Below, one piece after another: positions 1 to 32,000 of a stretch of DNA of 32,000 nucleotides. Both the position numbers and the translations under genes were made by a program. Origin of the DNA: Phyllobacterium brassicacearum. GTDB lineage: Bacteria; Pseudomonadota; Alphaproteobacteria; Rhizobiales; Rhizobiaceae. Under the pieces are notes generated by a model, which was given only the letters and a program-made list of their open reading frames with translations, ran no database searches and was not told where the DNA came from. Position 1 is the stretch's first letter. Each line of letters begins with the position of its first letter. The DNA lies in contig NZ_PGGO01000033.1 in NCBI RefSeq assembly GCF_003010955.1, positions 1 to 32,000 of the forward strand. The letters are read 5' to 3'.

Positions 1-31
1 CTATAGCCCGAAGAAGCTGGGTTTCTTCTGA
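1..31 (+). CDS. 3' end of an upstream gene, probably an NAD-dependent aldehyde dehydrogenase (partial, continues left of the window)
   Basis: Frame 2 reads YSPKKLGFF followed by TGA at 29-31. This tail resembles proteobacterial aldehyde dehydrogenase C-termini, and DUF779 genes (the next ORF) commonly follow such a gene. Only 9 codons are visible. Confidence 0.35.
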   Translation, partial: YSPKKLGFF

Positions 32-107
32 AGGCTCCTTGCCAGAACTGAACCGTCGGTAGCGCTTTCATAGTGCCGCCGACGACATTTCCGGGAGGGA
101 AACAAGG

Positions 108-577
108 ATGGAAGACAAAGTCAGTGCCACACCAGCGGCGCTTGAGCTGATCGCCACATTACAGTCGGAGTACGGGCCGATCCTTTTCCACCAGTCCGGC
201 GGTTGCTGTGACGGATCATCGCCAATGTGCTATGCGCAGGGCGATCTCATCATCGGCGATCAGGATGTTTGCCTTGGCGAAATCGGCGGTGCTCCGGTCT
301 ACATCAGCGCTTCGCAATACGACGTCTGGAGACATTCCGAGCTGATTGTCGATGTCGTGCCAGGACGCGGTGGCATGTTCATGCTCGATAATGGAAACGA
401 GGTTTCTGAAGCGGTCATTGGTCGGCATAATTGCCGACTAGCGGCCATACTTACCCGATTTGCTCATCTGTGTAACATCCCCATAGGTGGGGGCGTTCTA
501 GTTTCGCACCATGACCCTGTTCGTGGTTTGATTGTATGGATGACCTTGCCGAAACAACAGATTTCTGGAGGAAATTG

Positions 578-578
<1 letters not shown>
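108..578 (+). CDS. DUF779 family protein, with a probable frameshift near 399 (ancestral frame would stop at 439-441)
   Basis: The N-terminal 97 aa carry the family signature [15 protein letters not shown] ... VVPGRGGMF. After position 399 the annotated frame loses similarity, while the +1 frame reads [15 protein letters not shown] and carries the RFL(T/K)RS-type C-terminal motif. The 156-aa ORF is about 40 aa longer than I recall for the family. Confidence 0.6.
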
Positions 579-2527
<1,949 letters not shown>

Positions 2528-2583
2528 CGCATGGCGGCAGGTTCAGCAACGACCGTGGTCTAGGCGGATGAAACAGGCGATCG

Positions 2584-3222
2584 TTAGAACTCGATACCCT
2601 TTTGGGCTTTGATTCCCGAGCGGAATGGATGCTTGATCATCTCCATTTCTGTTACGATATCGGCGAACTCGATGAGCTCAGATTTTGCATTTCGACCCGT
2701 GATAATGACATGCTTCATATGCGGCTTTCGTCTCAACGCATCGATCACTTCCTCCACGGGCAAGTAGTCATAGCGCAGGGCGATGTTCAATTCGTCGCAC
2801 AGCACGACTTCGGTCACATCATCAAGAATCATCGCCTTGGCTTGCTCCCAGGCGTTGCGCGCCATGGCGATGTCACGCAGTCGGTCTTGAGTTTCCCACG
2901 TGAAGCCGTCGCCCATGGCTGATATCGTCACCCGATCTGAAAAAGTCTTCAGAAGCAGCCGCTCACCCGTATCCCATGATCCCTTCACGAACTGGACCAC
3001 GCCGACCTTCATGCCATGACCGAGCGCGCGGAACACCATGCCAAACCCGGCGGTGGATTTGCCCTTTCCCTTGCCCGTGTTGACGATCACGAGGCCTTTT
3101 TTGTCGGTCTTGGTCGCCAGGATTTTGTCGCGTACCACTTTCTTTTTACGCATCTTTTCGTTGTGACGCTCGATGACTTCTTCCTCTGTCATGTTTTGCA
3201 GTCGTCGCGATTTCACGGCCAT
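2584..3222 (-). CDS. cobO: Cob(I)yrinic acid a,c-diamide adenosyltransferase (CobO/BtuR type), 212 aa
   Basis: P-loop GKGKGKSTAGFG and DELNIALRYDYL motifs typical of CobA/CobO/BtuR. The ATG at 3222 has GGAAGGA 8 nt upstream. The track start at 3273 adds 17 unsupported residues. Confidence 0.85.
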   Translation of the reverse strand: MAVKSRRLQNMTEEEVIERHNEKMRKKKVVRDKILATKTDKKGLVIVNTGKGKGKSTAGFGMVFRALGHGMKVGVVQFVKGSWDTGERLLLKTFSDRVTISAMGDGFTWETQDRLRDIAMARNAWEQAKAMILDDVTEVVLCDELNIALRYDYLPVEEVIDALRRKPHMKHVIITGRNAKSELIEFADIVTEMEMIKHPFRSGIKAQKGIEF

Positions 3223-3287
3223 GCGGGGTTCCTTCCAAGGGGATTTATGGGCAGGGAGTCCGTTAACATCCACGCAGCAACAAGGGT

Positions 3288-3301
3288 TTGCGCTGGCGCA
3301 A
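3288..3301. promoter_or_regulatory. FNR/NnrR-type box TTGCG-CTGG-CGCAA (perfect palindromic half-sites)
   Basis: Read directly from the 113-nt divergent cobO/ubiD intergenic region. The centre is 72 nt from the cobO ATG and 41.5 nt from the ubiD-like ATG. Confidence 0.6.
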
Positions 3302-3335
3302 AGACGTACTGATTTTATTGCGGCAAACAGCTTCG

Positions 3336-4847
3336 ATGAAACACTCCGTACCTCCAGCGTCCCGCTACGCCAGCCTTCAGGAATTCGCCAACGAACTGGA
3401 AAGGCGAGGACGTTTGAAGCGGATCGCGCATCCCGTTTTTTTGCAGCACGAGATCACGGAAATTCATCGGCGGGTAATGGAGGCAGAAGGTCCAGCACTA
3501 CTTTTCGAAAGGCCGATGGATAACAGTGGGAGGGTGCATGATATGCCGCTTCTCGCCAACGTTTTCGGCACGAAGGAGAGAATCGAATGGGGTTTCGGAC
3601 TCGAGTCCGGAGGCTTGCCAAATCTGGCGGAAACGCTATGCAACTTGCGTGATCCCCAGCCGCCAAAAAACGGAAAAGACGTCTGGGACAAACTTCCATT
3701 GCTGAAAGCGGCGCTTGCCATGCGCCCGAAGCAGGTTCGTCGTGCTCCTTGTCAGGAGATCGTCTGGCGCGGCGCAGACGCGGACCTGACACGCCTCCCG
3801 ATTCAAGGGTGCTGGCCCGGCGAACCGGCTCCTCTCATCACGTGGCCACTAGTGATCACGCGGTCGCCCGAAGACCCCAATGACGTCAATGTTGGGATTT
3901 ACCGTATGCAGGTACTGGGGCCGCAGCAGCTCATCATGCGTTGGCTCGCCCATCGAGGAGGCGCAAGACACCATCTCATGTGGCAACGGCTTGGGAAAGA
4001 CATGCCTGTTGCCGTCGTCATCGGGAGCGATCCTGCGACGTTGCTGGCGGCGGTCATGCCGCTGCCGGAGGGCATGAGCGAACTCAACTTCGCCGGCGTG
4101 CTGAGGGGCAAACGATCTGAAATCACCGAGGCAGTTTCAGTGCCCATGCACGTTCCGGCCAATGCCGAAATCGTGCTTGAAGGGCATGTATCGGCAACAA
4201 AGACAGCCGAGGAGGGGCCTTACGGTGACCACACGGGTTACTACAATTCAGTGGAGGCGTTTCCGGTGATGGCGCTTTCTGCCATCAGCAAGCGGCGCGA
4301 TGCCATCTACCTGTCGACATATACCGGACGCCCTCCCGACGAGCCCTCCAAGCTGGGCGAGGCGATGAACGAATTGTTTGTGCCCCTCGTCAAACGTCAG
4401 CTTCCGGAGATCGCGGACTTGTGGCTGCCCTCGGAGGCGTGTTCCTACCGGGCTATGGTCGTTTCAATCGACAAGCGCTATCCCGGACAAGCCCGCCGCA
4501 TCATGATGGCGTTATGGTCGCTGCTGCCGCAGTTCACATACACGAAACTTATCATCGCCGTGGATCCGGACATCAATGTCCGAAGCTGGCCGGACGTCGT
4601 GTGGGCGCTATCCACCCGTTTTGACGCTAGCCGCGACCTTATGGTGGTTTCGGACACGCCGATCGATTACCTGGATTTCGCATCACCGAAAGCAGGGCTT
4701 GGTGGCAAGTTGGGCCTTGATGCCACAACGAAGATAGGACCTGAAACGGAGAGGGAGTGGGGCAAGGTTCTTGGGATGTCTCCCGAGATTACCGATCGGG
4801 TCGACGCCATGTGGGCAGAGCTCGGGCTTGGAGGAGAAAGCCAATGA
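3336..4847 (+). CDS. UbiD-family (prenyl-FMN dependent) decarboxylase, 503 aa
   Basis: The N-terminus LQEFANELERRGRLKRI...EITEIHRRV...GPALLFERP and the central EGPYGDHTGYY are characteristic of UbiD. The ATG at 3336 is used because the track start at 3288 is a TTG lying inside the regulatory box. Confidence 0.85.
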   Translation: MKHSVPPASRYASLQEFANELERRGRLKRIAHPVFLQHEITEIHRRVMEAEGPALLFERPMDNSGRVHDMPLLANVFGTKERIEWGFGLESGGLPNLAETLCNLRDPQPPKNGKDVWDKLPLLKAALAMRPKQVRRAPCQEIVWRGADADLTRLPIQGCWPGEPAPLITWPLVITRSPEDPNDVNVGIYRMQVLGPQQLIMRWLAHRGGARHHLMWQRLGKDMPVAVVIGSDPATLLAAVMPLPEGMSELNFAGVLRGKRSEITEAVSVPMHVPANAEIVLEGHVSATKTAEEGPYGDHTGYYNSVEAFPVMALSAISKRRDAIYLSTYTGRPPDEPSKLGEAMNELFVPLVKRQLPEIADLWLPSEACSYRAMVVSIDKRYPGQARRIMMALWSLLPQFTYTKLIIAVDPDINVRSWPDVVWALSTRFDASRDLMVVSDTPIDYLDFASPKAGLGGKLGLDATTKIGPETEREWGKVLGMSPEITDRVDAMWAELGLGGESQ

Positions 4848-5422
4848 CACCTCATCATGTTGTGGTCGCGGCCACAGGAGCTTCTGGTGCTGCAATACCA
4901 TTGAGAATCTTGGAACGCCTCGCCACGACCACTGCGGTAGAGACACATCTGGTTGTTTCCGACGCTGCACGGCGGACGTTTCAGTACGAGGTTGGGCAGG
5001 ATGCGGTTGAGCGGGCCGTTTCTTTGGCGTCACGCAGTTACCTGATCAGTGACGTCGGCGCAGCTATCGCAAGCGGCTCATTTCCGACCTCTGGCATGAT
5101 TGTCGCCCCGTGCTCGATGCGGACGTTGGCAGGGATCGCCGCGGGCCTGTCGGACAATCTGATTACGCGAGCGGCAGATGTTCACCTCAAGGAGCGCCGT
5201 CGATTGGTCCTCATGACGCGGGAAACACCCTTACACCTCGGTCATCTGCGTAATATGTGTGCTGTCACCGAAATGGGTGCCGTCATTATGCCGCCCGTAC
5301 CCGCCTTCTACAATTTGCCGCAAACGGTGGCGGAGATTGTTGACCATTTTGCTGCACGGGCGATCGATCTGTTGAACCTTCCCATCGCGCGCCAATCCGC
5401 TGTCTGGCACGGTCAGTTGTGA
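4844..5422 (+). CDS. ubiX: UbiX-type flavin prenyltransferase, 192 aa
   Basis: VVAATGASGA Rossmann-like start, APCSMRTLAGIA, and LKERRRLVLMTRETPL motifs. The ATG at 4844 overlaps the ubiD-like stop (ATGA). Confidence 0.9.
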   Translation: MTPHHVVVAATGASGAAIPLRILERLATTTAVETHLVVSDAARRTFQYEVGQDAVERAVSLASRSYLISDVGAAIASGSFPTSGMIVAPCSMRTLAGIAAGLSDNLITRAADVHLKERRRLVLMTRETPLHLGHLRNMCAVTEMGAVIMPPVPAFYNLPQTVAEIVDHFAARAIDLLNLPIARQSAVWHGQL

Positions 5423-5426
5423 TTGA

Positions 5427-6116
5427 TCACGTGCCCGGCAAGGCCAACGCGAGAGGTTCCGCGACGAAGAGCAACGTGTGACCCCCGGCAAGGAGCCAGT
5501 ATGTTAGTACGCCAGTCAAAATCAAAGCAGATGCCATTGGCGCATCGACTGACAATCTTGCTCGTCCATCAATGATCGCTCTGAAAGGCACTATTGAAGT
5601 TGTTCCGGCAATCCGGTCCCAGTCGTCGCCCAGACGCCTGCGAGCCCTTTTTTCCACGATGAGAAAGCCAGCTACGCAAAACAGCGCCAGACCAGCAAAA
5701 AGAAGGACCCCGCCCAAGTCGCCGTTGGGGACAAGGTGCGCTGTCGCCCAGATCAGAAAACCCCAAAGGACGGGGTGACGGGTGATGGCGACGATCGAGC
5801 CGCTATGGAATCCTTGCCGGATGGAAAGTGACAGCGGATTGACCGACGAGAGTCCAGCGAGGACGAAGAAAATTCCGATGGGTGCAGCAACCATTGTTGC
5901 CCAGGCCTGCCACGGTGCAGGGTCCCACAGAGGCACATAGTCAAGGTAGAGCGTCGCATGAATCAGCCAGCCAAGCACTAGCAGGGAAACGACCGAATAG
6001 GCGATGAAATATGAGCGCCTGCCGAACCTGTCGATCAATCCCTGACGTATCGGGGCGATCGCTGGAATAGAGTGGAGAATTAGAAACGCTCCAAACGCTA
6101 TCAGAAATTCTTTCAT
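5427..6116 (-). CDS. nnrU: NnrU family membrane protein, 229 aa
   Basis: Polytopic membrane protein with an ITRHPVLWGF motif and the overall NnrU pattern. It lies in a denitrification context and has an FNR-type box 68 nt upstream of the ATG. Confidence 0.8.
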   Translation of the reverse strand: MKEFLIAFGAFLILHSIPAIAPIRQGLIDRFGRRSYFIAYSVVSLLVLGWLIHATLYLDYVPLWDPAPWQAWATMVAAPIGIFFVLAGLSSVNPLSLSIRQGFHSGSIVAITRHPVLWGFLIWATAHLVPNGDLGGVLLFAGLALFCVAGFLIVEKRARRRLGDDWDRIAGTTSIVPFRAIIDGRARLSVDAPMASALILTGVLTYWLLAGGHTLLFVAEPLALALPGT

Positions 6117-6177
6117 CTAAAGGGAGTCCGCGGTTGTTGACGTTGTGTTGTCTTCCCGCGTTTTTCGTGTCTGTTCC

Positions 6178-6191
6178 TTGAGACAAATCAA
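6178..6191. promoter_or_regulatory. FNR/NnrR-type box TTGAG-ACAA-ATCAA upstream of nnrU
   Basis: TTG-N8-CAA with 9/10 half-site matches. The centre is 68 nt upstream of the nnrU ATG, so class II geometry would give a leader of about 27 nt. Confidence 0.55.
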
Positions 6192-6279
6192 TAATGACAT
6201 TTTTTATTGCGCGTGGCGCAAGGCGATACGGGCATTTTGGTCCGCGCACACTGGTTCGAGACATTTTCACATCAATGCT

Positions 6280-6444
6280 TCAATCGAGATAAGATTCGGA
6301 AGGCCTGTCATCGTCATAGAGAATGCGCTCGGACGCGCCGTCCAAATCCTCGTATTGCCCGTTTTTGAGAGACCAAAGGAACAGCAGCAGACCTGCCAGA
6401 CCGAGCGCTAACGAAATAGGGATCAGGTAGAAGAAGTCTTTCAT
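6280..6444 (-). CDS. ccoS: cbb3 oxidase maturation protein FixS/CcoS, 54 aa (not in the ORF track)
   Basis: My own translation is MKDFFYLIPISLALGLAGLLLFLWSLKNGQYEDLDGASERILYDDDRPSESYLD*, a typical CcoS. Its ATG overlaps the fixI stop (ATGA at 6441-6444). Confidence 0.85.
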   Translation of the reverse strand: MKDFFYLIPISLALGLAGLLLFLWSLKNGQYEDLDGASERILYDDDRPSESYLD

Positions 6445-8702
6445 TCTGCCAATCGCCCCGACTGTATCTTTAGGCCCAAAGGCTTTGTCTTTCCCTGCAT
6501 TGGCTCACCCCTGAGCCTCAGCGCGTTGGCTACAACGACTATGGATGACAGTGACATCGCCAGCGCCGCGACAAAGGGAGTTGCATGACCAAGGATCGCG
6601 ACCGGAAGCGCCACGACGTTGTACCCGATGGCGATGACGAAGTTCTGCCGGATCAACTTGCCGGCATCCCGGGAAACCCGGTAGGCGAGAAACACCGTGT
6701 CGAGACTGTCTTGTAGAAAGACGAAGTCGGCATTGTTGCGGCCGACATCAGCAGCGCTGGCGGGGGCCATCGAAACGTGCGCAGCCATGAGAGCGGGCGC
6801 GTCGTTCAAGCCGTCACCAACCATCAGGACCTTGCGGCCCTGGTCGGACAGCACTTTGATGCGCTCAAGTTTGCCACCGGGAAGGATGCAGGCAGTGTAC
6901 TCGGAAATGCCGAGTTCGAGGGCGATTTCCCTCACGGCAGATACGCTGTCCCCCGAAACAATCTCCATAGAAATTCCGGCGCTGCGCAGTTTGTCAACGA
7001 GCGCTCTCGCCCCGGGGCGCAACTTGTCCGAAAATGCGAAGACGGCAACCTGGCGTCCGTCGCATGCAAGAACGGTGTCCGGTGATGGGTTTTCCGTCCC
7101 GCACGCGAACAGTGCGCGTCCCAGTCGATAAACCTTGCCTTGGGAAATGCCCTCCAGGCCGAGGCCGGGGTACTCTTTTACGTCGTCGAAGCGATACGAG
7201 TTTCCGGCACTTGTCCTTGCGGCTGCTGATATAGCCTGGGCATTCGGATGTCGGGAGTGCGATGCAAGTCCGGTGGCGATGGAAAGCGCATCCCGGTCGA
7301 TCAGATCAATATTGGTGACTTGCAACTGTCCCAGTGTGAGCGTGCCGGTCTTGTCGAAGACAACGGTGTCGATCTCGTTGAGCCGCTCCATGGCCGATCC
7401 ATCCTTGACCATAATCCGGCTTTCGAACAGACGGCGCGCGGCCACGACCTGCACCATCGGGACTGCGAGCCCGAGCGCACAGGGGCAGGTGATGATCAAA
7501 ACGGCAATGGCAATGGTTGCTGCCTGGTGAAAGTCCCCTTGCACGATCATCCAGCCGAGGAAGCTCAGCAGCGATGTCAGATGCACCGCCGGCGCGTAAA
7601 GACGGGATGCACGGTCGGCGATGCGTCGATAAACCGATTTGCCGGATTCGGCTGCTTCCATCAGCCGGATCGTTTCGGCGAGAAACGAGTCTTCGGCATT
7701 CGCTGTGGCGACGGAGGTCAACGATCCAGTGATATTGAGTGTCCCTGCCTGGAGGGCTACTCCCGATTCAACTTTGCGCGGGGCGCTTTCGCCTGTTACT
7801 AGCGAGAAATCGACGTCGGAAATCCCCTTGATGACCTCGCAGTCGACCGGAACGCGTTCGCCGGCGGTAAGCAGCAGGCGAGTCCCTGGCTTGATCTCTT
7901 TTAACGGTAGGTATTCGTATTCGCCGTCGGCTTTGATCGTCATCGCGCCGCGCGACGAAAGTTGCGCAAGGCCCTTGATCGCCGTCCGCGTGCGCTCCCG
8001 CATGACGTAGTCCAGCGTCCGTCCTATCAGAAGGAAAAACACCAGCGATGTGGCAGCATCGAAGTAGGCGTATTCGTAGCCGTGGTAACTGTCGTAGACG
8101 CTGAGGGCGAATGCCGCGGCGATGCCGATTGAAATTGGCACGTCCATGTTGGTTTGTCCGTGCTTGAGGGCACGCCACGCCGACTGATAAAATACGCGTC
8201 CGGAGTAGAGAAGCGTGGGGAGGGCAATGCCAGCGCAAATCCAGTGAAGGATGTCCCGCGTTGATCCTTCCGCGCCCGACCAGACCGAAACAGACAATGA
8301 CATTATGTTCATCGAGCCAAATGCGGCGACCGCCAGCGCCCTGAGCATCCTCGAAAGTTCACCGTTCGGTTTCGCTTCCTCGGTCGGGTCGAAGAGATGC
8401 CCATCAAAGCCGAGCTCTTTTAGAGCACCAATCGCGTCGGGAGGAGTTCCTCGGCCGGACCAACGCAATGCCAATCTTTTGCTCGAAAGATTGACCCGCA
8501 CGTATTGCACGCCCTCAAGCTTTGCCAGTCCGCGCTCAATTTTGTTGACGCAGCCGCCACAGTGGATCGAAGGCACCGAGATTTCCGTCTGCAAGATGCC
8601 GTCGCCTATGCTGCGGCTTGCCAGCCGGAATTCATCGGCCAGCGGACTTGAGGCCTGAACGGTATCGGTGGATACAATCATCGTTGCAGACGTGCAGGTC
8701 AT
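6441..8702 (-). CDS. ccoI: Copper-translocating P1B-type ATPase FixI/CcoI, 753 aa
   Basis: N-terminal HMA motif CGGC, TM CPC (ITCPCALG), DKTGTLT phosphorylation site and GDGLNDAP hinge. It lies between cbb3 genes and ccoS. Confidence 0.92.
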   Translation of the reverse strand: MTCTSATMIVSTDTVQASSPLADEFRLASRSIGDGILQTEISVPSIHCGGCVNKIERGLAKLEGVQYVRVNLSSKRLALRWSGRGTPPDAIGALKELGFDGHLFDPTEEAKPNGELSRMLRALAVAAFGSMNIMSLSVSVWSGAEGSTRDILHWICAGIALPTLLYSGRVFYQSAWRALKHGQTNMDVPISIGIAAAFALSVYDSYHGYEYAYFDAATSLVFFLLIGRTLDYVMRERTRTAIKGLAQLSSRGAMTIKADGEYEYLPLKEIKPGTRLLLTAGERVPVDCEVIKGISDVDFSLVTGESAPRKVESGVALQAGTLNITGSLTSVATANAEDSFLAETIRLMEAAESGKSVYRRIADRASRLYAPAVHLTSLLSFLGWMIVQGDFHQAATIAIAVLIITCPCALGLAVPMVQVVAARRLFESRIMVKDGSAMERLNEIDTVVFDKTGTLTLGQLQVTNIDLIDRDALSIATGLASHSRHPNAQAISAAARTSAGNSYRFDDVKEYPGLGLEGISQGKVYRLGRALFACGTENPSPDTVLACDGRQVAVFAFSDKLRPGARALVDKLRSAGISMEIVSGDSVSAVREIALELGISEYTACILPGGKLERIKVLSDQGRKVLMVGDGLNDAPALMAAHVSMAPASAADVGRNNADFVFLQDSLDTVFLAYRVSRDAGKLIRQNFVIAIGYNVVALPVAILGHATPFVAALAMSLSSIVVVANALRLRGEPMQGKTKPLGLKIQSGRLAE

Positions 8703-8706
8703 GTCG

Positions 8707-9495
8707 TTAATCCGGATCTCGCATGGTCAGGTAAGCATGCCAGGTGGCATGACCGAGCAGCGGGAAAATGATGACGAAGCCGATCATCCCCGAAAGCAAG
8801 GCCATGATGGTAAGACTGAGGACGATCACCCCCCACATCAGCATGACTGGCAGATTGTTCCAGACAATGGAGATGCTGGTTCCCATGGCGGTGAACGCGT
8901 CGAACTTCTTGTCCAGCACCATGGGGATCGAGAAGACGCTGATGGCAAAGGCGAAGGCCGCGAAAATCCCCCCGATTGCCACTCCGACCACAAGCATCGC
9001 TACCCCGATCGGCGTGCCGAACAGCATGGGGAGGATATGATCCATGCCCGGGAACGGCCGCCATCCAAAAAACAGCGCGTAGAGGAGCACTGCAGCCCGC
9101 ATCCACAGGAGCATCAGGCCCAACAGGACGGCCCCGACGAAAAGCACATGTTGGCTGGTACCGCGTTCCGGTATGAGCATTGACGCCAAGGTGACAGGCA
9201 AGCCTTTGGTCAATCGCTGGCTTTTGACGTAGAGGCCGGTTGCGAGCGCCGGGCCGACGACCAGAAAGCCGGCAAGTGCCGGGAAGAAGGCAAAATCCAG
9301 TGAATAGAACAGCAATCCGGCCGCGATCGCCATAGAGATTAAAGCAACTCCCGTGCCGTAGACCAGGCTGGGGAAGGGTACGGTCCACAGATCCCTCCAG
9401 CCTTCGACAAACCAGCCAAATGCCTGGTCCGCGGACACATGTCTGTTTCGGTCGATTGCCTTCGGAAGAGGCGGAACGGTCTCTGGAATTTTCAT
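8707..9495 (-). CDS. DUF2189-type integral membrane protein, 262 aa
   Basis: The N-terminal FGWFVEGWRDLW...SLVYG followed by 5-6 TM segments matches my recollection of DUF2189/COG5473. The ATG at 9495 has GGGAAAGG upstream. The stop is 4 nt before the fixI start. Confidence 0.7.
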   Translation of the reverse strand: MKIPETVPPLPKAIDRNRHVSADQAFGWFVEGWRDLWTVPFPSLVYGTGVALISMAIAAGLLFYSLDFAFFPALAGFLVVGPALATGLYVKSQRLTKGLPVTLASMLIPERGTSQHVLFVGAVLLGLMLLWMRAAVLLYALFFGWRPFPGMDHILPMLFGTPIGVAMLVVGVAIGGIFAAFAFAISVFSIPMVLDKKFDAFTAMGTSISIVWNNLPVMLMWGVIVLSLTIMALLSGMIGFVIIFPLLGHATWHAYLTMRDPD

Positions 9496-9541
9496 GGGAT
9501 GCCTTTCCCTATCTGGGCTGAAGAACCGAAACGCGCTTCTT

Positions 9542-9730
9542 TCAACATGAGGAGTTCGCCGCGCGATATGTCCCGGGCTGATGGCTCGCATCTTTCATGT
9601 GTCCGACGCAATCCGGCTGCGAGAGAAATGCCACATACACCAGGTGGGCGTTGGCGAGGACAACCACCGCCGCTGCCGACGCCACCACCAACGCCACAAG
9701 GAACCTTGGCCTGGAAATCAATTCACTCAT
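9542..9730 (-). CDS. 62-aa single-TM protein with a Cys/His-rich C-terminal tail (unknown family)
   Basis: The ATG overlaps the ccoP stop (ATGA at 9727-9730) and a perfect AGGAGG sits 6 nt upstream. One N-terminal TM helix is followed by QPDCVGHMKDASHQPGTYRAANSSC. Confidence 0.65.
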   Translation of the reverse strand: MSELISRPRFLVALVVASAAAVVVLANAHLVYVAFLSQPDCVGHMKDASHQPGTYRAANSSC

Positions 9731-10635
9731 GATCCGCCTCCTGCCGCCGCTGTCGTGCCGCCCTCTTTTCTCAGATCAAGAACATAGAGCGTGATGATCT
9801 TGATGTCGGCGGGTGTGAGCCGCGCACCCCAGCTCGGCATATGGCCTTGACGGCCGTGGAAGATGCTCTCGTAAATATCCTTCCGCTCCCCACCGTAGAT
9901 CCAGTAGTCGTCGGTGAGATTCGGAGCGCCGACCTCGACCAGCCCCTTGGCGTCGTCGCCGTGACAGGCTACGCACGTTGTAGCGAAGAGTTCTTTGCCC
10001 TTCGCAACATCTTCTTTGTTTGTGTCGGTGACCGTGGCCGGTCCGGACAGTGATTTGACGAAGCCGGCCAGAAGCGAAACCTGATCCTGCGTCAACGTCC
10101 CGTCACGGCCAAAGGCAAGCATTTGCGATACGCGGGTGTTCGGATCGGTGCCGTTGATGCCCGCCGTCACAGTTTGTAGGACGGTCTCCGGATCGTTGCC
10201 CCAAAGCATCGGCGACTGAACAATATTGGGAAAGCCCTTGTTGCCCTTTGCGTTGGCTCCGTGACAGGCCGCGCAATTGTCCCCGAAAAGCGTGAGACCG
10301 TTTTCACGGACCGTGCGCATCAAGTCAGGATCCGACTGGATCTGCGTCAGATCTTCCTTTTCGATACGGGCCATCCAGCCTGCACGCTCTCGCGCAGCGT
10401 CGGCAACGGACTTGGCGACGACCTCCTTTTGATCGACACCGAGCAGGCCTTTGAAGTATCCTGATCCGTATGGCCAGCTCGGCATGAGCAATGTCCAGGC
10501 CAAGGCGAAAATCCCCAGCGTGATCAGGAAGAAATAGACGGGCTTGGGAACTGGCGTGTTGAGCTCCTTGATGCCGTTCCATTCATGCCCCGTCGTTTGG
10601 TGACCAGTGAAAGGATCGCGCTCGCCTACTGACAT
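9727..10635 (-). CDS. ccoP: cbb3-type cytochrome c oxidase subunit P (dihaem c), 302 aa
   Basis: N-terminal HEWNGIKELN motif, one TM, and two CxxCH sites (CAACH, CVACH). Confidence 0.93.
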   Translation of the reverse strand: MSVGERDPFTGHQTTGHEWNGIKELNTPVPKPVYFFLITLGIFALAWTLLMPSWPYGSGYFKGLLGVDQKEVVAKSVADAARERAGWMARIEKEDLTQIQSDPDLMRTVRENGLTLFGDNCAACHGANAKGNKGFPNIVQSPMLWGNDPETVLQTVTAGINGTDPNTRVSQMLAFGRDGTLTQDQVSLLAGFVKSLSGPATVTDTNKEDVAKGKELFATTCVACHGDDAKGLVEVGAPNLTDDYWIYGGERKDIYESIFHGRQGHMPSWGARLTPADIKIITLYVLDLRKEGGTTAAAGGGS

Positions 10636-10799
10636 GGCCTGTCCTCTTCATCGGACACCACTGCGGCAGCCGCCTGTGCAAATTGCTCCTTGTTCGATGG
10701 CCAGTACGCGTAGACCAACACGCCGATCGACATGGCGATCAGGTAGAACAGGCCGAAAGACTTGGAGAAACCCGTGAGCATTTCATGATCGATTGTCAT
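10626..10799 (-). CDS. ccoQ: cbb3-type oxidase subunit Q, 57 aa (not in the ORF track)
   Basis: My own translation is MTIDHEMLTGFSKSFGLFYLIAMSIGVLVYAYWPSNKEQFAQAAAAVVSDEEDRPCQ*. It has one TM, starts 1 nt after the ccoO stop and overlaps the ccoP start by 10 nt. Confidence 0.75.
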   Translation of the reverse strand: MTIDHEMLTGFSKSFGLFYLIAMSIGVLVYAYWPSNKEQFAQAAAAVVSDEEDRPCQ

Positions 10800-10800
10800 G

Positions 10801-11532
10801 TCACTCCACCTCGTTCTGTGTTGATTGATGGGCGGCGTCGGTCAGGTGGCCGAGGATTTGCAGATAAGCAACGAGCGCATCCATCTCAGTGACCGCGCCT
10901 TGATTGCCGTCAAACAGGCTGACATCGGTCTTGTCGCCATATCGGGTGGTCACGCCCGCAGCCAGATCAGTATCGGGATTTGCCTGACCGATGGCGTCGC
11001 TTGATGCGTTCGAAACCATCTCATCGGTATAGGGCACACCCACCGCTCGTAGCGCCGCCAAGTGTTCGCCGAGATCGCCAGTCTTGAGCTGTTTGCTCGA
11101 CAACCAGCGATAGGCGGGCATGTTGGATTCGGCAACAACATCTCGCGGGTTGGTGAGGTGCGCGACATGCCAGTCATTCGAGTACTTTCCGCCGACCCGG
11201 GCAAGATCGGGTCCGGTCCTCTTGGAGCCCCAGAGCATCGGGTGGTCGTATTTCGACTCCACTGCCAGGGAATAGGGGCCGTACCGTTCCACCTCGTCCC
11301 GCAACGTGCGGATCATCTGGGAATGGCAGGCATAGCAGCCCTCTCGCATGTAGATGTTGCGTCCTGCGACCTCGAGCGGCGTGTAGACCCGCATGTCCGG
11401 CGCTTTTTCCACGGTCTCGTCGATCGTGAACAACGGAGCGATCTCGATTAGGCCGCCGATACTTGCTACACCGATGATTGCGAGGACAAAGCCGATCGCA
11501 CTTCGCTCAAGTCGGTAGTGTAAGTTGAACAT
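10801..11532 (-). CDS. ccoO: cbb3-type oxidase subunit O (monohaem c), 243 aa
   Basis: N-terminal TM, a CYACH haem site and a conserved GPDLARVGGKYS motif. Confidence 0.93.
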   Translation of the reverse strand: MFNLHYRLERSAIGFVLAIIGVASIGGLIEIAPLFTIDETVEKAPDMRVYTPLEVAGRNIYMREGCYACHSQMIRTLRDEVERYGPYSLAVESKYDHPMLWGSKRTGPDLARVGGKYSNDWHVAHLTNPRDVVAESNMPAYRWLSSKQLKTGDLGEHLAALRAVGVPYTDEMVSNASSDAIGQANPDTDLAAGVTTRYGDKTDVSLFDGNQGAVTEMDALVAYLQILGHLTDAAHQSTQNEVE

Positions 11533-11535
11533 TGT

Positions 11536-13194
11536 CTATTCTCCGGCTTGTGCGGTTAGTGTGGCCGGCTGCAAGGCCATCGGGATGTCCGAGGCGGATT
11601 CGGCCGCGACCGGCACCGGGATTCGGATGGTCATCCAGATGTTGTAGAGGGCAAGGACAGCGCCAGCCAGGAACAGTAGGCCACCGAACGCACGGGCGAT
11701 GTAATAGGGATGCATGGCGACAAGCGAATCAACGAAGGAATAGTTCAAGGTCCCGCTATCGTTGTATGTCCGCCACATCAGCCCCTGGATAACCCCTGAG
11801 TTCCACATGGCGAAGACGTAGACGACCGTTCCAGAGAGGGCGAGCCAGAAGTGCCACTCAACCAGTTTGGGGGAGTAAAGGGCCGGACGTTTCCACAGCC
11901 ACGGTGTCAGCGCGTAGAGCGAACCGTAGGTAATCATGGCAACCCAGCCAAGCGCGCCGGCATGGACATGGCCGACGGTCCAGTCGGTATAATGCGACAG
12001 CGAGTTGACGGCGCGGATCGCCATGAAGGATCCTTCAAAGGTGGAGAGTCCATAAAAGATTGCTGCCAGCATCATGAAACGCAGGACCGCATCATCGCGG
12101 ACCTTGTGCCAGGCCCCGTTGAGCGTCAGCAGAGCATTTCCGGCAGATGCCCAGGACGGAACCAGCAACACCACCGAGAACGCCATGCCGAGCGTCTGAA
12201 CCCAGTGAGGAAGCGCCGTATAGTGAAGGTGATGCGAGCCTGCCCACATGTACATGAAGGTGATGCCCCAGAAACTGATGATCGACGTTCTGTAGGAATA
12301 GATCGGACGACCCGCGCGTTTCGGCAGGTAATAATACATCATGCCGAGGAAGCCGGCGGTCAGGAAGAAGGCCACCGCATTGTGGCCGTACCACCATTGC
12401 GTCATCGCATCCTGAACGCCCGAGAACAGCGAATAGCTCTTGGCGTGTCCGAGTGAAACGGGGACAGCAAGGTTGTTGACGATGTGCAGGAGAGCGACAA
12501 CCAGGATGAAGGCCATGTAGTACCAGTTGGCGACATAAATGTGCGGTTCCTTGCGACGCATCAGCGTACGGATATAGATCGAAAAATAGACGACCCAGAC
12601 GATGACCAACCAGATATCGGCATACCATTCAGGTTCGGCATATTCCTTGGATTGGCTAACACCCATGAGGTAGCCGCTGGCCGCCAGGACACAGAACAGA
12701 TTGTAGCCGAAAAGGACAAACCACGGACTGAATTGATCCGGCAGGCGAGCACGAGTCGTTCGTTGCAGGACATGCAGCGACGTGGCGATCAGGGCGTTAC
12801 CGCCGAATCCGAAGATGACGCCGCTGGTATGCACAGGACGAAGTCGACCGAAGCTTGCCCATTCTGCGTCAACCGTCAGCTCCGGCCAGGCGAGGAGGGC
12901 GGCGACCCAAACGCCAACGAGCATGCCGACAACGCCCCATATTAAAGTCAGGACAATGCCGACCTTGCTGGGATCGTCATAATATTCGGACAATCGGGCG
13001 GGAGAGGGCTCCGGTGCACCATAGGCACGCAGAAGCGCTATGACACCAGCCACGGCGCTCAGTGCAATGATCCAGCCATGCGTGCCGATGAGATCGCCGC
13101 GACCGGCAGCGGCCATCGCCACTCCGAAGCAAATCAAGATGAGGAAGGTGAAGGCCGCAACGATGCGCTCGGTGCCGGTCAATTGTGAAATCAT
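11536..13194 (-). CDS. ccoN: cbb3-type oxidase catalytic subunit N, 552 aa (alternative GTG start at 13254)
   Basis: Haem-copper oxidase motifs WWYGHNAV, GSHHLHY and HVHAGALGW. ATG at 13194. A GTG at 13254 overlaps the stop of the upstream small ORF (GTGA), so the start is uncertain. Confidence 0.93.
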   Translation of the reverse strand: MISQLTGTERIVAAFTFLILICFGVAMAAAGRGDLIGTHGWIIALSAVAGVIALLRAYGAPEPSPARLSEYYDDPSKVGIVLTLIWGVVGMLVGVWVAALLAWPELTVDAEWASFGRLRPVHTSGVIFGFGGNALIATSLHVLQRTTRARLPDQFSPWFVLFGYNLFCVLAASGYLMGVSQSKEYAEPEWYADIWLVIVWVVYFSIYIRTLMRRKEPHIYVANWYYMAFILVVALLHIVNNLAVPVSLGHAKSYSLFSGVQDAMTQWWYGHNAVAFFLTAGFLGMMYYYLPKRAGRPIYSYRTSIISFWGITFMYMWAGSHHLHYTALPHWVQTLGMAFSVVLLVPSWASAGNALLTLNGAWHKVRDDAVLRFMMLAAIFYGLSTFEGSFMAIRAVNSLSHYTDWTVGHVHAGALGWVAMITYGSLYALTPWLWKRPALYSPKLVEWHFWLALSGTVVYVFAMWNSGVIQGLMWRTYNDSGTLNYSFVDSLVAMHPYYIARAFGGLLFLAGAVLALYNIWMTIRIPVPVAAESASDIPMALQPATLTAQAGE

Positions 13195-13250
13195 TTTGGT
13201 TGCCCCCGCCTTAATGAATTGCCAGTGCCTCTGACCATGAACATTTCGAC

Positions 13251-13406
13251 TCACTGATTGAGAAAAAGCACGGCCGCGATTGCGACCGAAAAGACCACGG
13301 CCGTCATCGCGCCGGCACGCTGCAAAACGTCCATGCGGTTGAGAACGACCGCAAAGACGATGATTATTGGCGTGGCGACGATCAGTCCGATCTGTGCGTC
13401 GGTCAT
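13251..13406 (-). CDS. 51-aa predicted two-TM small membrane protein preceding ccoN (unknown family)
   Basis: ATG at 13406 with ACGGAG 7 nt upstream. The sequence is MTDAQIGLIVATPIIIVFAVVLNRMDVLQRAGAMTAVVFSVAIAAVLFLNQ. It lies between the FNR box and ccoN. The longer track ORF begins inside the box. Confidence 0.45.
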   Translation of the reverse strand: MTDAQIGLIVATPIIIVFAVVLNRMDVLQRAGAMTAVVFSVAIAAVLFLNQ

Positions 13407-13455
13407 GTGCGAACTCCGTTTTGACGTCACCCTAGCGTGCCGAACGCACGTTTCT

Positions 13456-13469
13456 TTGATCCAGGTCAA
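13456..13469. promoter_or_regulatory. FNR/FixK-type box TTGAT-CCAG-GTCAA shared by the divergent cco operon and norE
   Basis: Matches 9/10 of TTGAT-N4-ATCAA. The centre is 56 nt from the small-ORF ATG (13406) and 79 nt from the norE ATG (13542). Confidence 0.7.
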
Positions 13470-13541
13470 AGAAGACCCGTCGCGTGCCTTCTATTTTTTT
13501 GCTCGACGTACCTCAGGAGATTCAGACCGTTGCACAGGGAA

Positions 13542-14081
13542 ATGGAAGCGCTCGAAACAGCGGCGGCCGACACCGACGACTTCCTCGTCTGGGTTCTTGT
13601 CTTGAGCGAGCTGGCGGCGTTCGGAATCCTTATCGCGGCGTTCTTGTTGGCAGCGGTCAGGGATCCGGAAAGTTTTGCACTGGCGAGGCTCCATCTTTCA
13701 CCGGGACTGGCCACCGCAAACACTCTGTTGCTGCTGACGAGCGGCTGGCAGGCAGCCATGGCGGCGCGAAGGCACGCCACGGTACGTCAGCAGCGAAGGG
13801 CGTTGGTGTTCGCTGCGTTGCTCGGATTCGTTTTCACGATAATCAAACTCGTCGAATTTAATTCGGAAATGCGATTTGCCGCGTCCGCGTCCTTCAATGC
13901 TTTTTTCGAACTTTACTTCATCATTACAGGATTCCATGTGATCCATGTAGTTTTCGGCGCGATGGTGCTGCTCCTCGTCGCCTGGAGACCCGGCAACTCC
14001 AATATCGCCCTCATCACCGCATTGTGGCACATGATCGATTTGATCTGGATCGTCATGTTCCCAATCATTTATCTGGTGTGA
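13542..14081 (+). CDS. norE: NorE, cytochrome c oxidase subunit III-like accessory protein, 179 aa
   Basis: Five TM segments and a subunit III-like C-terminus (FHVIHVVFG...LWHMIDLIWIVMFPIIYL). It sits immediately upstream of the nor genes. ATG at 13542 with AGGGA upstream. Confidence 0.85.
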   Translation: MEALETAAADTDDFLVWVLVLSELAAFGILIAAFLLAAVRDPESFALARLHLSPGLATANTLLLLTSGWQAAMAARRHATVRQQRRALVFAALLGFVFTIIKLVEFNSEMRFAASASFNAFFELYFIITGFHVIHVVFGAMVLLLVAWRPGNSNIALITALWHMIDLIWIVMFPIIYLV

Positions 14082-14085
14082 GCCG

Positions 14086-14376
14086 ATGGTGACAAACACA
14101 TCAGCACGCTTGGTGAAGGCCTGGTCGCTCCTTGTTGCTTTGGCGACCGCCAATGCGTTGCTGGTCGGCCTTGCGCCAGGCTTCGTGCCTCCATTCTATC
14201 TATCATCTATCGTAATTGTGCTCTCCCTCCTCAAGGCCCGTATCGTAATACTGGATTTTCTTGGTCTACGTGCAGGTCCGGCATTGCTTCGGTGGACCTT
14301 ACTGGCCTGGCCGATGCTCTTGGCCGCCGCTACGATCGCAAAGATTGCCTTTCTGCATGTACACGCGGGCGGATAG
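14086..14376 (+). CDS. NorF-like small membrane protein (oxidase subunit IV-like), 96 aa
   Basis: Three hydrophobic segments. It starts 4 nt after the norE stop, and its position matches norEF pairs described in Paracoccus and Rhodobacter. Confidence 0.6.
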   Translation: MVTNTSARLVKAWSLLVALATANALLVGLAPGFVPPFYLSSIVIVLSLLKARIVILDFLGLRAGPALLRWTLLAWPMLLAAATIAKIAFLHVHAGG

Positions 14377-14393
14377 CCACGAATTCTTTTTGT

Positions 14394-14407
14394 TTGTCAA
14401 AACGCAA
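14394..14407. promoter_or_regulatory. NnrR/FNR-type box TTGTC-AAAA-CGCAA upstream of norC
   Basis: TTG-N8-CAA with 8/10 half-site matches to TTGCG-N4-CGCAA (the first half-site TTGTC differs at two positions). It lies in the 164-nt norF-norC spacer, and its centre is about 140 nt from the norC ATG. Confidence 0.55.
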
Positions 14408-14540
14408 AGAGGTCAGGGCGCGAATCCACGAATATGAACCGCCCGCAGCATTCGGCTGACAATTTCCTGTTGGGGATTTGACGGGGCAGGGATTGGGCCC
14501 GCCGCACTTTGAGGCCATCCGAACTTGAAAGGATGACGTG

Positions 14541-14993
14541 ATGGCAGAACGCCTCACCAAAACAGGAGCCCGTAACGTGTTTTACGGCGGCTCCATTTTC
14601 TTTTTCACAATCTTCGTCGGCCTTACGGCCCACAGTCATTGGTATATGCGCACGACCTCGACCGACGAGAGCAAGCTCACCGAATCTGTCGCTCGGGGTA
14701 AGCATGTCTGGGAGAAAAACTCCTGCATCAATTGCCATACGCTGCATGGTGAAGGCGCGTACTTTGCCCCGGAACTGGGGAACGTGTGGAAGCGCTGGGG
14801 TGGTGACAGCGACCCCGAGGCCGCACGTGAAGCACTGAAGGCCTGGATGGCGGGCCAGCCTTCCGGCATCGAAGGCCGGCGGCAGATGCCACAGTTCAAT
14901 CTCAGCGATCAAGAACTCAAAGAGCTCGCCGATTTCCTTGAATGGGCCAGTCGCATCAACACGCAAAACTGGCCGCCGAACGACGCTGGCTGA
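14541..14993 (+). CDS. norC: Nitric oxide reductase subunit C (cytochrome c), 150 aa
   Basis: N-terminal TM anchor, a CINCH haem site and a conserved RRQMPQFNLS. ATG at 14541 with AAAGGA upstream. The track start at 14538 is a GTG one codon earlier. Confidence 0.93.
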   Translation: MAERLTKTGARNVFYGGSIFFFTIFVGLTAHSHWYMRTTSTDESKLTESVARGKHVWEKNSCINCHTLHGEGAYFAPELGNVWKRWGGDSDPEAAREALKAWMAGQPSGIEGRRQMPQFNLSDQELKELADFLEWASRINTQNWPPNDAG

Positions 14994-15016
14994 TCCCCGC
15001 AACTGGAGCAAACGAC

Positions 15017-16438
15017 ATGAAATATCAATCGCAGCGGGTCGCATTGCTGTACTTTTACGGCGCACTCGGCCTGTTCCTGGCACAGGTTCTCTTCGGAGTA
15101 TTGGCCGGCACGATCTATGTGCTCCCCAACACTCTTTCAGGGCTTCTGCCCTTCAATATTGTTCGCATGATCCACACCAACGCTCTCATAGTCTGGCTGT
15201 TGATGGGCTTCATGGGCGCGACCTACTATCTCTTGCCCGAGGAAACAGAGAACGAACTCTTCAGTCCGAAGATGGCCGTTGCGCAATTTTGGCTGTTCCT
15301 TGTCGCCGCCGCTGCGGCGGTCGTCGGCTATCTTTTCCACATCCATGAGGGGCGCGAGTTTCTGGAACAACCCTTCGCCATCAAGATCGGAATCGTCATT
15401 GTCTCCCTGATGTTCATGACGAACGTCACGATGACGATCCTGAAAGGCCGCAAGACTGTGGTCACCAACATCCTGATCTGTGGGCTTTGGGGCGTTCCGA
15501 TCTTCTTCCTCTTCGCCTTCTACAACCCTGCGAACCTGGCGCTCGACAAGATGTATTGGTGGTATGTCGTCCATCTTTGGGTCGAGGGTGTTTGGGAACT
15601 GATCATGGCGTCCGTCCTGGCGTTCCTGATGATCAAGCTCAATGGCATTGACCGCGAGGTCGTGGAGAAGTGGCTCTATGTCATTGTCGGCCTGGCGCTT
15701 TTCTCGGGCATTTTGGGCACTGGGCACCACTATTACTGGATCGGCGCACCCGGTTACTGGCAGTGGATCGGCTCGCTCTTCTCTACGCTCGAAGTAGCAC
15801 CGTTCTTCACCATGGTGGTCTTCACGATCGTCATGACGCGTAAAGCCGGACGCAAACACCCAAACCGTGCGGCACTATTTTGGTCCATTGGCTGCTCGGT
15901 AATGGCCTTTTTCGGGGCCGGCGTCTGGGGCTTCCTGCACACGCTGTCGGTCGTGAACTACTACACGCATGGCACCCAATTGACCGCGGCGCATGGCCAT
16001 CTCGCGTTCTTTGGCGCATACGTCATGCTCAATCTCGCAGTGATGGCATATGCCGTCCCGGAACTGCGCGGTCGCGCTCCTTACAACCAAAGCATGTCGA
16101 TCGCCAGCTTCTGGATCATGTGCACCGCCATGTCGGTGATGACCCTGGCTCTGACCTTCGCAGGTGCCGTGCAAGTGCATCTTCAGCGTTTCCTTGGTGA
16201 GAGCTTCATGGATGTCCAGGATCAACTGGCGGTGTTCTACTGGATACGGCTTGCTTCGGGAATCTTCGTGCTGATCTCAGCGCTGATGTTCGTCTGGGCT
16301 GTTCTGGTCCCTGGCCGCGAACGCAGCGGCAAACCCGGTCGTGCCACACAGCGTGAAATCGAGGAACCATCTGTCACAGTGGCTGCATTGATCCGTTCCC
16401 GGATGCCGTTCACACCATTTCATGGAGACAAGCTATGA
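15017..16438 (+). CDS. norB: Nitric oxide reductase subunit B, 473 aa
   Basis: Twelve-TM haem-copper family protein with HLWVEG, GTGHHYYWIG and AHGHLAFFGAY. ATG at 15017 with TGGAG upstream. The stop overlaps the norQ ATG (ATGA). Confidence 0.93.
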   Translation: MKYQSQRVALLYFYGALGLFLAQVLFGVLAGTIYVLPNTLSGLLPFNIVRMIHTNALIVWLLMGFMGATYYLLPEETENELFSPKMAVAQFWLFLVAAAAAVVGYLFHIHEGREFLEQPFAIKIGIVIVSLMFMTNVTMTILKGRKTVVTNILICGLWGVPIFFLFAFYNPANLALDKMYWWYVVHLWVEGVWELIMASVLAFLMIKLNGIDREVVEKWLYVIVGLALFSGILGTGHHYYWIGAPGYWQWIGSLFSTLEVAPFFTMVVFTIVMTRKAGRKHPNRAALFWSIGCSVMAFFGAGVWGFLHTLSVVNYYTHGTQLTAAHGHLAFFGAYVMLNLAVMAYAVPELRGRAPYNQSMSIASFWIMCTAMSVMTLALTFAGAVQVHLQRFLGESFMDVQDQLAVFYWIRLASGIFVLISALMFVWAVLVPGRERSGKPGRATQREIEEPSVTVAALIRSRMPFTPFHGDKL

Positions 16439-17259
16439 ATATCGCCCTGCAAATCACGCCGCGCGCAGTTCCCGAAATTCCGGCCTACAGTCCGGCCGGC
16501 AATGAGTGCGAACTGTTCGAAAGCGCATGGGAGCGGCGGTTGCCGCTGCTCCTCAAGGGACCAACGGGTTGCGGAAAAACACGCTTTGTCAGGCATATGG
16601 CGGCAAAACTTAATCTGAATCTTTCGACAATTTCCTGCCATGACGATTTGGCTGCCGCTGATCTCACGGGGCGCTATCTTCTCAAAGGTGGCGACACCGT
16701 ATGGGTGGATGGACCCCTGACGAGAGCCGTCCGCGAAGGTGGCATATGTTATCTTGACGAAATCGTCGAAGCCCGCAAGGACGTGACCGTCGTGTTGCAT
16801 TCTTTGACGGATGACAGGCGAATTCTGCCGCTTGAGCGTACAGGGGAGGTGCTCGAGGCACCACCAGGCTTCATGCTGGTCGCGTCCTACAATCCCGGCT
16901 ATCAGAACTTGATCAAAACGTTGAAACCGAGCACCAGGCAACGCTTCGTCGCGATCGAGTTCGATTTCCTGCCGAGAGATCAGGAGATCGCCGTGGTAGC
17001 CAGGGAAAGCGGTCTTTCCGAAGCCATGGTCGCTCCGCTCGTCCGTCTTGCGGAAAAGTTCAGGTCCCTGAAGGGGAATGATCTGGAGGAGGGGGCGTCG
17101 ACCAGGCTCCTCGTCTACTGCGCAACTCTGATCAACGGGGGCATGGACATTCGCCAAGCCGTTCTTGGGACGATGATCGAACCTCTGACGGACGATGCGG
17201 ATGTCAAGGCAGCGCTCATCGAGATATCCAGCGCGGTGGTTGGCGGCAGGCGTTCGTAA
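16435..17259 (+). CDS. norQ: NorQ, MoxR-type AAA+ ATPase for Nor maturation, 274 aa
   Basis: Walker A LLKGPTGCGKT and Walker B ICYLDEIV. It lies between norB and norD. Confidence 0.92.
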   Translation: MNIALQITPRAVPEIPAYSPAGNECELFESAWERRLPLLLKGPTGCGKTRFVRHMAAKLNLNLSTISCHDDLAAADLTGRYLLKGGDTVWVDGPLTRAVREGGICYLDEIVEARKDVTVVLHSLTDDRRILPLERTGEVLEAPPGFMLVASYNPGYQNLIKTLKPSTRQRFVAIEFDFLPRDQEIAVVARESGLSEAMVAPLVRLAEKFRSLKGNDLEEGASTRLLVYCATLINGGMDIRQAVLGTMIEPLTDDADVKAALIEISSAVVGGRRS

Positions 17260-19142
17260 TGCTCGACCTTCTGGAACTCGAGGAGACTGTTGGGCGGTTC
17301 TGGCACCGCATGGTGGGCAACACGCGAACCTCGCCGCGCTACCCGGATCAGGCGGTCAGGTTGACAGACATCAAGCCTGTTCTCGGTGTTTGTTTTCGCG
17401 GTTTTGGCGGCGAACGGGCCGTGCAGCTCAGCCCTGCGCGCGGTCGTACGTCCACCCATCGTTTAAAATTCCGCCAGCGGCTCGGTCTGGGCGAGGAAAA
17501 ACTTGTCCAGCCGGGCCGCAACCGCACGTCTTTGATGCTGCCTCCGGAAATTGACATTTTTCCCAAGCGCGAGCTCAATCTGGACCTCTATTTCTGGGTC
17601 GTGGCATACATGGCAGCCATGTCGCTTGAGCCGATCGGTGAGTCCGATCCCTTGCGTCGGGATCTCAACTCCCTGTCTCGAGCTCAGGTGGCGGTAACGG
17701 CGACACTGTCTGCATTTCCGGGGATGCAATATCGTTACCGACGCTTGTGTGCGGCAACGTTGGCCGAACGGCAAACGCGATCGCTTCCGTATGTGGAGCA
17801 AGAAGTTGAAAATCTGATTCTGCTTCTTCTTAGCGGTGGAAGGCGCGACAATCTCGCAGCGCTATTTACGCGAGGCGCACCAGCAGGGTACCTACCAATG
17901 TTGCCTGTGGCGCTTTGGCCAGATGCTCTGCGGCGCGACGAAGTCGACGGCCGTCAGGACGACGACCAGCCGGGACAAGGCAGCAAATCCCCGGAGATCG
18001 ATCCCACTCCCCATGTTGCGGAGAGGGAGAAGAAAGACAAAACTGAGCGCAGTCCGTTCATTCTCAACCGTTTCGAAAAAATCCTGTCCATGGCAGAGAT
18101 GGTCAACGTCGACAGGCCGGGAGACGACAGCAGCGACAACGATGCCAAGGCGGCCGACGAACTTGATGACATGACCCTCGGCGAACGAAAGGGAAGACCG
18201 TCGTCGCGCTTCCGCTTTGATCTTGATCTGCCACCCGAAGCGCTGGACATATCGCCGCTAACATCGGAGATAACCTATCCCGAATGGGACTATCGCAGCG
18301 CTGCCTATCTGCCCGATTATTGCCGCGTCCTCGCATCCCCAGCATCCGCTCTCGGCGAGCGTCCGGAACTCGATCCAACGACCGCCAGTCTCGTCCGTCG
18401 CGTCAGGCGGCAGTTCGAAGCGCTGAGGCCACGTCACGAAATTTTGCGAGCGCAGATCGACGGTGCCGAACTTGATCTTGATGCCGTGGTGCGTTCACGA
18501 ACGGATCTCGCTTCCGGGGGGCAGGGCAGCGACCGCGTCCACCTTAACAGTCGCCCGCAAGCTCATGATTTGGCGGTGACAATTCTGGTCGACGTTTCAC
18601 TGTCGACAGATGCCTGGTTCGCCAACCATCGCGTTCTGGACGTCGAAAAGGAAGCATTGCTGGTATTGTCACACGGACTGCAGGCTTGTGGCGACGACCA
18701 TTCCATCTTGACGTTCACCTCGAGGCGGCGATCCTGGGTCAGGATCGAAACCGTTAAGGCGTTTAACGAGCGGATGGACCATCTGGTTGAAAGCCGCATA
18801 GCGGCGCTGAGGCCGGGATATTATACCCGCATCGGCGCGGCGCTTCGGCACGCATCCGCCGAACTCCGCCAGCAACCTAACCGCAGGAAGCTGTTGCTTG
18901 TTTTGACCGACGGCAAACCCAACGACGTTGACCACTACGAAGGGCGTTTTGCTCTCGAGGACAGCCGCCGCGCCGTGATGGAAGCAAGGCGGTCGGGCCT
19001 TAGCGTCTTCGGCGTTACTGTCGATCGTGATGCCAAATCCTACGTGCCCGCGATTTTCGGAAGGAACGGTTTTGCTGTCGTCGGCAATATTGCCAAGCTA
19101 CCGTCTGCCCTTCCTGTCATTTACCGTGGTCTTGTCGGTTGA
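17259..19142 (+). CDS. norD: NorD, von Willebrand factor A domain protein, 627 aa
   Basis: The ATG overlaps the norQ TAA (TAATG). The C-terminal vWA domain has a MIDAS-like VDVSLSTD, and LVLTDGKPND is present. Confidence 0.9.
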   Translation: MLDLLELEETVGRFWHRMVGNTRTSPRYPDQAVRLTDIKPVLGVCFRGFGGERAVQLSPARGRTSTHRLKFRQRLGLGEEKLVQPGRNRTSLMLPPEIDIFPKRELNLDLYFWVVAYMAAMSLEPIGESDPLRRDLNSLSRAQVAVTATLSAFPGMQYRYRRLCAATLAERQTRSLPYVEQEVENLILLLLSGGRRDNLAALFTRGAPAGYLPMLPVALWPDALRRDEVDGRQDDDQPGQGSKSPEIDPTPHVAEREKKDKTERSPFILNRFEKILSMAEMVNVDRPGDDSSDNDAKAADELDDMTLGERKGRPSSRFRFDLDLPPEALDISPLTSEITYPEWDYRSAAYLPDYCRVLASPASALGERPELDPTTASLVRRVRRQFEALRPRHEILRAQIDGAELDLDAVVRSRTDLASGGQGSDRVHLNSRPQAHDLAVTILVDVSLSTDAWFANHRVLDVEKEALLVLSHGLQACGDDHSILTFTSRRRSWVRIETVKAFNERMDHLVESRIAALRPGYYTRIGAALRHASAELRQQPNRRKLLLVLTDGKPNDVDHYEGRFALEDSRRAVMEARRSGLSVFGVTVDRDAKSYVPAIFGRNGFAVVGNIAKLPSALPVIYRGLVG

Positions 19143-19158
19143 GATGGGACTGCGAAGA

Positions 19159-19187
19159 AAGCGGCCCGGCTCCAGTGCCGGCCGCTT
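19159..19187. terminator. GC-rich hairpin between convergent norD and hemN (possible bidirectional terminator)
   Basis: AAGCGGCCCGGC - TCCAGT - GCCGGCCGCTT forms an 11-bp stem with one bulged C. It sits in the 54-nt gap between the two stop codons. No strong U-tract is present. Confidence 0.5.
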
Positions 19188-19196
19188 GACTGATGA

Positions 19197-20549
19197 TCAT
19201 GCTGCCTGGCTGTGCGTCCGGGTGGACTCTTCAATATAGGCATCGAAAGCGGCCGCGACCGCCCGGATGACGAAGCGATGATCCTTTTTCACCAGGACGC
19301 AGCCGTTGTCGATCTTAACCACACCGTCATCTTCCAACATCTTCAGCCGCCTGTTGCCCTCGAGCAGTACGGCGGGATCGAAACCGTGCGTGGCGGCAAT
19401 CGATGGAATGTCTGCGCTGAAATCGCACATCAGCCTCTCGATTACCTGCGCGCGAAACTTGTCGTCTCCGGTAAAACGATAGCCCTTCACCGTGGCGAGA
19501 TCTCCGGACCTGATGTACTGGGCAAAACGTCCTGGTGCGACTTCGTTCTGCACATATCCGTCCACCATCCGACCGATTGCTGACGCACCGAACCCGATCA
19601 TCGTCTCGCAATTGTCGGTGGTGTAGCCTTGAAAGTTCCGTCTCAACTTCCCGGCATCTTGGGCAATCACGAGATCGTCGGTCTTCAGGGCGAAGTGGTC
19701 GAGGCCGACCTGATGGTATCCGGCCGAGACGAGCGTTTCGCTGATGGCCTCAGCCTGGGCGTTCCGCCCGGCGGTGTCGGCGAGGGCAGTTTCGTCGATC
19801 ATCCTCTGATGCTTCTTGAACGATGGGATGTGGGCATATCCAAACACCGAGAAGCGGTCTGGCTTCATGGCGATGGCAGCCTTGGTTGTTTCGACACAGG
19901 ATCGCTCCGTCTGGTGCGGCAGCCCGTAGATCAGGTCGAAATTGATGCGGCGCACCCCGCTCTTGCGAAGGTCGCGAACTGCCTGGAGCGTCTGTTGTTC
20001 GGTCTGGATTCGGTTGATGGCTTTTTGGACAACGGGATCAAACGTCTGCACGCCGAGGCTTGCACGGGTGACCCCTCCTGCTCCGAGTGCCGCCGCCATG
20101 TCGTTGGTCAGCCGGCGCGGATCGATCTCTACGGCGATGTTTGTTTGGTCGGAAACGTCGAACCACTGACGCAGCAGCGCCGTCAACTGCAGAAACTCTT
20201 CGGGTTGGATTATGGTGGGCGTGCCCCCGCCGAAATGAATCTCACCGATCGGCAATGGTTTGGGAGCGCGTTGGGCAACCATGTCGATTTCACTCTTCAA
20301 GAAATGAAGATAGTCGCTGATCGGCTGATCCTGCTGGCTGATGGTCGTGTGACAACCACAGTACCAGCACATGGATCTGCAAAAAGGGATGTGCAGGTAT
20401 AGCGAGACCGGATCGTTGATAGGAATGTTCTCCAACCAATCTCCATAGGTTCCCTTGCCGATGGCCGGGGAAAACCGCGGGGCGGTCGGGTAACTTGTGT
20501 AGCGAGGCAGTCGGGCTTTGCCGTACTTTCTCAAAATCTCCGGGTTCAT
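19197..20549 (-). CDS. hemN: Oxygen-independent coproporphyrinogen III oxidase (radical SAM HemN), 450 aa
   Basis: PRYTSYPTA motif and radical SAM CRSMCWYCGC. ATG at 20549 with AGGAA upstream. The track ORF adds 70 unsupported N-terminal residues. Confidence 0.92.
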   Translation of the reverse strand: MNPEILRKYGKARLPRYTSYPTAPRFSPAIGKGTYGDWLENIPINDPVSLYLHIPFCRSMCWYCGCHTTISQQDQPISDYLHFLKSEIDMVAQRAPKPLPIGEIHFGGGTPTIIQPEEFLQLTALLRQWFDVSDQTNIAVEIDPRRLTNDMAAALGAGGVTRASLGVQTFDPVVQKAINRIQTEQQTLQAVRDLRKSGVRRINFDLIYGLPHQTERSCVETTKAAIAMKPDRFSVFGYAHIPSFKKHQRMIDETALADTAGRNAQAEAISETLVSAGYHQVGLDHFALKTDDLVIAQDAGKLRRNFQGYTTDNCETMIGFGASAIGRMVDGYVQNEVAPGRFAQYIRSGDLATVKGYRFTGDDKFRAQVIERLMCDFSADIPSIAATHGFDPAVLLEGNRRLKMLEDDGVVKIDNGCVLVKKDHRFVIRAVAAAFDAYIEESTRTHSQAA

Positions 20550-20612
20550 GAGACGTTCCTGATCTATGTGTGACGGTGGCGTCAAAAGTAGGTGTTTCAG
20601 TCTCCGGGGTCT

Positions 20613-20626
20613 TTGCGCGAGATCAA
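20613..20626. promoter_or_regulatory. FNR/NnrR-type box TTGCG-CGAG-ATCAA upstream of hemN
   Basis: The centre is 70 nt from the hemN ATG, which implies a leader of about 29 nt with class II geometry. Confidence 0.65.
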
Positions 20627-20658
20627 CAACGAGTTGCCAAAGCCATTCTCTGAATTGT

Positions 20659-20672
20659 TTGCGCTGCCTCAA
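20659..20672. promoter_or_regulatory. FNR/NnrR-type box TTGCG-CTGC-CTCAA upstream of the DUF2249 operon
   Basis: The centre is 105 nt upstream of the ATG at 20771. This is the second box in the same 221-nt divergent intergenic region. Confidence 0.55.
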
Positions 20673-20770
20673 GTTTCCGCGACCGTCTCCGATGTAGGAA
20701 TCGTGTGGTCCGGACCAGCTTTGGCCATGCATTCCGGATTTTCTTGCAACCGGCCGCATGAGAGATCGTC

Positions 20771-21061
20771 ATGGTAGATACAGCCACCGAAAAGGAACAC
20801 GTCCTGGATGTGCGCACGCTTGCGCCCCACGTGCGTCACTCCACTATTTTCACACTCATCGACGCGCTGCCCATGGGAGCATCGCTCACCATCATCAGCG
20901 ACCATCCTCCACGTCCGCTGCACTATCAGCTTGAAACGAAGTTTCCCGGGCAGTTCTCGTGGGATTATCTCGAAGAGGGTCCAGAGGAGTGGCGCGTTTC
21001 AATTGGAAGACTCACCGCCGCCGCCGTCGACACACATGAATGCACCTGCGGCGGACACTAA
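20771..21061 (+). CDS. DUF2249 domain protein with a Cys/His C-terminal tail, 96 aa
   Basis: LDVRTLAPHVRHSTIFTLIDALPMGASLTIISDHPPRPLHYQL...WDYLEEGPEEWRVSIGR matches the DUF2249 pattern as I recall it. The tail is THECTCGGH. Confidence 0.75.
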   Translation: MVDTATEKEHVLDVRTLAPHVRHSTIFTLIDALPMGASLTIISDHPPRPLHYQLETKFPGQFSWDYLEEGPEEWRVSIGRLTAAAVDTHECTCGGH

Positions 21062-21092
21062 CCTGCGGACATTCTGACCGGAGATTGATATT

Positions 21093-22439
21093 ATGCCCGG
21101 AGCGGCGCTGTCCCGCTGGACCATGACCTACTTTGCTGCTGCACTCTTGTTCCTCATTCTTGGAGAGACAATGATGGTTGCGGGCTACGGGTTTCCTTCA
21201 GCGCCGCTCAGGGCACCCGAAACCTTGATGCTTGTCCACATCGTCGCCATTGGCTGGTTGACTTTGCTCATGCTGGGAGCGCTTTTGCAATTTGTGCCTG
21301 TGTTGGTGGGACGATCACTTCGTGCGCAGCGTTTGGCATTGCCGGCACTGCTGCTGATCCTCGTCGGACTTCTGTGTCTGGAGGCAGGTTTTGCCGCTCT
21401 TGCCGGTATGGTCCCGCTCTACACCTCTGATCTGGCTGCGGGAGCGGCCGCCCTGGTTCTGGGCGTTGCGATGGCAGTGATGATCATCGGTCTGACGCTT
21501 TGGCAAGCACGGCCTTTAACGGCGCCGGCCCGTTTTGTTGCAATCGGCATAGGATGCCTCGTGGTCACCGCGATGCTTGGAGGAGCGTTCGCTCTTGAAC
21601 TGTCCGGAATTGCAGAAAACGAAATCTTCTCTCGGCTCGATCTGAACGGATTGTCGATCCACGCCGTCCTCGGTCTTGGTGGTTGGATGAGTTTTACCGC
21701 AATCGGAGTCAGCTATCGCCTGCTGATGATGTTCATGTTGTCACCGGACAGCGCCGCACGCGTTGACCGCGCAGTGTTGTGGATCGGTGCGGGTGCTTTG
21801 ATGCTCGTCGCTGCGGGAGTCCCGTTCATCATTGCGTTTGCGGCACCCTTGACCGCAAGCCTGACGATTGCGGGGATACTTGGCGTTGTGGTTGTCGGGC
21901 TCTATGTAAGCGACGTTGTCCGCATCTACCGTAAGCGTGTGCGCAAAACAGTCGAACTCAACAGCTCGGCCAGTGTGGGTGCCTACGGTGCACTGGTTGC
22001 TTCTGCAGCGCTCCTGGCCATCGTTTATTTTGACCATGGCGATTACGCAGCGGCCGCGTTGACATACGCTTTCGTCTTTGGCTGGTTGACCGGGTTGGGA
22101 CTTGCCCAGCTCTACAAGATCATTCCCTTTCTCACCTGGCTTGAGTGCTATGGGCCCGTCCTGGGAAAATCACCCACACCGCGTGTGCAGGACCTGGTTC
22201 GGGAGAAGGGTGCAAGCGTCTGGTTTGTGATCTACTATGCAAGCGTTGCTGCGGGGACAATCTGCATTCTTTCGGCACAGGCAAACCTCTTCCGCGGCAC
22301 TTGTCTCGTCCAGCTCTTGGCCACGCTCGTTATCGTCGCACAATACGTGAGGGCCCGCTGCCTTGCCGACGTGGCACCTGCACTGCAATTGCCCCACGGG
22401 GCGCGGCGACCGAACCTGTTCTTGTCACGTTCGTCATGA
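21093..22439 (+). CDS. Uncharacterised polytopic membrane protein (about 12 TM), 448 aa
   Basis: About 12 hydrophobic segments. Two similar His-containing TM motifs are present (LVHIVAIGW...GALLQFVP and SIHAVLGLGGW...). It starts 31 nt after the previous gene, and I recognise no named family. Confidence 0.75.
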   Translation: MPGAALSRWTMTYFAAALLFLILGETMMVAGYGFPSAPLRAPETLMLVHIVAIGWLTLLMLGALLQFVPVLVGRSLRAQRLALPALLLILVGLLCLEAGFAALAGMVPLYTSDLAAGAAALVLGVAMAVMIIGLTLWQARPLTAPARFVAIGIGCLVVTAMLGGAFALELSGIAENEIFSRLDLNGLSIHAVLGLGGWMSFTAIGVSYRLLMMFMLSPDSAARVDRAVLWIGAGALMLVAAGVPFIIAFAAPLTASLTIAGILGVVVVGLYVSDVVRIYRKRVRKTVELNSSASVGAYGALVASAALLAIVYFDHGDYAAAALTYAFVFGWLTGLGLAQLYKIIPFLTWLECYGPVLGKSPTPRVQDLVREKGASVWFVIYYASVAAGTICILSAQANLFRGTCLVQLLATLVIVAQYVRARCLADVAPALQLPHGARRPNLFLSRSS

Positions 22440-22449
22440 GGAGACGCAA

Positions 22450-22983
22450 ATGAACCAACAGTCCCATGAACTCGATGTCCGTCCGATCCTGCGGAGCGGC
22501 GGGGAACCCTTCCAGGCGATCATGAAGGCCGTGGCGGACCTGAAGCCCGGTCAGGGATTGAGGCTCCTCGCCACCTTCCGCCCGGAGCCGCTCTTCCGCG
22601 TGATGGAGGGACGTGGGTTTACCAGCGTGGCCCGTGAAATCGACGGCGGAGACTGGGAGGTCCTGTTCACGCCCAGGGTTGCCGCCGAACCTCCCGTCGA
22701 CGTGTCGACAAACGCGGAGATGCCGCAGCTCTGGCCCGATCCAGACACCAGTCTGGACCTCACAGATCTCGATCCACCGGAACCGATGGTTCGGATCCTG
22801 GCCGCCACAGAACAGATGGAGCCGGGTAGGGTTCTCTTCGCACTGTTGTCCCGGGAGCCGCTGTTTCTTTTTCCCGAGTTGACCCGTCGGCATCATCAGT
22901 GGGTCGGGAGTTTCGACGATACCGGAGAAGCCTATCGAATCCTCATCCGCATTGGTACAAGGACGGAAAACAACAATGGATGA
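22450..22983 (+). CDS. Tandem DUF2249 domain protein, 177 aa
   Basis: Two DUF2249-like halves (LDVRPILRSGGEPFQAIMKAV...DWEVLF and LDLTDLDPPEPMVRILAAT...AYRILIR). A strong GAGGAG sits 7 nt upstream of the ATG at 22450. The track ORF start at 22363 lies inside the upstream gene. Confidence 0.75.
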   Translation: MNQQSHELDVRPILRSGGEPFQAIMKAVADLKPGQGLRLLATFRPEPLFRVMEGRGFTSVAREIDGGDWEVLFTPRVAAEPPVDVSTNAEMPQLWPDPDTSLDLTDLDPPEPMVRILAATEQMEPGRVLFALLSREPLFLFPELTRRHHQWVGSFDDTGEAYRILIRIGTRTENNNG

Positions 22984-23296
22984 AGCCGGGATTGCATCGC
23001 TTCGATCCTCGGTGCGGGAATCGCTGAAGATCATACTCGATCCCGAACTTGGCGAAAACATCGTCGACCTTGGGTTGATCTATGGGCTTGACGTGGCTGC
23101 CAATGGAAATGTTCGTGTCACAATGACAACTACCACGAAGGCATGCCCGGCAACGGGTTTCCTTCAGGAGGCAGTGAAGTTACACATCTCCGGAGTGCCA
23201 GGTGTGAGTGCTGTACAAGTCGATCTTACATACGAGCCACAATGGTCGCCCAAATTGATCATGGGCGAGGCGCGTACTTTTTTTACAAGTCGATGA
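22976..23296 (+). CDS. DUF59 / SufT-like metal-sulfur cluster assembly family protein, 106 aa
   Basis: ILDPELGENIVDLGLIY...VRVTMTTTTKACPATG...VQVDLTYEPQWSP is the classic DUF59 (MIP18/PaaD-like) pattern, including the conserved Cys. The ATG at 22976 overlaps the preceding gene by 8 nt. Confidence 0.8.
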   Translation: MDEAGIASLRSSVRESLKIILDPELGENIVDLGLIYGLDVAANGNVRVTMTTTTKACPATGFLQEAVKLHISGVPGVSAVQVDLTYEPQWSPKLIMGEARTFFTSR

Positions 23297-23382
23297 CCAT
23301 CGACCTGAGCAAAATGCGACGACATGATCGATTTGCCCGAAGAGCGGCACAACCCCCGATCACACACGCCTCGTAATGGCAT

Positions 23383-23906
23383 CAGGTCTGGGATCGGGGC
23401 AACAGGAACCGGAGCGCCGGCATTGTTGGACTCATCGCCCGAAACATCGATAACCCGTCAGCTTGCTCGAAATCGATTGGTTCGAATAAGCTCACGCGCG
23501 AACGCCAGCGCGTTCGAGATCGATGTAAAGGATATCCTTCTTATTGGTTGCCGACGCAAGTCTTCAGCAAACCGAGCGGCAGACTCTGAACCGTCAATCA
23601 GAGTCCACGGCACAACCTGAACAGCCGCGCCACCGCACTCGACGAAGGTCACTGCGATCTTTTTCAGTTGCCCCGCGAGTACCGAACTGACGATCTCAGC
23701 GCTCCGAAAGGCATTTACATAACCTTCCCTTTGAACTTTCTGTTCTTCGATATCCATTGAATAAGAAACATCAACGGCAATGAACAGTTCGAGGTATACG
23801 GGAACAGGATATAGTCCGGCGAAAGTGTGCTTCCGCCCAGAACACAGAACGATGCAGAAGTGCCCATCCCAATTTCATTGCGGAAATCCCGCGCTGCGCT
23901 CCCCAC
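23383..23906 (-). pseudogene. Decayed vWA-like (DUF1194-like) gene with a frameshift, an in-frame TGA and a 3' truncation
   Basis: The minus strand reads ...VYLELFIAVDVSYSMDIEEQKVQREGYVNAFRS...IAVTFVECGG..VVPWTLIDGSESAARFAEDL...SISNALAFAREL..RFRAS*RVIDVSGDESNNAGAPV. The DxSxS MIDAS motif and VIDVSGD..NN are in one frame, interrupted by TGA at 23458-23460. A signal-peptide-like start (MGTSASFCVLGG) is in a different frame, and the C-terminal third is absent. Confidence 0.65.
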
Positions 23907-24093
23907 GGAGCATTTCGGCGTTCACCGGCAAAACTCATTGGCCGTTGAGACTATCAAATTGGTCATCTTCCACAACGCAATGGCAATGAAGTCCTCAAAG
24001 AACGAGTGTTCCACGATCAACCAGCAGAGCCCGTGACGGTGGTATTGGCTCAAAGCAGACCTGATAGGCGGTTGTCACCGCGTTGCTTCCAAT

Positions 24094-25311
24094 TCAGTCT
24101 GTGCTCCGGGCACCGCGTTTGGCATGTGTCAGCATTGGGGCATATTCCAACAGGAACAGTCCGAAGGCAACGATCCACAACACCCCCGCCACTGATACCA
24201 TTACCTGGTATGTTGCGGGAAAGACGTTGGCGAGGGGGCGAATGATCGCCGCCGCGATGATTGCAAGGTAGGTGGCGTTGGTCCTGGCCGACGATGTCAG
24301 CAAGCGTCCGGTGTGCCCGCGGCTTACGCGAGTCATCACAGCGAGCATCATGCATGCAATCGAACCGATTGTGAGCAGGTGCAATACGGAGATCTGATCG
24401 ATCAACCCTGTTGCACCGGCTGCCATGCCGATGAAGCTCAGTGGAACGAACAAATAGGCAGCGTGAAGCACCAAAAGCAGCTTTTCCGGATGTGTCGTCC
24501 AACCGCGCCAACGCATCAGCCGTACACTGTGCAGGGTCGCCGCGGCAAGAGCAGCTATTCCGGTCAGCTTACTCTCTGGCCAGAAAGTCCAAAGGGCGAA
24601 AGTCCCGAATGCACCGAAAATGGCGGTGACATCAAACCCATCGTAGGGCACGGGGAAGTCGGTTCGACCGAAGCGATTGAGCCAATTGCGTGTGAAGCTC
24701 GGAAGAATGCGGCCACCGACGATAATCACCAGCATTGTATACGCGGAAACCGCCAGGCGGGTCGCGGTGCCCGTGGTGTCGCCGCTGATAACGGAACAAT
24801 GGAAGAATATGTTCGCAGTCGACAGGGCGGCCAATCCGGCGATGACTTTCAGATCCTTCCACTTGCGGCCAGCAACGACTTCCCGAGCGCAAATAAAAAG
24901 GAGCGACAGCAAAAACGATGCGTCGATAGCGGCGGCGGGCAGGACGCCGATGGTGCCTGTCAGGAACATTGCAACACGTCCGGCAACCCAAATCGAGAGC
25001 AGCGCTAACAGCGGAACCCCGGACACCGGAAGTCGTCCAGTCCAGTTGGGAACCGCCGTCAAAAGAAATCCGGCAAGTACCGCCGGAGCGAATCCGAACA
25101 ACATTTCATGGGCATGCCACTCAATTGCGCCATAGGTGCCACCGACCGGAAAACCCGATGTGATGGCCGCCATCCACAACCCCATTGCGAGTATCGCCCA
25201 CGAAGCAGCGCCAAGAAAAAACGGACGGAACCCGTAAGAGAATACTATAGGGCCAGTGTTTGAAATGCCGCGCGGGATACCACCCCGTTTTTGTGCGGGA
25301 GTTCCGTCCAT
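24094..25311 (-). CDS. nnrS: NnrS family haem/copper membrane protein, 405 aa
   Basis: FFLGAA...WHAHEMLFGF...LLTAVPNWTG and MTRVSRGHTGR motifs, with 12 TM segments. It is divergent from nirK and has an NnrR box upstream. Confidence 0.9.
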   Translation of the reverse strand: MDGTPAQKRGGIPRGISNTGPIVFSYGFRPFFLGAASWAILAMGLWMAAITSGFPVGGTYGAIEWHAHEMLFGFAPAVLAGFLLTAVPNWTGRLPVSGVPLLALLSIWVAGRVAMFLTGTIGVLPAAAIDASFLLSLLFICAREVVAGRKWKDLKVIAGLAALSTANIFFHCSVISGDTTGTATRLAVSAYTMLVIIVGGRILPSFTRNWLNRFGRTDFPVPYDGFDVTAIFGAFGTFALWTFWPESKLTGIAALAAATLHSVRLMRWRGWTTHPEKLLLVLHAAYLFVPLSFIGMAAGATGLIDQISVLHLLTIGSIACMMLAVMTRVSRGHTGRLLTSSARTNATYLAIIAAAIIRPLANVFPATYQVMVSVAGVLWIVAFGLFLLEYAPMLTHAKRGARSTD

Positions 25312-25371
25312 TTTACTCTCCGATCAATTTGCTGTTCCTGGCGACTCTGCATCATATCGGACGAGGGATCC

Positions 25372-25385
25372 TTGCGTTTGCGCAA
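25372..25385. promoter_or_regulatory. NnrR-type box TTGCG-TTTG-CGCAA (perfect half-sites) upstream of nnrS
   Basis: The centre is 67 nt from the nnrS ATG (25311), which implies a leader of about 26 nt. Confidence 0.7.
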
Positions 25386-25441
25386 ACGGTCAGTCGGAAT
25401 GGCCGATTCTGCGCATCTTAACGACAAGCTCAAAGTCTTTT

Positions 25442-25455
25442 TTGATCCAGATCAA
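25442..25455. promoter_or_regulatory. Perfect FNR/FixK consensus palindrome TTGAT-CCAG-ATCAA in the nnrS-nirK intergenic region
   Basis: Read directly. The centre is 137 nt from the nnrS ATG and 233 nt from the nirK ATG. It shares TTGATCCAG with the box at 13456. Confidence 0.6.
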
Positions 25456-25589
25456 ACAATTCTTTGACGTTTATTTGTCGACGGCAATCGATTTGCAGCA
25501 ACGGCGAGCCAGTTCTTTAGAATGTCTCTAACAAAATTGCATCGTAGATAGTCTCTGCGACAAAAAAGCTTTCACGGTTCCCCTGCTGT

Positions 25590-25603
25590 TTGTTGTGCAT
25601 CAA
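25590..25603. promoter_or_regulatory. NnrR/FNR-type box TTGTT-GTGC-ATCAA upstream of nirK
   Basis: The centre is 85 nt from the nirK ATG (25682), which implies a leader of about 44 nt. Confidence 0.6.
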
Positions 25604-25681
25604 AGAGTGCTTCGCGAGGACTGCTATTGATGGTCATGCCGGCTAACATTCGCCCGGTATCGTCCATCAAGGAGAACAGCG

Positions 25682-26809
25682 ATGACGAACCAAATGAAAA
25701 TTTCTCGCCGCACTATCCTGGCCGGCGCAGCTATCACTGGGGTCCTGACACCCATTCTGGCCAATGCGGCCACTCCTGCAACCAAAGCTCCGGTTAAGCT
25801 AACGCCAACGGATATTGCTTCGCTTCCCCGCAGGAAAATAGAACTCGTAAAACCCCCATTCGTCCATGCTCACACTCAAAAGGCAGAAGGCGGACCAGTG
25901 CTCATTGAAGTCACCCTCACCATCGAGGAAAAGAAGATAGCGATCGATGAAGAAGGTACGGAAATTAACGCGATGACGTTCGACGGTTCTGTCCCAGGGC
26001 CCATGATCGTTGTCCATCAGGGCGACTATGTTGAGGTGACACTCGTCAATCCTGACACCAACACAATGCAGCACAATATCGATTTCCATTCCGCGACAGG
26101 TGGCCTGGGCGGCGGCGCATTGACGGTTGTCAACCCTGGTGAAAAGACAGTTCTCCGCTTCAAAGCTACGAAAGCCGGCGTGTTCGTTTACCACTGCGCA
26201 CCTCCCGGAATGGTTCCCTGGCACGTAACTTCGGGCATGAATGGAGCGATTATGGTGCTCCCACGGGAAGGCCTGACGGACGGCAAGGGCAACGAACTGA
26301 CTTACGACAAAATTTACTATGTCGGCGAACAGGACTTCTACATACCAAGGGATGCAGACGGCAAATTCAAGAAGTATGAGACGGCCGCCGACTCCTACGC
26401 CGATACCCTCGAAGTCATGCGCAGGCTCACACCCAGTCATATCGTCTTTAACGGTGCCGTTGGCGCGCTAACCGGAGAAAATGCTCTGAAGGCCGCAGTT
26501 GGTGAAAAAGTGCTGATCGTGCACTCTCAGGCCAATCGGGACACCAGGCCCCACCTCATCGGTGGCCATGGTGACTTCGTCTGGGCGACAGGCAAGTTCC
26601 ATAATACTCCGGACTATGATCAGGAAACATGGTTTATCCCGGCCGGCACCGCAGGCGCGGCATTCTACACCTTCGAACAGCCCGGCATCTACGCTTATGT
26701 AAACCACAACCTGATCGAAGCCTTCGAACTGGGCGCTGCGGCCCATTTCAAGGTCACCGGTGATTGGAACGACGATCTGATGACTTCAATCCTGTCCCCG
26801 GGGAGCTGA
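25682..26809 (+). CDS. nirK: Copper-containing nitrite reductase NirK, 375 aa, with a Tat signal peptide
   Basis: Twin-arginine leader [11 protein letters not shown]...ANA, type 2 Cu HNIDFH, and type 1 Cu [23 protein letters not shown] is upstream of the ATG. Confidence 0.95.
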
Positions 26810-26822
26810 TATCCCGAAGCTG

Positions 26823-26853
26823 AATGTCGAACGGGCGATGCCCGTTCGACATT
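26823..26853 (+). terminator. Perfect 14-bp hairpin after nirK (terminator or attenuator)
   Basis: AATGTCGAACGGGC - GAT - GCCCGTTCGACATT starts 14 nt after the nirK stop. It is followed only by a short T run (ATTT), so termination may be partial. Confidence 0.55.
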
Positions 26854-26927
26854 TACTCATGCAAGAGTTGAAACTAACCTCGTAAGTAGCATGAAAACTT
26901 GCATATATTTTGCACTGGAGGCCACAA

Positions 26928-27872
26928 ATGGCAGCCGCATTGCACCACCGCGAGATTTCCGCATTATCGATCTTCACGCCCATGCTTTTGGTCGTAGCGC
27001 TCGGCGGTCTGAGTGCCGCACAAATTGGTTTGCTCGGGAACAACGCGCCTTCCATGCATGTGAACCCGCCCGAAACAATAACTGTTGCACCACGAGAATT
27101 CTCCTACCGTAGCCACGGGGAGTTCTTCAGGGGCGCGATTGCCGTCGACGGTCCGATCATGACTGTCAGAGCGTCTGCGCTGGAAATCATGAAGTACGAA
27201 GTGACATCGGTTGATTATGCGCGCTGCGTTGCCGACGGTGCCTGCCAGGCCGCTGAACCGGAACACGCCGTTACCGATGGGAAGGTTGCAGTAACGGGTG
27301 TGAGTATCGTTGATGCCCAGGACTATGCGGCATGGCTCAGCAATCGGACGGATGCCACCTGGACCTTGCCAACCGACGAGCAATTGGCGTTTGCTGCCGG
27401 ATCCCGCTTTCCCGACGATGGGCTGGGCGATAGTGCCGACAGCAGGAATCCGGCGATCCGCTGGCTTGCGGACTACGATCGCGAAGCCGCGAGGAAGTCT
27501 GCCGCCAATCCAATTCCGCAGGTGAGTGGATACTTTGGGGAGAATGAGTTCGGTTTGGCAGACTTTGCCGGAAATGTTTGGGAATGGACCACGACCTGTA
27601 ATCGCAGGGTAAATCTTGACCATCCTGGCGCTGCCGATGAGGATTCGTGTGGAGTGTACCTTGCCGTCGGCAAACATCGCTCACCGATGAGCTTCTTTAT
27701 CAGGAATCCAAAGGGTGGAGGTTGTTCAGTAGGCGCTCCGCCCGAAAATCTGGGCTTCCGCCTGGTCCGCGACGGAAATTGGTATGTTCCTTATTTGCAG
27801 TGGTTTAAAAGGACCTTGGGCATTGGTGCAGTGAGCGGCGATGCTGGCGCAACCATAGGACAACGCAATTGA
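26928..27872 (+). CDS. nirV: NirV, formylglycine-generating-enzyme (SUMF1) domain protein, 314 aa
   Basis: N-terminal TM or signal, then an FGE-sulfatase-like core (YEVT..DY..C...GAC, WRLPT-like WTLPTDEQLAFAAG, GNVWEWT, GFRLVRD). ATG at 26928 with TGGAGG upstream. It lies directly downstream of nirK. Confidence 0.85.
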   Translation: MAAALHHREISALSIFTPMLLVVALGGLSAAQIGLLGNNAPSMHVNPPETITVAPREFSYRSHGEFFRGAIAVDGPIMTVRASALEIMKYEVTSVDYARCVADGACQAAEPEHAVTDGKVAVTGVSIVDAQDYAAWLSNRTDATWTLPTDEQLAFAAGSRFPDDGLGDSADSRNPAIRWLADYDREAARKSAANPIPQVSGYFGENEFGLADFAGNVWEWTTTCNRRVNLDHPGAADEDSCGVYLAVGKHRSPMSFFIRNPKGGGCSVGAPPENLGFRLVRDGNWYVPYLQWFKRTLGIGAVSGDAGATIGQRN

Positions 27873-28570
27873 AAATCGACCGGACAATCGTGAAGTCGCT
27901 TCCCCTGTTTGCCAGGATGAACGATGCGGACCTGGACGGGCTTCTCGATTCCGCCACGGCGAAGCGTATCCCGCAAGGGGAAGCGGTGTTCGAACAAGGC
28001 CAGAACGCAGTCTCATTCTTCCTGCTCTTACACGGTCGACTGAAGGTGCTGCAGGTCACAGAGGATGGACAACAGATAATTGTACGGATGGTCCATCCCG
28101 GCGACTTGTTTGGGTTCGCGAAGGCACTGCAACGCACCGATTATCCGGGAACCGCCATGGCTGCCGCCGAAAGCGTGGTCCTTTGTTGGCCGACGGATCT
28201 GTGGCCACAGTTCGTCGAACGTAATCCCAGCCTTGCCGTGACCACCATGCAAACGATTGGTCAGCGCCTGGAAGAAGCCCACACCCGCATCCGTGAGATG
28301 TCGACCCAGGAGGTTGAACGTCGTGTCGCACATGTAGTGACACGCCTCGCAAAACAAGCGGGCAAACAGGAAGGCAGCAGCATTCGGATCGATTTTCCGA
28401 TCACCCGTCAGGATATAGCCGAGATGACTGGCACAACGCTTCATACCGTGTCTCGCATTCTGAGTGCGTGGGAAGCCAAAGGGCTGGTCGAAGGCGGTCG
28501 CCAGAAACTGCTGATCTGCAACCTGGACGGGATCATGCTCTTGGCCAACAGTGCGAAGGACCGCGGTTAG
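27869..28570 (+). CDS. nnrR: Crp/Fnr-family NO-responsive regulator NnrR, 233 aa, TTG start
   Basis: cNMP-binding-like fold without the N-terminal FNR Cys cluster, and an HTH IAEMTGTTLHTVSRILSAWE. The TTG at 27869 overlaps the nirV TGA (TTGA). This start is needed to retain the conserved N-terminal SLPLFARM segment. Confidence 0.85.
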   Translation: MKIDRTIVKSLPLFARMNDADLDGLLDSATAKRIPQGEAVFEQGQNAVSFFLLLHGRLKVLQVTEDGQQIIVRMVHPGDLFGFAKALQRTDYPGTAMAAAESVVLCWPTDLWPQFVERNPSLAVTTMQTIGQRLEEAHTRIREMSTQEVERRVAHVVTRLAKQAGKQEGSSIRIDFPITRQDIAEMTGTTLHTVSRILSAWEAKGLVEGGRQKLLICNLDGIMLLANSAKDRG

Positions 28571-29010
28571 GTCATGGACACATTAACGCGAAGCCAGAGC
28601 AGGATGGCCGCTAGTTTGATGAAGGCGTGGAAGTTGGCGGCCTGTTTCTCATAACGCGTTGCAATGCGCCGACACTGCTTAATCCTGTTGAAGAGCCGTT
28701 CGAGCTGATTTCGGTGGCGGTAAAGGTGCAGGCTGAATCAAATCGGATCACGCCGGTTCCGGCGGGGCGGGATGTTCGCCCAGCCTCCACGGGAACTCAC
28801 GAACGCTCGTAACTCGGTCGCGTCGTAGGCCCTTGTCAGCCAGGACCATCCCGCCGCTCGCTAGGCCTTCAACTAGAGCGCATGCGGCCAGGTTTTCATG
28901 CTGCTGGCCGCCGCGGGGATTTCGGCCTTAACGGCGAAATTAGCCCTATCTCTCGCGCGGCACTCGGTTTGCTCAAAGGAAGGCGCTATCCAACGGCGCG
29001 TGGAACTGTC
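28567..29010 (-). mobile_element. 5'-truncated, degenerate IS5-family (IS427-group-like) transposase remnant
   Basis: The minus strand reads ...GGQQHENLAACALVEGLASGGMVLADKG[frameshift]YDATELRAFVSSRGGWANIPPRRNRRDPI*FSLHLYRHRNQLERLFNRIKQCRRIATRYEKQAANFHAFIKLAAILLWLRVNVSMT*. The DDE C-terminal region is recognisable, with one frameshift and an in-frame TGA (28738-28740). The N-terminal half is missing. Confidence 0.75.
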
Positions 29011-29019
29011 AGACGGGTG

Positions 29020-29631
29020 CTATCTGGGCCTTGCACCCCCTTCGTACATGAACGTCATAGGCTTCGGGCCTCGCATGTACCCCATCTCAATCCGATCGAT
29101 CCGGAAGCCTCCGTCTTCTATCATCGATCTGATCGGGCGATTGAGATGACAGCCCCCGTTGATACGTCTCCAGATCGGAGTGAGGCTATCCTGCCACCAG
29201 CGCACCCTACGGTCAGGCGAAAGCCCATGCTCGACGAACAACAGCCTGCCCTGCGGCCTGAGTACCCGGCGCATTTCCGCCAGTGCCGTCGCGGCGCGGG
29301 GAATCGTGCACAAAGTCCAGGTTGTCACGACCGTGTCGACGCTCTCGTCATCCAGCGGAATGGCTTCCGCAGACGCTTCGATGAAGTTGACCGGCATCTT
29401 TGAATGCGAGGCGCGACGGGCCATCGCGAGAAGGGCCGGATCAGGTTCCAGCGCGAGAATTTCCCGAACGTCCGGGCGATAAAAGGGCAGGTTCAGGCCC
29501 GAGCCGCTGCCTATCTCCAGGATGCGGCCTTCCGCAGCGCCAATCACGCGCTCGCGATAGGGGTGCAGGCGCTTGTTGCGCATGGAAAGGTCGCAGAGCT
29601 TCGGCAGAATGACATCGCTGTAAATGCCCAT
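29020..29631 (-). CDS. Class I SAM-dependent methyltransferase, 203 aa
   Basis: Motif I ILEIGSGSGLN and a Methyltransf_11-like layout (LRPQGRLLFVEH). GGAGGAG is upstream of the ATG at 29631. Confidence 0.8.
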   Translation of the reverse strand: MGIYSDVILPKLCDLSMRNKRLHPYRERVIGAAEGRILEIGSGSGLNLPFYRPDVREILALEPDPALLAMARRASHSKMPVNFIEASAEAIPLDDESVDTVVTTWTLCTIPRAATALAEMRRVLRPQGRLLFVEHGLSPDRRVRWWQDSLTPIWRRINGGCHLNRPIRSMIEDGGFRIDRIEMGYMRGPKPMTFMYEGGARPR

Positions 29632-29655
29632 GCGCGCTCCTCCGTGCGCCCCATC

Positions 29656-29844
29656 CTACGTTTCGCGAATTAAGTTTTTGATCTGTTGCCGATCTTCCAA
29701 GGACCACTTGTCAGGCTGCTCCTGATGAGCGGTCGCTCCGTGGAGTTCAATGTGTTTCCAAAGCTCCGCTTCAGTCTCGGCCACGAACGACGCCGGACAG
29801 GCGTCCATTCCAGGGTAATCCTTGCAGCGATATGAGTAGGCCAT
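29656..29844 (-). CDS. DUF1059 small protein, 62 aa
   Basis: MAYSYRCKDYPGMDACPASFVAETEAELWKHIELHGATAH fits the DUF1059 pattern (C..D.G..C....A.TE.E....H...H). GGAGGGTG is immediately upstream of the ATG. The gene ends 24 nt before the methyltransferase start. Confidence 0.7.
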   Translation of the reverse strand: MAYSYRCKDYPGMDACPASFVAETEAELWKHIELHGATAHQEQPDKWSLEDRQQIKNLIRET

Positions 29845-30158
29845 CGCTTCACCCTCCTACGCTGTCATCACAGTAGCACGCCTCGTGTTGACAATGAACA
29901 GAGCCCAATGCAGCACTCTATAGCGCGGACCTACGACGGACTCTACGCGTAACTGCTTTGGCTCAAAGCAGACTGCTGAAGGCAACCGTACGGTCCGCTT
30001 ACCGGTGGTAAACCGGACATCGCCAAGTCCATGGCGTCTGGAACTATGAGTACACGCCCTGGCATCCAAGCCCGATAGGCAGAGTTGCCAGGCGTGCCAC
30101 GCCGTCCGATTGGAACAGCTCGTAACAGTTGCTGACACTTGCACAGCGTTCAGCGAAA

Positions 30159-30182
30159 TCTTCAAGAAACTCTTCAAGAAAA
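30159..30182. repeat. Tandem 12-nt direct repeat TCTTCAAGAAAC / TCTTCAAGAAAA
   Basis: Read directly, with 11/12 identity. It ends 20 nt upstream of the pseudoazurin FNR-type box. Confidence 0.8.
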
Positions 30183-30202
30183 CTAAATACCAACTGTCAT
30201 GT

Positions 30203-30216
30203 TTGCGTGGGATCAA
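30203..30216. promoter_or_regulatory. FNR/NnrR-type box TTGCG-TGGG-ATCAA upstream of pseudoazurin
   Basis: The centre is 80 nt from the ATG at 30290, which implies a leader of about 39 nt. Confidence 0.7.
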
Positions 30217-30289
30217 AGACGCAACAAGTCGAGCGGTCTAATTCCTTCATGAAGGGGCCCGAAGTGTCCCGGCAACAAGGAGTAGTAAA

Positions 30290-30739
30290 ATGACCAAATC
30301 GGTCCTGAAAATGTTTACTGGCGCGGTGATCGGCCTGTCGATGCTTGGAGCACCTGCTTTCGCTGCGGATTTCGAAGTAAAAATGCTCAACAAAGGTACC
30401 GACGGTGCGATGGTATTCGAGCCAAGTTTCGTCAAGGTCGCCAAGGGCGACACTGTGACGTTCGTCCCGACGGACAAGGGCCACAATGTCGAAACGTTCA
30501 AAGATTTGATCCCGACCGGATCAACACCGTTCAAGAGCAAGATGGGCGAAACGTTCAAACAGACGTTCGACGTCGATGGCGCATATGCTGTGAAGTGCAC
30601 GCCTCATGCGGGCATGGGGATGGTTGGGCTTATCGTTGTTGGTGATGCGCCGGCCAATCTGGAAGCCGTCAAGACCGCAACGCTGCCGAAAAAGGCACGG
30701 GAGCGTCTCGACGGCGACATCGCTAAGCTCGGTTCGTAA
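30290..30739 (+). CDS. paz: Pseudoazurin (blue copper electron donor to NirK), 149 aa, with a Sec signal peptide
   Basis: Signal peptide ...[11 protein letters not shown]. The Cu ligands are in DKGHNVE and [15 protein letters not shown] is upstream. Confidence 0.92.
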
Positions 30740-30857
30740 ATCGAGCGTTGTTCGCGGATGGTTGCGGGATGGTTCCCGCCACCATCACCGCAATGGATCG
30801 CGGGCACAAAGACCTCCGTTCTGTGCTGCTGCCGACCGCAAAAAGCGGAGAGAGATA

Positions 30858-31019
30858 ATGGGTTCGTTAAGTATATGGCACTGGCTCATCGTGTTGGCCG
30901 TCGCTGTGTTGTTGTTCGGGCGCGGAAAGATCCCCGAGCTCATGGGCGATGTTGCCAAAGGTATAAAAACCTTCAAACAAGGCATGCGCGAAGACGACAC
31001 TCCACGCGAACAGAAATGA
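30858..31019 (+). CDS. tatA: TatA/TatE-family twin-arginine translocase subunit, 53 aa
   Basis: [43 protein letters not shown] is a textbook TatA (TM, FG hinge, amphipathic helix). GGAGAG is upstream. Only the last 53 codons of track ORF 30606-31019 are credible. Confidence 0.85.
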
Positions 31020-31036
31020 CATGGATTTGAGTCCGG

Positions 31037-31055
31037 CCGCGAATATCTTTCGCGG
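31037..31055. terminator. Short hairpin between convergent tatA and napC
   Basis: CCGCGAA - TATCT - TTCGCGG forms a 7-bp stem (8 bp with the flanking G-C). No U-tract is present. Confidence 0.3.
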
Positions 31056-31100
31056 CGATCGCTTGTTCCCTCTGGCGTCGTAGCTTTGCTTGGAACCGAA

Positions 31101-31805
31101 CTACTGATCCTTCAACATTCCGCCATGCGCAGTGGCGATCGCCCGCTTCAGATCATCGATGGCATTGGCGGAAGGCTGTTTTTCACCTTCAAGTTCCGGT
31201 GGCATTTTCCAGCCGGGATCGACGCCCTGCATGTTGGGCAACTCGTGGGCGATCCCCTTGTGGCAATCGATGCACGTGGCAGAGCCGGACAACAGGTAGC
31301 GCGTGTGGATATCTGCCGCTCGCTGCGTCTGTTTTGAAAGGTCCATCGCCACCGACGAATGGCAGTTGCGGCATTCCAGACTGTCGTTGGCCTTCAGCCG
31401 TGCCCACTCATGCTGTGCCAGCTCAAGCCTGTGATCGAGAAACTTCCTGCGCGTGTTGATTGTGCCGAAAATCTTGCCCCAGACTTCCTTTGACGCCTGC
31501 ATCTTGCGGGCAATTTTGTCGGTCCATTCGTGCGGAACGTGGCAATCAGGACAGGAGGCGCGCACGCCCGAGCGGTTGGAAAAATGAACTGTGCGGGTCA
31601 ATTCCTCATATACATTGTCTTTCATTTCGTGGCAGGACGTACAAAAGGCCTCCGTGTTGGTCAGCTCAAGTGCGGTATTGAAGGCACCCCAAAACATCAC
31701 GCCGCCAACGAAGCCACCCAACGTCAGGAATGCGAGGCTAAGGGTCGCCGCAGGTGTACTGAGGACTTTCCAGACCCAGGCCAGGATTCTTCTTACCCGC
31801 TTCAT
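31101..31805 (-). CDS. napC: NapC tetrahaem membrane cytochrome c (quinol dehydrogenase), 234 aa
   Basis: N-terminal TM and four CxxCH sites (CTSCH, CPDCH, CRNCH, CIDCH). ATG at 31805. The track start at 31808 is a GTG one codon upstream. Confidence 0.92.
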
Positions 31806-31811
31806 CACCCG

Positions 31812-32000
31812 CTACTCGCTCCCCGCCGGCTTGAAACCCAATTCGCTCATATCCTTGAACTTGTTCTCGACGAGGGGGCGAACATCTGCCTGCGGCACAT
31901 GACAGGCGGTGCAAAAATAGCGGCGCGGGGACACGTCGGCCAGCATCTGGCCTTCACGGGTCATGTAGTGGGTGACGCTGATCATTGGGGCTCCCGACCC
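31812..32000 (-). CDS. napB: NapB dihaem cytochrome c, C-terminal 62 codons (partial, continues right of the window)
   Basis: The minus strand reads GSGAPMISVTHYMTREGQMLADVSPRRYFCTACHVPQADVRPLVENKFKDMSELGFKPAGSE* with a CTACH haem site. The TAG at 31812-31814 lies 6 nt before the napC ATG. Confidence 0.8.
   Translation of the reverse strand, partial: GSGAPMISVTHYMTREGQMLADVSPRRYFCTACHVPQADVRPLVENKFKDMSELGFKPAGSE

Follow-up and report, generated by a model that had tools for sequence, protein, structure and literature searches.

In the canonical ccoNOQP-ccoGHIS layout, ccoG and ccoH lie between ccoP and ccoI. From work on canonical ccoGHIS, CcoH, CcoI, and CcoS are described as essential for the formation of cbb3 oxidases and CcoG as the dedicated cupric reductase (PMC7558416), and a preprint passage citing Pawlik et al. 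2010 describes the transmembrane (TM) helix of CcoH as contacting CcoN/CcoP and staying in the complex (bioRxiv 10.1101/2020.06.27.175620). The pSymA cluster fixNOQP3-fixI2-fixS2 of Sinorhizobium meliloti has a 63-aa homolog of the small protein described below and the DUF2189 gene SM2011_a0620 between fixP3 and fixI2, like the locus analyzed here. It differs in being one of three fixNOQP copies and in the presence of canonical fixGHIS genes on the same plasmid, so that the two oxidases could share the canonical factors, and the two additional proteins might act otherwise. The CP004138 annotation on which PMC10117765 relies lacks the small ORF; in the Ribo-seq supplementary table 2 of that paper, the DUF2189, fixI2, and fixS2 genes of S. 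meliloti 2011 have non-zero values in the expression columns. The FixI2 ATPase was linked to oxidase metallation by Patel et al. 2014, as cited in PMC5552934.

The window, i.e., the whole stretch of 32,000 nucleotides of Phyllobacterium brassicacearum DNA that was analyzed, carries on its minus strand the gene order ccoN-O-Q-P, 62-aa ORF, DUF2189, fixI, and ccoS, as determined from its ORFs and from family searches (Table 1). The ccoN, ccoO, ccoQ, and ccoP genes, the CopA2/FixI-type ATPase gene, and ccoS all run in one direction, as in a cbb3 operon with ccoI-ccoS (the Pfam and NCBIfam matches of ccoP, ccoQ, the ATPase, and ccoS exceed their cutoffs), and the locus does not have the canonical layout with ccoG and ccoH between ccoP and ccoI. 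The start codon of the small ORF overlaps the stop codon of ccoP in an ATGA at 9730..9727, indicative of translational coupling; the DUF2189 start follows the small-ORF stop after a 46-nt gap, fixI follows DUF2189 after 4 nt, and fixI and ccoS overlap through another ATGA. The gene order, the 62-aa ORF, the AGGAGG at 6 nt, and the overlaps and gaps described in an earlier note on this DNA all match the sequence. Its statement that neither CcoG nor CcoH is encoded in the window also holds, since blastp and tblastn searches of the 32 kb, run with three CcoG and three FixH sequences, produced matches of E 0.03 at best, which fell inside other window genes.

The ORF listed for ccoN reaches a GTG at 13254; in view of the upstream sequence and of the length of the homologs (547–552 aa), the ATG at 13194 is the probable start. 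A 294-aa version of the DUF2189 ORF, starting from 9591, overlaps the small ORF and probably has a wrong start. A 51-aa ORF located 5′ of ccoN (13251-13406) was not retained as a gene because it is conserved in no related locus. A candidate FNR/FixK/NnrR-type box was found within the divergent region that leads to a norE-like gene, about 260 nt before the ATG of ccoN.

Table 1. Features of the cbb3 oxidase locus in the P. brassicacearum window (positions are those of the window).
Feature	Position	Strand	Basis
ccoN	11536..13194	-	ORF; homology to annotated genes; probable ATG at 13194, 552 aa
ccoO	10801..11532	-	ORF; matches FixO-annotated genes of related loci
ccoQ	10626..10799	-	Pfam FixQ, 53.6 bits
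ccoP (cbb3 subunit III)	9727..10635	-	TIGR00782, 275 bits; Pfam FixP_N and two cytochrome c domains
AGGAGG ribosome-binding site, within the ccoP 3′ end	9737..9742	-	Sequence; 6 nt 5′ of the small-ORF ATG
Small ORF, 62 aa, MSELISRPRFLVALVVASAAAVVVLANAHLVYVAFLSQPDCVGHMKDASHQPGTYRAANSSC	9542..9730	-	ORF; no Pfam/NCBIfam family
DUF2189 membrane protein, 262 aa	8707..9495	-	Pfam PF09955; ATG at 9495
fixI/ccoI, Cu-translocating P1B-type ATPase	6441..8702	-	TIGR01511, 518.7 bits; Pfam HMA, E1-E2_ATPase, Hydrolase
ccoS/fixS	6280..6444	-	TIGR00847, 81 bits; Pfam FixS, 72 bits
Candidate FNR/FixK/NnrR-type box, TTGATCCAGGTCAA	13456..13469	.	Pattern search; consensus match with one mismatch to TTGAT-N4-ATCAA

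The small ORF is a real gene. Its family comprises 365 representative clusters at E ≤ 1e-3 and 213 at E ≤ 1e-10 (a first set contained 17 homologs at E ≤ 8e-6), and this conservation, which the earlier note had set as a test, makes it far more than a chance ORF. In most annotated examples, its start overlaps or abuts the ccoP stop. Profile searches returned no Pfam or NCBIfam family for the small ORF, and a search of PDB sequences with the family profile found no relative. A 61-aa hypothetical protein encoded after ccoP in R. etli was considered as a possible member, but was unrelated to the family.

The protein has an Arg-rich N-terminus, followed by a predicted TM helix (about residues 7-36) in which the invariant N27 and H29 lie. 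The single TM helix proposed from the sequence was supported both by the hydrophobic stretch and by the AF2 model, in which helix 7-36 has a pLDDT >90, and the tail, with a pLDDT <50, is predicted to be disordered when modelled alone. The window protein extends 26 residues past the helix, and the median length in the family is 70 aa. We infer that the tail is periplasmic, a topology read only from charge distribution and predicted helices. The invariant residues are N27, H29, P39, C41, H44, A57, A58, and C62 (column conservation among 150 representatives: N.99, H.99, P.99, C.99, H.98, AA.99, and C 1.00), and the tail follows the motif S-Q-P-x-C41-V-x-H44 ... [FY]-x-A-A-x-S-x-C62, in which the Cys is the very last residue in 110 of the 150 representatives. 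Among the potential tail ligands listed previously (two Cys, two His, and one Met), C41, H44, and C62 are thus conserved, whereas M45 and H50 are not. It is plausible that this C-x2-H...C tail would handle copper.

The second protein is a genuine DUF2189 member (PF09955, 111.9 bits for a cutoff of 26.2, E 2.9e-32, profile positions 2–126 of 126), and only a distant relative of the BPSS1780 family NF041043 (24.3 bits for a cutoff of 90). Relatives numbered 3610 at E ≤ 1e-3 among 8000 scored candidates. Across 120 sequences, the invariant columns are W28, G32, W33, D35, Y89, K91, S92, W131, and R133, followed by P191, D199, M204, N214, W221, and P245-L-G-H249-x-x-W252-H253, the H249-x3-H253 pair being in the last TM helix. 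The AF2 model (pLDDT 89.3, pTM 0.84) has about six TM helices, with both termini probably cytoplasmic, and no significant PDB match was obtained by fold or by sequence. No Cys is conserved, the median being 0 per protein. Our literature search found no functional work on either the DUF2189 protein or the small protein.

The earlier note had asked whether a small ORF followed by DUF2189 recurs after ccoNOQP in other genomes. About 590 loci in species-representative genomes matched DUF2189 motifs (best match P. chamaecytisi, 88%), and 80 species loci, sampled via DUF2189, were inspected within ±10 kb. The small ORF adjoins DUF2189 in all 80 loci, and ccoP lies directly upstream of the pair in 75 of the 76 evaluable ones; CcoG and FixH were both missing from the ±10 kb around every one of the 80. 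The two genes are therefore strictly paired and tightly linked to ccoNOQP, which argues against a pair that occurs generally, with no linkage to cco or fixI genes. The arrangement is also present in annotated records of Rhizobium sp. TH2, Tardibacter, S. meliloti pSymA, Shinella, Bosea, and Jiella, on metagenomic and genomic contigs, and on sphingomonad, Rhizobium, Bosea, Shinella, and Jiella plasmids. Complete genomes with the module include those of Devosia ginsengisoli (CP042304), Pelagibacterium halotolerans, and Sphingomonas flavalba.

The fixI-ccoS part of the proposed unit is less constant than the pair and ccoP. These two genes are found downstream of the pair in 47 of 69 evaluable loci; the other loci have ccoS only (7/69), neither gene adjacent (9/69), or ccoS upstream of ccoN (6/69, two of them together with fixI). 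Adjacent downstream fixI is thus absent in 22 of 69 loci, in all of which the pair is still behind ccoP, indicating that the pair is linked to ccoNOQP more than to fixI.

The pair also co-evolves with the oxidase subunits. CcoN, CcoO, and CcoP encoded with the pair form their own clade when compared with those linked to ccoGH, including when both types come from the same genus. The window CcoN is 70–91% identical to CcoN proteins of the former type and 54–60% identical to the ccoGH-linked ones, and CcoP is the most diverged between the two types (32–38% identity). In CcoN, N185 and C188 of the predicted TM3 are specific to the clade. In contrast, FixI sequences do not show this split. A second cbb3 cluster of P. 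brassicacearum, traced on contigs of other assemblies carrying the protein that NCBI names CU102_15070, has the same layout and adjoins kdp genes. The suggestion that the two proteins are specific to this oxidase copy was therefore not sustained; judging from these comparisons, the pair marks a lineage of alphaproteobacterial cbb3 oxidases that is both distinct and widespread.

Among the described factors, CcoH/FixH resembles the small protein in being encoded downstream of ccoNOQP and upstream of ccoI-ccoS and in having one TM anchor, located at the N-terminus and preceded by an Arg-rich cytoplasmic segment, and the TM and juxtamembrane segments of the two align in one register (N...A..S....V). 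However, CcoH/FixH has a periplasmic FixH domain of about 100 residues and a T-G-x-H before the helix, both absent from the small protein, and lacks the invariant Cys and His of the latter. The window protein had no match to Pfam FixH (PF05751) at E ≤ 0.1, and 2 of 17 family members matched this profile at E 0.014, below the threshold. Alignment of the small family with hhalign gave E 0.097 against three FixH sequences and P 0.0029 (probability 10.7%, 32 columns) against six, and P 0.07–0.09 in controls against the CcoQ and CcoS families. Since a CcoQ-versus-CcoS control reached P 2.5e-6, hhalign scores for such single-TM proteins are unreliable, and kinship of the TM segment with FixH may be taken as a weak lead that is not statistically secure.

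The pair holds the same slot between ccoP and ccoI as CcoG, which is, like DUF2189, a polytopic membrane protein. However, CcoG has two CxxCxxCxxxCP [4Fe-4S] motifs and a periplasmic Ig-like domain, and DUF2189 has neither. With hhalign, comparison with eight CcoG sequences gave P 0.31 for DUF2189 and P 0.079 for the small family, so that neither can be assigned to CcoG. Lacking conserved Cys and similarity to CcoG, DUF2189 cannot be a CcoG-type reductase, and the view that DUF2189 or the small protein is a diverged CcoG or FixH was rejected for absence of similarity.

SenC/Sco, which acts on cbb3 and CuA, and Cox11, which acts on the CuB of aa3, share with the small protein, in its predicted topology, an N-in/C-out TM anchor, membrane-near periplasmic Cys and His residues, and a genetic association with an oxidase and a Cu ATPase. 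Unlike these proteins, the small protein has a tail of 26 residues that cannot form a thioredoxin fold or the Cox11 beta-domain, and its motif is C-x2-H...C-COOH as opposed to CxxxC plus His in Sco or CFCF in Cox11. It had no Pfam or NCBIfam match and no thioredoxin-like domain that would place it in Sco/SenC. CcoQ and CcoM of Pseudomonas stutzeri, which are small extra subunits of cbb3 oxidases, are likewise short, have a single TM helix, and have their genes beside ccoNOP or in its vicinity. However, CcoQ is already present beside the small protein at the window locus, and hhalign gave no alignment between the small family and CcoQ.

Taken together, the 62-aa protein and DUF2189 can be viewed as co-inherited genes of a distinct cbb3 lineage that most likely encode oxidase assembly factors or accessory subunits, a reading to which we give about an even chance of being correct. 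As far as the comparisons allow, the likeliest target of the pair is the oxidase itself, which the two proteins would help to assemble or to which they would stay tightly bound as accessory subunits, and the small protein may be a CcoH-like membrane anchor with a periplasmic Cys/His site. It would be inserted N-in/C-out and made in step with CcoP via translational coupling, and its TM helix would dock on CcoN/CcoP like the N-terminal anchor of CcoH in Rhodobacter capsulatus. It could then offer a membrane-proximal periplasmic C41-x2-H44...C62 site, with N27 and H29 in the outer half of the helix, which would either bind Cu(I) for the CuB centre or make a disulfide-stapled loop. The six-TM DUF2189 protein, whose conserved polar residues (R133, D199, N214, H249, and H253) would cluster within the membrane and towards the cytoplasm, would be its obligate membrane partner. 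In this scheme, the two proteins would interact physically, metal may be bound, and the pair may be needed for oxidase activity.

The earlier note had suggested that the pair may hand copper to or from FixI. In a copper relay centred on FixI, the tail of the small protein would take Cu(I) from FixI and DUF2189 would feed or receive copper; in the same scheme, the tail would be like a minimal SenC/Sco or Cox11, and the pair would replace CcoG and the periplasmic chaperone steps. The invariance of the C-x2-H...C ligand set is consistent with such a relay, as are the fixI-ccoS genes right after DUF2189 in 47 of 69 loci, with the 4-nt gap in the window, the invariant H249-x3-H253 of the last TM helix and M204 in DUF2189, and the fact that the primary periplasmic acceptor of CcoI-exported Cu in the canonical system is described as not fully settled (PMC8475189). 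However, 22 of the 69 loci keep the pair behind ccoP without an adjacent downstream fixI, FixI does not share the clade split of CcoN, CcoO, and CcoP, DUF2189 has neither conserved Cys nor similarity to CcoG, distant DUF2189 genes adjoin oxidase structural genes and not ATPases, and a metal-binding fold was not detectable in PDB fold and sequence searches or in the AF2 models. We consider the relay unlikely, both as a transfer of copper to and from FixI and as a replacement for CcoG and periplasmic chaperones, and the FixI copper pump is probably not the main target of the pair.

It is less likely still that the pair has no part in assembly and instead helps oxidases of this lineage to withstand exposure to NO, be it by protection, sensing, or repair. 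The window is indeed a denitrification island (nnrU, norE-like, norB, norQ, norD, nnrS, nirK, nirV, nnrR, pseudoazurin, and napC), and related loci lie beside Rrf2-type regulators, NnrS/NnrU, hmpA, or truncated haemoglobin, but NnrS occurs within 10 kb in 14 of the 80 loci and is absent from this distance in 66, the second P. brassicacearum cluster is beside kdp genes, the S. meliloti copy sits among unrelated genes, and the invariant neighbour is ccoP and not any NO gene. A signal peptide cut after A-N-A, which would free a 34-residue periplasmic Cys/His peptide, is very improbable: although A26-N27-A28 looks like the AxA site of a signal peptidase, about 18% of the representatives have Val or Ile at position −1, the residues on the two sides of the putative site, N27 and H29, are about 99% invariant, the hydrophobic run is seven residues longer, and AF2 predicts one continuous helix from 7 to 36. 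There is also a weak match to the TAT-signal model TIGR02811 (E 0.024, 14.9 bits for a cutoff of 48) and an S/T-R-R-x-[LF] sequence in some homologs, but the twin-arginine motif is not conserved, and the window protein has R-P-R.

A further reading is that the pair constitutes a hitherto unrecognised system by which C-type oxidases acquire their heme-CuB centre without CcoG or CcoH; we regard it as possible, if rather doubtful. The 62-aa protein would then serve as a minimal CuB chaperone tethered to the membrane, a CcoH substitute and functional Cox11 analogue for cbb3, and DUF2189 a subunit-I-directed assembly factor that some aa3-type oxidases may also use. Among five plasmid examples of distant DUF2189 genes, two adjoin aa3-type genes and one is directly 5′ of ccoNOQP, and this proximity to heme-copper oxidase genes speaks for an action of the pair on the oxidase itself, with subunit I, which these oxidases have in common, as the target. 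The oxidase linkage holds only in part across the wider DUF2189 family, as oxidase genes were found in 5 of 35 evaluable metagenome contigs carrying another DUF2189 subfamily and did not adjoin DUF2189 in the other 30.

In all 80 loci inspected, across a large alphaproteobacterial cbb3 lineage, the ccoG-ccoH slot is thus filled by two membrane proteins that are uncharacterised and strictly paired, and the family of one of them has no Pfam or NCBIfam name. Should the pair prove necessary for assembly, it would represent an alternative route to build or equip a high-affinity terminal oxidase and give DUF2189 its first function. The fixNOQP3-fixI2-fixS2 cluster of S. meliloti, a genetic model with the same arrangement, makes this question directly testable. 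Genes of the lineage often lie within islands for denitrification or the response to NO stress, and on plasmids of the conjugative type, and this placement suggests that it may matter for microaerobic and denitrifying lifestyles.

The cbb3 cluster of the window lies in a denitrification and NO-response island. It is preceded by acs, cobO, ubiD, ubiX and nnrU, and is followed by a norE-like gene, norB, norQ, norD, a HemN-like radical-SAM gene and a DUF2249/TusA/FeS-assembly set, and then by nnrS, nirK, nirV, an NnrR-like Crp regulator gene, a methyltransferase gene, and the genes for pseudoazurin, tatA and napC. FNR-type boxes with ≤2 mismatches were found 28 times in the window, versus 12.5 expected.

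The earlier note had described a locus in which genes for a 62-aa Cys/His membrane protein and a DUF2189 protein stand where ccoG and ccoH are usually encoded. This description was accurate in every detail, since the coordinates, the junctions and the Pfam and NCBIfam assignments all agreed, and neither CcoG nor FixH was found in a search of the whole window. An ATGA read from the window is common to the ccoP stop and the start of the small ORF, whose ATG is preceded by AGGAGG at 6 nt; gaps of 46 nt and 4 nt separate the small ORF from the DUF2189 gene and the latter from fixI, and a further ATGA overlap joins fixI and ccoS. An alternative DUF2189 start, overlapping the small ORF in another frame, is used in some database entries (P0019 and P0020, both 294 aa), but is probably a miscall that would hide the small gene. 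A two-helix ORF directly 5' of ccoN has no counterpart in related loci and is thus probably not a gene.

Features of the window and of the loci used for comparison (L-numbers).
Feature	Sequence	Positions	Strand	Remarks
ubiD-ubiX	window	3288-5422		UbiD 519 aa, flavin prenyltransferase 221 aa; between cobO and nnrU
FNR/FixK/NnrR-type box	window	6178-6191		TTGAGACAAATCAA; 5' of nnrU
ccoS	window	6280-6444	minus	CcoS confirmed by Pfam/NCBIfam
fixI	window	6441-8702	minus	Cu P-type ATPase, confirmed by Pfam/NCBIfam
DUF2189	window	8707-9495	minus	262 aa, confirmed by Pfam/NCBIfam
DUF2189, alternative reading	window	8707-9591		294 aa, ATG 9591
Small ORF	window	9542-9730	minus	62 aa; no Pfam or NCBIfam match
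ccoP	window	9727-10635	minus	confirmed by Pfam/NCBIfam
ccoQ	window	10626-10799	minus	FixQ confirmed by Pfam/NCBIfam
ccoO	window	10801-11532	minus
ccoN	window	11536-13194	minus	probable ATG; listed ORF extends to GTG at 13254
Rejected ORF	window	13251-13406	minus	51 aa
FNR/FixK/NnrR-type box	window	13456-13469		TTGATCCAGGTCAA; one mismatch; between ccoN and norE-like, 5' of ccoN
nnrS-linked set	window	20771-23296		5' of nnrS
DUF2249	window	20771-21061
Multi-TM ORF	window	21093-22439		448 aa, no Pfam family
DUF2249+TusA	window	22363-22983
FeS_assembly_P	window	22952-23296
FNR/FixK/NnrR-type box	window	25442-25455		TTGATCCAGATCAA; perfect; between nnrS and nirK
Second cbb3 cluster	L018	6324-13209		GCA_004362695.1, SNYE01000009.1; also L019, L020
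Small-ORF homolog	L022	7679-7870		S. meliloti, 63 aa
Unannotated gap	CP004138.1	330111-330330		between fixP3 (SM2011_a0617) and DUF2189 (SM2011_a0620)
Orphan ccoG	L112	7155-8651		Azospirillum brasilense
Orphan ccoG	L113	7143-8642		Pannonibacter
Distant DUF2189	L114	1251-2093
Distant DUF2189	L117	5716-6579
Distant DUF2189	L118	6160-6798

Judged from its conservation, the small ORF is a genuine gene, and the family to which it belongs has no name. Its product is 100% identical to P. brassicacearum CU102_26190; a word-indexed search returned 17 homologs of 55-71 aa, and a profile search covering 1.84 billion representative proteins in full returned 365 clusters at E ≤ 1e-3 and 213 at E ≤ 1e-10, with lengths of 44-112 aa among the best 150 of the 365. 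These 150 representatives have a variable Arg-rich N-terminus, then a hydrophobic helix and the core A-N-x-H-[LF]-V-Y-V-A-x-x-S-Q-P-x-C-V-x-H-x-[KR] ... [FY]-x-A-A-x-[SP]-x-C, in which N27, H29, P39, C41, H44, A57, A58 and C62 are 98-100% conserved; the last Cys is the exact C-terminal end in 110 of the 150. Among the Cys, His and Met residues of the tail previously put forward as ligands, C41, H44 and C62 are conserved and M45 and H50 are not. No relative was found in Pfam, NCBIfam or PDB.

The DUF2189 protein (100% identical to CU102_26185) has thousands of relatives. In its close subfamily, 120 aligned sequences share 40 invariant columns, including W28, G32, W33, D35, Y89, K91, S92, W131, R133, P191, D199, M204, N214, W221 and P245-L-G-H249-x-x-W252-H253, and no conserved Cys. 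Its confident AF2 model (pLDDT 89, pTM 0.84) consists of helices throughout, about six of them in the membrane, and the charge distribution suggests that both termini are cytoplasmic. Neither a Foldseek comparison of the model with PDB (no significant match) nor a profile search of PDB sequences identified a relative, and the protein resembles neither CcoG nor FixH in sequence.

Whether the arrangement recurs, a question raised in the earlier note, could be answered positively. The order ccoNOQP, small ORF, DUF2189 stood in the annotation, or could be called from the sequence, in Rhizobium sp. TH2 pTH2b, Tardibacter pHSL4, S. meliloti pSymA (the fixNOQP3-fixI2-fixS2 cluster), plasmids of Shinella, Bosea and Jiella, Devosia ginsengisoli, Kaistia and marine contigs; eight further sphingomonad plasmids gave small-ORF matches, and their gene order is not part of this count. 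A second cluster of P. brassicacearum, with ccoNOQP, a 62-aa ORF, DUF2189, fixI and ccoS, adjoins kdpFABCD. Its DUF2189 protein (P0026), 81% identical to that of the window, is named CU102_15070 of P. brassicacearum by NCBI, so that neither of the two cbb3 clusters found for the species is canonical.

When one genome of each species was scanned, at least 594 loci matched two DUF2189 motifs, and linkage was counted in the best 80 of them, all from Alphaproteobacteria or unclassified Proteobacteria MAGs. The small ORF adjoins DUF2189 in 80/80 (one convergent, one overlapping call), ccoP is directly 5' of the pair in 75 of 76 evaluable loci, and CcoG or FixH was found within ±10 kb in none of the 80. 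The proposed linkage to fixIS held in part: fixI-ccoS follows the pair in 47/69 loci, but in the others only ccoS does (7/69), both genes are non-adjacent (9/69), or ccoS, with or without fixI, lies 5' of ccoN (6/69). What the pair invariably accompanies is therefore the ccoNOQP oxidase operon rather than the ATPase.

Orphan ccoG genes far from any ccoNOQP were observed in Azospirillum brasilense, some 6 kb from an NnrU gene, and in Pannonibacter, where ccoG follows a DUF2249 gene and adjoins NnrS; a cco cluster devoid of ccoG is thus no proof of genome-wide absence.

In simple neighbour-joining trees with only five or six ccoGH-linked oxidases on the canonical side, including those of Sinorhizobium, Mesorhizobium and Sphingobium, CcoN, CcoO and CcoP from loci carrying the pair were monophyletic, and FixI trees gave no such split. 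The CcoN of the window is 70-91% identical to module-type and 54-60% to canonical proteins, and its CcoP 46-81% and 32-38%, respectively. Both oxidase types are encoded on S. meliloti pSymA. Module-type CcoN has invariant N185 and C188 in predicted TM3 (numbering of the 572-aa GTG ORF), positions held by Q and I in the canonical protein; this intramembrane Asn and Cys could pair with N27 and H29 of the small protein. Other clade-specific positions are 229, 245, 313, 466, 485 and an N-terminal T-x-x-E-R at 26-30.

Distant DUF2189 relatives (30-37% identity) retain the C-terminal LGHA[TS]WH.Y motif. In Phyllobacterium sp. T1293 and Azospirillum their neighbours are aa3-type oxidase genes; in Ruegeria pomeroyi, where the first His is Tyr and the small Cys/His ORF is not present, the gene is directly 5' of ccoNOQP; in Paracoccus and Pseudoalteromonas the relatives lie elsewhere. 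Among 35 evaluable contigs of a metagenome sample of this distant subfamily, five had A-type oxidase genes within 6 kb and none had cbb3 genes. The association of DUF2189 with heme-copper oxidases therefore recurs, yet is not general, and only the cbb3-linked subfamily is accompanied by the small protein. An Rrf2 regulator and a truncated haemoglobin are encoded near the Ruegeria gene.

The earlier note had proposed that the pair acts as a copper route with FixI or as oxidase-specific assembly factors, and this was supported in part. The best-supported reading, to which we give about an even chance, is that the pair provides assembly factors or accessory subunits specific to a distinct cbb3 lineage. 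In this reading, the small protein would be a CcoH-like anchor that presents its Cys/His site to the periplasm, with DUF2189 as its partner in the membrane. Published work describes CcoG, which carries two [4Fe-4S] clusters, as a cupric reductase and treats CcoH, CcoI and CcoS as essential (PMC7558416); the R. capsulatus CcoH TM helix reportedly contacts CcoN TMH9 and CcoP and stays in the complex (bioRxiv 10.1101/2020.06.27.175620). The TM and juxtamembrane segment of the small protein aligns with the FixH/CcoH N-terminal anchor in one register, although the evidence is weak (Pfam FixH matched 2/17 members, E 0.014; hhalign P 0.003, probability 10.7%, 32 columns, a single-TM control pair scoring better) and the periplasmic FixH domain is wholly missing.

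A copper relay centred on FixI would agree with the conserved Cys and His residues, but is unlikely given that the oxidase operon is the constant partner. In architecture, with its TM anchor and membrane-proximal C-x2-H...C, the small protein recalls chaperones such as SenC, which has a TM anchor and CxxxC+His and is proposed to carry Cu from CcoI to the oxidase (PMC8475189), but it has no fold or motif in common with them. A NO-related role would suit the surrounding island and seems improbable; the second cluster of the species lies by kdpFABCD. That the small ORF encodes a cleaved secreted peptide is hardly credible: AF2 predicts one confident helix (residues 7-36) for the protein modelled alone. 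The tail is unstructured in this model.

No publications on either protein were found in the literature. S. meliloti offers an organism for a direct test of the role of the pair, which involves two uncharacterised protein families. Its small-ORF homolog is hypothetical in a recent pSymA record and missing from the annotation of S. meliloti 2011 on which the Ribo-seq work relied, in which SM2011_a0620 is a 'hypothetical protein'; the DUF2189, fixI2 and fixS2 genes of the operon have non-zero values in the Ribo-seq table (PMC10117765).

When the CcoQ family of the loci used for comparison was aligned with their CcoS family in hhalign, the two matched (P 2.5e-6, probability 89%, 40 columns), which reflects either an unexpected relationship between these small cbb3 proteins or an artefact, due to their single-TM composition or to the way in which the families were collected. 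The nnrS-linked set also lies by nnrS in Devosia (L021), and part of it in Shinella (L023) and Jiella (L025). The ubiD-ubiX pair of the window lies beside microaerobic and denitrification genes, and the neighbourhood equivalent to that of the pair in Devosia (L021) encodes a UbiX-like protein, an SCP2 protein and two U32 peptidases, a set that resembles the O2-independent ubiquinone pathway.

Follow-up and report, generated by a model that had tools for sequence, protein, structure and literature searches.

Twelve-TM, three-unit homologues of haem-copper oxidases (HCOs), mostly with two conserved histidines, were reportedly described as HCOH families by Pei, Li, Kinch & Grishin in 2014 (Protein Sci 23:1220), who are said to have predicted single-haem proteins with a gene context of denitrification and NO detoxification. 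NnrS is a haem-copper-containing polytopic membrane protein whose control switches among NnrR, NsrR, NorR and DNR (PMC1274295), and V. cholerae requires it to resist NO (PMC3345576). COG4309 was predicted computationally in the NnrR and NsrR regulons in 2005 (Rodionov et al., PMC1274295). DUF2249 has been linked with the HCO superfamily, citing Pei et al. 2014, and a haloarchaeal fusion of DUF2249 with a P-loop Fe-S carrier (Mrp) is encoded within a nar operon and induced under denitrifying conditions (PMC11218638); DUF2249 genes also accompany norB, nar and hemerythrin genes without a membrane protein of the type analysed here (PMC1274295, PMC11218638). In Thermus thermophilus, DrpA is a single-DUF2249 protein, and DrpB joins DUF1858 to a tandem DUF2249 and is membrane-associated without TM segments; the drpAB operon is attached to a denitrification cluster and is Crp-family-induced under anoxia with an N-oxide, and its mutant makes NarG, with nitrate reductase activity at about 10% of wild type (PMC6282519). 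DrpA was reported in the periplasm, and nitrate sensing was proposed by the authors (PMC6282519).

Computational work had already pointed to parts of the operon considered here (COG4309 in 2005, HCO homologues in 2014), and DrpAB has been studied in Thermus, so the operon joins a known yet uncharacterised kind; our literature search found no expression, binding or phenotype data for it. A sequence-only reading had held that none of its four products has an assigned role in denitrification, which does not wholly hold for the DUF2249 part, given the precedents of DrpA/DrpB, the 2005 COG4309 prediction and the haloarchaeal induction.

Operon structure, conservation and regulation

We analysed a window, meaning the whole 32,000-nucleotide stretch of Phyllobacterium brassicacearum DNA, in which four same-strand ORFs (g1 to g4; Table 1) occupy exactly the positions first read from the letters, with intergenic gaps of +31, +10 and -8 nt, the start of g4 overlapping the end of g3 by 8 nt. 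The junctions within this unit (TGA-GGAGACGCAA-ATG and ATGGATGA) and the ribosome sites GGAG/AGGA indicate translational coupling. One flank holds norE-C-B-Q-D and hemN, the divergent partner of g1 with a common control region and a likely ATG at 20552; the other holds nnrS, encoded 800 nt downstream within the window, then nirK, nirV and a Crp/Fnr-family regulator, which is a candidate activator for both boxes of the control region.

Table 1. Features of the operon and its control elements (window coordinates)
Feature	Coordinates	Strand	Size	Description
hemN	19197..20552	-		oxygen-independent coproporphyrinogen oxidase; Radical_SAM match (Pfam)
FNR/NnrR-type box TTGCGcgagATCAA	20613..20626	.		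hemN-proximal; left half NnrR-like, right half FixK-like
FNR/NnrR-type box TTGCGctgcCTCAA	20659..20672	.		predicted class-II activator site of operon
g1	20771..21061	+	96 aa	single DUF2249 protein, DrpA-like
g2	21093..22439	+	448 aa	12-TM membrane protein, predicted haem-copper oxidase / NorB subunit-I fold
g3	22450..22983	+	177 aa from ATG	tandem DUF2249 protein, like DrpB core
g4	22976..23296	+	106 aa from ATG	stand-alone DUF59 (SufT/PaaD-like) protein
Crp/Fnr-family regulator	27869..28570	+		after nirK-nirV (NnrR position); Pfam cNMP_binding + HTH_Crp_2

We compared 80 species-level loci, which are the best-scoring ones, mostly from Hyphomicrobiales and phylogenetically non-independent, and found g3 directly after g2 in 78 of them, g4 present in 76 and g1 in 67. 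The g2-type membrane protein, the tandem DUF2249 protein and the DUF59 protein form a fixed triad that g1 usually precedes; hemN is divergent in 32 of these 80 best-scoring loci. Remote g2 relatives (28-34% identity) have a DUF59 gene adjacent in 8/8 cases and a DUF2249 gene in 6/8, with nos, Nar-like reductase, hyp, hemerythrin, Crp/Fnr and NnrS genes as further neighbours. Conservation of the gene set and its linkage to nir, nor, nnrS and nnrR hold up among the 80 best-scoring loci. Carriers of the operon in NO-handling islands include Sinorhizobium, Rhizobium, Brucella/Ochrobactrum and Mesorhizobium, where annotations give its products no name beyond 'hypothetical protein'. The same gene arrangement is found on R. 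etli p42f and S. meliloti pSymA, both in genetically tractable hosts.

Both TTG-N8-CAA boxes were found where they had been noted, their centres ~67 nt upstream of the hemN ATG and ~105 nt upstream of the g1 ATG, with a predicted operon transcription start near 20707. Against the NnrR consensus used (TTGCG-N4-CGCAA), each matches the left half-site perfectly and is FixK-like or degenerate in the right half, and from box sequence alone an NnrR site and a FixK site cannot be told apart. The window holds 19 TTG-N8-CAA sites versus 9.5 ± 3.4 after shuffling (19 reached in 0/100 shuffles), with sites at the promoters of nnrU, fixN/norE, norC, hemN/g1, nnrS and nirK; the 218-nt hemN-g1 spacer has two versus ~0.07 expected. 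In an intergenic alignment of 13 taxa (52% mean identity), the TCTTTG...CAA columns of the hemN-proximal box are invariant and a conserved CTAG -10-like element lies ~30 nt from it on the hemN side, while TGTTTGC...CAAA of the operon box is invariant in 13/13 taxa and is followed ~30 nt downstream by a conserved TA(G) at 20695-20696. This NnrR/FixK-type footprint spans about ten genera. Ahead of the first gene, a TTG-N8-CAA box occurs in 66/80 best-scoring loci (~0.15 per 380 nt by chance) and the NsrR palindrome AAGATATATTGACAATATATCTT in 13/80 (0.011 per 380 nt by chance), and an Rrf2 gene adjoins the operon in about 18 loci; in lineages with both the palindrome and an adjacent Rrf2 gene, the DUF59 orthologue is fused to Nfu_N. 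These patterns indicate that regulation is conserved across lineages with the regulator swapped (NnrR/FixK-type versus NsrR), and the operon appears to be switched on by NO. The wiring to NO/low-oxygen regulators suggested earlier is plausible on the basis of this phylogenetic footprint and the switch to NsrR.

The membrane protein and its soluble partners

The g2 protein gave no match in Pfam or NCBIfam. Its AF2 model (pLDDT 88, pTM 0.90; 12 helices) was searched against the PDB with Foldseek, and the top 50 matches were all HCO/NOR catalytic subunits (TM 0.49-0.69), with NorB, CcoN or CoxI as every top hit. A g2 family profile also matched PDB CcoN (6e-6), in alignments that recur in three registers, each shifted by one 4-helix unit, as fits the three-fold pseudo-symmetry of the superfamily, and hhalign of the family against a NorB alignment gave 378 in-register columns (E = 2.3e-4). 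Pfam COX1 (PF00115) was reached by 11/55 g2 relatives (P0241 with 64 bits versus a 34.8-bit cut-off); the g2 of the window had no COX1 match at the gathering score. The membrane protein for which no family had been recognised from the letters can be assigned to a superfamily after all: it has the fold of haem-copper oxidases and NorB, and two of its histidines are conserved. Some databases name g2 homologues 'cbb3-type cytochrome c oxidase subunit I'.

The canonical HCO set comprises six histidines (TM2, TM6, TM7 x2 and TM10 x2) serving the low-spin haem, the high-spin haem and CuB/FeB. Two of the six are kept in g2, both near the periplasmic face: H49 (TM2) and H190 (TM6) are the only invariant polar residues of the family (55 sequences, down to 23% identity) and are 3-7 residues away from the periplasmic ends of their helices, and the TM7 His pair and the TM10 HxH are absent throughout the family. 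The hhalign result pairs H49 with the TM2 haem-b histidine of NorB; H190 falls within one helical turn of the TM6 FeB/CuB histidine and not near a second axial ligand, so two separate sites are conceivable in g2. The predicted topology is N-in (K+R 14 versus 2), and the cytoplasmic loops 281-290 and 357-370 are conserved and positively charged. Judged by its model and profile similarity, g2 is a stripped-down relative of a respiratory oxidase or NO-reductase catalytic subunit, and because only H49 and H190 are kept it probably binds a single haem and lacks a binuclear centre, from which we infer that it is not an NO reductase. It would be a clear case of an oxidase catalytic fold reused without its catalytic centre.

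The domain calls made earlier for the three soluble proteins all passed the Pfam thresholds. DUF2249 (PF10006; gathering cut-off 29.5 bits) was matched by g1 (8.5e-27, 93 bits) and by two stretches of g3 (1.1e-33, 115 bits), the second of which also matched TusA (1.6e-9), and g4 matched FeS_assembly_P/DUF59 (PF01883; 5.4e-17, 62 bits versus a 23.5-bit cut-off). Also present as read were the tail ...DTHECTCGGH of g1 and the cysteine within TTTKACP of g4. Conserved residues of g1 are D13, R15, R22, H23, D44 and H45, followed by the C-terminal Cys/His tail HECTCGGH; a CxC(C)CG..H tail occurs in 47/63 g1 orthologues, never together with an Nfu_N fusion. No signal peptide was found in g1, and a sequence search found no solved structural homologue of it. 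SirA-like proteins gave weak fold matches for DUF2249. The His pair is missing from both DUF2249 domains of g3, whose TusA-like second domain aligned to E. coli TusA (PDB TusA/YhhP) with the catalytic Cys replaced (LDPPEP); g3 is a tandem-DUF2249 protein of the cytoplasm that has a TusA fold but lacks the active Cys. A TusA-type persulfide relay by g1/g3 was considered and is excluded, since the CPxP Cys is Asp-Pro in g3 and absent in g1.

The family cysteine of g4 (C57, in a TTTxxCP motif) is shared by at least 95% of 75 orthologues, and g4 aligned over its full length with PDB TM0487 (2e-17). Its scores stayed below the NCBIfam equivalog cut-offs for SufT, SUF_assoc and PaaD: 88.8 versus 143.4 bits for SUF_assoc, and 67.3 versus 202.6 and 72.1 versus 180 for the other two. 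An Nfu_N-DUF59 fusion was found in 8 loci (Nfu_N match 4.8e-23). By these profile matches, g4 is a cytoplasmic DUF59 (SufT/PaaD-type) Fe-S trafficking adaptor. We are highly confident of the descriptive picture, namely a coupled operon with a conserved triad, an HCO-fold g2, a usual g1 and an NnrR-type box or NsrR operator.

Proposed function and alternative explanations

Our preferred reading, to which we give a probability of about 40%, is that the operon encodes a module, induced by NO and anchored in the membrane, which keeps iron/Fe-S cofactors functional and is not a dedicated NirK or Nor maturase. NO, with low O2, would induce the operon through NnrR/FixK; g2 would bind one b-type haem via H49 and H190, and the soluble proteins would bind to its cytoplasmic loops, which are conserved and positively charged. 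The complex would then keep Fe-S clusters, non-haem iron and possibly haem loaded or repaired during NO production or exposure, acting in parallel with NnrS and YtfE/RIC as a general aid to NO tolerance. The sequence-only reading had proposed care of metal centres under NO stress or maturation of NirK, Nor or NnrS: its iron/Fe-S part is strengthened by the Nfu_N-DUF59 and haloarchaeal Mrp-DUF2249 fusions, whereas its maturation part is weakened because the triad also occurs without those genes nearby, beside nos, Nar-like and hyp clusters. The coupling of DUF59 and DUF2249 to g2 fits equally if both are g2's own assembly factors. Crp/Fnr or Rrf2 adjacency and the regulatory phenotype of Thermus drp mutants also fit a signalling role.

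Denitrifying and plant- or animal-associated Alphaproteobacteria carry the operon in NO-handling islands. Should its role be to protect iron cofactors or to tune regulators that respond to NO, it would influence how much NO and N2O soils and nodules release, how nitrogenase is protected in symbiosis and how Brucella-group bacteria survive NO from the host. A bolder and doubtful version is that g2 and its DUF2249 and DUF59 partners make up a machine of a kind not recognised before, in which a single-haem oxidase-scaffold relic in the membrane senses or traps NO and drives re-loading of iron/Fe-S cofactors, including those of NO-sensing regulators; if true, it would tie the perception of NO in denitrifiers to the resetting of regulators and the repair of cofactors, and could bear on how NnrR-type regulators, for which we know of no established cofactor, perceive NO.

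The main rival, although unlikely, is DrpA/DrpB-type signalling, in which g2, with its haem, would detect NO or the redox state and the DUF2249 proteins would pass the signal to a neighbouring regulator, tuning denitrification genes. The target regulator would be NnrR here and NsrR or other Crp/Fnr proteins elsewhere. Thermus DrpA/DrpB alter dnr and nar promoter activity and depend on the Crp-type DnrT (PMC6282519), and g1 and g3 mirror that pair. In 57/80 best-scoring loci there is an nnrR homologue no more than 10 kb away, a higher frequency than for nirK or norB, and besides the adjoining Rrf2 genes there are Crp/Fnr genes inside or next to the remote operons L083, L084 and L088. However, regulon members often adjoin their regulator anyway, and the partner regulator changes family, from Crp/Fnr to Rrf2 with its own Fe-S sensor, so one dedicated relay is hard to reconcile with the data. 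The DUF59 protein and the Nfu_N fusion point to Fe-S trafficking rather than signalling, and in the Thermus double mutant the primary defect could be the accompanying loss of enzyme activity.

It is rather improbable that g2 is what the operon exists to make, a haem or metal protein that handles NO much like NnrS, with g1, g3 and g4 as private cofactor-insertion factors in the way that the DUF59 protein PaaD serves phenylacetyl-CoA oxygenase and NorQ/NorD serve NorB. The DUF59 and DUF2249 genes stay with the membrane gene whatever pathway surrounds them, g4 scores against PaaD models, g1 combines its conserved His/Asp set with a metal-type Cys/His tail, and H190 aligns close to the TM6 FeB/CuB histidine. 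Against this, three accessory proteins look excessive for two conserved ligands, DUF2249 genes occur elsewhere without a g2-type gene (norB, nar and hemerythrin loci), and there is no hint of a reaction for g2 to catalyse.

That the operon serves specifically to mature or protect the neighbouring NirK, cNor or NnrS is very unlikely, even though it has nor/hemN on one side and nnrS/nirK on the other in Rhizobiaceae, Brucellaceae and Phyllobacteriaceae, follows norD directly on the same strand in some Brucella-group loci, and has a forerunner in the relevance of COG4309 to NO reductase function proposed by Rodionov et al. (PMC1274295). No nirK or norB lies within 10 kb in 36-40 of the 80 best-scoring loci, and remote members have nos, hyp or Nar-like reductase genes as neighbours. 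NirK acquires its copper in the periplasm, but the soluble partners carry no signal peptides, and NorB already has NorQ/NorD. That g2 is a divergent catalytic NO reductase or oxidase is scarcely credible despite its HCO/NOR fold, the cbb3-type names of some homologues and its place in a denitrification island, as four of the six canonical histidines are gone family-wide, the operon encodes no subunit II or NorC-like partner and the window protein fails the Pfam COX1 model.

Comparison with known systems

Like NorB (cNOR), CcoN (cbb3) and CoxI, g2 has twelve predicted TM helices in three 4-helix units, N-in, with its histidines on inner helices near the periplasmic face, the folds match at TM 0.6-0.69, and the profile similarity is weak but significant; unlike them, it keeps two of six ligand histidines without a binuclear haem-Cu/Fe centre, and its partners are cytoplasmic DUF2249 and DUF59 proteins in place of NorC, CcoO or CoxII. 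The 12 TM helices, two conserved histidines and denitrification/NO context also agree with the HCOH families as reportedly described; to our knowledge, none of these has been characterised biochemically apart from NnrS. NnrS resembles g2 as a polytopic membrane protein of NO regulons, but g2 has no Pfam match to NnrS (PF05940) and an hhalign probability of at most 2.8% against a 46-sequence NnrS alignment, and NnrS is encoded alone, whereas g2 stands with its tandem DUF2249 and DUF59 genes.

Compared by description, DrpA/DrpB share with g1 and g3 the pairing of a single and a tandem DUF2249 protein in one operon; the Thermus operon differs in having neither an HCO-like membrane gene nor a DUF59 gene, and DrpB in carrying a DUF1858 domain that g3 lacks. 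With the TusA/SirA sulfur carriers, DUF2249 shares a TusA-like beta-alpha-beta-alpha-beta-beta layout. Finally, g4 differs from SufT/PaaD in scoring below their equivalog cut-offs and in lying outside any suf or paa operon, but it resembles SufT/PaaD/TM0487 and Nfu-type carriers in keeping the family cysteine and in having some orthologues joined to Nfu_N.

The operon as a conserved unit

Four plus-strand genes between hemN and nnrS of Phyllobacterium brassicacearum encode a single-DUF2249 protein (g1), a 12-TM membrane protein (g2; CU102_26260, 100% identity), a tandem DUF2249 protein (g3) and a DUF59 protein (g4), and we re-found them where the sequence-only reading had placed them, with gaps of +31, +10 and -8 nt. 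Where g2 meets g3 the sequence is TGA-GGAGACGCAA-ATG, and g3 overlaps g4 as ATGGATGA; such a pattern is typical of translational coupling. The gene order is nnrU, fixI-like, fixPON, norE-C-B-Q-D, hemN (divergent), g1-g4, nnrS (convergent), nirK, nirV and a Crp/Fnr regulator. The g4-nnrS spacer of ~800 nt contains a truncated ORF that spans Pfam DUF1194 positions 16-114 of 206 and appears to be the remnant of a pseudogene. Unlike here, nnrS comes directly after g4 in Ensifer and R. etli. An Rfam scan of the window gave no match.

Coordinates of the operon, its sites and neighbouring features
Feature	Position	Strand	Detail
g1	20771-21061	+	single DUF2249
g2	21093-22439	+	12-TM membrane protein
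g3	22450-22983	+	tandem DUF2249
g4	22976-23296	+	DUF59
hemN box	20613-20626		TTGCGcgagATCAA
g1 box	20659-20672		TTGCGctgcCTCAA
g4-nnrS spacer	23297-24093
Truncated DUF1194 ORF	23458-23757	-	within the g4-nnrS spacer
NnrR-type palindrome	3288-3301		perfect, TTGCGCTGGCGCAA; between cobO and UbiD-like gene
UbiD-like decarboxylase ORF	3288-4847	+
UbiX-like flavoprotein ORF	4757-5422	+	adjoins nnrU
fixNOP set, fixI-like P-type ATPase, DUF2189 membrane protein	6441-13254	-	adjoins norE
FixK box	13456-13469		perfect, TTGATCCAGGTCAA; common to fixNOP set and norE side
Hybrid box	30203-30216		TTGCGTGGGATCAA; between nnrR-like gene and napC
DUF59, COX1-like and ferredoxin genes of a distant relative	L081 2452-3313
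Additional or displaced single-DUF2249 gene	L045 8736-9050	-	several kb off the operon
Nfu_N-DUF59 fusions	about +1940 to +2600 from g2 start		loci L045, L047, L058, L061, L063, L071, L073, L079; Nfu_N N-terminal

We surveyed the best 80 species-level GTDB loci, a phylogenetically clustered sample, of at least 579 matches. The gene set proved to be conserved together: g3 directly follows g2 in 78 of the 80 loci, g4 is present in 76, and g1 in 67 (63 directly upstream of g2). Its expected linkage to denitrification genes was also recovered, with nnrR (57/80), nnrS (46), nirK (44), norB (40) and hemN (32) lying within 10 kb of g2. On R. etli p42f the arrangement is identical, and the four products bear the annotations DUF2249, hypothetical, DUF2249 and 'metal-sulfur cluster assembly factor'. 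A megablast of the operon region against PLSDB plasmids gave no match, whereas a protein-level search recovered the R. etli and Sinorhizobium orthologues. Naive ORF picking was unreliable in high-GC loci and was dropped.

Eight distant g2 relatives (28-34% identity) on metagenome contigs were then compared; a DUF59 gene lay within the same operon in all eight and annotated DUF2249 genes in six. Their neighbours varied and included nosZDF..L-apbE, nosR-Z-D, a Nar-like molybdopterin/Fer4_11/NarJ/EB_dh set, hypEDCF, hemerythrin, Crp/Fnr regulators, cupredoxin and NnrS. The triad of g2, g3 and g4 therefore moves as a unit through different N-oxide contexts and one hydrogenase-maturation context. 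Since it also stands beside nos, Nar-like reductase and hyp genes, the earlier suggestion of NirK or Nor maturation as its dedicated role is weakened. In the L081 locus, downstream of the DUF59 gene come a 151-aa COX1-like gene, possibly a single four-helix unit, and a small ferredoxin gene, and the operon adjoins hypE-D-C-F on the opposite strand. L045 and Mesorhizobium loci (L062, L068, L072) have single-DUF2249 genes that are additional or displaced, several kb off the operon; the His-type DUF2249 gene is therefore not always first in the unit.

Fold and histidines of the membrane protein

The sequence-only reading had recognised no family for g2; Pfam and NCBIfam indeed give none, but the protein has the fold of the haem-copper oxidases and NorB. 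With 38 homologues, AF2 produced a confident model (pLDDT 88, pTM 0.90, 12 helices), and the best 50 Foldseek matches of this model in the PDB were all haem-copper oxidase superfamily catalytic subunits, including NorB (4xyd; E = 2e-5, TM 0.61), cbb3 CcoN (TM 0.62) and aa3 and bo3 subunits (TM up to 0.69). Profile evidence agreed: a profile of 55 relatives, with identity down to 23%, matched CcoN chains at 6e-6, Pfam COX1 was matched by 11 of the 55 (one exceeding the gathering score), and hhalign of the family against a NorB alignment placed 378 columns in register (E = 2.3e-4), with unit-level matches at E = 1.8e-5 to 5.8e-5. The hhalign signal appeared only once the alignments were deeper on both sides, a shallow g2 alignment giving no match to single NnrS or NorB sequences; against a 46-sequence NnrS alignment the family reached a probability below 3%. 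Alignments with CcoN recur in registers offset by one four-helix unit because the fold has an internal three-fold repeat. The long 'fusion' relatives (P0204, P0178, P0151, P0153 and P0155) carry no informative extra domain, with one weak DUF2871 match.

No polar residue other than H49 (TM2) and H190 (TM6) is invariant in the 55 sequences. The loops obey the positive-inside rule (14 K+R vs 2) with the N terminus inside, as in subunit I. Each of the two histidines is 3-7 residues away from a periplasmic helix end, as deep as the haem ligands of oxidases. In the in-register alignment with NorB, H49 stands opposite the TM2 haem-b histidine and H190 one turn off the TM6 FeB histidine, while the TM7 histidine pair and the TM10 HxH of NorB are missing. 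In rotated registers the two histidines match the TM10 and TM2 low-spin haem ligands, the TM2 match alone being non-significant. We infer that g2 probably binds a single b-type haem and lacks a binuclear centre. Y325 was considered as a third (TM10) ligand and rejected; the position is Y, F, H, L, A or V in the wider family. The protein would match the 'HCO homology' families reportedly noticed by Pei et al. in 2014, which are said to combine 12 TM helices, two histidines and a single predicted haem in a denitrification context. PMC11218638 cites Pei et al. 2014 for associating DUF2249 with the HCO superfamily.

Soluble proteins and two forms of the operon

The domain calls for the three soluble proteins all held, and by inspection none has a signal peptide. 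The g1 protein (Pfam DUF2249, 8.5e-27) conserves D13, R15, R22, H23, D44 and H45 and ends in HECTCGGH. Sequence and profile searches found no solved relative of it, and its single-sequence AF2 model was poor (pLDDT 60), with non-significant fold matches and SirA/TusA-like proteins only among the weak ones; the modelled element order (beta-alpha-beta-alpha-beta-beta) and these weak matches agree with a TusA-like fold and go no further. Both domains of g3 (1.1e-33) lack the g1-type histidines, and the second aligns with E. coli TusA, although the catalytic Cys position is substituted (LDPPEP). The g4 protein is a stand-alone DUF59 protein with the conserved Cys, aligns end to end with TM0487 and falls short of the SufT and PaaD equivalog cut-offs in NCBIfam.

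Two combinations recur in the 63 loci whose g1 lies directly upstream of g2. In 47 of them g1 bears a Cys/His tail (CxCCCG..H or HECTCG.H), the DUF59 protein is plain and no NsrR palindrome precedes the operon; in eight, g1 has no tail, DUF59 is fused to Nfu_N (Pfam Nfu_N 4.8e-23) and an NsrR site is present. Tail and fusion never occur together (0/63), a mutual exclusivity that is suggestive only because the two forms are two clades. Among the fusion loci, an Rrf2 regulator lies within about 5 kb of the operons in L045, L047, L061, L063, L071 and L079, with nnrU also in L045 and L047. The tail and the fused domain are both of a metal- or cluster-handling kind, and the g1 tail is reminiscent of the nickel-site motif CxxCGC in HypB.

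Regulation, proposed role and known systems

The window contains 19 TTG-N8-CAA sites, compared with 9.5 +/- 3.4 after dinucleotide shuffling (0/100 shuffles reach 19); the sites stand in the promoters of nnrU, fixN/norE, norC, hemN/g1, nnrS (a perfect TTGCGTTTGCGCAA) and nirK. The two boxes previously noted between hemN and g1 were read again at the same positions. Across 13 taxa this spacer has a mean identity of 52%, its invariant columns being both boxes (TCTTTG...CAA and TGTTTGC...CAAA) and a CTAG ~30 nt outside each, which appears to be the geometry of two divergent class-II promoters and predicts an operon transcription start near 20707. The left half of these boxes is NnrR-like and the right half FixK-like or degenerate; by sequence, NnrR and FixK cannot be distinguished as the regulator. 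Elsewhere in the window, the UbiD-like and UbiX-like genes may form a prenyl-FMN decarboxylase pair under NO/anoxia control, and the stretch between the nnrR-like gene and napC has no ORF of at least 150 aa.

In the 350 nt that precede the first gene, 66 of the 80 loci have a TTG-N8-CAA box (chance about 0.15 per 380 nt), 13 an NsrR-type palindrome AAGATATATTGACAATATATCTT (chance 0.011 per 380 nt) and six neither; the counts overlap because five loci have both. This palindrome agrees with the consensus gATGyAT-N5-ATrCATc given by Rodionov et al. (PMC1274295), and Rrf2 genes adjoin these loci. The conserved NO-type operators (13-taxon footprint, 66/80 boxes) make the proposed wiring to NO/low-oxygen regulators plausible, and NO may induce the operon.

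We propose that an NO-induced assembly, in which the cytoplasmic partners would dock on conserved loops 281-290 (KRVRKTVELN) and 357-370 and the C-tail of a g2 carrying one haem, may keep iron and Fe-S cofactors functional under NO. A link to Fe-S is suggested by DUF59, by its fusion to Nfu_N, by a haloarchaeal protein of the nar operon that joins DUF2249 to a P-loop Fe-S carrier and is induced in denitrification (PMC11218638), and by the Thermus drpAB mutant, which makes NarG with nitrate reductase activity at one-tenth (PMC6282519). The main rival to such cofactor maintenance is a DrpAB-like signalling role, favoured by the Thermus promoter phenotypes and by the regulator genes adjoining the operon; second, the soluble proteins would be private assembly factors of g2. 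Catalytic NO reduction by g2 is unlikely because the metal ligands are missing.

Literature searches by the locus tags SMa125x-126x, RHE_PF005x and BMEII0989-92 yielded nothing useful on the operon genes, which are hypothetical genes in well-studied rhizobia and Brucella-group bacteria. Components had been noticed before, with DrpAB reported in 2018 (PMC6282519), haloarchaeal DUF2249 induction in 2024 (PMC11218638) and COG4309 in 2005 (PMC1274295). Our analysis adds the fold-level identification, two-histidine signature and topology of g2, the constancy of the triad in distant relatives and varied contexts, and the promoter footprint, predicted NnrR-to-NsrR switch and Nfu_N fusion. COG4309, which is DUF2249 and in Brucella and Agrobacterium is the first gene of the operon, after norD, was already assigned to the NnrR and NsrR regulons by Rodionov et al. 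(PMC1274295). The same authors found that core NO-regulon genes, among them nnrS, dnrN, hmp and hcp, change between unrelated NO-responsive regulators, and the operon likewise appears to alternate between two of them.
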